Shown: positions 1-64,000, counted from the stretch's first letter. The stretch is 64,000 nt of DNA from an archaeon (GCA_038121585.1 JAYONY010000003.1:25866-89865), one strand, 5' to 3'. The notes: a model not told the origin generated them from the letters alone. Made by a program: numbers and translations.

Positions 1-177
1 CCTGCCTCTACAGCAGTCATATTCTTCCCAACTTCATTATACCCACCAATAGGGTGTATCGTGATGCTCATGCTAGTAATGGATACCCTCTTTTTCTTCT
101 GCTAGTACACATCATGAGTTTTTATAGCTTACCTGCAAGACACACTTCACAAACTATTTATACGCTCAAACGTTATT

Positions 178-1029
178 TTGATTATGCGCGTACACATCAA
201 TGTATTGTATGGGCTTATAGTGGTGTTACTAATGCTCAATATTGTTTCGTTTGTTAGCATGAGCTCACACGCTTCTCGCATCGTTTCAGACCAAGAACGT
301 TTGCGAGACGATCTTGATGACTATATTGCTGAAGTACGACAAGAAAATCAAGGGAATGTTAATGAAATTGTCAGAATTATTGCCCGTCAAAACGAAGCTA
401 TAGCACTACAACGAACTGACTTCACAACTGAAATTCAAGAATTACGAGTCTCACAAGACAGCGGTTTCTCAGAGGTTATCGCACCAGCTATTCAAAGCAC
501 TGTTAGTATTCGAACTGATAGATCAACAGGCACAGGTTTCTTTGTCACTCCTGACGGCTATATTATAACTAACAACCATGTCATTAACGGAGCAGACTTT
601 GTATTAGTAGAATTATATGATGATACAACACTCGAAGCTGAAATTATAGGTGTTGATACCGTAACTGATGTTGCACTCCTTAAAGTACCTGGAACATTCA
701 CGTATTTTGAACTCGCCAATTCAGACAGTGTTTCAATCGGTTCAGCAGTTATTGCAGTGGGCAACCCATTAGGGCTTGCATTCACCGTAACTGAAGGAAT
801 TGTTTCAGCAACAAACCGTCAAGGACCAAATGGCCTTTACTCCTATATTCAAACTGATGTTACACTTAACCCCGGAAATTCCGGAGGACCGCTCATAAAC
901 CGCGAAGGAGCCGTTATTGGCATTAATAATTTCAAAATTGGAGGTGCTGAAAGTCTTGGTTTTGCGCTTGAGAGCAATGTTGCACGAGAAATTGCAAATA
1001 GCCTCGCTGACCAAGAACTCGTTCCGTAA
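178..1029 (+). CDS. HtrA/DegP-like trypsin-family serine protease with an N-terminal TM anchor and no obvious PDZ domain
   Basis: N-terminal hydrophobic segment. Trypsin-fold motifs TNNHVI (His), DVALLKV (Asp) and GNSGGPL (Ser) are present. Confidence 0.75.
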   Translation: MIMRVHINVLYGLIVVLLMLNIVSFVSMSSHASRIVSDQERLRDDLDDYIAEVRQENQGNVNEIVRIIARQNEAIALQRTDFTTEIQELRVSQDSGFSEVIAPAIQSTVSIRTDRSTGTGFFVTPDGYIITNNHVINGADFVLVELYDDTTLEAEIIGVDTVTDVALLKVPGTFTYFELANSDSVSIGSAVIAVGNPLGLAFTVTEGIVSATNRQGPNGLYSYIQTDVTLNPGNSGGPLINREGAVIGINNFKIGGAESLGFALESNVAREIANSLADQELVP

Positions 1030-1304
1030 TGGTCTTAAAAACACGCCCTTCAGCACGATTGCATCGCCGATACTTACTCATTGAAGGATCTCGCAAAGCT
1101 ATTGAAGCAGCAATACTCGAGTATATTGGCACACTTGGTTGGGCGAAAGCAGCACCACTCTTTGTAAAGAAACATGCTGGAGCACACGTCCTTGCAATAC
1201 GACGAGAATCACTTGATGTTGTGCGCGGAGCGTTTGCTGTAACCGCAGATACCATTATCGTGAAAAAAGTGTCTGGCACGCTCAAAGGGCTTGGCGTACA
1301 ATGA
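1029..1304 (+). CDS. rnp2: RNase P protein component 2 (Pop5/Rnp2 family)
   Basis: RYLLIEG near the N-terminus and C-terminal VSGTLK resemble Pop5 RYIxFEI and SGTIK. Its TAATG overlap with the upstream gene and the psmA neighbourhood match the archaeal exosome superoperon. Confidence 0.55.
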   Translation: MVLKTRPSARLHRRYLLIEGSRKAIEAAILEYIGTLGWAKAAPLFVKKHAGAHVLAIRRESLDVVRGAFAVTADTIIVKKVSGTLKGLGVQ

Positions 1305-1687
1305 AAAAAACACACATTATTCTCTTAGCGGCGAGTATTGTAGTTGCAATAGTTGTTTTATTAGGATTTGGACTACTCAACCAAGACATCCCCCATGCAT
1401 GTACTGCCGATGCAAAGCTCTGTCCTGATGGAAGCTCAGTTGGACGTGATCCAGACAATAACTGCTCATTTTATCCCTGTCCTGAAGATGATATAGTGTA
1501 CTGTCAACCAGACGAACGCAACGTTGGAGCATGTATTGAAATATACCAACCAGTATGCGGCTATTTTGACCCTGAAGAAATCGTGTGTGTAACCGCACCA
1601 TGTGCCGTAACCTTCTCAAACAGTTGCTTTGCGTGTGACGATCCAACCATACTCTACTATACCCAAGGAGAATGCGAATTTGCATGA
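1301..1687 (+). CDS. small Cys-rich membrane-anchored or secreted protein with a Kazal-like inhibitor motif
   Basis: N-terminal TM/signal segment and many Cys residues. The C-terminal PVCGYFD...TFSNSCFAC resembles Kazal VCGsDgxTYxNxCxxC. Confidence 0.4.
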   Translation: MKKTHIILLAASIVVAIVVLLGFGLLNQDIPHACTADAKLCPDGSSVGRDPDNNCSFYPCPEDDIVYCQPDERNVGACIEIYQPVCGYFDPEEIVCVTAPCAVTFSNSCFACDDPTILYYTQGECEFA

Positions 1688-1874
1688 AGTTGCACAATGT
1701 TTAAATACAAAGCACATTTGAGGAAAGTATTCTAAACGAGTCGTGTAATATGGAAACATAAAAATCTTCGATTTTTAGCATCCATTTTTGCACGAGAGGA
1801 AAAAAACACCAAAATGGAAACAAAGACAATGAAACATTCTCAAGCCTCCATCTTACAAGGAGGAAGCCAGTAAA

Positions 1875-2600
1875 ATGGAGATGCCAACAGAAATGCAGCA
1901 CCAGGCGATGGGATACGACCGCGCCGCAACAATGTTTTCCCCAGACGGGTTACTTCTGCAAGTAGAATATGCTGAGAAAGCAGTTCGCCTTGGAAGCAGC
2001 AGTGTAGGGCTCGTATGTAAGGATGGCGTTGTAGTTGTTGCTGACCGACGAATCAGAGATAAACTCATCGCTCCTGAGTCAGCTAATAAGATTTTTGAAA
2101 TTGATGAACACATTATTGCAACCGCAGCAGGCATCACTTCAGACGCTCGAATCCTTGTTGACAATGCACAAGTACTCGCACAACAACACCGCGTAACCTA
2201 TGATTCGCCAGTTCAGCCAGTCGATGTAATCCGAATGCTTGCAGATAAGAAACAAATGGCAACACAATACGGAGGCATGCGACCGTTTGGCATTGCACTC
2301 ATGCTAGCAGGCGTTAACGGAGGACAACCACACCTGTATGCTACTGATGTTACAGGAGGCTACCTAGCATATCGTGCTAATGCGATTGGAGAAAACGATG
2401 AGCAGATTAAGGAAAAACTCCGTAGCGACTTCAAAGACTCAATGACTGTCGATCAAGGAATAGCCTTTATCTTTGGCATTTTCAAAGAAATACTTGAAAA
2501 AAACTTTGATGTTAATCGATTTGACGTCGGCTACATCTTAAAAGAAGATCACAAACTCGTGAGAATGCACGGCGAAGCTTTGAAAAAGTATGTTAAGTAA
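1875..2600 (+). CDS. psmA: proteasome alpha subunit
   Basis: The N-terminus has YDRAATMFSPDGLLLQVEYA, the alpha-subunit signature. Length is 241 aa. Confidence 0.9.
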   Translation: MEMPTEMQHQAMGYDRAATMFSPDGLLLQVEYAEKAVRLGSSSVGLVCKDGVVVVADRRIRDKLIAPESANKIFEIDEHIIATAAGITSDARILVDNAQVLAQQHRVTYDSPVQPVDVIRMLADKKQMATQYGGMRPFGIALMLAGVNGGQPHLYATDVTGGYLAYRANAIGENDEQIKEKLRSDFKDSMTVDQGIAFIFGIFKEILEKNFDVNRFDVGYILKEDHKLVRMHGEALKKYVK

Positions 2601-2880
2601 TTTCTGAATACGAATCAATACGTTTTAATACCTTATTTATCGACGATAATCTATGCAAAACGGCACAAACTACTATCATATTCCAAATACTCCTTTTCAT
2701 TTCCTTGGATGGTCTAAAGAAGAGATTATTGCGACTGCGAAGATTGTTCTAGCAGAAAACAAATCCTTACGTGATAAAGCAGTAGTGCCATAACCTTCAG
2801 AGATAGAAAAAAGGGCTGATTCAAAAATTGTTTCAGCACTCCCATCATATAAGACGGGCCAATTTCTTGAGGCGAAAATT

Positions 2881-3138
2881 TTGGATGATGCCACTATGAA
2901 AGTTAACGCGAATGCATTTGATTATGTACGTAAAACAGTACAACACCCCCTTCGCCTTAGAATTGGATTTCACCACCTTTTTGATTCTGGAGCAACCGGT
3001 ACATGGTATCTGGGCAATGAAGTTATGCAAGCTGCCAAAGCGTATAACTGGAACCAACACACCTCCCAAGTTGACCAGTGGTTAGGCTCAAGAGAACAAA
3101 TACTTGATAGTCTTAACGACTATTTTCATCGAGAGTAA
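2881..3138 (+). CDS. hypothetical small protein
   Basis: ORF sits in the gap between psmA and sbds. No recognisable motif. Confidence 0.25.
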   Translation: MDDATMKVNANAFDYVRKTVQHPLRLRIGFHHLFDSGATGTWYLGNEVMQAAKAYNWNQHTSQVDQWLGSREQILDSLNDYFHRE

Positions 3139-3170
3139 TCGAGTGCAGATACTTTTATAAAAAAGCTTTT

Positions 3171-3857
3171 TTGATATATACCATGCCTAATGTTGAAGCA
3201 CGCATTAAAGTGAAAGGAAAACAATATGAAATTTCCGTTGATGTAGATGAAGCCTTGAAGCTTAAGAAAGGTGATGGTGACATCACTGCAGCACTTAATT
3301 CTACTGCAGTATACTACGATTTACGCAAAGGGACAACCGTTTCTAATGATGACCTAATGGAAGCGTTTGGAACCACTGACATATACGAAATTGGGACTAA
3401 GATTATCAAAGATGGAGAAGTACAAAAGCCACAAGAATATCGTGATGCTGAACGAGAAGCTAAAATTAAGCAAGTTGTGGACCTTATAGTTCGTAATGCT
3501 GTTGACCAGAACGGTAATCCGTACACCGAAGAACGAATTAAGCGAGCGATTGATGAAGTGCACTATAACTTCGATAAACGCGCTCCTGAAGCACAAATGA
3601 ATGAAGTAGTCCACAAACTCAAAGAAATCTTACCGATTAAGATCGATACTAAACGCCTTAAATTGACAGTTCCAGCACAATACACTGGCCAAGCGTATGG
3701 CCTCTTTAAAGACTACAAAGAAAAAGAAGAATGGCTCCCTAATGGAGATTTACAAGTGATTATTAGCATTCCAGCAGGCCTTCAGATTGATTTCTTTGAA
3801 AAAATTAATGCTGTAGCACATGGCGCTATCCAATCTGAAGAGCTCTCAACAGAGTAG
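3171..3857 (+). CDS. sbds: SBDS/Sdo1 family ribosome maturation protein
   Basis: Length and N-terminal FYSH-like region fit the family, as does its position in the exosome superoperon. Confidence 0.8.
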   Translation: MIYTMPNVEARIKVKGKQYEISVDVDEALKLKKGDGDITAALNSTAVYYDLRKGTTVSNDDLMEAFGTTDIYEIGTKIIKDGEVQKPQEYRDAEREAKIKQVVDLIVRNAVDQNGNPYTEERIKRAIDEVHYNFDKRAPEAQMNEVVHKLKEILPIKIDTKRLKLTVPAQYTGQAYGLFKDYKEKEEWLPNGDLQVIISIPAGLQIDFFEKINAVAHGAIQSEELSTE

Positions 3858-3889
3858 TTATCGATGGCAACATTTTTTTTTTGACCCAT

Positions 3890-3960
3890 CTAGTTTAGTA
3901 ATTAGTTAATTAGTGTATTTTATTTAGTAAAGTAATTAACTAATTAACCAAAAAATTTAA
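3890..3960. terminator. AT-rich inverted repeat (TTAATTAGTTAATTA / TAATTAACTAATTAA) after a T10 run; putative terminator or regulatory hairpin
   Basis: A T-run at ~3877-3887 is followed by two near-palindromic 15-nt arms about 25 nt apart. Confidence 0.35.
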
Positions 3961-4044
3961 ATAGGCTAACGCATACAGAACAATAGAATTTGGGGTGTCA
4001 TGCTGAATTCTACAACAATACAAAAAAAGAGGTACAAAGGAGGA

Positions 4045-4851
4045 ATGATAACTTTGAAAAAGACAACTAACAGACTAGCGCTATTTGGGCTAGGTTTTTT
4101 CATGGTTCTTGCAATGTTCATGGTTTTTGCATCAGCACAACTAAACGGGGCTTCAGTAAGCGAAGTTAGAACTGAACGGGCGCAAAATGCATCACCAACA
4201 ACTGACGGTGCATATGCCGGAAACGTAACAGAACTAACGATTACTGGAACTTCCACCACACAATCCTGGCAAGGTTACTTTGGTAATGTTTCAGGAGCAA
4301 TTGAACTTGCAGATTCCTCAGGAAATGCGCTGTACAACTGGTCACTTGCAAATCCAAGTGGAGAAGTATACGCTTCAGTGAACGGGAGTATTACCTGGTC
4401 AAACATCCAGTGTTTCAACTTCACCGCAAGTGAAGCTGGAGGGGACGAGTCAGGTAACGGAGGAACTACGAATGCTCAAGGAATTAATGTTACAACACTT
4501 GAGACTCGATACGGCCTTGGTTCAACAGATACCGACGGAGTAGATGAAACATTTTCACTAGTTGGTTCAGTTCACGACGCATTTTTCACCGCAAGTCAAT
4601 CATTTAGCGCCGGGGAATGTCCAAGTACAGCATTATACGACAGTACTGGAGCAGGAGTTGATGGAAACTTTGAAGAAGCACTCTTGTACGAACCAGCTAC
4701 AGGAGCAGTAGTTTTCGCATCACTACTTGAGTCAGGAAGCGTGAATGGGTTTGATGGCTCAGACTATGACTTCGAAATGCTAGTACTTGAAGATGGCCAC
4801 TCAGGAGACGTGTCCACTACGACGTACTACTTCTTCGTAGAACTCGAATAA
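4045..4851 (+). CDS. secreted or membrane-anchored protein with many N-glycosylation sequons
   Basis: AGGAGG lies upstream of the ATG at 4045. N-terminal hydrophobic segment; at least 8 N-x-S/T sequons; no catalytic motif. It sits between sbds and rrp4. Confidence 0.5.
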   Translation: MITLKKTTNRLALFGLGFFMVLAMFMVFASAQLNGASVSEVRTERAQNASPTTDGAYAGNVTELTITGTSTTQSWQGYFGNVSGAIELADSSGNALYNWSLANPSGEVYASVNGSITWSNIQCFNFTASEAGGDESGNGGTTNAQGINVTTLETRYGLGSTDTDGVDETFSLVGSVHDAFFTASQSFSAGECPSTALYDSTGAGVDGNFEEALLYEPATGAVVFASLLESGSVNGFDGSDYDFEMLVLEDGHSGDVSTTTYYFFVELE

Positions 4852-4986
4852 ATTTAGATTTTTATTTTTTATAACCCTTTTTTCTTTTTATTTACCAAAA
4901 CTTTTAAAAAGCCCATCAAATTGGGAAGAGCGTACATAGAGAGAAGCAAACAATTATGATTACGCTTCAAAAGTACTGATTACGCA

Positions 4987-5706
4987 ATGAAAAACGAAAT
5001 TAACGAAGCACACGATAGCGCACCAGAAAGCGCACAGACACCTTCTAAAGAACGACGAATAGTCGTACCTGGCGAAATTATTGTTACAGGCGATGATTAC
5101 CTTCCTGGCGACGGCGTTGTTCGAGAAGGAGAAAAAATAGTGGCTCACCGGTACGGACTTGGAGAAGTAGTTGGTCGAGTCGTAAAGATTATTCCCTTGT
5201 CAGGAGCATTTGTACCACGACGAAATAATGTTGTACTAGGCCGCGTTGTAGACCTTACGCACAACGGCTGGTTAATTGATATTGATGCTGCAAGCAACGC
5301 ATTCCTCCCAATCGCTGAATCACCACGATTTATCAATAAGCATGAAATGGACCAATTCCTCGCAATTGGAGACATGGTAGCTGCTAAAATCTGGTCAGAA
5401 AGCGGCCGAGGAATAGACCTTAGCATGAAAGGAAAAGGCCTGGGTAAGCTTGAAGGCGGATTTGCATTTAGAATTAACCCAAGCAGAGTACCTCGCATTA
5501 TCGGACGCGAAGGAAGCATGATTAACCTTATTAAGGAACGAACAGGCTGTACAATCACTGTTGGCCAGAATGGTTGGGTTTGGGTACGAGGAGAAACACT
5601 AGACAAAGAAATACTCGCACGCAATGTTATCACCTTTGTGGCTGATAAAGTATATGTTGATGGATTAACAGACAAGGTAGAAGCCTGGTTTGAGGAGCAC
5701 AAATAA
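4987..5706 (+). CDS. rrp4: exosome complex RNA-binding subunit Rrp4 (S1 + KH)
   Basis: S1-like segment followed by a KH motif IIGREGSMINLIKERTGCTI. Followed by rrp41 and rrp42. Confidence 0.85.
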   Translation: MKNEINEAHDSAPESAQTPSKERRIVVPGEIIVTGDDYLPGDGVVREGEKIVAHRYGLGEVVGRVVKIIPLSGAFVPRRNNVVLGRVVDLTHNGWLIDIDAASNAFLPIAESPRFINKHEMDQFLAIGDMVAAKIWSESGRGIDLSMKGKGLGKLEGGFAFRINPSRVPRIIGREGSMINLIKERTGCTITVGQNGWVWVRGETLDKEILARNVITFVADKVYVDGLTDKVEAWFEEHK

Positions 5707-6407
5707 TGGTACAACGAACAGACGGTCGGAAAGCAGATGAACTACGCCCAGTAACAGCACAAGTAGGCGTAGTGCCAAATGCAGACGGATCAGCACTTTT
5801 CACACTTGGAAAAACAGTAGCTATTGCAGCAGTATACGGTCCTCGAGAACTCCACCCGCGAAACCAACAAGATCCTGCAACCGGCATCCTACGAGTTAAT
5901 TACGATCTATTAAGCTTTTCAGTAGCTGACAGAAAGCGACCGGGACCATCACGACGAAGTAAAGAAATTTCAAAAGTAACTGAATGGGCACTTACCCCTG
6001 CAGTTAAGATTGAAGAATTCAAGAACACAGTTATTGACGTACAGATTTATATTCTACAGGCAGATGCTAGTACGCGAACAGCAGGCATCAATGCTGCATC
6101 AATGGCACTAGCACATGCAGGCATCCCAATGCGTGACCTTGTAACAAGTGTTGCAATCGGTAAAATGGATAAAGACTTAGTTGTTGATGTTACAAAAGAA
6201 GAAGAAGACTATCACGAAGGAGAAGGAGCAACTGACTTTGCAATGGCAAAAATTGCTAACTCAGACGAATACACACTCCTACAACTCGACGGTAAAATTC
6301 AACCTGAAAAAATTAATGAAGCAGTGAAAATGGCAGATAAAGCATGTGCAGACCTCTATGAAATACAATCTAAAGCGCTTAAAGCAGTTGTGGAGGAAGG
6401 AAAATGA
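5706..6407 (+). CDS. rrp41: exosome complex exonuclease Rrp41 (RNase PH-like)
   Basis: RTDGRKADELRP...GSALF N-terminus is typical of RNase PH domain 1. ATGA overlap with rrp4. Confidence 0.85.
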   Translation: MVQRTDGRKADELRPVTAQVGVVPNADGSALFTLGKTVAIAAVYGPRELHPRNQQDPATGILRVNYDLLSFSVADRKRPGPSRRSKEISKVTEWALTPAVKIEEFKNTVIDVQIYILQADASTRTAGINAASMALAHAGIPMRDLVTSVAIGKMDKDLVVDVTKEEEDYHEGEGATDFAMAKIANSDEYTLLQLDGKIQPEKINEAVKMADKACADLYEIQSKALKAVVEEGK

Positions 6408-7240
6408 GCTCAATGAATATTTCAAACCTAACACGTGATATGATGCGAAAAATGTTCGCAGAAGGAAAGCGATTTGACGGACGAGGACTTACAGACCTTG
6501 ATGATTTCAGCGTAGAATACAAAGTAAGTAACAAAGCAGAAGGATCAGCACGCGTACGCCTTGGGAAAACAGACGTTATCGCAGGTGTGAAAATGGAACT
6601 TGGAACACCCTACTCCGACAGCCCTAACAAAGGAAACCTCATGGTATCAGGCGATTTATTGCCTTTAGCATCCCCACGATACGAACACGGACCACCCAAG
6701 TTTGATGCTATAGAACTACCACGACTTATTGATCGAGCAATTCGAGAGTGCGGGCTCATTGACTTTGAAAAACTCTGCGTAGAACCAGGAGAAAAAGTTT
6801 GGACGATAATCGTAGACATTTACCCACTTAATGATGATGGAGCAGTTATTGATGCGGCAAGTATTGCAACAATCGCAGCACTTCGAAACGCTAGAATACC
6901 AGGCATTAAAGAAAGCGGAGCAGTCGATTATGAAAACATGACAGACCAGAAGCTACCACTCCACCCAGACGTGAACCCTATATCATTCACTTTCTATAAA
7001 CTTGATAATTCCCTCTACCTCCACCCAACACGAGAAGAAGAAGAAGCAGCAGAAGCAAAAGTTGTTTGGGGAATTAGCAAATGGCATGATGGCCAGTACA
7101 TGATTAACTCCTGTCAGAAAGGCCTCATTACACCGTTTAGTGCTGAAGAGGTAGCTACCATGATGAAACTCATTACTGAGCGATACGATCAGCTCCTAAA
7201 GAAACTTGATGTATACCTTAAGGAGGGTTCTTCAGGCTGA
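6404..7240 (+). CDS. rrp42: exosome complex subunit Rrp42 (RNase PH-like, inactive)
   Basis: RNase PH-like fold motifs. Operon order rrp4-rrp41-rrp42 with overlapping stop/start. Confidence 0.8.
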   Translation: MSSMNISNLTRDMMRKMFAEGKRFDGRGLTDLDDFSVEYKVSNKAEGSARVRLGKTDVIAGVKMELGTPYSDSPNKGNLMVSGDLLPLASPRYEHGPPKFDAIELPRLIDRAIRECGLIDFEKLCVEPGEKVWTIIVDIYPLNDDGAVIDAASIATIAALRNARIPGIKESGAVDYENMTDQKLPLHPDVNPISFTFYKLDNSLYLHPTREEEEAAEAKVVWGISKWHDGQYMINSCQKGLITPFSAEEVATMMKLITERYDQLLKKLDVYLKEGSSG

Positions 7241-7310
7241 TCAAGAATGCCATTGTCACCATTCTCGACATAATGGCAAAGCTTAAGAAGGATCTTGAGT
7301 AATCACCACT

Positions 7311-7697
7311 ATGACTCAGAAACACCAATTTACCCAATACGAAGTTGCACGCATTATTGGAGCGCGAGCGTTACAAATCGCAATGGACGCACCACTCCTC
7401 ATGGACATTCCTAAAGATGAACTTGAAACAATGCACTATGATGCTATACGCATTGCAGAGAAAGAATTCAAGTCAGGCGTACTACCAATCTCCGTTAATC
7501 GACCACTACCTGGCAAGAAACACGATAAGCTTGAAGCAGTAAAGGAAGACAAGATTGATGACGCAAAAATAATCGCGAAAGAACGAGAAATCGAGCGAGA
7601 AATCAGTGAGAAAGCTGAAGAAATGGGCTTTGCATCAGAAGATGAAGGTGATGAAGCACGAGCTAAAGCATCAGAAGCAGAAGAGAAAAATCTTTAG
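7311..7697 (+). CDS. rpoK: DNA-directed RNA polymerase subunit K (Rpo6) with an acidic/Lys-rich C-terminal extension
   Basis: EVARIIGARALQI...PLLMD is the Rpb6/RpoK signature. It lies upstream of eno-rps2, as in other archaea. Confidence 0.8.
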   Translation: MTQKHQFTQYEVARIIGARALQIAMDAPLLMDIPKDELETMHYDAIRIAEKEFKSGVLPISVNRPLPGKKHDKLEAVKEDKIDDAKIIAKEREIEREISEKAEEMGFASEDEGDEARAKASEAEEKNL

Positions 7698-7742
7698 GTT
7701 TCTATATAAAAACTTATAAATGAGACACTTTTTTATTCGCAA

Positions 7743-8549
7743 ATGCGAGAGAGCCAAAAGTTAAGTCATGAGAAAAAAGTTCATGAGGACTATTATACTA
7801 CTGATCAAAACACACATTCTATGAGGTATCAATGGTACGTTAAGAAATTCTTTATGAATGTTCATTCTAAAAAAATTTTAGAAATTGGCTGTGGTGATGG
7901 AGGAGTGATTAATTTTTTAAAAGAAACTAATGAAGTACACTCAGTTGATATCTCTGCAAGTGCGGTCTCACAACTAAAGAAAAAAGGGATTCCTGCAAAA
8001 CAAGTAGACATTAGCAATGAATCACTACCCTACAAAAAAGCAACATTTGACTATGTTATAATCCTTGAAACCCTTGAACATCTTAAATCCCCCCATCACG
8101 CAATTGAGGAGATTCAAAGAGTCCTAAAAGAACGAGGAATGATGATTTGTTCAGTACCTAACCCCCGAACAGAACACCCCCTTATGTATCCTGCATTATT
8201 TACGTTTAAAAATTTTAAAAAGTACCTTGAGAACAGCGGATTTACTATTCAAACTGCAACAACGTATGGCATTTGCCCACCAATGTGGAGAGTGCTTAGA
8301 CATCGAATCACAAAAAACTGGAAAGCAGAAAAAAACAAAATTGCACCCATAACCGACTTAAAAAAAGAAGCATCACAACCCCTCCCCCTACTAACAAGAA
8401 TTGCAAGAATTGCATCAACCGATGCATTCAGCATGATAAAACCTACTTTTCTAGGCTGGAGCTTTGTATATGCAGGTATTAATTCAGACGCTCATGGAGC
8501 AAAAAAGCTCTATGAAACAATAGCAAATGAGACAAAAGGAGCATACTAG
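7743..8549 (+). CDS. class I SAM-dependent methyltransferase
   Basis: ILEIGCGDGG (motif I) and an acidic residue after beta-2 (VHSVDIS). Confidence 0.7.
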   Translation: MRESQKLSHEKKVHEDYYTTDQNTHSMRYQWYVKKFFMNVHSKKILEIGCGDGGVINFLKETNEVHSVDISASAVSQLKKKGIPAKQVDISNESLPYKKATFDYVIILETLEHLKSPHHAIEEIQRVLKERGMMICSVPNPRTEHPLMYPALFTFKNFKKYLENSGFTIQTATTYGICPPMWRVLRHRITKNWKAEKNKIAPITDLKKEASQPLPLLTRIARIASTDAFSMIKPTFLGWSFVYAGINSDAHGAKKLYETIANETKGAY

Positions 8550-8599
8550 CCAAACCCCTACATTGTAAGCTTTATTAATTCTGTAATCTACAACTAGTA

Positions 8600-9760
8600 A
8601 TGATACTCAAAAAAGTGGTTGCGCGTGTTGTCAAAGACTCACGTGGACGAGATACGATTGGCGTTCGCGTCAATAATGGCCCAGAAGCAAGCGCTCCTGC
8701 AGGATCATCAGTCAGCGGATTTGCAAGCCCCTTGTGGTATGGATCACTTAAAGAAAGCAGTATGATACTGAATACATGGGACCTGCCACTAACGATTAAT
8801 TCATTTAGCGATCTTACAAAGCTTGAAGCGACACTCATCGCACAACATAAACTCAAACGAATCGAAGATTTTGGAGCAAATGTTTTGATGGCATTTGAAG
8901 GAGCAGTACTCAAAGCACTAGCTAAAGAACAAAAAAAATCTGTTTGGGAACTAATTAATCCGCGAGCTAGAAAAATGCCACGCCCCGTAGGCAACGTAGC
9001 AGGAGGCGGGTTACACACAGACTCACGAGGGGTTGTACCTGACTTTCAAGAATTCTTAATCATCCCACGAGAGAAAACATTTCGCGCAAATGTGAGTGCA
9101 ATGCAAGCAATTCATCGTAAACTCAAAAACTATTCGACAAAAATCATAAATGATGAAGGAGCATGGATAATCCCCATGCGAGAAGACCACCTCCTAGATC
9201 TTCTTGCACACATGGTACACCGCCACGATTTTGATTGTGACTTAGGACTTGATGTTGCAGCAAACTCATTGTATGAAGACGGTAAATACTACTACAGTAC
9301 CAAACATCTGCGACGGACACAACACGCAAAACAACTTCTTGCAATGACCTACAAGTACAATCTGCATTACGTAGAAGACCCCCTGCAAGAAAGAGATATG
9401 AAAGGATTTGCAACATTTACAAAAAACGCTCCTAAAAAAACACTAATCGTCGGTGATGATTTAATCGCCACACAACCCGAACGACTTGCGAAAGCAATAG
9501 CGTACAAAGCAATCAATGCAATCATTGTTAAACCAAATCAGCACGGTTCACTCTTGACCGTGCGCGAAATAATAAAATTGTGTAAAAAGAATGGCATCAA
9601 AACAATCATGTCACACCGTTCAGGCGAAACACTTGACAACGTACTAGCAGACTACGCATTTGGGATGGGAGTCGACTACGTTAAATTCGGAGTTGCTACA
9701 AAATGGCGAACAGCGAAGCTGAATCGCATGGTGGCGATTGAGCGATCGCTTAAGAAATAA
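8600..9760 (+). CDS. eno: enolase
   Basis: C-terminal SHRSGETLD, VKPNQHG and VGDDL match enolase, as does GGGLHTD...DFQEFLIIP. Conserved rpoK-eno-rps2 context. Confidence 0.8.
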   Translation: MILKKVVARVVKDSRGRDTIGVRVNNGPEASAPAGSSVSGFASPLWYGSLKESSMILNTWDLPLTINSFSDLTKLEATLIAQHKLKRIEDFGANVLMAFEGAVLKALAKEQKKSVWELINPRARKMPRPVGNVAGGGLHTDSRGVVPDFQEFLIIPREKTFRANVSAMQAIHRKLKNYSTKIINDEGAWIIPMREDHLLDLLAHMVHRHDFDCDLGLDVAANSLYEDGKYYYSTKHLRRTQHAKQLLAMTYKYNLHYVEDPLQERDMKGFATFTKNAPKKTLIVGDDLIATQPERLAKAIAYKAINAIIVKPNQHGSLLTVREIIKLCKKNGIKTIMSHRSGETLDNVLADYAFGMGVDYVKFGVATKWRTAKLNRMVAIERSLKK

Positions 9761-9874
9761 TAACCTTTAAATACAGACGATTTATCGATATCCTAATGAT
9801 CTACCCTCGAGGTAGTGGTTTGCAGGTACCGGCTGAAACAACCCCGGATTCACCCCTGCGCTTATTATAATACA

Positions 9875-10816
9875 ATGGCAACAAAAACACCTGAAGAGAA
9901 AGAACTCGCTAAAGCAGAGAAAGACTTAGCTAAGGCAGTCGATGATGTAGAAGAAGCTGAAGAAGACCTTAAAGAAATTAAAAAAGACTTAGAGAAAGAC
10001 ACTACTAAGACTAAAGCAGCGACTAAAAAGAAGACTACCACTAAGAAAACAACAAAGAAAAGTTCTGAATCAAAAGAAGAAGCACCTTCTAAAGAAGACA
10101 AATTAGCAGCACTTAAAGCTAAAGCAGCAGCACTCGCTGGTAAAGTAGACGATGCTGAAGAAATTGAATCTAAGAAACTTAAGGAAAGTGTTAAAGGAGA
10201 AAAAATTGAGGAAGGAGATACACTCGTACCAATTGAAGACTATCTTAAAGCAAGCATTCATTTAGGAACACGAGTTATTACACCACACATGCGACAGTTC
10301 GTATACCGACGACGAGCTGACGGACTCGCAGTTTTTAACACTGCAATGTTTGATGATAAGATTAAGGAAGGAGCAAAGTACTTATCACAATTTGCACCAG
10401 AACAGATTATTGTTGCATGTAAGCGAGAAGCTGGTTGGAAAGCAGTGAAGAAATTCGCAAACACATTCGGGATTAAAACCTACACTAAGAAATATCCTGC
10501 AGGTGCAATCACTAACCCTAACCTTGACGTGTTCGTTGAACCAGACTGTATCATGATCACTGACCCGTGGATTGACAAGAACATACTCAAAGATGCGAAC
10601 CGTGTAAAAATCAAAGTAGCAAGTATTTGTGATACAAACAACTATACATTCGGTATTGACCAGATAATTCCAGGAAACAATAAAAGTTACAAAAGTATCG
10701 GTATGATTTATTACCTCTTAACAAAGCTTTATGCTGAATACCGCAATATTGAAATTGAGGAACCAAAGATTGAAGATTATGTCGAAGGCTGGGCAACACT
10801 CCAACCACCGAAGTAA
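9875..10816 (+). CDS. rps2: 30S ribosomal protein uS2 with a ~110-aa K/E/T-rich N-terminal extension
   Basis: The core has IHLGTRV...RQFVY. The low-complexity N-terminal tail begins at MATKTPEEKE. Follows eno. Confidence 0.8.
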   Translation: MATKTPEEKELAKAEKDLAKAVDDVEEAEEDLKEIKKDLEKDTTKTKAATKKKTTTKKTTKKSSESKEEAPSKEDKLAALKAKAAALAGKVDDAEEIESKKLKESVKGEKIEEGDTLVPIEDYLKASIHLGTRVITPHMRQFVYRRRADGLAVFNTAMFDDKIKEGAKYLSQFAPEQIIVACKREAGWKAVKKFANTFGIKTYTKKYPAGAITNPNLDVFVEPDCIMITDPWIDKNILKDANRVKIKVASICDTNNYTFGIDQIIPGNNKSYKSIGMIYYLLTKLYAEYRNIEIEEPKIEDYVEGWATLQPPK

Positions 10817-11277
10817 TTCTATCGAAGATATTTCAATTCATAAAGGCCTCGTTTCTTTTTTAATAACCCGCCATTACATCAACTGAATAGCTAGAAAATT
10901 GAAATTGCTAGACTAAAGATTCATTTGTCGAGGAAAGCTTTATATACTCTCAATAATGCGAACACAGTATCACGATGGTAACTTTTATGAGTACCTTAAT
11001 GCTAGACAACGGTAATCGTGCCGTTTAAGTTAGGGTATGATGTATGCGAGCGAACGAGTTGTAATGGCTCAAAGATCATGTTGATTTTTGAGCATGAGTA
11101 CAAAACTCTTTCCAATAATATTCTTTTAATTCAGTCAGGAAAAAACTCTGGAGGAGAGTGAGAAAAACATTTCTCTTCATGATAATCTGCATCATTTTAT
11201 TCACAACAAAAATGATGCCAAACAGAGATTCTTTCGAATCTCTAATTGAAAATTTCATCGAGAAAAAATTTTCAACA

Positions 11278-12725
11278 AATCCAGTTGATCCTGCTGGAGA
11301 TTGCGGCTATTTGGTTTGCAATTAGGCATGCAAGTTTTTTTGTTTTCTTCGGAGAGTGAAAAGCGAACTGCTCAGTAACACGTAGTTAATCTACCCTTAC
11401 GCCTGCGATACCCACGGGAAACTGTGGTTAATAGCGGATAGATGATAGATACTGGAATGTTCTTTCATTCAAAGTTTGCGTAAGGATGAGACTGCGGTGG
11501 ATTAGGTTGTTGGCGGGGTAATGGCCCACCAAGCCGATGATCCATAAGGGCTTTTAGCGAAGGAGCCCTGAGAGGGAATCTGAGACACTATTCCCAGCCC
11601 TACGGGGTGCAGCAGCTAGGAAACTTCTACAATGCACGAAAGTGTGATAGAGCAAGCCAAAGTGATCTCCTCTATTTGGAGATCTTTTGTGGGATGTAAA
11701 AAGTCCCACGAATAAGGACCGGGCAAGACTGGTGCCAGCCGCCGCGGTAATACCAGCGGTCCAAGTCGCAATCACTTTTATTGGGTCTAAAACATCCGTA
11801 GCTTGTGTGGTCAGTCTCTTGTGAAATCCTATGTCTCAAGCATAGAACTGCGAGAGATACTGCCATGCTAGAGACCGGGAGGGGTAAGGAGTACGATTAG
11901 AGTAGCGGTTAAATGCGTTGATCCTTTTCGGACTATCAATAGCGAAGGCACCTTACCAGAACGGATCTGACAGTCAGGGATGAAGGCTAGGGGCGCAAAA
12001 CGGATTAGATACCCGTGTAGTCCTAGCAGTAAACACTGCACACTAAACATCGGGGCCTCTTCGAGAGGTTTCGGTGCTGTAGGGAAGCCGTAGAGTGTGC
12101 TACCTGGGAAGTATAGTCGCAAGGCCGAAACTTAAAGGAATAGGCGGGGGAGTACTACAACGAGTGACGCGTGCGGTTTAATTAGATTCCACACCGTGAA
12201 CCTCACCAGGACCGACAGCAGAATGAAGGTCAGTCTAAAGGGCTTACCTGACACGCTGAGAGGAGATGCATGGCCGACGTCAGCCTGTGTTGTGAGATGA
12301 CCTGTTAAATCAGGTAACAGGCGAGACCCGCGTGTATATTTACTATGTGTACAATATACAGACTGCCTTGGTAACAAGGAGGAAGGTGCGGGCTACGTTA
12401 GGTGAGTACGTCCCGAATGCCCTGGGCTACACGCGCGCGGCAATGCTACATTCAAAGGGCTGCGACACCGAAAGGTGAAGCTAATCTCATAATCTGTAGC
12501 TTAGTTCAGATTGAGGGTTGCAACTCACCCTCATGACGCTGGAATTCGTAGTAATCGGGTGTTATCAGCGCCCGGTGAATATGTCAATGCTCCTTGCACT
12601 CACCGCCCGTCAAACCAACCGAGTTTTGCATTGGTGAGGTTCGTCAGAAACGAGCCTTTGTAAGACAAGGTAGGTTAAGTCGTCACAAGGTATCCGTAGG
12701 GGAACCTGCGGATGGATCACCTCCT
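11278..12725 (+). rRNA. rrs: 16S rRNA (small-subunit rRNA)
   Basis: 5' end is AATCCAGTTGATCCTGCTGG, the 515 region is GTGCCAGCCGCCGCGGTAATACC, and the 3' end is GGATCACCTCCT. About 1.45 kb. Confidence 0.9.
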
Positions 12726-12889
12726 AATATATACCAACATGACTGAACGAGAATACGACGGAACTTACAGTAATGAATTCGTTCGCATACAGTTACCATC
12801 TTTGATATTCACCAGTACATTTCGGTGTTACTGTCTTAGAACTTCATGACCGAAGTTTTAAAAAGCACTGAGACGCAAAGGTCACTATA

Positions 12890-12960
12890 GGGCCCGTAGT
12901 CTAGTGGTAAAATACCTCGTTTGCACCGAGGAGTCCCGTGTTCGATTCACGGCGGGTCCA
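12890..12960 (+). tRNA. tRNA-Ala (anticodon TGC) in the 16S-23S spacer
   Basis: Cloverleaf GGGCCCG...CGGGTCCA with anticodon loop TTTGCAC. No CCA encoded. Spacer position is typical for archaea. Confidence 0.85.
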
Positions 12961-13304
12961 CTCACTATGAGTTGACTTCTGCGCAATCGGACAATCACCA
13001 ATCATATTCACTCACGTGAAGTTCTGGGAAGAACGCAAACATCCACAAGCTTGGCGAGCGACCCAAAATCGTTTGTCATGCAGAGAAATCAACCTAACGG
13101 TTTACCCCGGTAGGCGACAAGGACGTGCTGTGCTCCGCACAGAACAAAACACGAACTTGCTTGATATTCAATGACGCGCGTAGGCAACCACAAGACACTT
13201 TTGAAACACACAGCAATGTGTGTCTAGAAAGTAAACACTTAGCGACGCGCACTTATGTGCGCTGAGTAGAGTAAAGAATGAACAAAAAGCTTATTTTTTG
13301 ATCT

Positions 13305-16126
<2,822 letters not shown>

Positions 16127-16236
16127 CAGAAAATAAGGTTTAGTTCAGTGGTTGCCTACGCGTGTTTTGATTTCTGAAATATTCTTATTCGACGATTAAA
16201 TTTAAAATAGGGTAATGAATTTGAAAGGAAATTACT

Positions 16237-16599
16237 ATGAAAAAAACAATTCGTTATTCACTAACCGATCTTAGTCAGCAAAAAGAACTTATGCAAACGC
16301 TTGCACGAGTCCGTACCTCCATCATACACGATTTTGGATATGCCTTAAAGACTAGACGGATTGATAGTGCAACTAAAAAAGATGCGTTTGAAGAAATAGG
16401 AATTATTACTCAAAGGGATGAATTCAAAGATGCCCTTGATAGAAAAATAGTCTATGTTACTGAAGAATATGAGCCCCCACTATTTGAGGGAAGTCTAACC
16501 CCTATCTTTCATAAAGGAGCATATACCATTGAAGGTGAGCCAAAAAACCGAAGCCTTCCTAGCTTTATTGAAGAGGAACTTAGGCCCTATCTTTGTTAG
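16237..16599 (+). CDS. hypothetical protein
   Basis: 120-aa ORF downstream of the rRNA operon with no recognisable motif. Confidence 0.3.
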   Translation: MKKTIRYSLTDLSQQKELMQTLARVRTSIIHDFGYALKTRRIDSATKKDAFEEIGIITQRDEFKDALDRKIVYVTEEYEPPLFEGSLTPIFHKGAYTIEGEPKNRSLPSFIEEELRPYLC

Positions 16600-16731
16600 T
16601 TGTTACTTACTATGGAGTGGTATCAATAGTAAGCTTTAAATAGCGCCCATTATTGCCACCATCATGAAGAATAGAATAAACTATAGCACCCATGACAAAC
16701 GTCAAAAAGAAGATTTAGTAGAGGGTACACA

Positions 16732-17097
16732 ATGAAAATAATCGTAAAAGAAAAAGAAAAAAGTTTTGAAGGCAAGATTATAGAAGGAAAAGCAAGTCCT
16801 TTCGGTAATAGCGCGCACATTCCAATAAGCAAAGAACACGTTGGGAAAATCCTTAATGTAATCATACCAGAAAACACTAAGTATTGCTGGTTACTCTCAA
16901 CCAAAGAAATTAATGAATTCTTACAATACGCTAAAAAACACGTTATGCAAAGCGAAGGCAGACTAGCACATCATAAAAAAGCATTATTAACAGAACTAGC
17001 AGAAGACACGTTCAGTATTGAAACATTAGAAAAAGTATTATCGTACTTACCAAGTAATGATTTAACACGTAAAATCAAGAGTAAGTACAATCTATAA
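16732..17097 (+). CDS. hypothetical protein with an AbrB/SpoVT-like N-terminal region
   Basis: GKIIEGKASPFGNSAHIPISKEHVGKILNVII resembles a swapped-hairpin AbrB/MazE fold. Confidence 0.3.
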   Translation: MKIIVKEKEKSFEGKIIEGKASPFGNSAHIPISKEHVGKILNVIIPENTKYCWLLSTKEINEFLQYAKKHVMQSEGRLAHHKKALLTELAEDTFSIETLEKVLSYLPSNDLTRKIKSKYNL

Positions 17098-17174
17098 TAA
17101 TAGAATATTAATACTCTTACTACTTCTCAAAAGCGTATCCTATACTGAACGCACGGCTAGAAACAATTGAAACA

Positions 17175-17471
17175 ATGATTGAAGAAAACGGATTTTCAAA
17201 AGAAACATCCACTTCGGGATCGCTCGAAATCCCCTTATCAGATGGGACCTCAGCAATTACTAGAACTGGAAATCATTTGTACACCAATACAACAAGTGGT
17301 GAAAAAGTATTTCTCCGAACTGAAGACCACGACCCCTACCTCCTCGCGGTATTCCCTACCGCTCAGAAAGTTTATCAAAGCGGAAGTATTCACTTACTAG
17401 ATTCAAAAGCAGATAAAGAACCAGCGATTATGCAAGCAATACGTAATACATTACGACCCTATGCCTATTAA
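17175..17471 (+). CDS. hypothetical protein
   Basis: 98-aa ORF with no motif. Confidence 0.25.
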   Translation: MIEENGFSKETSTSGSLEIPLSDGTSAITRTGNHLYTNTTSGEKVFLRTEDHDPYLLAVFPTAQKVYQSGSIHLLDSKADKEPAIMQAIRNTLRPYAY

Positions 17472-17477
17472 TCATTG

Positions 17478-17909
17478 TTAGGAATCATCAAAAGTTTCCC
17501 CAGCACTCTTGCCAGCATTCTTAAAGAACTTAATAAAGTAAAACACGATATACCCCCCAGAGAGCAGACCAATCAAAATCTGAAAGAGGGTAGTGTATGG
17601 CCCCTCAAAACGATATTTGAAACTAGATATTACACTAGCAATCACAATCATGCCAATAATGAGCCCTAGATACGGCCGTGTTTTAATGAAACCCTTCAAC
17701 CAAACTAAAAACGTGCCAGCAAGCACTCCAATGATAAGGGCGAAAAGAACTGATGTGAACCCAAACGAGTATTGATTAGGCTCTCCAGGGCCTGCCTGTG
17801 AGGCACTAGCAGCACTCAGCATCACGAAAAAAGTAATTGCCACAATAAAGAATACTGCACCAACAAAAATGGCTTCACGATATCGTTCAAACCAACCATC
17901 TCCTTCCAT
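17478..17909 (-). CDS. integral membrane protein (about 4 TM)
   Basis: Four hydrophobic helices with no conserved motif. Confidence 0.45.
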   Translation of the reverse strand: MEGDGWFERYREAIFVGAVFFIVAITFFVMLSAASASQAGPGEPNQYSFGFTSVLFALIIGVLAGTFLVWLKGFIKTRPYLGLIIGMIVIASVISSFKYRFEGPYTTLFQILIGLLSGGYIVFYFIKFFKNAGKSAGETFDDS

Positions 17910-18039
17910 TTTTATTGTGAGCCTACGCGATTTATATAGATTTGTAAAAGACCATATGCAAACACTTAAAAGGGGTTTCTAAGTTGTTTTTGTGTGAGTC
18001 GGTTAGCTAACTGTCGAAATGTAGCTTTTGAATAAGCAG

Positions 18040-18290
18040 TTGTTTGAATGAACGACACATTTTGAGGAAGGTCCGGACATCCCTTACAATGTAAGGAGCG
18101 TGGCGAGGTATGAAAGTACCCTGTCGTGAGGCAGAGCTCTAAGATAGAAACGACACAGCCTCCATTGAGCTATGAACTGTGAAGGAAGTGCAGACATGGA
18201 GGATTTGATGGAACGCCGCTGGGGATACCCTCGGTGCTCTTAGAAACCACCCGGTTTTTATGAGTAAGTATCTTCGCCGATGCAAGAGTC
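18040..18290 (+). ncRNA. rnpB: candidate RNase P RNA (rnpB); boundaries approximate
   Basis: ORF-free stretch. GAGGAAGGTCCGGAC matches the P4 5' strand GGAAAGUCCGG. TAGAAACCACCCGGTTTTTA matches the P4 3' strand ACAGAAnCCGGCUUA. GGTATGAAAGTACC is CR-II-like. Confidence 0.45.
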
Positions 18291-18363
18291 TTTGGCGCTC
18301 GCATAGACGGATGTTAGCACGCACGGTTTGCGAATAAAGGCGCAACGTACGACACAATCTGGC

Positions 18364-18795
18364 CTACGACCGACTCACATTTCTATTCATAAAATCTGTA
18401 ATAAGCCATATTCCATTCGCCATCGATTTGTAGGGTTTTGCTTCAACATTAGGACTGCCGAGAATCATGCGTGACACTTGCGTACCTTCTTTTTCTCGAT
18501 AGAGCGCAAGAACAGGCCTATCAAGCCCTGATGTGAACTTACCAATTTCATACCCTACCCCTAAACTTGGATTTGTTATTTCAGTAACAAGCACATTTGA
18601 TTTGAGCAGATCATCAAGATTTCTGTCATGCACTTCTTCGCTGGTTACACCCACCTCCCCTAGTGCTGAGAGATTTTTGTCACCCACATGTTCTGGACGC
18701 ACGTCACCAAATTGTTTTAGATGATTGATGAATGTGCTGTATGTTTCAACATCATCCCGACCTCCTGTAATAGAACCTGCAAAATAAATTTTCAT
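18364..18795 (-). CDS. DNPH1/Rcl-like 2'-deoxynucleoside 5'-phosphate N-hydrolase (nucleoside 2-deoxyribosyltransferase family)
   Basis: N-terminus MKIYFAGSITGGRDD matches the family motif IYFxGSIRGGR. Length 143 aa. Confidence 0.65.
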   Translation of the reverse strand: MKIYFAGSITGGRDDVETYSTFINHLKQFGDVRPEHVGDKNLSALGEVGVTSEEVHDRNLDDLLKSNVLVTEITNPSLGVGYEIGKFTSGLDRPVLALYREKEGTQVSRMILGSPNVEAKPYKSMANGIWLITDFMNRNVSRS

Positions 18796-18893
18796 TCTAC
18801 TACACTACCCTTTACAATATAAGAATATTATGCTACTGCAAACCCTTTACAGCAACGTTTAAAAGCATCTATCCTGTGAGTAATCCATACTCG

Positions 18894-18965
18894 GGAACGT
18901 AGCTCAGTGGGAGAGCACACGACTGAAGCTCGTGGTGTCGAGGGTTCGATTCCCTCCGTTCCCAT
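18894..18965 (+). tRNA. tRNA-Phe (anticodon GAA)
   Basis: Acceptor GGGAACG/CGTTCCC. Anticodon stem CACGA/TCGTG with loop CTGAAGC. T-arm GAGGGTTCGATTCCCTC. Discriminator A, no CCA. Confidence 0.85.
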
Positions 18966-19060
18966 TGGGATCGAACCCTGGTTCGATTGGTGCAACTTCT
19001 GCAGATTGAAGTTGCAGCTCCCACAGCACATAGTGCTGAGTGGACCATCCGTTCCCATTT
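18956..19060. repeat. direct repeat TCCGTTCCCATT (tRNA-Phe 3' end) at 18956-18967 and 19049-19060 flanking ~80 bp of hairpin-rich sequence
   Basis: 12/12 identity (14/15 with flanks). The intervening segment contains a perfect 9-bp inverted repeat TGCAACTTC...GAAGTTGCA and CAGCAC.ATA.GTGCTG. Confidence 0.5.
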
Positions 19061-19191
19061 CGTCTGCCGACGGATTGAGGTCCGCAAGTCTTGCTGAGGA
19101 ACCTAAAGACTAGAGCAGATCGAAATGAAAGCTTACATATTTAACCACACCTTTAAATTATCAAATACCATTGAGTATTTAGAGGTGCATA

Positions 19192-19587
19192 ATGGCTAAC
19201 AGCTGGATTTTAGGACTTGCAGGAACAGGATTTATTATCTCTGCGTATGCCTACTACGTCAGATATCGTGCAATGCGTTCAGTGCGTTACAAGGCATGGT
19301 GTGATGTAAATGAAAAAATTTCATGCACTGCAGCACTAACAAGCCCTCGTGGATCAATTATTGGAGTAAGTAATTCAATGCTAGGGATGATCCTATACGC
19401 ACTTATTTTTGCTAGTGCAATTAACAATATTATCGATATCGTATTCTATCTTTCACTCATTGCAACACTAGCATCGCTTTACTTAGCACATGTTCTCGTC
19501 AGAGAAATAAAACACTGGTGTATTATTTGTATTAGCACGTACTTCATTAATGCATTACTGTTGACAATTAGCTTTGTAGAGTTGTAA
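19192..19587 (+). CDS. vitamin K epoxide reductase (VKOR) family membrane protein
   Basis: Loop Cys pair WCDVNEKISCTAALTSP and TM CXXC (HWCIIC) match VKOR signatures. Four TM segments. Confidence 0.65.
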   Translation: MANSWILGLAGTGFIISAYAYYVRYRAMRSVRYKAWCDVNEKISCTAALTSPRGSIIGVSNSMLGMILYALIFASAINNIIDIVFYLSLIATLASLYLAHVLVREIKHWCIICISTYFINALLLTISFVEL

Positions 19588-19624
19588 GCGAAGCTTTTAT
19601 ATAACAGAATCTCTAAAAAGACCC

Positions 19625-19921
19625 ATGGTAGAAAAAAAGGTGAAACAATCAGAGACTCGTGCTAAGAAGGCTACTGAGTTTGACCACAATGGTTTTGGAA
19701 TTGTTGGCGTTATTATGGGCATTCTAAGCGTTCTTTCATTATCTATCGGTGGAACCGTAATGGGCGTTGTAGGACTCGTATTTAGTATGCAGCAGAAAAA
19801 GCGTGAAGCAAATTCATGGTCTAAAGCAGGGATTATCCTCAACTGGATCGGCATTATTCTAGGTATTGTTGCAACAACACTCATCATCTCATTTAGTGAG
19901 CAACTAGGAATTACAGGTTAA
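19625..19921 (+). CDS. small membrane protein (2 TM)
   Basis: Two Gly-rich hydrophobic helices. Confidence 0.4.
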   Translation: MVEKKVKQSETRAKKATEFDHNGFGIVGVIMGILSVLSLSIGGTVMGVVGLVFSMQQKKREANSWSKAGIILNWIGIILGIVATTLIISFSEQLGITG

Positions 19922-20478
19922 TGATACGCGTACGAAACAAACACGGAGCTTTTGAAATGTCAATGAGCACAGTTGTCGTAATTGTTATAGCAATGGCATT
20001 CTTAATTCTGGGACTTGTTCTTGTGCGAAATATCTTTACGGGCGCTACAGGAGCTACTGATTTGATTAACGATAATGTCCGTGCACAAATTGAAGAATTA
20101 TTCCTCTCAGATACGACTGCGAGAACAATTATCTTTGCACCTGATAATGAAGCAGACGTTCCACGAGGAGAAACTAAAGCGATGGATATCGCGATACGAA
20201 ATACTGCAACGTTAGAATCAGAAGAGAGCACGTTCTCCTATGAAATTCTCGTTGATAGTGTTGAGCGTGGTTGCCAGTTTACTGACTCAGCCGCTCAAAA
20301 CCTCATTACATTAGGCGAAGATGGAGAATTTCCAATCGCACCTGGACGAGTTGCTGAACGCAAAGTTAATATTCGTGTCCCAGACGACGCACCAACTTGT
20401 AAAGTATCATTTAACTTAATCGTACGAAAGGATGGTCAATCATACGATACAAACCAGTTCTACGTTAATATGCAGTAA
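19921..20478 (+). CDS. possible class III signal peptide (pilin-like) secreted protein
   Basis: Charged leader RVRNKHGA is followed by a hydrophobic stretch FEMSMSTVVVIVIAMAFLILGLVLV. Confidence 0.35.
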   Translation: MIRVRNKHGAFEMSMSTVVVIVIAMAFLILGLVLVRNIFTGATGATDLINDNVRAQIEELFLSDTTARTIIFAPDNEADVPRGETKAMDIAIRNTATLESEESTFSYEILVDSVERGCQFTDSAAQNLITLGEDGEFPIAPGRVAERKVNIRVPDDAPTCKVSFNLIVRKDGQSYDTNQFYVNMQ

Positions 20479-20482
20479 GTAC

Positions 20483-21262
20483 TTAGTACAACCAGTCAAA
20501 GAATCGATTGGATAAAAATCCTGAACGGCTAGCACTTCCTGAAGATGAACCACTAGCTGCATTTCGTAAGGTGTACGCATCAGATGAAACATCTCGAAAA
20601 TCAAGATTGATTTCATTAAACCCTGCAGTACTTGATCGTCCGAAGTTATTATTTGCAACTCCACCCATATCAAAATAACCATAATTCACACTGTTAGATC
20701 CAGCACGATTAAAGGCGTACCCATTACAAATTTCTTCTGTGAAACGAACATCATTACGCTTACCTTTTACATCGTAGTGTACTTTTCGCGTCATACAAGG
20801 TGCTTGACTCTCACTATACACATTGTTTTGTGATACCGTGCCAAACTGACCGAAATCTCGCGTGTTAGAATTACTAAACCCAGCAACGTCATTAACATCT
20901 ACGCGACCAGTTTGTTGTTGAATATTTTGAAAATCACGATTAAAATCACGATTTTCACTGAAATCATTGTTTTGATTGAATGCTTGATTGAAATCGAACT
21001 CTTGTTCTTGCTGTAATCGAACAAAGGGTAATCGAGCCGTTGTTTCAGAGAAAATTGGTTGAATAGCAAATGAACCAGTAGGGCTATAATATGAATTACC
21101 TGATGTTACGTACGGCTGAAAATCATGTTGAAAGCTCGTTGCAGTATCATATCCCCTGCGGTCCTGTATGTAGTTACCATCGAATACTACTTGAGCACTT
21201 GCTGATGCAACTAAAAGAATACTGAGTACTGCAATAAGTGCAAACTTCATGTGTTTCATCAT
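20483..21262 (-). CDS. secreted low-complexity protein rich in N/Q/F/D
   Basis: Signal peptide MKFALIAVLSILLVASASA. Repetitive DF/NQ segments (FDFNQAFNQNNDFSENRDFNRDF). Confidence 0.5.
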   Translation of the reverse strand: MMKHMKFALIAVLSILLVASASAQVVFDGNYIQDRRGYDTATSFQHDFQPYVTSGNSYYSPTGSFAIQPIFSETTARLPFVRLQQEQEFDFNQAFNQNNDFSENRDFNRDFQNIQQQTGRVDVNDVAGFSNSNTRDFGQFGTVSQNNVYSESQAPCMTRKVHYDVKGKRNDVRFTEEICNGYAFNRAGSNSVNYGYFDMGGVANNNFGRSSTAGFNEINLDFRDVSSDAYTLRNAASGSSSGSASRSGFLSNRFFDWLY

Positions 21263-21323
21263 AATTCCACGTCGATGAAACCCTATTTAAACTTTTCTAT
21301 TTTGTTATTACCCTTGAGTTACA

Positions 21324-22754
21324 CTAGTAAACTATTCTAGGACCATATCCCCACTTTTCAACCGCACGGGCTAACGCAGAATACGGCCGCATATCAACAT
21401 AATGCTTGAGGGGCACGCCTTTCATTACAGCATCACGAGCTTGCTCAACAGCCTCAACACCAGCAACAACACCGTCAGGATGGCCTAACAAACCTCCACC
21501 ACACTGCAAAATAATATCCTCACCAAGCTCATGCATCACAAACTCAAAATCACCAGGATGTAAGCCTCCAGAAGCAGTCATCCAAACAGGCTTAATATGC
21601 TCCCAATTCTGTCCGAGCGAAGGAATTTTTGTATCGGGCTTCGTTATTCTATCTTGCAATACATGCCGAATATATACGGCCTCCCCATAATCCTCCATTT
21701 TCGCTAAAGGCGAACCACCATGCAATGAATCGACACCAAGTAATCTAAAGAGCTTTGCTAAAAAAACCATTGAAATAGAAAACCCGTGCAAATCACCTTT
21801 CCCATGCACTCCCGGAGAATTATCCCGGGTAATGAATCCGTGCATCGCACGATGTGCGTGAATTGCAAGACCCAAGTCAGCTCGACGAACAGAATCAACA
21901 CCAGTAAACCCAGTTGTAACTACATCCATCATCATAAAAATACCTTCATTGTCCTTAATGCATTTTGCGCGATCAAACATTGTAGCAATATTTGAATGAG
22001 TGATATTTGCTAAGTAGAATTTTTTATTACCTGTGCGATGATGTGCTCGCTTAGCCTCATGCAAAATTTTTCTTGTTCTTGTTGTAAAATGATTAAATGA
22101 TAAGCTCGTCAAATTCTCATCATCCTTAATGCCATCATAGGTGCCATCACCTGCAGTAAACAACATCTCTGCAAGCGCTGCTTGTTCTGCATCTGAGCGA
22201 CCAATTTTTGGCTTTGGCACGGTAATGACTAACGGCCCTTTAGGTTTATTTAGCATCTTACGAATACCTGCAACCCCAAACTTAGGACCTACAAACGCAC
22301 GAACCATTTTAGGAGGGAATAGAACATCATACACGCGCATCGCAGCAACCATTTTCATACCTGCAATATTACCAACAATCCCTGCTAAAAGACCTGAAAT
22401 ATTATCCTTTTCAAATAATTCGAGCGGGTATGCAACTTTGAACATGTGATTCTTATAATCAAGGTCAAACGCTAAAGCCCTATACTTTGCAGCACGATTC
22501 ATACCCGAGCCAGGCCCGTCATATACGTTCGTCCACGTACCCGTTGACGATTCAGCAGCAACAGTAGCTGCAGCACTCTCAAATAATTTCTGTTTAGGAA
22601 TCTTATGTTTTTTAGCTTCCTTAAGCGCACTCTCACTTAATTGCACCTTCAGTAGCGTAATAATAAAATCGCTCTTACGAGGCCTCCACCCTTTTTTTGC
22701 AACATAGTCTAATTGAACAGCCATTGTTTCACCTCTCGGAATAAAAGAACTCAT
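21324..22754 (-). CDS. rbcL: ribulose-1,5-bisphosphate carboxylase large subunit, form III-like (archaeal type)
   Basis: AAESSTGTWT, GIKDDENL, IHAHRAMHG and CGGGLLGHPDG match RuBisCO large-subunit signatures. Confidence 0.85.
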   Translation of the reverse strand: MSSFIPRGETMAVQLDYVAKKGWRPRKSDFIITLLKVQLSESALKEAKKHKIPKQKLFESAAATVAAESSTGTWTNVYDGPGSGMNRAAKYRALAFDLDYKNHMFKVAYPLELFEKDNISGLLAGIVGNIAGMKMVAAMRVYDVLFPPKMVRAFVGPKFGVAGIRKMLNKPKGPLVITVPKPKIGRSDAEQAALAEMLFTAGDGTYDGIKDDENLTSLSFNHFTTRTRKILHEAKRAHHRTGNKKFYLANITHSNIATMFDRAKCIKDNEGIFMMMDVVTTGFTGVDSVRRADLGLAIHAHRAMHGFITRDNSPGVHGKGDLHGFSISMVFLAKLFRLLGVDSLHGGSPLAKMEDYGEAVYIRHVLQDRITKPDTKIPSLGQNWEHIKPVWMTASGGLHPGDFEFVMHELGEDIILQCGGGLLGHPDGVVAGVEAVEQARDAVMKGVPLKHYVDMRPYSALARAVEKWGYGPRIVY

Positions 22755-22767
22755 TCCCTATTAAACA

Positions 22768-23412
22768 TTATGTTTTAAGCAATCGATTAATATAGTCTTC
22801 TTGATCTTCAAATACGTGCGCTGAAATTGAATACGTCGTTATCGAACCACATTTTTTCTTAAGTGCCTTCGCGATATAATCCTGCAGTACTGAAACTTGA
22901 TAGACATTCGCTGGCCATCCGAAAAAAACATCATTACTACGAATAATAGTTGTTACATCAAGCATCTCGCCCTTAACATTACAATTCATCATTATCATAC
23001 CAGGCATGTCTTTCCTATCAATCATTGCATCTTTACTTGGCTCATAAAAGACAATGGTTGCCCTGCGACTCGTTGGATCATCCTTAAGGAGTGGGATAAG
23101 ATAGTCATCAATTTGATTACTCCCCGTATGATTAAAAGCTCGTGCACCATACGTATAATACAATCCAGGAATTTCTTTTTTTGTGAGCATGACTCGCTCC
23201 ATTTCCTCAAGTGGAGGATATACGAATTTTCCAGAACTATGCAGTATTCTAATAGGTTCTGCAATATCCCCTTTTGCAGGAACACGAATCGTGAGCCCGA
23301 GTACCTCCCTGCAGGCACGTCCATCAGTATCTGCAAACACAGTACCCTGCTTGCTAATATACGCTAATGCCTGTTCCCATGCATGCCGTGCTTTATTATT
23401 ATGAATTTCCAT
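22768..23412 (-). CDS. thymidylate synthase (ThyA)-like protein, divergent
   Basis: RSNDVFFGWPANVYQVSVL matches ThyA RSxDxxLGxPFNIASYALL. It is short (214 aa) and the catalytic Cys context is not canonical. Confidence 0.5.
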   Translation of the reverse strand: MEIHNNKARHAWEQALAYISKQGTVFADTDGRACREVLGLTIRVPAKGDIAEPIRILHSSGKFVYPPLEEMERVMLTKKEIPGLYYTYGARAFNHTGSNQIDDYLIPLLKDDPTSRRATIVFYEPSKDAMIDRKDMPGMIMMNCNVKGEMLDVTTIIRSNDVFFGWPANVYQVSVLQDYIAKALKKKCGSITTYSISAHVFEDQEDYINRLLKT

Positions 23413-23413
23413 A

Positions 23414-24166
23414 TTACAAAAAGTCCGTTAGTTTTGCGTCACCCGCAACACCTGAAAAACTATAATTGAAAAGAGGAATTGTATGGCGCTTAAGAAGTAC
23501 TGAAATTTGCTCAATAATCTCACTCGCGTCAAACTCTCCAGCATAATGAATTGTTACTTCATCACCTCCATCAAACACACCCCCCATAGACTCTCTAAGC
23601 GTTAACGCTTTACGAATAGCAGCAGTATCAAAATCTTTTGTTTCACTCACTTCAAGCCGCCCATATTCCGATGTTGAAAGATTGCCTGCAGTACCATATG
23701 CAGGTGCCATGGCAATCTTGAATCGTGTCGCCATACCACAGCTTTTGTAAATTGTTTCCTCAGCCCTTGTAAAAGCATTAACCTTCTTTTTTGCCTCATA
23801 GAGCATTGTTATTACTTGCTGAGGATCAGTCCCTTCCTGGAACAACCCAAAATTCCATAAGCGAATATAATTTCGAGCAATACTTAGAATATCTTCCGCA
23901 TTATCCTCATCATTGCCTGTGAAAAATTCAGTTGCTCGCCTTCGCTGCATCGAGTTAGCTGCAAGAATTGCTTTAGCAGTGCTAACCGCAAGTTCAGAAA
24001 AGCGTTTTGTGTCCATACCATACTCCTTAAGAAAAACCCCTACATCAATATTTGCAGTTGTTTGCGCACTGCTCAGCAGCGTGGTGTCTGAAGAAACACT
24101 CAAACCATTTATGCGATAAAACTTAAAATGCGTGCACTGCTTAGAAGAGTATGCGCGACTATACAC
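23414..24166 (-). CDS. hypothetical protein (true start may be the internal MDTKRF)
   Basis: 250-aa ORF in an operon with the ThyA-like and RuBisCO genes. No motif recognised. Confidence 0.4.
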   Translation of the reverse strand: MYSRAYSSKQCTHFKFYRINGLSVSSDTTLLSSAQTTANIDVGVFLKEYGMDTKRFSELAVSTAKAILAANSMQRRRATEFFTGNDEDNAEDILSIARNYIRLWNFGLFQEGTDPQQVITMLYEAKKKVNAFTRAEETIYKSCGMATRFKIAMAPAYGTAGNLSTSEYGRLEVSETKDFDTAAIRKALTLRESMGGVFDGGDEVTIHYAGEFDASEIIEQISVLLKRHTIPLFNYSFSGVAGDAKLTDFL

Positions 24167-24729
24167 AATATCGATGGTTTTTCACGAGCAATAATGTACT
24201 TGTTGTTGGTGGAAAAAGTGCTGAGCAAAATGATGCCCTCTTAACACGAATTAAAGATACTGAGAGAGAACATGTTGTTATGCACACATCTCATCCTGGA
24301 TCACCCTTCTGCATACTAATTGAACATCCAGCAAACCTTTCCAAACAAGACCTGGCAGAATGCGCGCAATTTTGCGGGTGCTTTTCACGCGCATGGAAAG
24401 AGCGAAAGAAGACTACAAATGTCCATATGTTTGCGAGCGAGCATGTGCATAAAGAGAAAGGAATGAAAGTTGGAACGTGGAGTGTATCCGGAGAAATTAC
24501 GGACTTTATTGTTGAACTCAAGCTTGTGTTCACTAAACAACAAGGCATCTATCGTTGCGTTCCACCGAGTGTAGCGGAAGGAATCATTATTAGACCTGGC
24601 ACCACCGATAAATCAAAACAGATAGACAAATTAAGAAAAGCACTTAAAGATGAAAAAGCTACAAGTGATGCATTATTATCTGCGCTACCTCCAGGCGGGG
24701 TGAGAATTATAGCCACAAAGAGCGTTTGA
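24151..24729 (+). CDS. NFACT-R (DUF814) domain RNA-binding protein
   Basis: HVVMHTSHPGSPFCILIEH matches the NFACT-R core HxxxxxGSHVxL. Confidence 0.5.
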   Translation: MRDYTQYRWFFTSNNVLVVGGKSAEQNDALLTRIKDTEREHVVMHTSHPGSPFCILIEHPANLSKQDLAECAQFCGCFSRAWKERKKTTNVHMFASEHVHKEKGMKVGTWSVSGEITDFIVELKLVFTKQQGIYRCVPPSVAEGIIIRPGTTDKSKQIDKLRKALKDEKATSDALLSALPPGGVRIIATKSV

Positions 24730-24805
24730 ATTTTTAGATATACATTTAAACAATTTTTTCCTACATTGAGCATGAAGTCAAAGAGAGAGAGGAATAGATA
24801 TTTTT

Positions 24806-25555
24806 TTGCTCGCAATCTACCCCCTTATTGCATTTACTCTTTCTTTTTTACTCCCACTGAACTTCTTTTATTCAATACTGCTTTTTCTAGCACTACCTTC
24901 CGCATACCTCACACTTCGTGCAAAGAAATATGTTAAAAAAGCATCTATCTTTTCCATTATTGCAAGTGTGCCACTCATTATAGTCATAGACTATATCGGT
25001 CAGCAATCCCTCTCGTGGGCATTTGCATCAAGCATTATACCATTTACCCTGTTTGGAATAGTGCAGTTAGAGGTAATTCTTTGGGCATTTTTCAATATTT
25101 ATTTTGTTATTCTTTTTTACGAATACTTTCTTGATAATCATAATCGTGTTGACTACTGGAAACCACGTATGAAAGTTCTTATTTGGTTCGTTGCTATCTT
25201 AATTTTCAGCTTTTTCTTCTTATATCTTGTAACCGCAGGCAATTTAGCAATCCCTTATTTCTACTTGTGGTTTGGCTCATTATTATTTGGATTCCCCCTC
25301 ATAATGCAACTTATCTATTATCCAAAAACAATGAGTAAAATAATGCTGACGGGAGCCTATTTCTGCTACCTCTCTCTACTGTATGAATATGCTGCAGTTA
25401 TCAAAGGCTGGTGGCACTTTCCAGGAACTGAATTTATCGGATGGATAACGTTGCTTGGAGTATCATTCCCGCTTGAAGAATTTATTTTTTGGATAGTCCT
25501 CTTTGCTATCTCAGTTCTTTGCGCATTTGAATACCTTGATGATGATGAACGTTGA
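24806..25555 (+). CDS. polytopic membrane protein, possibly lycopene-cyclase-domain-like (PLEE motif)
   Basis: About 7 TM segments. SFPLEEFIFWIV resembles the CrtYcd PxEE motif. Weak call. Confidence 0.3.
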   Translation: MLAIYPLIAFTLSFLLPLNFFYSILLFLALPSAYLTLRAKKYVKKASIFSIIASVPLIIVIDYIGQQSLSWAFASSIIPFTLFGIVQLEVILWAFFNIYFVILFYEYFLDNHNRVDYWKPRMKVLIWFVAILIFSFFFLYLVTAGNLAIPYFYLWFGSLLFGFPLIMQLIYYPKTMSKIMLTGAYFCYLSLLYEYAAVIKGWWHFPGTEFIGWITLLGVSFPLEEFIFWIVLFAISVLCAFEYLDDDER

Positions 25556-25650
25556 TAACGAACAAAAATAATACACTCCGCCTTGCCACCTGGCGGAATA
25601 CGGATTACGAAGGTTTAAAAGCAATTTTCTAGTTGCAAGAACGATAAAAC

Positions 25651-25689
25651 AATGAAATTCCAACTCAGAAGCTCACACTTCTGGCAGTA
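25651..25689 (+). promoter_or_regulatory. 12-codon upstream ORF (MKFQLRSSHFWQ) that duplicates the start of the downstream gene
   Basis: AAAACAATGAAATTCCAACTC is repeated about 62 nt upstream of the yhbY-like ATG. The uORF ends in TAA. Confidence 0.35.
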
Positions 25690-25712
25690 ATTTCACCAAT
25701 AGAAACAAAACA

Positions 25713-25949
25713 ATGAAATTCCAACTCGGTAAACAAGGAATCACTGAAGGCGTTATTACTAGTTTGACGAACGCGTTCAAAACGCATAAATCAATTCGTA
25801 TTTCAGTGCTCCCAAGCGCATCAGAAGACCGTAAAACACATATGAAACAGCTTGCTGACGAGCTCTGTGCTAAACTACCAGGAACCTATAGCTACACCAT
25901 TATCGGATTCGTAATCGTCCTTAAACGAAAAGGAGCACCTGCCCATTAA
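25713..25949 (+). CDS. YhbY/CRS1 (CRM domain) RNA-binding protein
   Basis: LGKQGITEGVITSLTNAFKTHKSIRISVL matches the CRM motif GKxGxTxxvxxxixxaxxxhELIKVkvl. Confidence 0.6.
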   Translation: MKFQLGKQGITEGVITSLTNAFKTHKSIRISVLPSASEDRKTHMKQLADELCAKLPGTYSYTIIGFVIVLKRKGAPAH

Positions 25950-25989
25950 TAACAAGATTTATAAGGGCTTTATTTTAGGTTAGCATACT

Positions 25990-26415
25990 ATGAACAGTGT
26001 ACAATCAGTTGAACCAGGAGTATTTAACACGCAATTAGCACAAGCCCTCAAAGAACGCAAAGCAGAGTTTGAAGCCCCAGAATGGGCCGCACTTGTTAAA
26101 ACAGGAACGCATACTATGCGACCAACTGCAAATCCTGACTTTTGGCATGCTCGAGCAGCAAGTATTCTCCGTCAAATATACCTTCAAGAAACAGTGGGAG
26201 TGCAACGCCTACGAACACGATATGGTGGAAAGAAGAATCGTGGTGGAAAGCCAAGCAAATTCAAGCGTGGCGGAGGAAAAATTATTCGAATAATACTCCA
26301 ACAAGCAGAAACAGCAGGCCTCGTGCAAAAAGCACCTGAAGGACAAAAAGCAGGAAGACAATTAACACCTGAAGGTAAAGAATTCTTAGAAAACGTTGCG
26401 GGAGCAAAGCAATGA
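25990..26415 (+). CDS. rps19e: 30S ribosomal protein eS19
   Basis: PEWAALVKTG...DFWHARAASILRQIY...YGG is the S19e signature. Confidence 0.85.
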   Translation: MNSVQSVEPGVFNTQLAQALKERKAEFEAPEWAALVKTGTHTMRPTANPDFWHARAASILRQIYLQETVGVQRLRTRYGGKKNRGGKPSKFKRGGGKIIRIILQQAETAGLVQKAPEGQKAGRQLTPEGKEFLENVAGAKQ

Positions 26416-26497
26416 AACTCACAACAACTATGAGTTTCATACAACGAGAATCAATGATTCTCGAGCTTGAACATTCCCTGTTTGGAGGAATGTTCAA

Positions 26498-26704
26498 ATG
26501 ACTCGCTCACATCAAAAAAAGATTAAGTTAGGCGTTGCGGGACGTCGAACAAAATGGGCCCCTGTTTGGGCTGTTTTGCGTAAAGTGGGACAAGGCCAAT
26601 CACGACGAACACACCCATCACAACTTACTGCTCAACGACGCCACTGGCGAAGAACCAAACTAAAAATTACTCCGCGAAAAGCGAAGAAGAAACACCTCGG
26701 ATAA
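26498..26704 (+). CDS. rpl39e: 50S ribosomal protein eL39
   Basis: PVWAVLRK and RRHWRRTKLKI are hallmarks of L39e. Confidence 0.8.
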   Translation: MTRSHQKKIKLGVAGRRTKWAPVWAVLRKVGQGQSRRTHPSQLTAQRRHWRRTKLKITPRKAKKKHLG

Positions 26705-26705
26705 A

Positions 26706-27008
26706 ATGATGGACACCTATGATTATTTTACAGATCCTGAAGCACGAATGATTACAAAAGCATATCGTGTAGACGGCATGAGTAATGAAAAACTATCCGT
26801 ACAATTAGCTATTGCAGAAAGAGATGGTGAATATGGGGAAGTATATCGATCATTTCCAACCCACCCCTCTAACGTTAGAGTTGGATACGGACACGGAGAA
26901 GGAACCCTCATTGTACGTTCACCACGAGAAGCAGTTGACGATTTTCGAACCAGCCTAGAAACTGACCTAGGAACAATTTTACAGGAGATAGACAATGGCA
27001 GAGAGTAA
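26706..27008 (+). CDS. hypothetical conserved protein in the rpl39e-rpl31e cluster
   Basis: 100-aa ORF that overlaps the rpl31e start. No motif recognised. Confidence 0.4.
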   Translation: MMDTYDYFTDPEARMITKAYRVDGMSNEKLSVQLAIAERDGEYGEVYRSFPTHPSNVRVGYGHGEGTLIVRSPREAVDDFRTSLETDLGTILQEIDNGRE

Positions 27009-27546
27009 GACAGAACGAGATTATATTGTACCACTACGACAATCATGGATTAAGAAAGTACGGTATAAGCGTACACGCGCAAGTGTAATGGCAATTAAAG
27101 AATTTGTTGCACGCCACATGAAAGTACCTGACCGTGATATATCAAAAGTTAAGCTTGATACCTACTTGAATAATGAACTTTGGTTCCGCGGAGCTCGCAA
27201 ACCACCTGCAAAAGTAAAAGTACATGTTAAACGAGACGGTGATTTTGTACTCGTAACCCTTGCAGAAACACCTGAACTTGTTAAATTTGCGCAAAAGCGA
27301 CAAGAAAAGCGCCACAAGCCAGCAACAACTAAGAAAGCTAAGAAAGAAGACTCTGCCCAGGGTGCCTCAAAGACAGAGGAAAAGAAAGACGATAAATCTG
27401 AAGATGAGAAGAAAGCAGAATCTGAGAAAGAAAAGTCAGTAGCAGCAGCAGGACAACAGCAAGCGCAACAAACTGCTAAAGCACAAAAACACACTGTGCA
27501 AACACAAAAAACTCCTCAAGTGCAACGAAAAGCTTTGAAGAAGTAA
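26995..27546 (+). CDS. rpl31e: 50S ribosomal protein eL31 with a K/E/Q-rich C-terminal extension
   Basis: RDYIVPLRQSW...KRTRASVMAIKEFVARHMK...LNNELWFRGARKPPAKVKV matches L31e. The low-complexity tail runs 110-183. Confidence 0.8.
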   Translation: MAESKTERDYIVPLRQSWIKKVRYKRTRASVMAIKEFVARHMKVPDRDISKVKLDTYLNNELWFRGARKPPAKVKVHVKRDGDFVLVTLAETPELVKFAQKRQEKRHKPATTKKAKKEDSAQGASKTEEKKDDKSEDEKKAESEKEKSVAAAGQQQAQQTAKAQKHTVQTQKTPQVQRKALKK

Positions 27547-27589
27547 AGCTTTATCAACTTCTAGTAATTACTTTAATTGAGGTGAGACA

Positions 27590-28747
27590 ATGGCTAAATT
27601 TGTAGTATTTGGATCAGGACGTATGGCACACGCTATTGTGTATGATTTACTCAAACAGCGAAGAACTGAACTTGTAACAATAGCAGCACGCGACCAGCGA
27701 GCAGCCAGAGCACTCGTACAAAAACTCCCTAAAGGGAAACGAAACAATGTGCACGTGAAAAAAGTCTCACTTGATAATCGCCCTACAGTACTAAGCATCA
27801 TGCACGAACATACAGTCGCTATTAGTACCATCCCCTATCAGTATAATTATGAATTGGCAAAAGCCGCCATTGCTGCACGATGCCACTTTCTTGATTTAGG
27901 AGGGAATAATACCGTTGTGAAGAAACAATTTACTCTTGCGTCACAAGCAAAGAAAGAACGAGTAGCCATACTCCCCGATGCAGGACTAGCCCCAGGACTA
28001 ACGAGCGTGCTCGTAGCACAAGGACTGACCCACTTTAAGAAAATCAAAGATGTAACCTCAGTGCAAATACGCGTCGGAGGATTACCTCAAAATCCTCACG
28101 GACCCCTCAACTACAAACTAGTCTTCTCAGCTAATGGGTTGCTTAATGAATATATTGAACCTGCAGTAGAGATTGTTCGTAAAAAAGTTGTTGAACTACC
28201 TTCGCTCGAACAATTAGAACGATTGCACTTTAAAGAAGTAGGGTGGTTTGAAGCATTTACCACCTCAGGAGGAACCTCAACAATGCCCCAAACATTCAAA
28301 GGGCTTATTGGAGAACTCAATTACAAAACAATACGCTACCAGGGACACGCAGATATAATGCGCACACTCATACGACTCGGACTTGGCTCATCAAAACCAA
28401 CAATTATTGACGGAGTGCCAGTCAAGCCACGAAAATTGCTCGAACACCTCCTCACCAAAAACCTCACGTATCCAGGAGAGGATATGGTGCTCATACGCGT
28501 AGTCTTACAAAACCCCCACAAAGGAATTATACTGGAATGTGTTGATAGGGAACAACAAGGACTCACTGCTATGCAACGATGCACTGGCTTTCCAGCAGCC
28601 ATAACTGCAGGAATGCTCGGGGACGGAACCATCCGAGGGCGCGGAGTACTCAAGCACGAACTAGACGTACCCCCCGAAAAAATGATTGCTGAACTTGCAA
28701 AACGAGACATTGTGTTTACAACAAAAGGTGCGCAACACGAACAGTAA
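27590..28747 (+). CDS. saccharopine dehydrogenase family NAD(P)-binding oxidoreductase (possibly carboxynorspermidine-dehydrogenase-like)
   Basis: N-terminal Rossmann VVFGSGRMAHAIVYDL. Length and hydrophobicity pattern fit the Sacchrp_dh family. Confidence 0.5.
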   Translation: MAKFVVFGSGRMAHAIVYDLLKQRRTELVTIAARDQRAARALVQKLPKGKRNNVHVKKVSLDNRPTVLSIMHEHTVAISTIPYQYNYELAKAAIAARCHFLDLGGNNTVVKKQFTLASQAKKERVAILPDAGLAPGLTSVLVAQGLTHFKKIKDVTSVQIRVGGLPQNPHGPLNYKLVFSANGLLNEYIEPAVEIVRKKVVELPSLEQLERLHFKEVGWFEAFTTSGGTSTMPQTFKGLIGELNYKTIRYQGHADIMRTLIRLGLGSSKPTIIDGVPVKPRKLLEHLLTKNLTYPGEDMVLIRVVLQNPHKGIILECVDREQQGLTAMQRCTGFPAAITAGMLGDGTIRGRGVLKHELDVPPEKMIAELAKRDIVFTTKGAQHEQ

Positions 28748-28778
28748 CCTTAAGTACCGATTTTTAGTTGTTTTTTCA

Positions 28779-29639
28779 ATGATAGACTTACAAAAAATCA
28801 AAGCGAATAAAACAACTGCAGAACTCCTTGAGTTTGGCCTGATAAATATTGACAAGCCAACTGGACCGACATCATTTTGGACATCCCAGTTTGTGAAAAA
28901 ACAACTAGGGCTCAAAAAAACAGCACATTTAGGAACGCTTGACCCAATGGTAACAGGCGTTTTACCAGTAGCCTTGGGACGTGCTTGTCGCTTGAATGAA
29001 TACTTCATGCACCGAGACAAAGTCTATGTAGGCATTATGAGAATTCATGAAGACATTGATGAAAACGTACTCAAAGAAAAAATGCAAGCATTTCTAGGGA
29101 CAATAACTCAATTACCCCCCGTGCGTGCACGTGTTAAACGAGCGAATCGTCAGCGAACCATTAACAAATTTGAACTGCTTGAAAAACAAGGTAAGGACGT
29201 ACTCTTTATTTCTGATGTACAAGCAGGAACCTACATTCGAAAACTTATACATGACCTTGGAGAACAAATAGGTGGAGCACATATGCTTGAGCTACGACGA
29301 ACACGAGCAGGCATGTTCACTGAACAAGAAATCTACACCATGTACGATTTCGAAAAAGCAGTGGCTGCTAATAATGAAGGAGATGAAACACTCCTGCGAG
29401 ATATGATTGTCCCAGGAGAAATTGTTTCAGAACTACTCCCAATCATTACAATTAGCAAGGAATATTTGCAAAAATGTTTGACAGGCTCACCGATTTTTGA
29501 AAGCTTTATTGTAGAACAACCAGCAGATTTAGAAGCAGGAGATAAAGTATGTGTATTCTGTGAAGCACAATTTGTTGGCTGTTACAATTTTATAGGAAAA
29601 GATGATGTAGTTGCTAAAGCAGAATTCGTCTATAATTAA
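28779..29639 (+). CDS. cbf5: H/ACA RNP tRNA/rRNA pseudouridine synthase Cbf5 (TruB family) with a C-terminal PUA domain
   Basis: INIDKPTGPTSF and HLGTLDPMVTGVLPV are TruB motifs. Start chosen at MIDLQK to avoid overlap with the upstream gene. Confidence 0.8.
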   Translation: MIDLQKIKANKTTAELLEFGLINIDKPTGPTSFWTSQFVKKQLGLKKTAHLGTLDPMVTGVLPVALGRACRLNEYFMHRDKVYVGIMRIHEDIDENVLKEKMQAFLGTITQLPPVRARVKRANRQRTINKFELLEKQGKDVLFISDVQAGTYIRKLIHDLGEQIGGAHMLELRRTRAGMFTEQEIYTMYDFEKAVAANNEGDETLLRDMIVPGEIVSELLPIITISKEYLQKCLTGSPIFESFIVEQPADLEAGDKVCVFCEAQFVGCYNFIGKDDVVAKAEFVYN

Positions 29640-30328
29640 AGAGAAGAGTTAGAATCGCCATGAGCGCGTACAATACGATCATCACTTGCAAGATAATCAA
29701 GTGCCTCAAATTGCAATTGCATAATGCGTGATTTTGAAAGCCTCATTTTCCCTGCAATTTTGTGATAGGGAATTCCTTCAAGATAATTACTCTGAATTAT
29801 ATCTGAAAGTTCAAGCGGTAAATCTTGAATTGCACTGCGCACATCCCTATTTGCCTCATGCGAAAGCGTTCTTCTTTCAGACTCTTTAGCATAGATATCA
29901 AGGTTTTCATATGCTAGCTCGCGAAGTAGCTTACCATTACTACGCCATAAGTTATTTTTTAGAGCTTGAGTAAAGTACGAAGAAAACTTTATTCCCTTTT
30001 CAGTAAATCGCTCAGCGCATTTTACTAGTGTCTCAAACCCTTCACCAATAGCATCTTCAAACGGCAATTTCCAAAACTGTTTCCAAACACGCGGAACAAG
30101 CGCATACACGAGATTGATATTCTCCCCAATGAATGAATTACGCTCTTGTAGAAACCGTTCACGAGCACCAGGCACTTCCTGCTCCACTTCTTTTGAAAGA
30201 ACACTCATTCTTTTAGCATACGCTTGCTCTTCTTTTCGAGAGAGTCCTTTACTTTCTGGATTATATCCCCCGTATTCACTTAAAACCTCGCCAATATCGA
30301 TATACATTTGAGTACATAGCTCAATCAA
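29636..30328 (-). CDS. sigma-70 family-like protein (region 2 and region 4 like), unexpected in an archaeon
   Basis: NLVYALVPRVW...FEDAIGEGFETLVKCAERFTEKGIKFSSYFTQALKNNLWR resembles sigma region 2.1-2.4. LPLELSDIIQSNYLEGIPYHKIAGKMRLSKSRIMQLQFEALDYL resembles the region 4 HTH. Confidence 0.45.
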   Translation of the reverse strand: MIELCTQMYIDIGEVLSEYGGYNPESKGLSRKEEQAYAKRMSVLSKEVEQEVPGARERFLQERNSFIGENINLVYALVPRVWKQFWKLPFEDAIGEGFETLVKCAERFTEKGIKFSSYFTQALKNNLWRSNGKLLRELAYENLDIYAKESERRTLSHEANRDVRSAIQDLPLELSDIIQSNYLEGIPYHKIAGKMRLSKSRIMQLQFEALDYLASDDRIVRAHGDSNSSL

Positions 30329-30381
30329 CCTTTAAAAAAATACGTGCAAATCATTAAAACCCTTGATTTCTCCATAGACGT

Positions 30382-30999
30382 ATGCGATCATTCATTTATT
30401 ACTCATCAACCGCGCCTACAATCGGGAAGTTTGGGACTGACCTTATGAAAGCCGGGCGACTTGACATTGCAATACACACAGTCATCGCCTCATTTTTCTT
30501 AAGCCATTCATTTCGCGAAGATGTTCGATTGCACCTTGTGTTTGATGGACCGTCAGACCCACCAAAACACTTAGAACTCAAACCAGTCACTGAAGGGCAA
30601 ACTGGTGTTGACAAGATATACTTGAATAAAAGCAATATTGCAGACGTCATCCGCAAGATGTTGTATAAGTACAAAGAAGGCACTAAGAACGAAGTGTTTC
30701 CCGGCTACTGGGTTGAGAAAAAACCACTTATTGAAGTCTTAAAAGACCGTATTGCACAAGGCGAGCATATTTATGTGTTAGACCGCAAAGGAGAAGACTT
30801 ACGTGACGTCGAACTTGCTGAAAATCCTGTCTTTCTCTTAGGAGATCATCAAGGCAACTTACCAAAACTCAATTCGAAAGAAATGAAACGTTTGAAAGAA
30901 TCAATCACACCCGTCTCAATTGGGAAACGAACGTACTTCGCATCACAAACCGTGGCAATCGTGAATAACGAACTTGATAGACGCGAAGATAGAGCATAG
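30382..30999 (+). CDS. trmY: tRNA (pseudouridine54-N1)-methyltransferase TrmY (SPOUT, COG1901)
   Basis: MRSFIYYSSTAPT...AGRLDIAIHTVIASFFLSHSFREDVRLHLVF matches the TrmY N-terminal consensus. Length 205 aa. Confidence 0.6.
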   Translation: MRSFIYYSSTAPTIGKFGTDLMKAGRLDIAIHTVIASFFLSHSFREDVRLHLVFDGPSDPPKHLELKPVTEGQTGVDKIYLNKSNIADVIRKMLYKYKEGTKNEVFPGYWVEKKPLIEVLKDRIAQGEHIYVLDRKGEDLRDVELAENPVFLLGDHQGNLPKLNSKEMKRLKESITPVSIGKRTYFASQTVAIVNNELDRREDRA

Positions 31000-31033
31000 A
31001 TTAGTATTTAAAGAACTAACCGCATAGACGTGT

Positions 31034-31267
31034 ATGGAAAAGAGCGTGTTAGTAATTGCAATACTCGTTTCAGCAGGAATTGTTGTAGGACTAGCACTTA
31101 ATACGCCTGAAACTGTTCAAAACGCACCCCCGGGACTTCTTGAATGTGGTCAAGAACGCCCACATGAATATAAGTTTGATGAAATCTCAGGTTACTCTGA
31201 AAATGCAGATGAAGCTAAGGCGAAGGAAGCATGCGTTAGGTCTGCTTTTGTATTCGTAATGCCTTAG
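31034..31267 (+). CDS. small secreted or membrane protein
   Basis: N-terminal hydrophobic segment. 77 aa. Confidence 0.3.
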   Translation: MEKSVLVIAILVSAGIVVGLALNTPETVQNAPPGLLECGQERPHEYKFDEISGYSENADEAKAKEACVRSAFVFVMP

Positions 31268-31315
31268 GAGTATGTTTGTGTCTGGAATGACTGTGATGAA
31301 GGGTGTTGGAATGAT

Positions 31316-31519
31316 GTGAAGGATGTTGAGGCAGATATTACGTACGACTGCACTAATGAAATATTAGAAAATAAGCGATGGATGTGCACCTGTACACTAA
31401 AACCAAAAAAAGACTCAGAGTATATTTTAGTAACCCACATGTGTACTCCATGTGAAGATGAAGATTGTCTTTCGTGTAATGTAGAAGATGATTCAAAATT
31501 GGTTACTGGTAGAGGCTAA
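31316..31519 (+). CDS. small Cys-rich protein, possibly the continuation of the preceding ORF
   Basis: 8 Cys in 67 aa. 48-nt gap to the preceding ORF. Confidence 0.25.
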   Translation: MKDVEADITYDCTNEILENKRWMCTCTLKPKKDSEYILVTHMCTPCEDEDCLSCNVEDDSKLVTGRG

Positions 31520-31642
31520 ATTAATTGCTATCTATGGCTCTTTACTTTCATGATTCTCCTCATTACTGCCTAGTTAATAACGAGCTTGATCACCGAGACG
31601 ATGCTTAGATGATTATTTATAGTCCTGCGCGTTTTTTAAGCT

Positions 31643-31969
31643 ATGAGAAGTAAATTGTATTCTTGGAATATAGTTTTGAATATACTACTTCTAGCGATTA
31701 TTCCTGGCTTCTTTCTAATGGGCCTGTTTCGCTCGAGTGGCGCACTTGGCGATTGGGCGTTACTGAATTCAATACTTGTGCTTTTCTTTGCTATTCCAAC
31801 GCTCATCCTGGTGAATTGTGGGCTATCCATACTACACCTTAGGATAATCAAAAAAAATTCTTTGACTGAAGGCAAGAAAGCAGCGATAGCAGGCATTGTA
31901 ATTTCGCTGCTTGTCCTTATTTTTCACATTTGGTTCTATATCAGTGCAGCGGCTGCTTTTCCAACATAG
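31643..31969 (+). CDS. small membrane protein (3 TM)
   Basis: Three hydrophobic helices. Confidence 0.4.
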   Translation: MRSKLYSWNIVLNILLLAIIPGFFLMGLFRSSGALGDWALLNSILVLFFAIPTLILVNCGLSILHLRIIKKNSLTEGKKAAIAGIVISLLVLIFHIWFYISAAAAFPT

Positions 31970-32036
31970 ATAGCCCTTACCGACGACAAACCAATAGCGC
32001 TTGTCTACTATAACAATCATTAAAAACCAATCCTAA

Positions 32037-32813
32037 TTGCTTTTTATCATGGTAAAGGGTGTCTCAGCCAGGTTTGTAACGTACGAGGAAACAGTTCCTA
32101 AACTTCTCAAAATAATCAAATTCGATGATGAACTTAAGAAACACGAGAAAATCGTGTTTAAAGTTGATTTAAGCGAAGATCCGGTGGGTGGATCTCAAAA
32201 AGAGTTTGTTGAAGCGGTGATTAGATATGCCGTCATGCATAAAGCACCGGGTGCAGAAGTAGCTCTTGCTGAAGGGGCTGACGGGGAAGATACGATGGAA
32301 CTTTTTGAGCGACTTGGTTATTCAGAACTTGCCGAAAAGTACGGTATTGGCCTTATTGACCTAAACCAATCAGAAGTAGAAGAAGTTACGAGTCCCCGGT
32401 TTCTCCGATTTGACAGCATTAAGTTTCCAACTACACTCAAAGATTGTTTCCTCATTACACTCCCGCTTCTTCGACCAGATGATGAGTTGCAAATGACTGG
32501 TTCACTAGCCAGCATGCGCGCAGCATTTCCTGCAAGACATTACAAAGGATTCTTCACAAAGCGAAAAAGCAAGATTGCAAGCATACCTGCAAAGTATCAG
32601 ATTCATGATATCATCCAATGTCGCGCACCAGACTTTACCCTTACTGATGCCTCACAACACGGCTATATCCTCGCAGGCCATGCAATGCCGATGGATCAAC
32701 AATCCGCAAAACTCTTAGGTATGGACTGGCGCGATATCACCTACTTGCACCTTATGGATGACTCAGAGCACACGTCTGAACAAGAAAACGAAAACCCTAT
32801 TAATGAGAAATAA
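32037..32813 (+). CDS. hypothetical protein (DUF362-like?)
   Basis: 258 aa. No firm motif. Confidence 0.35.
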   Translation: MLFIMVKGVSARFVTYEETVPKLLKIIKFDDELKKHEKIVFKVDLSEDPVGGSQKEFVEAVIRYAVMHKAPGAEVALAEGADGEDTMELFERLGYSELAEKYGIGLIDLNQSEVEEVTSPRFLRFDSIKFPTTLKDCFLITLPLLRPDDELQMTGSLASMRAAFPARHYKGFFTKRKSKIASIPAKYQIHDIIQCRAPDFTLTDASQHGYILAGHAMPMDQQSAKLLGMDWRDITYLHLMDDSEHTSEQENENPINEK

Positions 32814-32857
32814 CTAGAAAGAGAATATGCTGAAATATCAGCAATGAGGAGTTCAAA

Positions 32858-33133
32858 GTGAAAAAATCAATACGACTAATTATTGCAGGTTCTGTCCAAC
32901 CCGTATTTTTTAATCAGTTCATCAAAGAACATGCTGACAAACTAGGCGTTAAGGGATTTATCAGGAGTAAAGATGCTGGCAATGTAGAGATTTTTATTGA
33001 AGGAACAATTGATGCAGTCAATCAAATGATTCCTATTTGCAAACGCGGACCGCAACACGCACAAATTCGGTCTGTTGAGGAACGCGCAGAACACTTCCAG
33101 GATTTTAAGGATTTTAAGGTTCTTGGTTTTTGA
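32858..33133 (+). CDS. acylphosphatase-like domain protein
   Basis: IAGSVQPVFFNQFIK...LGVKGFIRSKDAGNVEIFIEG resembles VxGxVQGVxFR...GWVRNxxDGSVE. Confidence 0.45.
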   Translation: MKKSIRLIIAGSVQPVFFNQFIKEHADKLGVKGFIRSKDAGNVEIFIEGTIDAVNQMIPICKRGPQHAQIRSVEERAEHFQDFKDFKVLGF

Positions 33134-33434
33134 AGCAACAACGTCTTTGAGGCCTCAAGATTTGAAGCAATCAAATCTTGACGTTTTAAGGTTCTTGGCA
33201 TCTAATAGAAATTATTAAATTCGGGTAACCACCTAGGATTTAATGAAAAACGAAAAAACTAGCGTACTAGATAACCTCAATGGAATCTATACAGAAGAGC
33301 GAGCCCAAGAAATTGAACAAGAGATTAAAGAAACACGTAATAGGCACAAACTAATGCATTCAAATAGGAATGTAAAAACACTCCAAACATATTAGAATTC
33401 TAAAAATTAAAAATTAAAATAAAAAATCGAGGAA

Positions 33435-33731
33435 TTAATTTTCTTCTTCCTCTTCTTCTGACTCTTCTTCGGAGTCATCATCCTCTGATTCTTCATCTTC
33501 TTCTGAATCGTCGGATGATTCTTCTTCAGAACCGTCATCACTGGATTCCTCTTCTTCGGATTCTTCTTCCTCAGAGGATTCAGTTTGCTCTTGATTTTCT
33601 TCTTCTTCTGGCATTCTCTTTTTTGACCCCCTTGTACTTGTGAGGGAGTCAATATTCCACCCTATAAAAAGCCTGTCTATCATCGGCCCGTGACAACGAA
33701 ACGTATAATGGGCGTATACGGCTTCTAGCAT
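33435..33731 (-). CDS. questionable ORF encoding a poly-acidic (E/D/S) tail protein
   Basis: (GAA)n-like purine-rich tract. The same tract reads as a K-rich ORF in another frame. Coding status uncertain. Confidence 0.2.
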   Translation of the reverse strand: MLEAVYAHYTFRCHGPMIDRLFIGWNIDSLTSTRGSKKRMPEEEENQEQTESSEEEESEEEESSDDGSEEESSDDSEEDEESEDDDSEEESEEEEEEN

Positions 33732-33764
33732 AGGTTTTTAAAGGATTAGTCCCTCCGCCTTTGC

Positions 33765-35294
33765 ATGGGACGACAGGAGCAGATTGTTAATGAACGTCTG
33801 CGTAAGGTTTCTGAGTTGCGAGAGAAAGGAGTGAATCCATATCCACAACGCTATGATGTAACGCATCATGCGCAAGACTTACAGAAAAAACACGCAAAAC
33901 TCAAAGCAGGAACTGCTGCAAAACAAACTGTTTCTATCGCAGGACGAGTTATGACCTATCGTGATTTTGGTAAAATCGCATTTGGCGTACTACAAGATAG
34001 CTCAGGCACTATTCAAATCACGTTACAAAAAGGAAAAACATCTGAAGACCTGATGCAACTCTTCAAGAAATACGTTGACGCTGGTGACTTTGTAGGGGTA
34101 GCTGGAACGATTCATCGAACTGAACGTGGAGAATTAAGCGTTTTAGTTAAGAAAGCTGAAATTCTAACCAAGTCAATCTTACCATTACCAGAGAAATGGC
34201 ATGGGCTTCAAGAAAAAGAAGAGCGATACAGAAAAAGATATCTTGATTTAATTATGGACAGTGATGCACGGAAGCGATTTGCAACTCGAAGTACGATTAT
34301 CAGTTCACTACGAGCGCTCCTCATTGATGAAAACTTCTTAGAAGTAGAAACTCCAACACTCCAATCAGTGTACGGAGGAGCTTCAGCAACACCATTCACT
34401 ACTCATCTTAATGCTCTTGATATCGACTTATTCCTCTCAATCTCCCCAGAACTCTATTTGAAACGACTTATCGTTGGAGGATATGATCGAGTATTCACCA
34501 TCTGTAAAAACTTTAGAAATGAGGGAATTGATCGTGAGCACAATCCTGAATTTACCATGATGGAATATTATGCAGCATACAAAACGTACGAGTACCACAT
34601 GGAATTCACTGAAAAACTCTTTACTAAACTCAAGAAAGCACTCAAGACAGGCGAAACCATAGAATATTACGGTCAGAAGATCAGCCTCAAAACCCCTTTC
34701 AAACGAATCACCTTCCAAAAACTCATGCTCGAACAAACAGGGATTGATATCAACAAAGAATCGACATTCGATACACTCGCAAAAGCTATCAAAAGTAAAA
34801 AACTCAAAGGAGTAGATATTGCAGGATGCAAGCACTACGGAGCACTTCTTGACGAATTATACAAACGAATCGTACGACCAAACATTATCCAACCAACATT
34901 CCTCACGCACTATCCAGTAGAGATGATCGCACTCGCAAAACGAAATGAAGATGACAAATCAAAGATTAACAGTGTGCAACTCATCATTAACGGCGCAGAA
35001 ATAATGAAAGCCTACGATGAATTAAATGATCCAATCGACCAAGAAAACAGATTACGAGAACAACAAGAACACCTCGCAGCAGGTGATGATGAAGCAATGC
35101 CTATGGACGAAGACTTTATTACCGCGCTCAAACATGGGATGCCGCCAACAGCAGGGTACGGAATGGGTATTGATCGACTCACAATGCTCTTTACAGGACA
35201 AGACTCAATACGAGACGTTATCCTCTTTCCATTCATGCGTCCAGAAACACATTCGAAACATTCGAACAAAAAAGTAAAAGGAGGTACAAAATAA
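33765..35294 (+). CDS. lysS: lysyl-tRNA synthetase, class II
   Basis: N-terminal OB-fold anticodon-binding region. FRNEGIDREHNPEFTMMEYY is class II motif 2. GMGIDRL is motif 3. Confidence 0.9.
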   Translation: MGRQEQIVNERLRKVSELREKGVNPYPQRYDVTHHAQDLQKKHAKLKAGTAAKQTVSIAGRVMTYRDFGKIAFGVLQDSSGTIQITLQKGKTSEDLMQLFKKYVDAGDFVGVAGTIHRTERGELSVLVKKAEILTKSILPLPEKWHGLQEKEERYRKRYLDLIMDSDARKRFATRSTIISSLRALLIDENFLEVETPTLQSVYGGASATPFTTHLNALDIDLFLSISPELYLKRLIVGGYDRVFTICKNFRNEGIDREHNPEFTMMEYYAAYKTYEYHMEFTEKLFTKLKKALKTGETIEYYGQKISLKTPFKRITFQKLMLEQTGIDINKESTFDTLAKAIKSKKLKGVDIAGCKHYGALLDELYKRIVRPNIIQPTFLTHYPVEMIALAKRNEDDKSKINSVQLIINGAEIMKAYDELNDPIDQENRLREQQEHLAAGDDEAMPMDEDFITALKHGMPPTAGYGMGIDRLTMLFTGQDSIRDVILFPFMRPETHSKHSNKKVKGGTK

Positions 35295-35653
35295 TGGCAG
35301 AAGCAGAACTTATTGTTAAGAGTAAGGTAAAAGCATGTGTTAAGGACTGTAACGTATCAAGCGATGTTGCAGAGCGACTCAACGAGCTCGCAAATCAACT
35401 CGTTCACAGCGCAGCAGACCGAGCAGATGCTAACGGCCGAAAAACACTCCAAGGCAAAGATGCTTTCATTGGTAAAAAATCAGCTAAAGAAATGATCGTA
35501 GTTAAATCTAAGATTAGAGATGCAGCTGGAGAACACAATGTATCAGCAGACTTTGCAGAAGCACTCAACGAGATGCTTGTTTGGACAGTACAGCAAGGCG
35601 CAGAACGCGCTAAAGCAAACGGTCGACGAACACTACAAGCTCGTGATCTTTAA
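35294..35653 (+). CDS. doublet histone-fold protein (two tandem archaeal-histone-like folds)
   Basis: Two ~55-aa repeats each end in NGRKTLQGKD / NGRRTLQARDL, like the HMf AGRKTIKAEDI motif. Confidence 0.5.
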   Translation: MAEAELIVKSKVKACVKDCNVSSDVAERLNELANQLVHSAADRADANGRKTLQGKDAFIGKKSAKEMIVVKSKIRDAAGEHNVSADFAEALNEMLVWTVQQGAERAKANGRRTLQARDL

Positions 35654-35712
35654 ATCATAATACAGGAGTCCGGGAAGTAACGCTTATATAGTATTTTCAG
35701 ACTTATGAGTGT

Positions 35713-36480
35713 ATGGCCCGGCTCCGTCTTTTTTTTGCATTATCCCTTAGTCTTTTCTTTCTTATTCAAACCGTGAGTGCACTCTCAGTACTCAATATTT
35801 ATGTTGACAGTTCAGGAACAGCACTCATCCTAGGGGAAACAGACCTTTCAGAAGGACTCCCTACAAATATCCAGATAAGCGATATGGGAGAAGTAACTGG
35901 CAGCACTTCAGCACTCACTTCTAAAAATGGAGAAGTCTGGACATTCTCACTTGATTTGCCTGAGACTGACATGACCGTCTTTCTACCACCTACTGCTACC
36001 ATAACCTCAATTAGCGGAGGGGAAATCTCACTATCTGGAAGCCGAATAGCAGTGTACGCTTCAGACGCACTCCAAGTAACGTACGTACTTGGGAGTGGAG
36101 AACTAGCAGTAGAACCATTTCCCCTAGCACTCCTCGGGTGGATACTAGTCGGGGCAGTAGCACTCATCGCCCTAGTCTTTTTACTCAACTGGTTTAATAG
36201 AGAAAATAAAATCAGACTTCCAAAACTCAGACCACATCCAGTGCACCAGCATAAAGCAGCGCATGATAAAATCGAATCATTACGTGGAGTTCTTAATGAA
36301 CGAGAACAGCAAATCGTTGATGAACTTAAAAGCCTTGGTAAAGTTAAAAGTTCCTACTTACGTCGAACAGTCGATATACCAAAAGCATCATTCTCACGAC
36401 ACATCCAAGAACTAGAACGTAAAGGCATCATTAAGAGAACAGGCGAAGGCCGGAACAAGTTCGTGGAATTAATTAGATAA
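35713..36480 (+). CDS. membrane-anchored transcriptional regulator: signal peptide, extracellular domain, one TM, cytoplasmic winged-helix HTH
   Basis: Signal MARLRLFFALSLSLFFLIQTVSA. TM LALLGWILVGAVALIALVFLL. C-terminal QQIVDELKSLGKVKSSYLRRTVDIPKASFSRHIQELERKGIIKR is a MarR/TrmB-like wHTH. Confidence 0.5.
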   Translation: MARLRLFFALSLSLFFLIQTVSALSVLNIYVDSSGTALILGETDLSEGLPTNIQISDMGEVTGSTSALTSKNGEVWTFSLDLPETDMTVFLPPTATITSISGGEISLSGSRIAVYASDALQVTYVLGSGELAVEPFPLALLGWILVGAVALIALVFLLNWFNRENKIRLPKLRPHPVHQHKAAHDKIESLRGVLNEREQQIVDELKSLGKVKSSYLRRTVDIPKASFSRHIQELERKGIIKRTGEGRNKFVELIR

Positions 36481-36527
36481 GGTCCACCTACTCGTTCCAC
36501 TTACGTTCCAGATGACTTACATAAAGA
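36481..36527 (+). promoter_or_regulatory. upstream element: three GKTCC direct repeats at ~11-13 bp spacing followed by ACGTTCCAGATGACTTACATAAAGA
   Basis: Near-identical (25/26) to the element at 37316-37363 upstream of the next gene. Confidence 0.45.
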
Positions 36528-36573
36528 ATTAATTTCTTGATTTTGCATGACAGATGTAAGGGGGCAACCCACC

Positions 36574-37275
36574 ATGAAGAAGCAGATTTTAGTTGCATTA
36601 GGCGTAGTTGCATTACTCGCACTCATACTCGTGCCACTTGGCATTGCACAGTTTGGAAAAACTCCAAGCACGATTGCTACAACAACAGAAGATGCTGCAG
36701 TACAAACTACAGGAGGTAGTTCACAATCAGTATTTGATGACTCACGCAGCAATTCAGTACTTGAAAACGTACTTGATAGCACAACGAATGTAGATGCTGA
36801 TGAAGCAGATGCTATCGCACAAGCACTCTTCGAAGGAACAACAGATCGTATCGAACAAGCTATTGAAGATGGCGTTCTCGTCTGGAAGGTACGTATCACT
36901 GCTGATGGACAAGAAGCTAATGTACGCATTGATGCAGACACTGGCGAAATTGTACGATACCGTGTTGAAGATGCTATTGGTTCAGAATTTGAATTTCGAG
37001 ACGATTCATTCGATGATAGTTTTGATGACTCATTAGACGACAATAGCAACGATGGCGCCTTAGAGTCAGTTGTTGACAGTACAACACCTATCAGCTCTGA
37101 TGAAGCAATTAGTATTGCACTCGCAGAGTTTGAGGGGACAGTCGACCGAGTAGAGCAAGAGTTCGAAGACGGCATCCTTGTCTGGAATGTACGTATTGAC
37201 AGATCAGGAGACGTTGAAGCAGACATTCGTATTGACGCACAAACAGGCGACATTGTACGATTTCGAATCAAGTAA
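36574..37275 (+). CDS. secreted protein with two PepSY domains
   Basis: Signal peptide. Two repeats of ...DEAxxIALxxFEGTxDRxEQExEDGxLVWxVRIxxxGxxAxxRIDAxTGxIVRxR. Confidence 0.6.
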   Translation: MKKQILVALGVVALLALILVPLGIAQFGKTPSTIATTTEDAAVQTTGGSSQSVFDDSRSNSVLENVLDSTTNVDADEADAIAQALFEGTTDRIEQAIEDGVLVWKVRITADGQEANVRIDADTGEIVRYRVEDAIGSEFEFRDDSFDDSFDDSLDDNSNDGALESVVDSTTPISSDEAISIALAEFEGTVDRVEQEFEDGILVWNVRIDRSGDVEADIRIDAQTGDIVRFRIK

Positions 37276-37315
37276 TCGCCACTTTTTATTTTATTTTATT
37301 TTTTAACCAACAATA

Positions 37316-37363
37316 GGTTCCGGAATTAGGTTCCGAAAACGTTCCAGAGGACTTACATAAAGA
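37316..37363 (+). promoter_or_regulatory. second copy of the GKTCC-repeat promoter element (ACGTTCCAGAGGACTTACATAAAGA)
   Basis: Same architecture as 36481-36527, ~90 nt upstream of the ATG at 37453. Confidence 0.45.
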
Positions 37364-37452
37364 CATCTAATCATACTCAAGTAACCACCTCATGCTTACA
37401 AGAGCTCAGAAATGAGTACTTGAAACAAAGCTGAAAGGAGGACAGAAAACAC

Positions 37453-38673
37453 ATGACACAACGAAACAGAACACTCGGCGTGATTGCGATACTCGCACTC
37501 CTACTTGGAAGTGTATTTTCCGTAGGAATTGCTAGTGCCGCATCAGGTAAAGGCAAATTCGGTACTGACAATGATGACAATGACTTTGAAGAAGATGATT
37601 TTGAAACAAACAATTTCTTTTCAGCTCGCGAACCAATCCCAGTAACTGATTTTGATGATAAAGACGTGGAAAAAGGTGACGTGAATGAAGACGAATCAGT
37701 CGACATCTTAGACTTCACCATGCTCTCCCACTTCGTTACTGGTAGTCGTAACTCAATAAACAATGAAGTAGCAGCTGACTTTGACGATGATGGATTTATC
37801 ACTTGGTACGATGTTGTAAAACTCGGTAATTACTTGTTTATGAATAATGATGTAGTGCTCTTAGGAGATGCTAATGATGACGGCAACGTTGACATAGCAG
37901 ACATTGCAGTACTCGGACAGTATGTGAATAAACGCCATATAATGGTTGACTTAGAAAACGCTGACTATAACGAGGATGGTACCATAGACAATGCTGACCG
38001 AATCGCATTACAAGACTACTTATTTGGTGAAGACGGCCCTATCTCAAAACGATTTGAGGACAAAGCACGAGTACGAGTACAAGATGTTACGAAAGTTTTG
38101 AACAGCATCCGTGAACACGACAGTGAAGGATTTAGTTTCCCAGTCATCCAATATACTGGCTACAGTGATGACCATGACGGCATGAAGTTTGTACTTTTTG
38201 AAAAACGAAGTACGAGCGACCCAACCGCTGAAGATATTATTGTAACAGACCGTTACTTTTCAGGAACTATTGGTCTTGCTAACGGTGTACGCTATTCACT
38301 CGAAGGCGACGCACTAGATGCGCTAAACGTATTTGCACAAGACGATACAGCAAACGCTGCAGGAACAGTAGCTGTTGACTTCGAAGATGAAGTACTGAGC
38401 ATAATCATTGATAGTGAAGAAACACGGTACTCATTAGACGATGTTGATCGGAAAGCAATTAAAACACAAGGTATTGGAGCAGTTATTGCACCTATTGCTA
38501 AGAGCCAAAACTCAGGCAAAGGTAACAATGACCTCTCTGTCCGCATTCGCGAACGAGTAGATGATGACACTGGCGAAACACAGCTTGAAATTAAAGGCAA
38601 AGGACTTGACACTAGTCAAGGCCAAAGCTTTTGGAAGCGACTCGTATCGTGGTTTAGATTCCAACGAAACTAA
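37453..38673 (+). CDS. secreted protein with four dockerin-like (EF-hand-like Ca-binding) repeats and a C-terminal domain shared with the next gene
   Basis: Signal peptide. Repeats GDVNEDESVDILDFTML, ADFDDDGFITWYDVVKL, GDANDDGNVDIADIAVL and ADYNEDGTIDNADRIAL. The C-terminal domain YTGYSDDHDGMKFVLFEKRS... is paralogous to 38809-39780. Confidence 0.6.
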   Translation: MTQRNRTLGVIAILALLLGSVFSVGIASAASGKGKFGTDNDDNDFEEDDFETNNFFSAREPIPVTDFDDKDVEKGDVNEDESVDILDFTMLSHFVTGSRNSINNEVAADFDDDGFITWYDVVKLGNYLFMNNDVVLLGDANDDGNVDIADIAVLGQYVNKRHIMVDLENADYNEDGTIDNADRIALQDYLFGEDGPISKRFEDKARVRVQDVTKVLNSIREHDSEGFSFPVIQYTGYSDDHDGMKFVLFEKRSTSDPTAEDIIVTDRYFSGTIGLANGVRYSLEGDALDALNVFAQDDTANAAGTVAVDFEDEVLSIIIDSEETRYSLDDVDRKAIKTQGIGAVIAPIAKSQNSGKGNNDLSVRIRERVDDDTGETQLEIKGKGLDTSQGQSFWKRLVSWFRFQRN

Positions 38674-38808
38674 CTACAACTAGCTTTATTTTTTTATTTT
38701 TTTATGTGTCAAAAACCTTGCAATATAGGTTCTTGAGCACCAAGATTTGTTTTTTCCACAAATCTTTTGTTTCGTTTATTTTATATACACCCTCGCCTCA
38801 TTATCAAT

Positions 38809-39780
38809 ATGGGTAAAGCATTCATTCTTTTTACGTTAGCATTACTAGTTATTGTACCGCTTGCAGTCGCTAAATCGGCGTTTGAATATGAGTATCGTGT
38901 AAAAGATGATGGCGAAATTCGTGAGCGCATTTCACTCTCAGGTGATGAAGCAACTATTTTACCAGGAGTAAAACCACCGGTTGATGAAGAAACAATTATT
39001 CCAAGCATTACAGGACGTGTTGTTGATGAAGATTCCGACGTAATATGGAGAAAAGGAGCGCTTTCGCCTGAAATTGTAACAGGTGAAGGGACTACTATCA
39101 CGAAAGCAACACGTATCCCTGAAGCCAGTAGTATTTTAGACCCTAAAGATGCTGCCTTGCGCGTTCCTTTCAACTATGATGAATACACAGCACTTATTCC
39201 TTCTCAAAAAGAAGATGCACTGCACTTTCCAACCATTGCATACTACGGATACGGGGATGCTTTCAAATTTATCGTGTTTGAACAACGAAGCGTTGTTGAA
39301 GATGACACTACTGCAATTACTCGTTCTTTCTCTGGGCGACTAGTAATTACTGATTCGCAACTTCCTGAACAAGAATTTACGCTGGACGGTGAAGAACTAC
39401 GTTCCTTAGTATTATTTGTTACTGGAGAACAAGTTGGGACTGCATCCTTTGATTTTGAGAACAACAAACTCAGTATTACCGCATACAATCAAGAATTTTC
39501 ATTTACTATCTTTGAAGCTGCTCGCGCACCAGTTCGAGAACGAGAAGGGGTTGACCCAGAACTCGTGATTGAAAAAAGCGGAGATATTCCAACTGCGCAA
39601 GAACGTGAGCAGTTTGAAAAAACATTGCAGGACGCTGTTGCTGCAGTTGATGAAAAAACCGAACCAGCAGTTCGAAAAGCTGGAGAGAGTGCGAGCGAAA
39701 TAACTGACATTTCACAAACAGAAATTCAACCTGGATTCTTAAGTTGGATTCGAAGCAAACTTATTGGTTTTTGGGGCTAA
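38809..39780 (+). CDS. secreted protein sharing the C-terminal domain of the upstream dockerin protein
   Basis: Signal peptide MGKAFILFTLALLVIVPLAVA. YYGYGDAFKFIVFEQRS...FSGRLVITD aligns with the 37453 protein. Confidence 0.5.
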   Translation: MGKAFILFTLALLVIVPLAVAKSAFEYEYRVKDDGEIRERISLSGDEATILPGVKPPVDEETIIPSITGRVVDEDSDVIWRKGALSPEIVTGEGTTITKATRIPEASSILDPKDAALRVPFNYDEYTALIPSQKEDALHFPTIAYYGYGDAFKFIVFEQRSVVEDDTTAITRSFSGRLVITDSQLPEQEFTLDGEELRSLVLFVTGEQVGTASFDFENNKLSITAYNQEFSFTIFEAARAPVREREGVDPELVIEKSGDIPTAQEREQFEKTLQDAVAAVDEKTEPAVRKAGESASEITDISQTEIQPGFLSWIRSKLIGFWG

Positions 39781-39938
39781 AACCCACTTTTAAACATAGA
39801 TTTACCTTATAAAGTTCGGATTAAATAATCTTTGGAAGAAACTTTTAAATAATGAAAAGATTATTTCAAATCAAGAAAGTCTGGGGATAAGAGGTGATAT
39901 ACTGATTCTCAAAGACACTTTACTAGAGATAACTCAAT

Positions 39939-42482
39939 GTGTTAACAATACACGAAAAACGACTAGCAATAGTAGCTTCAATATGCGCAATAGTAATAGT
40001 CGGAACAGTCTTAGGTGCAAATAGTGCGACAGCACCAGACCTAGCACCACGTTACGATGCAAAATCGCAAGACACACTCTCTAAATTTGAGAGAAGTAAA
40101 GGCACTGCGGGAGATGTTAACAATGACGGACGATTTGATATTGCAGACCCACGAGATCTTGCAGCACACTTGAGCGGAATAGGCAAGGCAACTAATTATG
40201 AAAACGGCGACTTTAATACTGACCGAGCAATTGACGGACGAGACGTTCGTGACATGCTTATCGCTCTTGAACGAGTCTACTTGTCTAATACCCTTGAACC
40301 AGGATTAGAACAGGAAATCGTCTATCTTCAAGGCACAGGCATCCAACCAATGCCATGGGAATGTAATGGACCATTTATTCGAGGTGATGCAAACGATGAC
40401 GGTACAGTGAATCTTGCAGATGTAGTAACAATGCTTGATAATTTATTCGTAATTAATCCACCATACCAGCCAACACCACGAAACTGTCGGGACCAAGTAG
40501 ATGCAAACGACAATGAAGGTTATAACATAGCAGATCCTATCACCGTTGCAATCTCACTCTTCCCCATTACAGGACAACCACCAGTTAGTATTCCGGAACC
40601 AAACGTGCTTGGACATGATGAAGACGCATACGGAGCGCTAGCTTGTAATGGAGTAGATGAAGATGGCGACTGCCCAGGAGACACTAACGGAGATGGAGTA
40701 GTTTGTAGTTATGGCGATATTGGCGTTGACGAAGGAGAATGTAAAGTGCGTTATGATGCCCATATCGGAGAAAGCATTGGTACAATTGGCCCAACACTCC
40801 TTACTGAACTTGACTTTGAAGCAATACTAACATCTGGAACATTCGCTGGGTCAACAACCACACAAACAGTAGAGCTAGCGAATGCACCACTGCTATCATT
40901 CATTCACTTCAAAGATAATGACTTCTTTGATGAGGGACCAGCACTTGGGCTTGCGATAGATAATTTCGATGAACTATTCACTCATCGTATAACATTTAAC
41001 CCGCCTGCTGTCGCCACAATTGCATCAGGATTAGACGAGTTTGCTGGTGAAACACTCACCACACTAGGACGAGACCTTTTTGTAGTCTATGCAGCTTACA
41101 CTCCAAACAATTTGGTAATGGAACTTGTTGATCAAGATATTCAAGATACACTTAGCTTTGGATCAATCGGTAACTATAACCATAACGGACAAGCATTCCA
41201 AGTGCAAATCTCATTCATTTCCCCAACACAAGCCCAGTTTGTCGTTAATGGGGAAGTTACTGGCCCGCTTAATGAGCAAAATTCATGGACCCTAACAAAT
41301 GATTACACCATTGTAGTTGATGAAATAATTGGTAATGACGTAACATTTGTCCTTGGACGAAATGAATATTACATGCAAAGCAATGGAGCCGATCTAGAAA
41401 TTAACAGTATTGATGTAGATCAATTTACTGATTACAAATGGACCTCTTCATTTACTTACACTGCTACACCCACAACAATTGAGCTCTCTGAAATTGCGCT
41501 TCTTAACCGGGCCGATGATGAAGTTGTGTTTGGTTTCCCAACATGCACCCCAACAACACCCGGATGTGGAACGCCAACCTCTGGAAGTGCTACGGATTAT
41601 CCATTAATTGACGCACTAGAGTTCACAATCACAAACGGGCTTGTACCAGGCGATTATGAAGAGCTTTCCATAGTGCCTGATGGCGATGATAGTTTTACGC
41701 TAACAGCACCAGTGACTGATGGAGTAGCAAGTCTTAATTTACTTTACAAAGACTCATCTGATACGTTTGCAGGCACCGGGTTAAATCCAGGCAGTTTACT
41801 TGCTAGCTCTATGATAAACACACTCTTTGTTGATGAAGACATTCACGATTGGTTTGTTGTATCGTATAATAATCCAGCAATAGAAGTACCCGAATCTTAT
41901 GTTATGAAAATTGACAACATCGATGACAGTGATCCATTCAACCCGACAGTAACTCTTAGAAGTACCGCAGTGGGATCAAACGTACAAGTATCCCTACAAG
42001 TAGGAGAAACAGAGGATATTGGTGGGGCGGCAATAACGCTCAACTTTGCAGATGATAACACGGGAGAAATTCAACTTCAAGCGGCGAACCCTTACACTCG
42101 ATTCGATAGGCTCTATACTAAAGAAGGTTTACGTGTAGACTTACCAGTCCAGTGTTCAACCGCTGCACCCCCCATACCAGAGTGTAACTTTAGCCCTGGA
42201 ACTACATCAACATATGTACTAAACTTGAATTACGAAGCAGGTATTGCAGATACTGCAATTACGCTTGGAATAAATTCATTTGAGACTTCAGTCGTAGGGG
42301 TTGGACCGCAACCAGACTATGAAACATATGACAACACTGGTATTTATGAAGGATTTTCCCAAAGTGAAAATCCAATCAGGACATTCTATCATACGGGCTT
42401 CGATCAAGACTTTGTCGAAATTCTCTACTACTACCATGATACCTACGGTCAGATAACACTCAACGGAAGAGCTTGGATTTAA
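39939..42482 (+). CDS. large (847 aa) secreted protein with N-terminal dockerin-like repeats
   Basis: TM/signal. Repeats GDVNNDGRFDIADPRDL, GDFNTDRAIDGRDVRDML, GDANDDGTVNLADVVTML and VDANDNEGYNIADPITVA. Large beta-rich remainder. Confidence 0.55.
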   Translation: MLTIHEKRLAIVASICAIVIVGTVLGANSATAPDLAPRYDAKSQDTLSKFERSKGTAGDVNNDGRFDIADPRDLAAHLSGIGKATNYENGDFNTDRAIDGRDVRDMLIALERVYLSNTLEPGLEQEIVYLQGTGIQPMPWECNGPFIRGDANDDGTVNLADVVTMLDNLFVINPPYQPTPRNCRDQVDANDNEGYNIADPITVAISLFPITGQPPVSIPEPNVLGHDEDAYGALACNGVDEDGDCPGDTNGDGVVCSYGDIGVDEGECKVRYDAHIGESIGTIGPTLLTELDFEAILTSGTFAGSTTTQTVELANAPLLSFIHFKDNDFFDEGPALGLAIDNFDELFTHRITFNPPAVATIASGLDEFAGETLTTLGRDLFVVYAAYTPNNLVMELVDQDIQDTLSFGSIGNYNHNGQAFQVQISFISPTQAQFVVNGEVTGPLNEQNSWTLTNDYTIVVDEIIGNDVTFVLGRNEYYMQSNGADLEINSIDVDQFTDYKWTSSFTYTATPTTIELSEIALLNRADDEVVFGFPTCTPTTPGCGTPTSGSATDYPLIDALEFTITNGLVPGDYEELSIVPDGDDSFTLTAPVTDGVASLNLLYKDSSDTFAGTGLNPGSLLASSMINTLFVDEDIHDWFVVSYNNPAIEVPESYVMKIDNIDDSDPFNPTVTLRSTAVGSNVQVSLQVGETEDIGGAAITLNFADDNTGEIQLQAANPYTRFDRLYTKEGLRVDLPVQCSTAAPPIPECNFSPGTTSTYVLNLNYEAGIADTAITLGINSFETSVVGVGPQPDYETYDNTGIYEGFSQSENPIRTFYHTGFDQDFVEILYYYHDTYGQITLNGRAWI

Positions 42483-42616
42483 CCATGTTAACAGTACACG
42501 AACGACGACTAGCAATCCACAATCAAAAGTCGATTTACACTATTACGACGATGGCGCACTTGTTGAAATATTCTTACTCGCATAACCAATAAATACTCAA
42601 CTAGATTATTTCTGTA

Positions 42617-43012
42617 ATGCCAAGCAACAAATCTAAAGGGTCACGTGTTGAGCGAGAATTACTCAAACTATTTACTGCGTCGGGTTGGCGGGCAGCGCGA
42701 GTTGCGGGCAGTGGCGTGCATGATGATTCACCGTGTGATTTAATTGCGGGAAAAATTGGCCGGAAAGGCTACGCTGTCGAGGTTAAATCAAGCAAGGCAA
42801 AAACAATTTACATTTCTAACGCGCAAGTCGAAGACTTCCTTGTATTCGCACATTCAATCGGGCTCAAACCAGTTATTGCAGTCAGATTTAATCGTGAAGG
42901 ATGGCTATTCCTCGATCCAAAACACATGCGCGACACAGGAAAAAATTGGGCTGTTGATTTAGAACTTGCAAAAGAGAAAGGGAACAAATTTAGTCAATTC
43001 TTCGAGCGTTAA
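42617..43012 (+). CDS. hjc: Holliday junction resolvase Hjc
   Basis: GSRVERELLKLFTASGWRAARVAGSG...CDLIAG...VEVKSS...AVRF matches the Hjc consensus, including the catalytic E and K. Confidence 0.75.
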   Translation: MPSNKSKGSRVERELLKLFTASGWRAARVAGSGVHDDSPCDLIAGKIGRKGYAVEVKSSKAKTIYISNAQVEDFLVFAHSIGLKPVIAVRFNREGWLFLDPKHMRDTGKNWAVDLELAKEKGNKFSQFFER

Positions 43013-43095
43013 CGCACTCGAGGCCATTCAACTTTCATAAGTTGAAGGTTTTGAAAAGCAATATATAAATAGCATCTTTCCGAAATAGTGTTGTA

Positions 43096-43887
43096 ATGAA
43101 AAAATCAATTATGCTTCTAGGAGTGTTCGTAGCCATTGCGTTTGTTCTAACAATCTTATTCTTTCCCTCCAAAACGATATTATCAGAAAGAGAATTATCG
43201 AATCAAATAGGAATTGAAATGCAAGAACGAGCAGCAGAGATAACATTACCCGAATCTTATTCGGTCATGTTTACTACGAGCTCATGTCAGGGCTCACATT
43301 GCTTTACAGTAATTGATGAAACGTACACCTACGAAATTGCTAATGGAGCAGTTAGCACCTACTCAGGAAGTAAAGAGATGAGAGGCTATACGTCGCTTGA
43401 TTGTACGTATGACTATGATACAATCACTGAAAGCGAATTATGTACTTGCTTTGATTTTCCAGAAACAGAACAAGAAATAAGCTGTGAACCTCACCCTTCA
43501 AAACGCGACGCACTAATCGATCTAAAACTGTTACTTGCTGAGGTGGAATCAGTGCAGCTGGAGACAGTGCGATATTCTCATAGACCCATAGGAGCAACTA
43601 AAGTAACACCCTCTGAGAATTCAGAGGATAAACCATTAGAAAATGCTTGGACACATTGTGAAACAAAACACGGCATTTCAGCACGTTATAACCCTGCCAC
43701 AGAATCTTATGAAGTTGAGTGTTATCAGAATGGCTGTGAAATATCAGCCCAAGGAGTAACTGAATGTACTGAAGTAGAAGAGTACTGCATTAGTTATTAC
43801 AGTGAAGAAAAAAGCACCTCCTTATGCTACAAAAATGATGTATTAGTATCAATAGAAACTAGCGAGGGAACATATACCCTTGTTTGA
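43096..43887 (+). CDS. secreted Cys-rich hypothetical protein
   Basis: Signal/TM MKKSIMLLGVFVAIAFVLTILFF. 16 Cys. Confidence 0.45.
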   Translation: MKKSIMLLGVFVAIAFVLTILFFPSKTILSERELSNQIGIEMQERAAEITLPESYSVMFTTSSCQGSHCFTVIDETYTYEIANGAVSTYSGSKEMRGYTSLDCTYDYDTITESELCTCFDFPETEQEISCEPHPSKRDALIDLKLLLAEVESVQLETVRYSHRPIGATKVTPSENSEDKPLENAWTHCETKHGISARYNPATESYEVECYQNGCEISAQGVTECTEVEEYCISYYSEEKSTSLCYKNDVLVSIETSEGTYTLV

Positions 43888-43947
43888 TTTTCAAACAACT
43901 CCTTTTCCGAAACACATATTTATAAACTATAGTTGAACTATAGGAAC

Positions 43948-44193
43948 ATGGTTACAACAATACAGATTAGTGAATCACTCAAAGATAGGCTTGTAGCACT
44001 CAAGAGATCCCATAAAGACTCGTACGAAGATGTAATAGCTGCAGCGCTTAATCGTCAGGAAAAAGAACTAACAGACTATGAAAAAAATATGGCCGAAGGG
44101 TATATTGAGATGGCCGAAGAGACAATGAAAATAATGGATGAGTTCAAATATGCTGATGCAGAGATAGATTGGGAGTGGGATGGAGATCTTTAG
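43948..44193 (+). CDS. putative antitoxin (RHH-like), partner of MazF
   Basis: Its 3' end overlaps the mazF start by 14 nt. The N-terminal TTIQISESLKDRL is homologous to the 45397-45609 antitoxin. Confidence 0.55.
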   Translation: MVTTIQISESLKDRLVALKRSHKDSYEDVIAAALNRQEKELTDYEKNMAEGYIEMAEETMKIMDEFKYADAEIDWEWDGDL

Positions 44194-44524
44194 AGGCGAC
44201 ATTATAGTTGCTAATTTTGAACCAATCATTGGTTCTGAACAAGGAGGTGTTCGACCAGCATTAGTTATTCAAAACAATCTCGGAAATAAATATGGTCGAA
44301 CAACCATTGTTGCCCCCTTAACGACAACCACCTACCACCAAAAACATCCAACACGCGTGCCAATCAGCAAAAAGGAATCTAAACTCAAAAAAGATTCAAC
44401 AGTTTTGCTCCATCAAATACGGGTTATAGATAAGCGAAGAATTGGAAAACGAATTTCACGCATACCAATACACATACAGTATAAAGTTGATTCCGCGATT
44501 AAAGAAAGTCTCGGCCTTGCCTAA
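44180..44524 (+). CDS. mazF: MazF/PemK family toxin (mRNA interferase)
   Basis: RGDIIVANFEPIIGSEQGGVRPALVIQNN...TTIVAPLTT matches the PemK fold consensus. Confidence 0.8.
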   Translation: MEIFRGDIIVANFEPIIGSEQGGVRPALVIQNNLGNKYGRTTIVAPLTTTTYHQKHPTRVPISKKESKLKKDSTVLLHQIRVIDKRRIGKRISRIPIHIQYKVDSAIKESLGLA

Positions 44525-45042
44525 ATATTTGCTTCGCCAGGCTTCCACTCAACAGGGCATAATCCGCCAGTCTTGAACGCTTTTAGAACTCTAAGTGTCT
44601 CGTCAATAGAACGACCAACGTCGTGGTGTGAAATAACCGCGTATTTGAGTTCGTTCTCAGGAGAGATAATGAAGGTCCCACGCAAAGCCTTACCATCCTC
44701 TTCAAGCACGTTAAACATATTTGCAATCTTATGAGTTGTGTCGGCAATCACTTCAAACTTAACCTCTGGCAAATCACGCTCAAACCAGGCCTTGTGGGAG
44801 TGTTCTGAATCAGTTGAACATCCTAAAATAACAGCATCTTCCTTCTTGAATTCCTCTTCAAGCTTTGCAAACCCACGAATTTCTGTCGGACAGACAAACG
44901 TGAAGTCACGCGGATAAAAGAATAATACCTTCCACTTCTTGCCGTGATCAGTTAACATTTTCTTCACAAACTCACCGTTATGATAAGCAGTATATTCAAA
45001 ATCTTCAACTTGTTCGCCGACTTTCATTGTGATAACACGCAT
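44521..45042 (-). CDS. peroxiredoxin (AhpC/TSA family)
   Basis: FFYPRDFTFVCPTEI peroxidatic-Cys motif. Start set at an internal Met; the ORF extends to 45096. Confidence 0.85.
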   Translation of the reverse strand: MRVITMKVGEQVEDFEYTAYHNGEFVKKMLTDHGKKWKVLFFYPRDFTFVCPTEIRGFAKLEEEFKKEDAVILGCSTDSEHSHKAWFERDLPEVKFEVIADTTHKIANMFNVLEEDGKALRGTFIISPENELKYAVISHHDVGRSIDETLRVLKAFKTGGLCPVEWKPGEANI

Positions 45043-45076
45043 TACTAGAACTTTAAAAGTGTTGTGGAAACGGTGT

Positions 45077-45415
45077 TTACAATACTTCTTCCCCAATCTT
45101 TCGTAGAATATTTGTTATTTCAGCAATGACTTTTTGCTGGCTTTTTTTGTCAGACATACGAACGAATTTGATGAGGAGCGTAATTAGTTCTTCTTTTGAG
45201 AATACCTTGAGCTTGTGCTCATCGACAAGAAAATAGAATCTGAATCCTTTGTACTTGAGTTCTTTTATCGCAATGCCCCCAACACGACCAACCGGTTTGC
45301 CTTTGTGCGGATTATCGCCTAATGACTTCATCAATCGAAACACTTTGATAGATTCACCCTTAAACTTAGCGAACACTTCTTCGCGTAATTCCTTGACTAT
45401 TTCGACTCGGGCCAT
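45077..45415 (-). CDS. RelE/ParE-like toxin
   Basis: LGDNPHKGKPVGRVGGIAIKELKYKGFRFYFLVDE resembles the RelE core. Overlaps the upstream antitoxin gene. Confidence 0.5.
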   Translation of the reverse strand: MARVEIVKELREEVFAKFKGESIKVFRLMKSLGDNPHKGKPVGRVGGIAIKELKYKGFRFYFLVDEHKLKVFSKEELITLLIKFVRMSDKKSQQKVIAEITNILRKIGEEVL

Positions 45416-45609
45416 CGTCGCTTAGCCTCTTTAATTGCCTCTTCAATAGGTACGCTGTCCTCAGACGACATTAAGAATTCTCGTAGCTGCGTTTTTACCG
45501 CCATTTCGTAGAGTCTTGACAGTATTGTGTCATAGCTCTCGCCTTTGATGCCAAACGAGGCAATTTTCTTCTTGGTCGCGTCAGATACTTGAATTGTAGT
45601 GGTTCCCAT
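45397..45609 (-). CDS. putative RHH-type antitoxin
   Basis: MGTTTIQVSDATKKKI...SYDTILSRLYEMA is homologous to the 43948 antitoxin. 19-nt overlap with the toxin gene. Confidence 0.5.
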   Translation of the reverse strand: MGTTTIQVSDATKKKIASFGIKGESYDTILSRLYEMAVKTQLREFLMSSEDSVPIEEAIKEAKRRWPESK

Positions 45610-45701
45610 TTTGTACGTTCTCTCGTGAAGTGGGAATTATCCAGGAAGGACGGTTCCCATACTATAATTGCTATAGGAGCTATAGTATTTATAGTTTGGT
45701 A

Positions 45702-46106
45702 TTATACAAAAAACACATAGAGAAACGTTAGAACACCAGTCACTGCAACTTCAAGCAATGGCGAAATGCCAACCCCGAAAATTGTAGGCATTTTTGTAGA
45801 ATACTCCCATCGTTTCATTCTAAGAGATAGTTTTTCATCGGTAAATGAAAACAATATGGCCAAACAAGTAAAGAAGATGAGTTGCGGCGCATTTGTTAGA
45901 ATATTCACTGTACCAAATACAAGCGTGCTCAAAAGGAAAAATACAACTATCCACACACCATCTTTCAACGAAGCACCGAGCACGGAAGGAATGTATTTTT
46001 TAACTGATTCTCGCAAACACGTCACATAGAGTTGACTGTGCACTACTTCCCAAACAAGATTAAGCAAAAACGCAACAAGAAAGATTTCTATTGTGATAAG
46101 CAACAT
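45702..46106 (-). CDS. membrane protein (4 TM)
   Basis: Hydrophobic helices. Confidence 0.4.
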   Translation of the reverse strand: MLLITIEIFLVAFLLNLVWEVVHSQLYVTCLRESVKKYIPSVLGASLKDGVWIVVFFLLSTLVFGTVNILTNAPQLIFFTCLAILFSFTDEKLSLRMKRWEYSTKMPTIFGVGISPLLEVAVTGVLTFLYVFFV

Positions 46107-46137
46107 ACATACTACAGAAGATTAGAGATTATAATCG

Positions 46138-47094
46138 TTACGTCGCCTGAACACGTTTTTGATTAATGTACTCGTATGCTGAGTGCGCGCCAATACATCC
46201 TTCTGCTACGCCCGTAATTAATTGTTTGAATGGTGTGTCAGCACAATCGCCAGCTGCGAACACGCCTTCAACGTTTGTCCGCGCTTCCTTATCAGTAACG
46301 ATTTCTTTCTTCCTATTACGCTTCACACCAAGCGTTGCTGCAAGTTCAGTGAGTACTTCGTGACCAATAGCGACGAATACCCCTTGCATCTCCATTTCTT
46401 TCTTACCCTTGTAGGGTTTTGTAAGTTCAATAGACGAGACTAATTGCTCTCCTTTAATCGCTGCAATCTCAGTTCCTTCAATCACTTCAATGTTTTTTGC
46501 GTCCTTAACGCGCTGAGCATTAATTGGTTCTGGATGGAGTGTTGAACGTGCAATAATATAGACTTTCTTCGCGTGTTCAGCTAACACTAACGCATCTTTC
46601 GCTGCAGAGTCAGACCCGCCAACAATGCATGTAATCTTATTTCTAAAGAGCGGTGCATCACACAACGCACAGTACGCAATACCTTTATGTTCGAATTCTT
46701 TCGCGCCAGGCACTGATTCAGGCAATTTCTTCCATTTCGTACCTGTTGCAATCATAATTGCTTTTGACGTGTAGGTTCCCTTATCAGTTTTAACCGTGAA
46801 TCCCTTCGCTGTCTTTTCAGCAGTGTTAGCTTTCTCTTCTTTAATCGTCACAAGATCATACTCGCGAGCATGCTCTTCAATTTTTTGTGCAAGATCAGGA
46901 CCAGAGATTGATTTGAACCCAGGATAATTCTCAACTAAGTGCGTCGTCGTAATAACACCGCCCACTGGTAACTCCGCCATGTGCGAGAAGCCTAAACAGA
47001 GCGATTTAAGCCCTAAACGAGCTGCATACATTGCTGAAGCAAGGCCAGAGCCACCGGCGCCAATAACAATATAATCATACTTTTCAGTTACCAT
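46138..47094 (-). CDS. trxB: thioredoxin-disulfide reductase (TrxB)
   Basis: N-terminal FAD motif DYIVIGAGGSGLASA. Redox-active CALCD. Second dinucleotide motif CIVGGSDSAA. C-terminal GVFAAGDC. Confidence 0.85.
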   Translation of the reverse strand: MVTEKYDYIVIGAGGSGLASAMYAARLGLKSLCLGFSHMAELPVGGVITTTHLVENYPGFKSISGPDLAQKIEEHAREYDLVTIKEEKANTAEKTAKGFTVKTDKGTYTSKAIMIATGTKWKKLPESVPGAKEFEHKGIAYCALCDAPLFRNKITCIVGGSDSAAKDALVLAEHAKKVYIIARSTLHPEPINAQRVKDAKNIEVIEGTEIAAIKGEQLVSSIELTKPYKGKKEMEMQGVFVAIGHEVLTELAATLGVKRNRKKEIVTDKEARTNVEGVFAAGDCADTPFKQLITGVAEGCIGAHSAYEYINQKRVQAT

Positions 47095-47095
47095 T

Positions 47096-47329
47096 TTACT
47101 TAATCTTTAATGCTTTCTTGAGTGCGTCCTCATCAAACCCAATGATAATCTCACCATCAACATCTATGACTGGAACGCCCGTTTGACCTGATAATTTCAC
47201 CACTTCCTCAGCCTTCTCAGGATGCTCAGTAATGTTAACTTCAGCGTACTTCACATCGTGCTCCTTAAACCATTCCTTAGTCTTTTTACACCATGTGCAT
47301 GTACTCGTCGAATAAATTGTTACGTTCAT
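47096..47329 (-). CDS. glutaredoxin-like protein (NrdH/Grx-like, CxxC)
   Basis: TIYSTSTCTWCKKTKEW followed by GVPVIDVDGEIIIGFD matches the Grx fold motifs. Confidence 0.8.
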   Translation of the reverse strand: MNVTIYSTSTCTWCKKTKEWFKEHDVKYAEVNITEHPEKAEEVVKLSGQTGVPVIDVDGEIIIGFDEDALKKALKIK

Positions 47330-47397
47330 AGTTTACTCCTCCTTATTCGCTGAAATACAAACAGTTATTTAAACATTGCGTGGTCAGGGTTAACAGA

Positions 47398-47874
47398 ATG
47401 GACAAATCACTCAAAGACTTCTTAGACAATAACAAAATTACGTATGAGGAATTCACACACCCAGCTATCTTCACCGTTGCAGAAGGGAAGAAGCTAAAAG
47501 AGAACCTTCCAGGACTGCACTGCAAATGCTTGTTTCTCTATGATGAGCAGAAACGCTACTACTTACTCGGTATGCAGGCTAACGCACGATGTGATTTGAA
47601 AGGATTGCGCAAACAACTTGGTGTCAAGAAACTCCAGTTTGGGAGTGAGGAAAAGCTCTGGGACTATCTTAAAGTTAAACCAGGCAGCGTAAGCATCTTT
47701 GCAATGATACATGCTGAAGACAAGGTCAAACTCTTGCTCTCTAAAGAAGTGTGGGATGCTGACAAAGTAGGATTTCATCCGAATGTGAATACTGCTACTA
47801 TCGTGGTCGATCATGCAAACCTAGTTAAATGTGTTGAAGCACTATCTAGAACGTTTGAGATAGTTATAGTATGA
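47398..47874 (+). CDS. YbaK/ProX-family aminoacyl-tRNA deacylase
   Basis: HCKCLFLYDEQKRYYLLGMQANARCDLKGL resembles the YbaK HxKnLfL core. Confidence 0.6.
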   Translation: MDKSLKDFLDNNKITYEEFTHPAIFTVAEGKKLKENLPGLHCKCLFLYDEQKRYYLLGMQANARCDLKGLRKQLGVKKLQFGSEEKLWDYLKVKPGSVSIFAMIHAEDKVKLLLSKEVWDADKVGFHPNVNTATIVVDHANLVKCVEALSRTFEIVIV

Positions 47875-47943
47875 AAGATGAAAAAGAATTACAGGCTTTT
47901 GTTTTTGAAGCACAAAAAGAATGTATGAAACAAATTTGGGATA

Positions 47944-48429
47944 ATGAATATGATGAAGTCTGGGAAAGGGTTTAGTAAACGAGAAGTCACCGTCATTATC
48001 TTTATGATTGCATTTTCGCTCGGGTTTTCCTATGCGTTTGATTATACCCCCGTACAACCAGAAGGACCACTCGCGTGCTTTGACGACACGTGCTTCACAA
48101 TTGAAGTTGTTGATACACCTGAAACACGACAAGTCGGCCTCATGTACCGCGAGTACCTTGCGCCTGACAGCGGGATGTTATTTATCTTTGAAGAAGAAGC
48201 AATTTATCCATTCTGGATGAAAAATACTTTGATAGAACTCGATATGATTTGGATGAATGCAGATTATGAAGTCGTCTACATTGCTCGAAATGTACCACCG
48301 TGCGAAGTTGAACAATGCCCCTCATATAACCCTGGTGTTGCAGCATTATACGTTTTAGAAGTTGCAGGCGGGCGTGCTGCAGAATCTGGAATTACCGTCG
48401 GTGATACGATGTACGTACGTTATTCTTAG
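47944..48429 (+). CDS. DUF192 family protein
   Basis: GLMYRE...GMLFIF...FWMKNTLIELDMIW...LYVLEVAGG matches the DUF192 consensus. N-terminal TM. Confidence 0.65.
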   Translation: MNMMKSGKGFSKREVTVIIFMIAFSLGFSYAFDYTPVQPEGPLACFDDTCFTIEVVDTPETRQVGLMYREYLAPDSGMLFIFEEEAIYPFWMKNTLIELDMIWMNADYEVVYIARNVPPCEVEQCPSYNPGVAALYVLEVAGGRAAESGITVGDTMYVRYS

Positions 48430-48469
48430 CGTAAAATTTAAAAATTAAACTTGTATATATCATTTTATC

Positions 48470-48991
48470 ATGGTATCCCCCAAATATAATTGGAGAAATT
48501 TTAAGGGTGAATCAGCAGACGACTTAGAAGCATTTGGTATTAGCGCCGATATTCCTGACCTTCATGCAATCAATACACATTCCGCATTTGAAGATCCTCG
48601 AGGGGAAAAAACTCTTGGTACTTTAATTAATGAGGGTGAAGTCACTGCCAGGGAAGTATACACTCGTGCCCATACCCCCTATGGTGGGGAAACCCAAGTA
48701 GGAAAAGATGAACCTTTTGATTATGCAGGTACAATTTCACGTGCGCATGAACGAGACACTCATAGAACGAGGGAAATATTTCGTAGTCTTCTAGAAGATG
48801 GAAAGAACAAAGACCATGCAAAATTCCTCGGAATGCTCTATCGGAATGCGTCCCCTGCAGCTTATGAAGAAGCTCGAAAAGACCTTCGTGATGAACCCTA
48901 TCGACCGGATTTTGGAAAAGAGGATACAGGCATATTAAAATTAAAGGCAAAACTTGATGCTAAACTTGACATGTCGTATGACAACGAATAA
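48470..48991 (+). CDS. hypothetical protein
   Basis: 173 aa, hydrophilic. No motif. Confidence 0.35.
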   Translation: MVSPKYNWRNFKGESADDLEAFGISADIPDLHAINTHSAFEDPRGEKTLGTLINEGEVTAREVYTRAHTPYGGETQVGKDEPFDYAGTISRAHERDTHRTREIFRSLLEDGKNKDHAKFLGMLYRNASPAAYEEARKDLRDEPYRPDFGKEDTGILKLKAKLDAKLDMSYDNE

Positions 48992-49046
48992 AACAGTTTC
49001 ATTTCTGCAAGAATAATTAATTAGTTTTTATCAACAATACACTAGC

Positions 49047-49781
49047 ATGAAAAAACATCATGCATTACTAATAACGGGACTATTCATGTTACTCGTACTT
49101 GCAAATACATTTATCTTTTCCCAGGCATTTACTGATTCCCGAGAAGCAGTCATTATCCTCAACGTCCTTGATGGCGATACAGTAAAACTTGAAGATGGGC
49201 GTAGTATTCGCATGCTTAACATTAATGCTGCAGAAAAAGGACGTGCTCATGCAGATGAAGCAACAACATACCTCAAACAATATGAGAACACGACAGTCTT
49301 ACTTGATGCTGCTGGAACCGGGCAGTATGGGCGAACACTCGGAAGATTATACACGCAAGATAACATATACATCAACTTAGAACTTGTTGCACAAGGACTC
49401 GTGCACGCGTATCTTGTTGATGATTCTGAAACCCGTGATTTTTCAGAAGTAGAGCAAATAGCTATTGCTCAGGGAAAAGGGCTTTGGCAACACTCCCCCC
49501 ACTACGAGTGCTTAGACGTAATGCTCAATTATGTAGAAGAATTTGTTACTCTAACCAACTATTGTCAAACAAACATGACTGATTGGACGCTCAAGGATTT
49601 ATCGACGAGAAACTATAAATTTAAGAAGAATACACCTGCTTCTTTTACACTCTATTCAGGCAATGGCATTGATACAAAAACAGAATACTATTGGGGGCGT
49701 GGAAGCGCCTGGAATGATGATGGCGACGCGATATTTATTCGTGATGCTGACGGTTTGCTTGTGTATTATGAGCAGTACTAG
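49047..49781 (+). CDS. secreted staphylococcal-nuclease-like thermonuclease (SNase) with a C-terminal lamin-tail-like domain
   Basis: Signal peptide. VLDGDTVKL...RMLNINAAE...YGRTLGRLY...NLELVAQGL matches the SNase fold. The C-terminal region resembles an LTD. Confidence 0.65.
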   Translation: MKKHHALLITGLFMLLVLANTFIFSQAFTDSREAVIILNVLDGDTVKLEDGRSIRMLNINAAEKGRAHADEATTYLKQYENTTVLLDAAGTGQYGRTLGRLYTQDNIYINLELVAQGLVHAYLVDDSETRDFSEVEQIAIAQGKGLWQHSPHYECLDVMLNYVEEFVTLTNYCQTNMTDWTLKDLSTRNYKFKKNTPASFTLYSGNGIDTKTEYYWGRGSAWNDDGDAIFIRDADGLLVYYEQY

Positions 49782-50529
49782 TGCACAACCCGAAGACATC
49801 ACAATAGTAGAAGTAGAAAGTAATCCTGCAGGAGTAGATAGTGGGAACGAATGGGTAGAATTGTATGTTCCCCAAAATCTGAGCGCTTCATTCTTCGTAC
49901 TAGAAAATAATGATGGCGATACCATAGAACTCACAGGTAATTTTTCAGCAGGCTACTTTGTATACACATTTGAAAGCGGATGGCTTGATAATAGTGATGA
50001 AAAAGTAATGCTTAAGCTACTTGACGTTGTAGTGAGTGAAACCCCTGTATTTGCAGATAGCGATAATGATGAGTCAACACTACAATTGTGTGGTACTGAA
50101 TGGATTGAAGCACCACATACTCCCGGAACTGCAAATGACTGTCCTGAAGAACCAGAGGAAACTGCCCCTGAAGATACAGTAGAGTCCGAACAAACCACTA
50201 CAGAATCTGAAACCACTGATGAAGAGCCCGAAGATGAAGTACAAGCAGAGAATGAAGAAACTGATGAACCTTCAAGCACTACTACACACTCTCCCGAACC
50301 ACTACAACTTGAGCGTAAAGAAAGCTCAGCTGTACAAGAACAAGGATTTATCATTGAGCGCATCCCCACACAAAACCAACCAATAATTCTGAATGAACCA
50401 GTAGAAACAGCACCTATCCAAGAGACAACCTACCTCTCCCGTGATGGACTGGTACAACGACTCATGATTGGAGGGTTTATTTTTCTCCTTATTGTCCTCG
50501 TAAGCCTTATTATCTTACGGAGAACATAA
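49714..50529 (+). CDS. membrane-anchored lamin-tail-domain (LTD) protein with a T/E-rich acidic linker
   Basis: Signal peptide. IVEVESNPAGVDSGNEWVELYVPQN...GDTIELTG is an LTD motif. C-terminal TM LMIGGFIFLLIVLVSLIIL. It overlaps the preceding gene in a different frame. Confidence 0.55.
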   Translation: MMMATRYLFVMLTVCLCIMSSTSAQPEDITIVEVESNPAGVDSGNEWVELYVPQNLSASFFVLENNDGDTIELTGNFSAGYFVYTFESGWLDNSDEKVMLKLLDVVVSETPVFADSDNDESTLQLCGTEWIEAPHTPGTANDCPEEPEETAPEDTVESEQTTTESETTDEEPEDEVQAENEETDEPSSTTTHSPEPLQLERKESSAVQEQGFIIERIPTQNQPIILNEPVETAPIQETTYLSRDGLVQRLMIGGFIFLLIVLVSLIILRRT

Positions 50530-50562
50530 ACATTTATATACGAATGAAATAATTTTTTCATA

Positions 50563-52056
50563 ATGAAAAGAGGGGCATTAGCATTAATTATAATCGGACT
50601 CGTTCTTGTAATGCTTGGCATGATTAGCATAGGCATAAGCCCAACAGGATACGTCGTTAGTGAAGACGTGCAAAAACAAATTGATTCTATACTTGCTACA
50701 AAAAATGTAGAGTCACGAGCAACAGTTGCAACAGCACCAACAACAGAAGGGACTGCAGTACAAGCACAAACATTACCTGAAGCAGAAGAAGAAGAAATAA
50801 TCAAGCAAATAACCGCAGTACAACGAGGAGAAACGAACATTGTTACTCGAACATTCCGTAAATTTTTCAGAAATAAACTTGATGCCGACGGTGATGGAGT
50901 AGTCGCTCTTAGTGATGCAGTACTTTTTGTGAAAGAACGTAATTATGCAGCTGCAGAACAAGTCTTTGAAACAATGTATGGTGGAGAGCCACTCGTATAC
51001 CAATTATCAACGGGGCAAGATACAACTACGTTTACAACCAAAGGCCTAAGCGGTACCTATGAACAAACATTTATTCCGCTCCAAACAAACTCCTCAGGCA
51101 ATAGCACTAACAGCACGGGCGGTAGCTCATCAAGCAGTGGCAGCAGCTCAGGTGGAGGAACACCAGGAGGACTTCCAATGCCCCCAGTATGTACAGGCAC
51201 ATTTGTAAGAGGTAATGTGAATAATGACCAACTATCTCTTATTGATATTGCAGATGTCATTTACGCACTAGAATTCTTATTCCAAACTGGAAACGCACCC
51301 CCATGCGGTGACATTGCAGACATCAATGATGATAACGTACTTGACATTAGCGACCCAGTCTACTTACTCGGATACCTCTTTGGAAATGGAGGGCAACCAT
51401 ACGAGCCATTTCCAACCACTGGCTATGACGAACAAGGAGAAGGAGCATTAACAGGATCACCATGGTCACTTTGTGATGGAATAAATAATGACGCAGCAAC
51501 TGGCGACTTACTCTGTGATGAAGGAGAAGGATGCCCAGGACCTAATGGATGTGGTATGGGCGGTGGCAATCCGACAAATAATACTAATAGCACTAACTCA
51601 ACCAACCCAACAATGCACCTCGAATGTGTCGGACTTCAATGCTTACCAGTACCAGGCGCAGGAGCAAACTTATGTGCAACAGACTTTGACTGTATGAATA
51701 CTACGAATACGAGCTTGCCAGATTTAGTTGTAGCATTTAATACAACAGTACTAAATCCAAGCACTAATAGCACTAATGGAACAGTGTTAGTAGGACTCGT
51801 AGTTACAAACGTCGGTCAGGCAAGTGCAGGACCGAGCCAAACAAGTCTTGCAATAGCACTTTCAGGATCACTTTACTCGCAAGAATCACTTGCTACACCA
51901 GCCCTCACGCCCGGAGCTTCAGCATCTCTCTTTTCAACACTCTCTTCATTCCCTGGAGGATCATATACTACTGATGCTTCCGCAGACGCAGGACAGGCAG
52001 TTGCAGAAAGTAATGAGAATAACAACGACGCAACAGGTAGCTTCATAGTACCCTAA
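50563..52056 (+). CDS. secreted protein with a dockerin-like duplicated segment and a C-terminal CARDB domain
   Basis: Signal/TM. GNVNNDQLSLIDIADVIYAL...GDIADINDDNVLDISDPVYLL is dockerin-like. The CARDB domain has LPDLVV...VTNVGQASAGP...ESNENNND at the C-terminus. Confidence 0.55.
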   Translation: MKRGALALIIIGLVLVMLGMISIGISPTGYVVSEDVQKQIDSILATKNVESRATVATAPTTEGTAVQAQTLPEAEEEEIIKQITAVQRGETNIVTRTFRKFFRNKLDADGDGVVALSDAVLFVKERNYAAAEQVFETMYGGEPLVYQLSTGQDTTTFTTKGLSGTYEQTFIPLQTNSSGNSTNSTGGSSSSSGSSSGGGTPGGLPMPPVCTGTFVRGNVNNDQLSLIDIADVIYALEFLFQTGNAPPCGDIADINDDNVLDISDPVYLLGYLFGNGGQPYEPFPTTGYDEQGEGALTGSPWSLCDGINNDAATGDLLCDEGEGCPGPNGCGMGGGNPTNNTNSTNSTNPTMHLECVGLQCLPVPGAGANLCATDFDCMNTTNTSLPDLVVAFNTTVLNPSTNSTNGTVLVGLVVTNVGQASAGPSQTSLAIALSGSLYSQESLATPALTPGASASLFSTLSSFPGGSYTTDASADAGQAVAESNENNNDATGSFIVP

Positions 52057-52087
52057 CCTTTAAAATAGCAAGTATTCTATAGAACCC

Positions 52088-52609
52088 ATGAGTAAAAAGA
52101 TTCAGGCACGATTAATTATTGAGATTATGGGACGCCCACCAGAGCATATTGCAGAAACCCTACAAACACTCGTTGTGCGACTTGGTTCTGAAAACGGAGT
52201 GAGTATTCTTGAAAAGAGTTTTTTTGATCCTCAACCACTAGAAGATACTGATAATCTCTTTACTGCCTTCGCAGAAGTAGAAGCAGAGTTTGAGAACACA
52301 CAGTCATTCTTTGGGATTGTATTCAATTACATGCCTGCTAATGTAGAGATATTATCACCGAAAGAACTTAAGACGAGTAGTGCTGAACTCAGTGAGCTCT
52401 CAAACTTTATTTTACAACGACTCCACCAATACGATGCAATAACAAAACGTGTTGTGGGAGAACGAGATATTTTACTACGTCAAGTGAAGCACTTGCAAGG
52501 CAAAGGCCCTGGACCAGAAAACGCTACGAAAAAAGATACCCCTGCTAAAAGCACATCAAAACGTAAAGGCTCTAAGAAAAACACTAAGAAATCTTCTAAG
52601 AAGAAGTAG
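52088..52609 (+). CDS. hypothetical protein with a K-rich C-terminal tail
   Basis: 173 aa. No motif. Confidence 0.35.
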   Translation: MSKKIQARLIIEIMGRPPEHIAETLQTLVVRLGSENGVSILEKSFFDPQPLEDTDNLFTAFAEVEAEFENTQSFFGIVFNYMPANVEILSPKELKTSSAELSELSNFILQRLHQYDAITKRVVGERDILLRQVKHLQGKGPGPENATKKDTPAKSTSKRKGSKKNTKKSSKKK

Positions 52610-53843
52610 GCTTTCTTGGTGGCGGCATTGCTTCCTTACTCATTTTATTCTTTCGAGGACCATTACTCTTTGTTTTTAGGTATCTCGCAACGATAATGAT
52701 GAGAACGATTAAGACTATAGAAGCTATGAGCCACCCAATAACTACCCCGATTCCTTGCTCACCATCACCATCAAGACACTCCCCAAGACAACATTGTGAA
52801 TAATCAAGTGAAGTAACAGTCTCCCCATCACAAGTTTGTGAACCCAAGCAATCATTACCACCGAGATCTTCATGACAGAGTAATTGTGCAGTTTCTGGAG
52901 GCTCTTCCCCAGTATACTCAATACTAATTGGGACATCAACAGAAATCTCCCCGTTCGAAATTCTAATAACTTCTTGAATTGGTTGGTTAGATTCGACAGG
53001 AGTGAGCAAAACATCAACCGTTGTACCAGGAGCAATGCTTGGAATAAAGGCCGGTTGAGCAGTTAATAGTGAATCATCATATACCACAACTACATTATCT
53101 ATAGCGTCCGCGGTAGGATTATGAATGCTTAAAGTATAACTTTGTAGATTATCAATAACTACCAAACTATCAATCTGCTCAGGAACTACAGAGAAAATAA
53201 ATTCTTCAGTGATAGTTTGATTTTGTTCCGAGGTTGTATTTTGAGCTGGACCCTCACCAAGTGATTGTCCAACATATACCGGCACAGTATACGCCCCAAC
53301 AGTTACCCCCATAAACCCTATTGGAGTGCTTTCAGGAAGAGTAACATAGATATCATTCTCTCCAGGACTAATAGCCACCTCATTACCGCCAGCAGTAATA
53401 GTGCCTGGAAAGTCTTCGTAGGACGTATAGGTGAATTCTAGCACTGTGTCTGTAGCGCGAACAATCCCTGGTCGAATAGTCGCTACTGCGCTTTGATTTG
53501 TTACCCTAAATGAATCAGCAATATCCTCAAAAACAACTACTCCATTCGATACGGTTGCAACGTCGTGAACATACAACGTGTAATTGTTCTGACTACTTGG
53601 AGCAACACCCCATATAAACCATGAACTACCAAGCCGTTTCACCCCATATTCAAAAGGCACTTGCACATTATTACGCTTGAGTTCGATTTGATCAGGAGTG
53701 ATTGGTTGCAACACAGCACCTCCAATTTCAACAATCATAGTTTCTTGCTGCGCATACGTTTCAGCAAGCGTAGTTGAGAGAGCTGTTACACCACTTACTG
53801 ACATCAACACCAACACACACACAAATACTGTCCTATACATCAT
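52596..53843 (-). CDS. surface protein: signal peptide, ectodomain, Cys-rich stalk, C-terminal TM and a basic cytoplasmic tail
   Basis: SP MMYRTVFVCVLVLMSVSGVTA. Cys cluster LLCHEDLGGNDCLGSQTCDGE...CCLGEC. TM VVIGWLIASIVLIVLIIIV. KR/P-rich tail. Confidence 0.55.
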   Translation of the reverse strand: MMYRTVFVCVLVLMSVSGVTALSTTLAETYAQQETMIVEIGGAVLQPITPDQIELKRNNVQVPFEYGVKRLGSSWFIWGVAPSSQNNYTLYVHDVATVSNGVVVFEDIADSFRVTNQSAVATIRPGIVRATDTVLEFTYTSYEDFPGTITAGGNEVAISPGENDIYVTLPESTPIGFMGVTVGAYTVPVYVGQSLGEGPAQNTTSEQNQTITEEFIFSVVPEQIDSLVVIDNLQSYTLSIHNPTADAIDNVVVVYDDSLLTAQPAFIPSIAPGTTVDVLLTPVESNQPIQEVIRISNGEISVDVPISIEYTGEEPPETAQLLCHEDLGGNDCLGSQTCDGETVTSLDYSQCCLGECLDGDGEQGIGVVIGWLIASIVLIVLIIIVARYLKTKSNGPRKNKMSKEAMPPPRKPTSS

Positions 53844-53844
53844 T

Positions 53845-55662
53845 CTATCGACTAATTTGCTTTAATTTTCTAAGTGTATCGTTAAGCTCTTTATCAGTGC
53901 GTGAATTTCTAGGCACTCTTCGAGCTGGTGGTGTGCCACGAGGCATGCCTGATTGCATTCTTGCAGGAGCAGCTCCAAAAGATGGAGGAGGACTATCACG
54001 ACCAAAACCGCCAGGAGGCATCTTACCAGCACTTTTTGGAGGTTTCTTCTGGAATAATCGCCTCAAACGCTTTCTAAAGAGTAAGAGGATGAGCAACAGT
54101 ACAATAAGAGCTATTAATACAATAATCACGATATTAATGGTGCCATCATCTACTGGATCTGTATCAACCACACAACACACAAGCCCTGGGTCTGAACACT
54201 CAAAATCTTTTTGTTCCTCATCAAGGGAAGGGTTACAACTTAGATAACAAGTTCCACCAAAATCAGTACATTCATCCTGAGTATTTGTCACGATAGGCTC
54301 ACATACGGAAGTACAACAGCTCCCTTCAGAAGAAGGCTCTACTGGCCCAGTACATTGCTCGTTAGAATCACACAATACTCCGCCCTGATCTGAACAAGTA
54401 GGTTCTTCAACAGGAACGGTACAACAAATGTCAAGACTACTTGTACAAGCCGCAACGGGAACTCTTGTCCCACCAGCACTATTACATGCAGGGCCAGGCT
54501 CAACACAGTATCCCGGAACACTAACTCCACAAATAAGTGTTTCACCACCACCTCCTGAAACAGTTGGTACTGAAGTCGGCCACCCGGCGTACAATAAGAA
54601 TGCAGTATCACGCAAATTATCTCCGTTCCAACACCCTGCAGGAGTCTGTACATTAAGCAAATATTCGTACGTATCAATCACTTCTTGAGCTGAAGAACCT
54701 TGCAGTGCTAAAAGTGCTAATGCAGTATTATAGAACTTCCCATAGCCTGAGCCTGGCGCCTGCCAATATTGTCCCTGAATCTGTGACTGAATAATCGCGT
54801 CATATTGATCATCACCTTGCGCAACTTTATACAAAAAACTATCAGGGAAATATTTCACATTATCTTCCGCAAGAGCTAGTAAATAAGGCAGATACGGAGT
54901 AATATCCTCCCCTATTTTTGCAAGTGTTAACGCACCCCAAAGTGTTCCCTCATATGAACATTGAGAACCTTGCTTTAAACAAAGAGAATTAACAGATTCT
55001 TCAGTAGTCCCTGACGAAGCAGCTGAGTGCGTATTTGGGGATATGAAAATAGTGCTTGAACCATCTTTTTGGTAGAGCATATTCGTTACAAAATCCTGGT
55101 CACAACTAATTTGAAAGGTTTCATCAAGACAAGACGTTTTAACCTTAAGCCAGTATCCAGAGGAAGTGATATCAAAACAATTACCTGGCGCGCCACTTAA
55201 CGTCATATCATCAAGTACTGAGACAGAATGCGTGTTACCTTGATAGTTCAACGTGCATTCTGACGCCGCATGGTTATTAATATCAATTTGTAAGAACCAA
55301 GAAAGATCATCCGAGGTATCAGTTTGTGCAAGAAGCCATTCTCCAATAGGAGCGGTATCAAGATTCACTCGATCATACGCAAGCCCTACTAGCGCAGTAT
55401 CTCGCACTTTACAACTCCCTTCAGGCCAACAATCATCACCGCCTAAATCCCCAAGCCGGCTTATTAGTTTAGCATCTGCACCAACTGAGAGCATGCCAAA
55501 CACTGCTTCGTCAAGTGAAAGAGCACTTTCTTCTCTTGCATCAATAAGATCATCAAGACATTGTCGAGCAAGTGTAACGCCTGGTGGCTCAGATTGTGCA
55601 ACTGCAAGTGGTACAAGCACTACCACTAGCATTAATGCGAGAATCACCCCTCGTTTTCCCAT
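53845..55662 (-). CDS. large surface protein with prenyltransferase/terpene-cyclase-like alpha-toroid repeats, Cys-rich stalk, TM and Pro/Arg-rich tail
   Basis: SP. Repeats such as GCWNGDNLRDTAFLLYAG and TLWGALTLAKIG. Many CC/CxC pairs. TM IVIIVLIALIVLLLILLL. Tail PPGGFGRDSPPPSFG. Confidence 0.5.
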   Translation of the reverse strand: MGKRGVILALMLVVVLVPLAVAQSEPPGVTLARQCLDDLIDAREESALSLDEAVFGMLSVGADAKLISRLGDLGGDDCWPEGSCKVRDTALVGLAYDRVNLDTAPIGEWLLAQTDTSDDLSWFLQIDINNHAASECTLNYQGNTHSVSVLDDMTLSGAPGNCFDITSSGYWLKVKTSCLDETFQISCDQDFVTNMLYQKDGSSTIFISPNTHSAASSGTTEESVNSLCLKQGSQCSYEGTLWGALTLAKIGEDITPYLPYLLALAEDNVKYFPDSFLYKVAQGDDQYDAIIQSQIQGQYWQAPGSGYGKFYNTALALLALQGSSAQEVIDTYEYLLNVQTPAGCWNGDNLRDTAFLLYAGWPTSVPTVSGGGGETLICGVSVPGYCVEPGPACNSAGGTRVPVAACTSSLDICCTVPVEEPTCSDQGGVLCDSNEQCTGPVEPSSEGSCCTSVCEPIVTNTQDECTDFGGTCYLSCNPSLDEEQKDFECSDPGLVCCVVDTDPVDDGTINIVIIVLIALIVLLLILLLFRKRLRRLFQKKPPKSAGKMPPGGFGRDSPPPSFGAAPARMQSGMPRGTPPARRVPRNSRTDKELNDTLRKLKQISR

Positions 55663-55707
55663 ACGGTAGTGAGGACGCTGTTGTTTTTAAAGATATAGCA
55701 ACGGCGA

Positions 55708-56265
55708 CTACTTCTGAGTGCGCAAATAGTTTGCAAAGTGCTTCATTGCAGGTTGAACCATTGATCGAGCATACCGTGCAGCTTCTTTTTTTCCGAGTTC
55801 TTCAGACCAGACTAACCGTTCATTTTGTTCGATAGCGCTTAGCACTTGCAAAGCTTCCCTCGCTGTGTCTAAGCGCCTTGTTTGCATTGGAACTATGCCA
55901 AACGCCGCGTAACGTTCCAGACTCGTGGCGTACTCATGCATGACGGCATAGGGATGGCTTTGACCAACCAGAACCCCGTTTTCATAAGAGGGAATTCGCA
56001 CCTTTGCTTGTCTGAGCAAGTCAAGCGAACCATACAGCTTTGTTGTTTCAAAAGACTTTTTTTTAAGAGTGTTTTGATTTTTAGATGAAACACTTACTTT
56101 TTTTCGAGGTTTCTTAAGTACAGGAAGCGCGTTAGCAATTTGTGTATTCTCTGCTTCTTGAAAAACCTTTTTTTCCAAGGAGGGCGCCTGCTGCGAGTCA
56201 TCATAATTTGCACACCCACTCAGTCCGAGGGTAAGTGCTGTCGCTAAAATAGAAGTTCGCTTCAT
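55708..56265 (-). CDS. putative lipoprotein
   Basis: Lipobox-like LTLGLSGC after the signal sequence. Confidence 0.45.
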   Translation of the reverse strand: MKRTSILATALTLGLSGCANYDDSQQAPSLEKKVFQEAENTQIANALPVLKKPRKKVSVSSKNQNTLKKKSFETTKLYGSLDLLRQAKVRIPSYENGVLVGQSHPYAVMHEYATSLERYAAFGIVPMQTRRLDTAREALQVLSAIEQNERLVWSEELGKKEAARYARSMVQPAMKHFANYLRTQK

Positions 56266-56295
56266 GAAACTATTTTTTCAGAGTTCTATAAATAT

Positions 56296-57891
56296 CTATT
56301 GGTCAGAATGCTTTTGTCGACGGATAGAACGCATAATCTCACTCAAAGGATTCTTATCCTGAGGAGGCTTATCAAATAACTGAAGATCGCGATAAAATGA
56401 AGGGTTTGAGTAATTTGGAGGTAGGATTTTACGTTTTTGCTTCAAGTGCCAATCAATCTGAGAAGCAAGATACCCTTCCTTGAGCGGAGGGTCATTCTTC
56501 TTATTCCATTCGCGAACCTTGTCATTAATGTATTCTGGAGAGAAATTACACGCCCGTAAGAACGTAATGAGGACAAAAGCCCCTCGCTTACGGCCATCAG
56601 TAAGCCCCTTCATTAATTTTTTAATAGGCCGAGGAAACATCTCCTCAGTCACACCCTCAATAGAAATTTGCTCATGATTTGCATAACTCTTTTTACGAGT
56701 CGCCTCTTGCGTTGCATCATCAACTTTCTTCCATTCTAAAGCAGCCGCAAGTAATTTTTCAGCCTCACCCACACGAACTTCCTGTGGAAAGAAGGATTGC
56801 ACCTCTTTAAGCTTGAGCGGGTGTGCATCACGAGGAGAAAACGAATCAATCTGTGACTTCTCCATCACAACCGAAGCTAACGCAGTCTTTTCGTGCAAAG
56901 AATACGGCATGCGAAATAAGTGCCTTGACGCAACAAGCACTAAGTCTAAAGAAGCAATAGCCTCACCAGAAACTTCCTCTTTAAAATCAGCAGCCTCAGC
57001 CTTATTTCGCGCTTCTTGCGTGTAGGTAACTTTCGACCCGGAAGCATAGGTTTTGTCAACCGAATCAGCACCGCAATGCTCGCACTTAAAATAGTCCTGT
57101 TGTGACCCCACTAAAAGTTCACCAGGGCATGTATCATCAATACACTTGAGTTTACGCTTCGTAATTTTTGGGTCGCGACGTTGTACCGTAGTAGCACAGC
57201 GCGAACATCTAAAATCAACAATCACCCCTTTTTTTGCGTCTTTACCACAACTCGGACAGACCGTTTGGGTAATATCCTCTTTTTTGAGTTTAGTACGTTC
57301 TTCAAGCGCTTTAAAATTAATATTCTGAGCAGATACAATCTTGTTATATTCAGGCCGAATTTCCTTAAGAAGAAATTCTGAAATAGCCCGCGGCCACTCT
57401 GGAAACATCTCGGCAGTTTGAACCCCTGCAAACACTCGCGGAAACGCCTTAGCTGGAACGATTAGATGAAACCCCTTACTACCTGAAAACTTCAGACCAT
57501 AGTTAGTGATGCCATACTTTTCAAGCTGTGCAATTATTAACTTAGCAGCAATTTTTGAATAATCAAGGTACGGAGAGTCAATATCGACCAGCAAATCCCA
57601 CCCCTTACGCAGCTCAGTCAGTTCATGTTGTGCCATGTCAGATGAAATTTCCAACGGATTATGCCAGAGTTCTTCCGAACAATGAAACGATGTCGCCCCC
57701 TTACCTACCAACCCCGCTGCATCAGACGGGTACTGCAAGGCATCTGGACGCTTCCCAAACCCCTGATAGAACCGCGGGACAACCTCCCGGTCAGTCGCAA
57801 ACTCAAAAATGGCACTGAGCACTTTGGGATTACTGTAATACAGCTGTGCTATCTGCTTAACACGAGGAACTTGAGGCATGTAGTTCTGCAC
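56296..57891 (-). CDS. priS: DNA primase catalytic subunit PriS with a long C-terminal extension (possibly a fused PriL-like domain)
   Basis: DLLVDIDS (motif I), KFSGSKGFHLIVP (motif II) and Zn-knuckle CPSCG...CSRCA. 531 aa is longer than a typical PriS. Confidence 0.6.
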   Translation of the reverse strand: MQNYMPQVPRVKQIAQLYYSNPKVLSAIFEFATDREVVPRFYQGFGKRPDALQYPSDAAGLVGKGATSFHCSEELWHNPLEISSDMAQHELTELRKGWDLLVDIDSPYLDYSKIAAKLIIAQLEKYGITNYGLKFSGSKGFHLIVPAKAFPRVFAGVQTAEMFPEWPRAISEFLLKEIRPEYNKIVSAQNINFKALEERTKLKKEDITQTVCPSCGKDAKKGVIVDFRCSRCATTVQRRDPKITKRKLKCIDDTCPGELLVGSQQDYFKCEHCGADSVDKTYASGSKVTYTQEARNKAEAADFKEEVSGEAIASLDLVLVASRHLFRMPYSLHEKTALASVVMEKSQIDSFSPRDAHPLKLKEVQSFFPQEVRVGEAEKLLAAALEWKKVDDATQEATRKKSYANHEQISIEGVTEEMFPRPIKKLMKGLTDGRKRGAFVLITFLRACNFSPEYINDKVREWNKKNDPPLKEGYLASQIDWHLKQKRKILPPNYSNPSFYRDLQLFDKPPQDKNPLSEIMRSIRRQKHSDQ

Positions 57892-57965
57892 CCCTTCGTG
57901 TTTATATTCTTGTTGTCGCTAGCGACCACCATAATCCTTAAAAGTTCGAGAGGGTACGCTACTCA

Positions 57966-58694
57966 ATGCAAGTAAAACTTGAAGACCCCCGATTTTTCGC
58001 CAATTTGATAGGCATTATCTCAGAACTAGTGACAGAAGTGCGCATCAAGCTCAATGATAAAGGAATGCACCTTGTCGCAATAGATCCTGCTTCAGTGGCA
58101 ATGGTACACTTCAATATCCCAGCAGAGCTGTTTGCTAACTACAATGTAGAAAAAGAAGAAGTGCTCGGGGTAAATCTTGATAATCTCAAAGCAATATTGC
58201 GCCGATGTAAACTCGGCTCATCACTCATTATGAGTCGAGAAGAAAATCTGCTTAAGATACGCATTCCAGAGAAAATAAAACGAGACTTTACATTAGCATT
58301 GATTGATGTTGAAGGTGAAGATAAAGAAATGCCAGAATGGGAATTTTCATCAGTTGTTAAGATGGACTCGCAAGACTTTGTTGATGCAGTAGAAGACTGT
58401 GCTATTGTATCTGACGCATGCACATTCAAAACAGAACCAAAATCATTTGTTATCGAAGCTAAAGGCCTAAACTCCGCACGAGCAGAATTCTCATCTGAAG
58501 AAGTAGATATTTTTGCAGACAGCAGTGTTGCGAGATTCTCACTTGAATACCTTATGAAATTCATCAAAGGAGCTAAAATCTCTAATCGAGCAGAAATCAA
58601 CTTCTCAGACAATCACCCAATGAAACTTAACTTCCCAACAGGCAAGGTAATGCTAAGTTTTGTACTAGCACCACGTGTCGAACAGGACGATTGA
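57966..58694 (+). CDS. pcn: DNA polymerase sliding clamp PCNA
   Basis: 242 aa. N-terminus MQVKLEDPRFFANLIGIIS...KLNDKGMHLVAIDPASVAMV and the two-domain pattern are typical of archaeal PCNA. Confidence 0.8.
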   Translation: MQVKLEDPRFFANLIGIISELVTEVRIKLNDKGMHLVAIDPASVAMVHFNIPAELFANYNVEKEEVLGVNLDNLKAILRRCKLGSSLIMSREENLLKIRIPEKIKRDFTLALIDVEGEDKEMPEWEFSSVVKMDSQDFVDAVEDCAIVSDACTFKTEPKSFVIEAKGLNSARAEFSSEEVDIFADSSVARFSLEYLMKFIKGAKISNRAEINFSDNHPMKLNFPTGKVMLSFVLAPRVEQDD

Positions 58695-58826
58695 CATCGT
58701 CCTGTGCTTTCCAACTTTTAGACCTTGCCTACGCAAGGAGTCAGCCAAAAGTTGTCAACGAACAGGAGGACTAAGTCTCACTGAACAAGACGATTGATTT
58801 TTATACTTTCCAACGCTGTTTACACA

Positions 58827-59606
58827 ATGAAAAAGGGGTGTTTGCAAGGGTTTAACTCTCGAGGACAGATGACTATGTTCATTATCATCGCTCTCGGACT
58901 CGTAGGCGCAATGCTCATCTACCTCATTGTTCGAGGTGATCAAAACCCTTTTGGACTTTTTGATGGGGATGAAGAACCTGCAACGTTTGTTCGGACCTGC
59001 GTTCGTGACACCGCCCGTGAAACAATAGCCACAATGCTTCCTCAAGGCGGATTTGTCACACCAAGCAATTACATACTGTACGGAGGAGCGCAGATAGAAT
59101 ATATTTGTAGCACACCAAACTTCTATGATACGTGCACCATGCAACACCCATCATTCACTACGGTCTTACAAGAAGAATTACGCGCGGAAATAACAGATGA
59201 GATAAGCGCGTGCTATACGAGCCTTGAAGAAAATTTGCGAGACGAAGGATTTAGCGTATCAGCAGAAGGAGAAGACATACTAGTTACCGTCCTGCCTGGC
59301 ACTGTGCGCGTAGAAGTGCAACGATCAATAACCTACACTGGAGAATCAACCCAAACAGTGCCTCACGTAACAACCTCGTTTCAAACACCACTCTACGAGT
59401 TTGGCATGCTCGCCTCAACCATCGCTAATGCAGAAGCAGCAAACTGCGACTTTGATTATATACTGTACATGCAAAATTACCCTCAATGGGACTTGCGCAA
59501 ATGGACAACATCTGATGGGAGTAAAATTTACACAATGCATGATTTAGAAAGCGATACTACCATGAACATAGCTACACGGGGGTGCGTTTTACCCGCAGGA
59601 CTATGA
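58827..59606 (+). CDS. class III signal peptide (archaeal type IV pilin/archaellin-like) protein, paralogue A
   Basis: Leader MKKGCLQGFNSRGQ then MTMFIIIALGLVGAMLIYLIV, a prepilin-peptidase motif of the form [KR]GQ followed by hydrophobic residues. Paralogue of 62929-63693. Confidence 0.55.
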   Translation: MKKGCLQGFNSRGQMTMFIIIALGLVGAMLIYLIVRGDQNPFGLFDGDEEPATFVRTCVRDTARETIATMLPQGGFVTPSNYILYGGAQIEYICSTPNFYDTCTMQHPSFTTVLQEELRAEITDEISACYTSLEENLRDEGFSVSAEGEDILVTVLPGTVRVEVQRSITYTGESTQTVPHVTTSFQTPLYEFGMLASTIANAEAANCDFDYILYMQNYPQWDLRKWTTSDGSKIYTMHDLESDTTMNIATRGCVLPAGL

Positions 59607-62600
59607 AACGATATATCATTCTAACACTTTTACTCCTCGGGATGGTGAGTGGCCAGGTCCAAACCTGTGTTCAAAGCGTTACTGACGGCGTGTGCGTTGA
59701 ATATGCACCAGACGAATGCGCAAGTCAGTGTCAAGGAACATGCGTTCCAACACCATCAGATAACATCCCTGATTGTGCACTTGGGTATTGTGTAAGCCCT
59801 ACTACCGGAATGTGTGATCAGCAAGTACCCCACATAACCTGTGAAGCACTCGGAGGGGTGTGGTCAGCAACACCACTTGTGCAGTGTAATCTCGGATGTT
59901 GTCAATCAGCAGAAGGGGTCTTATTTAACACAGAAGCTGCATGTACGCAATACAGCGATATCACAGGAGTAGATACCACATGGCAAGGAGGACTAACTGA
60001 GCAAGAATGCCTTGTACTCAATCAAGTACAAGAAGAAGGAGCATGCCTCTTTGAAAATGAATTTGAGCCAAATGAATGTTCGTTTACAAGCACCTCTGAA
60101 TGTGCATCACTCGGCGGACAATTCTACCCAGGTTATTTATGCACTCATCCAGATTTAGGAACGGATTATGAAAAACAAGCAACAACAGGGTGCGTTGATG
60201 GTCGCGATGAAGTGTTCTGGTTTGACTCTGAAGGAAATCGAGAAAACGTGTATGATGCTAACAAAGTACGGAGTTTTAACGATGGCTTCTTGCAAAGCAC
60301 CCCTGAATGTGACCTCGCACTAGCAAACGATCCACTCGGCAATCAAGCAACGTGTGGAGCGTGCCAACGAGTAGGAAGTTTTGTAAGCACTACATGTGGC
60401 ACCCCAACACCAGGGGATGCACAGCCAGCAGAAGGCTCATTTGTTTGTCGCGACCTAACCTGCACAGATGATCAAGGAAACACTCGCCAACATGGAGAAT
60501 CGTGGTGTGCGTATGAAGGAGTAGTTGGATTTGCAGGGGAATCAAACGATGGACGAAGCCGTGACGTCCCAGGAAGTTCACATTACCGCATGGTTTGTAA
60601 TAATGGAGAAGTCGTTATTGACCAATGTCAAACAGCACGGCGAGAAATTTGTATTGAAAGTCAAGTAACAGGCCAGAGTAATGCAGATTGTAGAATTAAC
60701 GCATGGCAACAATGTGTATTTTACAATTCTGAACCAGACACCATGGTAGAAGATTGCACGAATGATGCATATTGCTCACTTAAGGAAGTTGCAGTTGATT
60801 CAGGCTTTGCATTCTCACGATGCGTTCCCCGCTTCCCACCGGGCTTTATTGAAGGGAACACTCGCAGCGAAGTTAGTGCAGAATCACTCTGTAGTTTAGC
60901 GAGTCAAAGCTGTGTTATATCCTACCAAAAAAGAAGCCTAGGAGGAGGGTATCGATGCATTAAGAATTGTAATTGTCGTGGCGCGATTTTTACTCAGACA
61001 ATGAATAACTTTTGCACGAGCCTCGGGGACTGTGGAGCAGCATACAATGTTGCAGGAACCTACACCGACACAGGGATGTCCTTTGCTGGAAAAGCACCCC
61101 CACCAACACAAGAGTATATTGATGCGCTCGGACTCATAGAAGCAGAAGAAGGAGCGTATATTGATGCTGCAGGATTTGAGATTAAAGATAATGCAGCAAT
61201 AACCGAGAATTTAGTTAGAGAGATAAACCAAATGCCCGTTAGCGCAGATGGCCTACACTTTGGAGAGTGGGACCGACTTCTTTTCGCGTGGGAAGAATAT
61301 CTCTCAAATCTTGGAAATCCAATAGATTTTGTGAATGCACTTTGGACAACCGCATGGGGCAATATCTTTGGAGGATTCGGTGAAGGTAAAACACGCTATG
61401 CTACTTTTGAATGCTTACCCTGGGATGCTCCCAGAGGAGGAGACGATTGCAGTGCGTGTGATGATAATGGACTCGGATGTACGGAATACAAGTGTTCAAC
61501 ACTTGGCAATTGTGAGTTCTTATTTGAAAATGAAGGCATTGAAGGGGCCCCGCTCTGTGTTGCCAATGATGTTAATGACGTTAATCCACCAGTTATTAGT
61601 CCAGGAACACTCGAAGGGAATCAACCATACGAATATGTTAATGTAGGGCCAAATGGGTTTACTATCCAACAAACAGACGGTAGTTGCCTCGAAGAATATA
61701 GCGCTGTAACAATATCGGTTGCAACAGATGAAGTGGCACGATGTAGAATTTCTGCAGAACCAGGACTTACGTACAGTTCCATGGAACACTTTGGAACACC
61801 AAACTACTTACTTGAACAATCTGAAACAGTGCCTATCCCAAGTCTCTCATCACTTTATCTCGATACACCAATACCGGATGATGTAGGAGATTATACGCTC
61901 TACATGCGATGTACTGACCGCAATGGTAATGGAGAAGAGGTTCAAGAATATGCAATTAATTATTGCATCAGTGAAGGTCTCGACCTTGAACCAGCAGAAA
62001 TAGGACCATTCGTTCCTGAAACAGGAGCTGTAGGGTTTGAAGCTGAAAACTATAATTTCCTCTTCTATGTTGGGGAACCAGCCGAGTGTCGATGGGACAC
62101 TCAAGACCTTGACTATTCGCTCATGCAACACGAAGCAGTATGTGCAACAGATTTCTTTGCAGGAACACTACAAGGATGGCCGTGTATTGTGCAAACACCA
62201 GTTGAAGATTTAGGCCCAACACTATATGTACGATGCCTTGACCAACCATGGATTGATGACCCAGACTTTGAAGCAACAGTTGAGGGCGCAGCACGCAACG
62301 CAAACCAGCAAAGTCAAACATACGATGTAGACTTTAGTACGAGCCCACTTGTAATTGAAGTTGTTAACCCAACAGGCGATGAACCAATTGTGACTGGGGC
62401 ACCACCAGCAATAATCGACTTAGAAATTACAACTTCAGGTGGACTTAACGGCAACGCACAATGTGAAGTAAGCTTTAATGGAGGGGTACAATACACCCCA
62501 TTCTTTACAACAGGCGGAAGCACGCATGAATACAATAATTTGCAAGCATACGACCAGGGCGACTACACCTATGATATGCAATGCATTGATACTGCAAGTA

Positions 62601-62890
62601 ATGAAGCTAACGCAAGTGTAACATTTACTGCAATCGTAGATACTGCGGGACCAACTATTACTCGCGCGTATGAGCTTAATGGATTGCTCCACGTAATAAC
62701 TAATGAACCTGGAGACTGCTCCTACAGCCTTGGAAGCTGTACGTTTGCATTTGATGATGGCCTGACCATGAGCAGTTTTGACATGGAACACACAACAGCA
62801 TATGAACAAGGACTCACTAAATATGTGAAGTGTCAAGACGAATTTGAGAATATAGGGCAATGCGTTGCCCTAGGTGGCGGGTATGCATAA
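59582..62890 (+). CDS. giant (1102 aa) secreted cysteine-rich protein, paralogue A
   Basis: Signal peptide MKRYIILTLLLLGMVSGQ. More than 80 Cys. Its N-terminal module is homologous to the ORF starting at 63690. Overlaps the upstream pilin-like gene by 25 nt. Confidence 0.6.
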   Translation: MRFTRRTMKRYIILTLLLLGMVSGQVQTCVQSVTDGVCVEYAPDECASQCQGTCVPTPSDNIPDCALGYCVSPTTGMCDQQVPHITCEALGGVWSATPLVQCNLGCCQSAEGVLFNTEAACTQYSDITGVDTTWQGGLTEQECLVLNQVQEEGACLFENEFEPNECSFTSTSECASLGGQFYPGYLCTHPDLGTDYEKQATTGCVDGRDEVFWFDSEGNRENVYDANKVRSFNDGFLQSTPECDLALANDPLGNQATCGACQRVGSFVSTTCGTPTPGDAQPAEGSFVCRDLTCTDDQGNTRQHGESWCAYEGVVGFAGESNDGRSRDVPGSSHYRMVCNNGEVVIDQCQTARREICIESQVTGQSNADCRINAWQQCVFYNSEPDTMVEDCTNDAYCSLKEVAVDSGFAFSRCVPRFPPGFIEGNTRSEVSAESLCSLASQSCVISYQKRSLGGGYRCIKNCNCRGAIFTQTMNNFCTSLGDCGAAYNVAGTYTDTGMSFAGKAPPPTQEYIDALGLIEAEEGAYIDAAGFEIKDNAAITENLVREINQMPVSADGLHFGEWDRLLFAWEEYLSNLGNPIDFVNALWTTAWGNIFGGFGEGKTRYATFECLPWDAPRGGDDCSACDDNGLGCTEYKCSTLGNCEFLFENEGIEGAPLCVANDVNDVNPPVISPGTLEGNQPYEYVNVGPNGFTIQQTDGSCLEEYSAVTISVATDEVARCRISAEPGLTYSSMEHFGTPNYLLEQSETVPIPSLSSLYLDTPIPDDVGDYTLYMRCTDRNGNGEEVQEYAINYCISEGLDLEPAEIGPFVPETGAVGFEAENYNFLFYVGEPAECRWDTQDLDYSLMQHEAVCATDFFAGTLQGWPCIVQTPVEDLGPTLYVRCLDQPWIDDPDFEATVEGAARNANQQSQTYDVDFSTSPLVIEVVNPTGDEPIVTGAPPAIIDLEITTSGGLNGNAQCEVSFNGGVQYTPFFTTGGSTHEYNNLQAYDQGDYTYDMQCIDTASNEANASVTFTAIVDTAGPTITRAYELNGLLHVITNEPGDCSYSLGSCTFAFDDGLTMSSFDMEHTTAYEQGLTKYVKCQDEFENIGQCVALGGGYA

Positions 62891-62928
62891 AGCTAAAGGA
62901 TTAAAAATATAGAGGGACTCAGTAGACT

Positions 62929-63693
62929 ATGCGCGGAAAAAAAGGACAGGTGACACTATTTATTTTCATAGCACTTTTGATTGTAGGAGCGCTAGTCGTG
63001 TATCAATTTTTCCCAGAATTTTTACCTGCACAACTCCAAACTGATGTTCGACCAACCAAATACTTACAGGAATGTATTAGTCCACACGTCGAAGAGATCA
63101 CTGCAGCAGTGTATACCCAAGGAGGGTATATCGACCCAACTCACTCACTAACCTACAGAGATACTGAAATACAATACTTGTGTTATACCGATGCAAATTT
63201 TGAACCGTGCCTCGTTATGCAACCGCTACTGCGCCAACACGTTGAAAACGAACTCGAAGACTACCTCACCCCCATAGCACAAACATGCGTTCGTGATCTT
63301 GAAGCAGAATATGAATCTCGCGGATTCACCGTACAAAGTTCGCTTGGAGATATGGAAGCAGAGTATGTTCCTGGAACACTCGAACTAAACTTTGATTCAA
63401 CCATGACCATAACCGGTGAAGGAACACAACAATTCGATCGGTTCGGGGTGAGCATTCCTTCAGAAATGTATAATTTACTCCTAACCGCGACAAATATTAT
63501 TCAGTTCGAATCAGTGTATGGGGATTCTGAAACGTTAGCATACATGCAGTTTTATCCTGATCTAAAAGTAGAAAAGATAAAAAGGGATGAGGATACCGTA
63601 TATATACTCACAAATGTCTTAACAGACGAGTCATTTACGTTTGCAACACGAAGCCTCGTCTGGCCGGCAGGATATGGAGCAAACGAACTATGA
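62929..63693 (+). CDS. class III signal peptide (pilin/archaellin-like) protein, paralogue B
   Basis: Leader MRGKKGQ then VTLFIFIALLIVGALVV. Aligns with the 58827 protein through QGGF/Y, YIC/YLC and VLPAGL/VWPAGY. Confidence 0.55.
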   Translation: MRGKKGQVTLFIFIALLIVGALVVYQFFPEFLPAQLQTDVRPTKYLQECISPHVEEITAAVYTQGGYIDPTHSLTYRDTEIQYLCYTDANFEPCLVMQPLLRQHVENELEDYLTPIAQTCVRDLEAEYESRGFTVQSSLGDMEAEYVPGTLELNFDSTMTITGEGTQQFDRFGVSIPSEMYNLLLTATNIIQFESVYGDSETLAYMQFYPDLKVEKIKRDEDTVYILTNVLTDESFTFATRSLVWPAGYGANEL

Positions 63694-64000
63694 AAAAACT
63701 AGGATTACTTTTTGGATTAACGATACTGCTACTTACGTTTGCAAGCGCACAAACAAGCACTGTTTGTTGTGAGCAGACAACGTCAGGAGCGTTATGTCAA
63801 AACGTTCCTGCATCAGAATGTGCTCCAGGAGCGCAACAAGTACCGACGGCATGTAGTTCAACCAGTTTTTGTCAACCAGGCGTCTGCTTTGACTCAACAG
63901 AAGGGATTTGCATGAGTAACACACCACAGCTTGTCTGTAATGACAATGGAGGCATTTGGAGTGCTACGGACGTACCACAATGTGAACTTGGGTGTTGCAT
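63690..64000 (+). CDS. N-terminal part of a second giant Cys-rich secreted protein, paralogue B (runs off the window)
   Basis: ATGA overlap with the upstream gene. Signal peptide MKKLGLLFGLTILLLTFASA. CNDNGGIWSATDVPQCELGCC parallels CEALGGVWSATPLVQCNLGCC in paralogue A. Confidence 0.5.
   Translation, partial: MKKLGLLFGLTILLLTFASAQTSTVCCEQTTSGALCQNVPASECAPGAQQVPTACSSTSFCQPGVCFDSTEGICMSNTPQLVCNDNGGIWSATDVPQCELGCC

What the first reader, a model, noticed from the sequence alone, without database searches (positions are those of the whole stretch)
58827..64000. Tandem duplicated operon: pilin-like class III signal-peptide protein plus a giant Cys-rich secreted protein
Two consecutive copies of a two-gene module are present. 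Each starts with a ~260-aa protein carrying an archaeal class III (prepilin-peptidase type) signal: KKGQ or SRGQ followed by a hydrophobic helix. Each pilin-like gene overlaps the start of a >1000-aa secreted protein with many Cys (25-nt and ATGA overlaps). Both gene pairs are clear paralogues of each other, so the unit was duplicated as a whole. The architecture suggests a pilus-like fibre with a giant tip adhesin or host-attachment protein. I recognise no characterised family for either gene. The module sits beside core replication genes (priS, PCNA) at the edge of a surface-protein island.
Basis: partly seen in the sequence, partly recalled or inferred. Interest (0 to 1): 0.8.

Follow-up and report, generated by a model that had tools for sequence, protein, structure and literature searches.

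The report
Conserved DPANN pilin-like plus giant surface-protein locus
The region is the start of a roughly 20-kb cell-surface gene array, conserved across Woesearchaeota/Pacearchaeota-type DPANN archaea, that pairs prepilin-type membrane proteins with very large cysteine-rich, immunoglobulin-domain proteins of unknown function, probably for attachment to other cells.

Summary
Two paralogous modules sit at 58827-64000. Each has a ~255-aa protein with a [KR]G|Q class III leader, whose stop overlaps (ATGA) the start of a Cys-rich secreted protein. The first partner is 1095 aa with 62 Cys. The second, read on the source contig beyond the window, is not giant: it is split into a 507-aa N-half, a 185-aa lipobox-like protein and a 692-aa C-half.

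This is not a recent duplication. In 80 species-level MAGs named Woesearchaeota, Pacearchaeota or Nanoarchaeota the order is the same: (primase, PCNA) smallA, fused giant, smallB, N-half, spacer, C-half. Where the flank reaches, four more class III proteins, a wHTH gene and the S-layer gene follow.

No Pfam, NCBIfam, PHROG or PDB family matches the small proteins or the Cys-rich N-half. The C-half is a run of Ig/FnIII-like domains. No pilus ATPase lies in the window or near any locus.

Best reading (0.45): pilin-like proteins, processed by a prepilin peptidase encoded elsewhere, anchor or display the giant adhesin-like proteins at the cell surface. The "pilus with tip adhesin" idea is partly supported.

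It is an undescribed variant of a type IV filament-related surface system. Interest 0.62.

The parts
58827..59606 (+). smallA paralogue: 259-aa class III-signal (prepilin-type) protein. The leader is MKKGCLQGFNSRG|Q, with G at 58863-58865 and Q(+1) at 58866-58868. The hydrophobic helix is at 58869-58931.
   Evidence: ORF. It is a paralogue of 62929-63693 (E 2e-37). Orthologues hold the first position in 59 of 63 loci. The motif is conserved. No Pfam, NCBIfam or PHROG hit.
59603..62890 (+). giant1: 1095-aa secreted protein with 62 Cys. The ATG at 59603 overlaps the smallA stop as ATGA; an alternative GTG lies at 59582.
   Evidence: An identical protein (P0083) is on 2 public contigs. AF2 model: mean pLDDT 83.8.
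59603..59659 (+). Sec-type signal peptide of giant1 (MKRYIILTLLLLGMVSGQV).
   Evidence: Read from the sequence. It is the only hydrophobic segment in giant1.
59660..61162 (+). Cys-rich N-half (aa 20-520), a disulfide-rich domain with no family assignment. It includes invariant motifs such as DSCGN..N.YD, GESWC and LGDCG.
   Evidence: Homologous to the 507-aa second-module protein (34% identical, E 2e-72). Alignment A4 has 46 invariant columns, mostly Cys. pLDDT is mostly 85-97. No PDB match by sequence or fold.
61190..61378 (+). Low-confidence linker (aa 530-592). It takes the place of the Gly/Ala-rich multi-TM region found in most family members.
   Evidence: pLDDT 28-41. Central TM segments are present in most homologues but absent here.
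61385..62887 (+). C-half (aa 595-1095): a small Cys-rich motif (CLPWDAPRGGDDCSAC...) followed by four to five Ig/FnIII-like beta-sandwich domains.
62929..63693 (+). smallB paralogue: 254-aa class III-signal protein. The leader is MRGKKG|Q, with G at 62944-62946 and Q(+1) at 62947-62949. The hydrophobic helix is at 62950-63003.
   Evidence: Family: 82 homologues and 5951 cluster representatives at E <= 1e-3. AF2 pLDDT 91.2. The C-terminal motif FATRSLVWPxGYG is conserved.
63690..64000 (+). First 103 codons of the second-module N-half protein (507 aa in full, Sec signal MKKLGLLFGLTILLLTFASA). Its start overlaps the smallB stop as ATGA, and it continues beyond the window.
   Evidence: The complete gene is on L001 at 10762-12285.
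57966..58694 (+). PCNA: a conserved upstream neighbour, given as context and not as a functional part.
   Evidence: Pfam PCNA_N and PCNA_C. PCNA lies directly upstream of the array in 25 of 80 related loci.
56296..57879 (-). Primase small-subunit-like gene: a conserved divergent neighbour, given as context.
   Evidence: Pfam DNA_primase_S. Synteny.

Best explanation
The finding is the 5' end of a conserved cell-envelope locus of about 15-20 kb in Woesearchaeota/Pacearchaeota-type DPANN archaea.

Shown:
- The locus encodes six proteins with archaeal class III (prepilin-type, [KR][KR]G|Q) leaders: smallA, smallB and a tight four-gene block of 157, 309, 175 and 167 aa.
- It encodes two paralogous sets of very large Cys-rich exported proteins. 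Each set has a Cys-rich N-half of about 500 aa and a C-half of tandem Ig/FnIII-like domains.
- It ends at a wHTH regulator gene and the S-layer protein gene.
- SmallA and smallB are each translationally coupled to a gene that begins with the Cys-rich N-half.

Inferred mechanism:
1. A prepilin peptidase encoded elsewhere removes the short basic leader after the Gly.
2. The hydrophobic N-terminal helix then holds each small protein in the membrane, or lets it join a short pilus-like (pseudopilus) bundle with the four minor-pilin-like proteins.
3. The globular domain of the small protein, with its highly conserved C-terminal tail, binds the co-translated N-half of its partner.
4. This assembles and displays the large disulfide-bonded proteins at or through the S-layer.
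5. The Cys-rich head and the Ig-like arm then mediate contact with a host cell or substrate.

The disulfides could be made by the VKOR encoded in the same window.
For: - Class III motif: it is conserved in all six families across up to 80 species. The families share only the N-terminal 30-58 residues, as pilin families typically do.
- Gene coupling: the small-to-big junctions peak at -4 nt (ATGA), and 115 of 139 lie between -34 and +16.
- Synteny: smallA is followed by a fused giant in 59 of 63 cases. SmallB is followed by an N-half-only gene in 52 cases, with 23 more cut by the contig end and 1 fused.
- Export of giant1: it has a Sec signal and no other TM segment, 62 Cys, and an Ig/FnIII C-half.
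- Small-protein model: a confident AF2 model shows a TM helix, a linker and a compact globular domain. Four Cys are invariant and the C-terminal tail is the most conserved motif.
- Envelope context: the S-layer gene is at the distal end of the locus (Pfam S_layer_C, 58 bits in L065).
- Disulfide capacity: VKOR is in the window (88 bits).
- Assembly machinery: Hamm et al. 2024 (PMC11291902) report type IV filament ATPase/TadC loci at other genomic sites in these lineages. The preprint 10.64898/2026.04.22.720090 assigns Epd-like 'system 1' to DPANN.
- Cellular origin: there are no relatives in viral contigs, and the GC content is like that of the flanking DNA.
Against: - No pilus ATPase, platform protein or prepilin peptidase is linked to the locus: not in the window, not 10 kb upstream, and not within 10 kb in 80 genomes.
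- The predicted helix is interrupted by a variable, low-confidence linker at residues 28-41, unlike the continuous alpha-1 helix of filament-forming pilins.
- Pfam Class_IIIsignal and Pilin_N do not hit.
- Physical interaction between small and giant proteins, cleavage of the leader, expression and surface location are all untested.
- Most giants carry their own membrane segments, so they may not need a pilin-like anchor.
Confidence: 0.45

Rival explanations
1. Static envelope scaffold with no filament. The class III leader serves only as a cleavable membrane-anchor signal, as in the Sulfolobus sugar-binding proteins of the bindosome. The small proteins would be assembly factors or membrane tethers for giant proteins that form a structural layer or S-layer anchoring stalks, comparable in role to SlaB.
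For: - The locus ends at the S-layer gene.
- Most giants and all 692-aa-type proteins have their own N-terminal and central TM segments.
- No ATPase or platform gene is linked.
- The small-protein helix is followed by a flexible linker rather than a continuous pilin helix, and the fold is not pilin-like.
- Near-universal conservation beside replication genes suggests a housekeeping envelope role.
Against: - Six different class III proteins, including a tight four-gene block of pilin-sized proteins, are more than an anchoring signal would need. The arrangement resembles a minor-pilin operon.
- Tandem Ig arrays plus a Cys-rich head are typical of adhesins.
- Extra module copies in some genomes (L020, L039, L041, L062, L067) suggest diversification more typical of interaction proteins than of scaffolds.
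Confidence: 0.3
2. Cell-cell fusion or bridge machine. The giant proteins would be membrane-active devices whose Gly/Ala-rich hydrophobic central region acts like a fusion peptide or pore-forming segment. The pilin-like proteins would prime it, so that the DPANN cell can open a cytoplasmic connection to its host.
For: - In most family members a conserved Gly/Ala-rich hydrophobic region of about 150-200 aa lies between two disulfide-rich ectodomains.
- Its topology does not fit simple rules: a Lys-rich flank precedes an exported C-half.
- The N-terminal helix carries a conserved buried E/Q.
- Lineage-wide conservation occurs in organisms thought to depend on host contact (general knowledge; PMC11291902).
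Against: - The window's own giant1 lacks the hydrophobic region altogether, so the region is dispensable in at least this subtype.
- The idea rests purely on composition.
Confidence: 0.1
3. Mobile-element or virus-derived cargo, a decaying pseudogene array, or a chance resemblance.
For: - The spacer between the second-module halves carries toxin-antitoxin genes in several genomes.
- The second giant is split.
Against: - The gene order is the same in 80 species, at the same chromosomal site beside PCNA and primase.
- The ORFs are intact, with conserved Cys patterns.
- The split is conserved (52 cases against 1), so it is not a recent frameshift.
- There are no relatives in IMG/VR and no relevant PHROG hits.
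- The GC content is the same as in the flanks.
Confidence: 0.02

Closest known systems
Archaeal class III signal-peptide proteins / type IV pilins of the Methanococcus Epd type (EppA substrates with Gln at +1; TFF 'system 1')
   Same: Both have a short basic leader ending [KR]G, Gln at +1 and then a hydrophobic helix of about 20 residues. Both have several different pilin-like genes clustered together. According to the preprint 10.64898/2026.04.22.720090, DPANN carry system 1 machinery. The Q(+1)/EppA link is from my own knowledge of Szabo et al. 2007.
Bacterial minor-pilin plus large-adhesin complexes (FimU-PilVWX with PilY1; T2SS GspH-I-J-K tip), and the large DUF2341 'PilY-like' proteins of Methanococcus T4P loci (Makarova et al. 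2016, PMC4858521)
   Same: Both combine a block of four differently sized pilin-like genes with large non-pilin surface proteins encoded alongside. The functional logic would also be shared: pilin-like proteins present an adhesin.
   Different: The giant proteins have no DUF2341, beta-propeller or vWA domain (Pfam). They are Cys-rich with Ig arrays and usually have their own TM segments. The pairing of one pilin-like gene with one giant, repeated twice, is not a feature of those systems.
Sulfolobus bindosome substrates (class III-signal sugar-binding proteins)
   Same: They are precedent that archaeal class III leaders are used for surface-anchored, non-filament proteins.
   Different: There is no homology and no solute-binding fold. 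The bindosome has a dedicated Bas ATPase/platform operon.
Large Ig-repeat adhesins (e.g. GhpA grappling-hook protein, the ice-binding/large adhesion protein repeats 6xi3, eukaryotic IgSF/FnIII receptors)
   Same: The C-half models as four to five tandem beta-sandwich domains. These molecules are the top Foldseek hits (E 1e-9 to 1e-7).
   Different: The similarity is a generic fold resemblance only (TM-scores 0.1-0.4, about 10% identity). The Cys-rich N-half of about 500 aa has no counterpart.
DPANN type IV pilus loci with coiled-coil proteins (Hamm et al. 2024, PMC11291902)
   Same: They occur in the same lineages (Woesearchaeota and Pacearchaeota are listed), and a role in host interaction is proposed for them.
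   Different: Those loci contain CpaF, TadC, FlaF, PilA and coiled-coil sigma-1-like proteins. The present locus has none of these and was not described there.

Membership tests
Archaeal class III (prepilin-type) signal peptide proteins | An N-terminal short basic leader with K/R at -2 and G (or A) at -1, followed directly by a hydrophobic stretch of about 20 residues. This is a FlaFind-type rule stated from my own knowledge. | tested here: met
   The window proteins read SRG|QMTMFIIIALGLVGAML and KKG|QVTLFIFIALLIVGAL. Orthologues have K/R at -2 in 93-96%, G at -1 in about 80% (otherwise A or S), and Q at +1 in at least 75% by a simple regex that sometimes mis-registers. G6 and Q7 are nearly invariant in A1.
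Archaeal class III (prepilin-type) signal peptide proteins | Cleavage by a PibD/FlaK/EppA-type prepilin peptidase. | not testable with these tools
   No peptidase was found in the window, in the loci (G.GD.K motif scans), or in the upstream flank. The rest of the genome could not be fetched.
Type IV pilins (filament-forming) | A pilin fold: a long continuous N-terminal alpha-helix packed against a beta-sheet globular domain. | tested here: not met
Type IV pilins (filament-forming) | A match to the curated pilin N-terminal models (Pfam Class_IIIsignal PF04021, Pilin_N PF07790). | tested here: not met
   No Pfam or NCBIfam hit at E <= 0.1 for any of the six class III proteins.
Type IV filament (TFF) gene cluster | Co-location with a secretion ATPase (FlaI/PilB/CpaF) and a platform protein (FlaJ/TadC). 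| tested here: not met
   No T2SSE-type Walker A motif occurs in the 64-kb window or in 88 loci totalling 1.5 Mb. Gene tables with Pfam for L001, L004, L006, L007, L008 and L089 list none.
PilY1-like / DUF2341 pilus adhesins | A DUF2341, beta-propeller or vWA domain. | tested here: not met
   Pfam on giant1, the 507-aa and 692-aa proteins and five typical giants gives only weak or partial Ig-like hits.
Ig-like repeat surface proteins | Tandem beta-sandwich (Ig/FnIII/PKD/Big) domains in an exported protein. | tested here: met
- Pfam Big_13 at 35.2 bits against a cut-off of 27 in the 692-aa paralogue, and 34 bits in P0159.
- A Sec signal.
   No EGF family appears in the Pfam output at E <= 0.1. 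No EGF protein is among the listed fold hits.
Archaeal S-layer protein (neighbouring gene, beyond the window) | A Pfam S_layer_C match above the gathering score. | tested here: met
   The L065 orthologue scores 58.4 bits against a cut-off of 23.9. The partial L001 copy scores 21.6 bits.

The most novel reading that the evidence does not exclude
The locus may encode a lineage-defining host-contact organelle of Woese/Pacearchaeales. In this reading the ~1,200-aa proteins with 62-64 Cys are membrane-active. Their Gly/Ala-rich hydrophobic core and the buried E/Q in the N-terminal helix would let them insert into, or fuse with, a host membrane. The six pilin-like proteins would form the priming or extension module. 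That would make it an archaeal cell-cell bridging or fusion device unrelated to fusexins.
Probability: 0.1. Interest if true: 0.9.

Novelty: new variant of a known kind. Interest (0 to 1): 0.62.

Why it matters
Woesearchaeota and Pacearchaeota are among the most abundant and diverse uncultivated archaea. They are presumed to live attached to hosts, but no attachment apparatus has been identified for them.

This locus is present in the same order in every related genome examined. It sits next to the S-layer gene. It encodes six prepilin-type proteins and two sets of unannotated proteins totalling about 1,200 aa per set and about 60 Cys. The small-protein family alone has thousands of members.

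It is therefore a concrete, testable candidate for the cell-surface machinery of these organisms. It also provides two or more large protein families that merit Pfam/arCOG definition and structural study.

Tried and rejected
Searches that gave nothing for the small proteins or the N-half:
- Pfam, NCBIfam and PHROGs scans. Only weak Ig-like hits appeared in the C-half, and a CoV_NSP4_N hit at 20 bits is noise.
- Profile searches of both families against PDB sequences: nothing below E 0.07.
- A profile search with an N-half-only alignment (A4): it reached no distant, annotated relatives. All 29 hits were strong and unnamed.

Ideas considered and rejected:
- EGF-like repeats and PilY1-like domains: not found.
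- The 'Yip1 family' name that NCBI gives one homologue: not reproduced by Pfam.
- Viral or mobile origin: rejected.
- Recent tandem duplication: rejected, because A and B paralogues are separable and position-specific in nearly all loci.

Searches for assembly machinery:
- Motif scans of the window and 88 loci, and the gene table 10 kb upstream of the window: negative.
- The rest of the source genome could not be walked, because look-ups are restricted to window proteins and search hits.

Literature: five full-text searches found no description of this locus. The nearest paper, Hamm et al. 2024, describes different DPANN pilus loci.


Full report
WHAT IS IN THE WINDOW

The ORF list and direct translations show four co-directional genes at the 3' end of the window:
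- 58827-59606: 259 aa.
- 59603-62890: 1095 aa from the ATG, or 1102 aa from a GTG at 59582.
- 62929-63693: 254 aa.
- An ORF that starts at 63690 and runs off the window.

Both small proteins begin with a short basic leader that ends in Arg/Lys-Gly-Gln, followed by about 20 hydrophobic residues. The stop codon of each small gene overlaps the ATG of the next gene as ATGA.

The two small proteins are 29% identical over 248 residues (E 2e-37). The first 103 residues of the last ORF match the N-terminus of the large protein (38% identity, E 2e-12). The large protein has 62 cysteines and only one hydrophobic segment, a Sec-type signal.

Upstream lie PCNA and a primase small-subunit-like gene (Pfam). 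The GC content of the region is the same as its surroundings. The window also holds an archaeal rRNA operon and housekeeping genes. This is therefore chromosomal DNA of an archaeon.

WHAT LIES BEYOND THE WINDOW

An exact-sequence look-up of the second small protein recovered the source contig, giving 10 kb beyond the window end (L001).

The second partner is not a giant. It is a 507-aa secreted protein that matches only the N-half of giant1 (34% identity, E 2e-72). After it come a 185-aa lipobox-like protein and then a 692-aa protein. Residues 147-674 of that 692-aa protein match residues 561-1083 of giant1 (32% identity, E 2e-63).

Downstream follow, in order:
- An antisense PIN-domain gene.
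- Four overlapping genes of 157, 309, 175 and 167 aa, each with its own [KR]G-type leader and hydrophobic helix.
- An antisense HVO_A0114-type winged-helix gene.
- A gene whose orthologue passes Pfam's S-layer model (58 bits against a cut-off of 24).

CONSERVATION

The small family has 82 word-index homologues, all unnamed or 'hypothetical' from Pacearchaeota or Nanoarchaeota MAGs. A profile search of 1.84 billion cluster representatives found 5951 members at E <= 1e-3 and 569 at E <= 1e-30.

The giant family has 93 homologues:
- Most are 1220-1350 aa with 60-68 Cys. They have an N-terminal TM helix with a conserved Glu/Gln and a central Gly/Ala-rich hydrophobic region.
- A minority subtype, which includes the window protein, has a plain Sec signal and no central TM segment.

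A scan of one genome per GTDB species found 111 loci. The 80 that were retained all come from Woesearchaeota, Pacearchaeota or Nanoarchaeota MAGs, apart from two probably mis-binned contigs.

A tblastn map of these loci and counts made from it give a near-invariant order:
- smallA is followed by a fused N+C giant in 59 of 63 cases.
- smallB is followed by an N-half-only gene in 52 cases. Another 23 are cut by the contig end, and only 1 is fused.
- A variable spacer of 0.1-8 kb comes next, then the C-half gene.
- Where the flank reaches far enough, the four small class III genes, the wHTH gene and the S-layer gene follow (16-20 loci).

PCNA and primase flank the array in 25 loci. A 47-aa RHH gene overlaps the start of smallA in at least 26 loci, but it is absent from the window. 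Some genomes carry a third module.

The 'tandem duplication' is therefore ancient and fixed. The split of the second giant is the conserved state, not a frameshift.

THE SIGNAL PEPTIDES

In alignment A1 the Gly and Gln of the leader are nearly invariant. N-termini extracted from the 80 loci show the following consensus leaders:
- Small A and B: [KR][KR]G|Q(V/I)(A/T)(I/L)(F/W)(V/I)I.A
- 157-aa family: RG.(I)E(I/L)SFGMIFS
- 309-aa family: KG(F)(E/D)FSF.W(I/L)FA
- 175-aa family: KGQ.KIQQM.F
- 167-aa family: KGQEE(I)VGF

Profile-profile comparison shows that the six families share only this N-terminal segment, which is the usual situation among pilin families.

The sequence criteria for a class III signal are therefore met. 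Cleavage itself cannot be tested here.

STRUCTURE

The small protein gives a confident AF2 model (pLDDT 91.2, pTM 0.80). It has a TM helix at residues 5-27, a variable low-confidence linker at 28-41, and then three helix-plus-sheet layers. The most conserved sequence motif, the C-terminal FATRSLVWPxGYG, is left as a lower-confidence tail.

The giant model (pLDDT 83.8) has three parts:
- A confident Cys-rich N-half (residues 20-520).
- A disordered linker (530-592), where other family members have their hydrophobic region.
- A C-half made of a small Cys-rich motif plus four to five beta-sandwich domains.

WHAT IS MISSING

No FlaI/PilB/CpaF-type ATPase motif occurs in the window or in 1.5 Mb of related loci. 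The Pfam-annotated gene tables of six loci, including the 10 kb upstream of the window, list no ATPase, platform protein or prepilin peptidase.

Published work places TFF ATPase/TadC loci at other sites in these lineages (PMC11291902; preprint 10.64898/2026.04.22.720090). Processing and assembly in trans are therefore plausible, but not shown for this genome.

INTERPRETATION

The locus is a conserved cell-envelope gene array. The following points argue that each small protein works stoichiometrically with the Cys-rich domain of its partner:
- The strict coupling of each ~255-aa class III protein to a gene that begins with the Cys-rich N-half: ATGA is the commonest junction, and 115 of 139 junctions lie within -34 to +16 nt.
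- The position-specific A and B paralogues.
- The conserved, unstructured C-terminal tail.

Further points argue for an exposed adhesin-like complex rather than a cytoplasmic or enzymatic system:
- The Ig-like C-half.
- The exported, disulfide-rich nature of the giant proteins.
- A VKOR gene in the window.
- The adjacent S-layer gene.

I consider a pilin-like anchored or displayed adhesin complex the most likely reading (0.45). A non-filament envelope scaffold is a serious rival (0.30), favoured by the giants' own TM segments and the non-pilin fold. A membrane-fusion or bridging device is a speculative but not excluded reading (0.10). Mobile-element, pseudogene or chance explanations are effectively excluded.

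COMPARISON AND NOVELTY

The leaders resemble the Q(+1) class III signals of Methanococcus Epd pilins (my own knowledge). The combination of a four-gene minor-pilin-like block with large surface proteins recalls minor-pilin/PilY1 systems (PMC4858521).

Membership in those families fails on fold, on domain content and on linkage to assembly genes. Five literature searches found no description of this array.

I therefore rate it a new variant of a known kind, namely type IV filament-related surface systems. It is built from protein families with no assigned family in Pfam, NCBIfam, PHROGs or the PDB.

UNRESOLVED
- The topology of the central hydrophobic region.
- The role of the buried Glu/Gln in the N-terminal helices of the giant and of the 692-aa-type protein.
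- The fold class and ligand of the N-half.

Noticed in passing
window 19192-19587 (+): A VKOR-family protein (Pfam 88 bits against a cut-off of 27.5). It gives the organism a route to extracytoplasmic disulfide bonds, which fits its many Cys-rich surface proteins.
   Followed up: partly
window 19921-20478 (+): Another 185-aa protein with a class III-like leader ('NKHGA|FEMSMSTVVVIVIAMAF'), next to the VKOR gene. No Pfam hit.
   Followed up: partly
window 50563-52056 (+): A 497-aa surface protein with a 'MKRG|ALALIIIGLVLV' class III-like start, Asp-rich dockerin-like repeats and a C-terminal CARDB domain (Pfam 43 bits).
   Followed up: partly
window 52596-53843 (-) and 53845-55662 (-): Two further Cys-rich secreted proteins (415 and 605 aa), each with a C-terminal TM helix and a basic tail. 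No Pfam family. Together with the dockerin protein at 37453-38673 they make this a surface-protein-rich stretch.
   Followed up: no
L001 18561-20765 (beyond the window end); orthologue L065 17605-19992: An S-layer protein gene (Pfam S_layer_C) closes the conserved locus. It is preceded by an antisense HVO_A0114-type winged-helix gene (L001 17800-18159).
   Followed up: partly
L001 15405-17803 (beyond the window end): Four overlapping genes (157, 309, 175 and 167 aa), each with a distinct conserved class III leader. They look like a minor-pilin-type operon, and they are conserved in at least 16 related loci.
   Followed up: partly
L004 5419-5568, L006 5412-5552, L007 5375-5518: A 47-50-aa ribbon-helix-helix (RHH_1) gene overlaps the start of smallA in at least 26 of 80 related loci. 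It is absent from the window, where only 132 bp separate PCNA from smallA.
   Followed up: partly
giant-family N-termini (e.g. L006 6273-9962; L001 12971-15049): Majority-type giants and all 692-aa-type proteins start with a conserved TM helix bearing a buried Glu/Gln ('A(L/I)(F/S)(E/Q)I.LL(V/I)....FAFSY'). This is neither a canonical class III site nor a cleavable Sec signal. The window's giant1 lacks it.
   Followed up: partly
L001 12360-12917; L006 12344-12907: A gene of about 185 aa with a lipobox-like 'G(S/Q)GC|E(L/I)(V/I)AG' start holds the same position before the C-half gene in different genomes. Otherwise its sequence is not conserved (BLASTP E 0.18).
   Followed up: partly
spacer between the N-half and C-half genes of the second module (L001 15046-15306; L007 12494-13514): The variable spacer and nearby gaps carry toxin-antitoxin-type genes (PIN_2, HEPN/nucleotidyltransferase). 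This suggests a tolerated insertion hot spot inside the locus.
   Followed up: no
window 21324-22754 (-): A RuBisCO large-subunit homologue (Pfam 206 bits), presumably the form III type common in DPANN (from my own knowledge).
   Followed up: no
window 11278-16126 (+): A complete archaeal 16S-tRNA-23S rRNA operon (Rfam). A further tRNA lies at 18893-18964.
   Followed up: no
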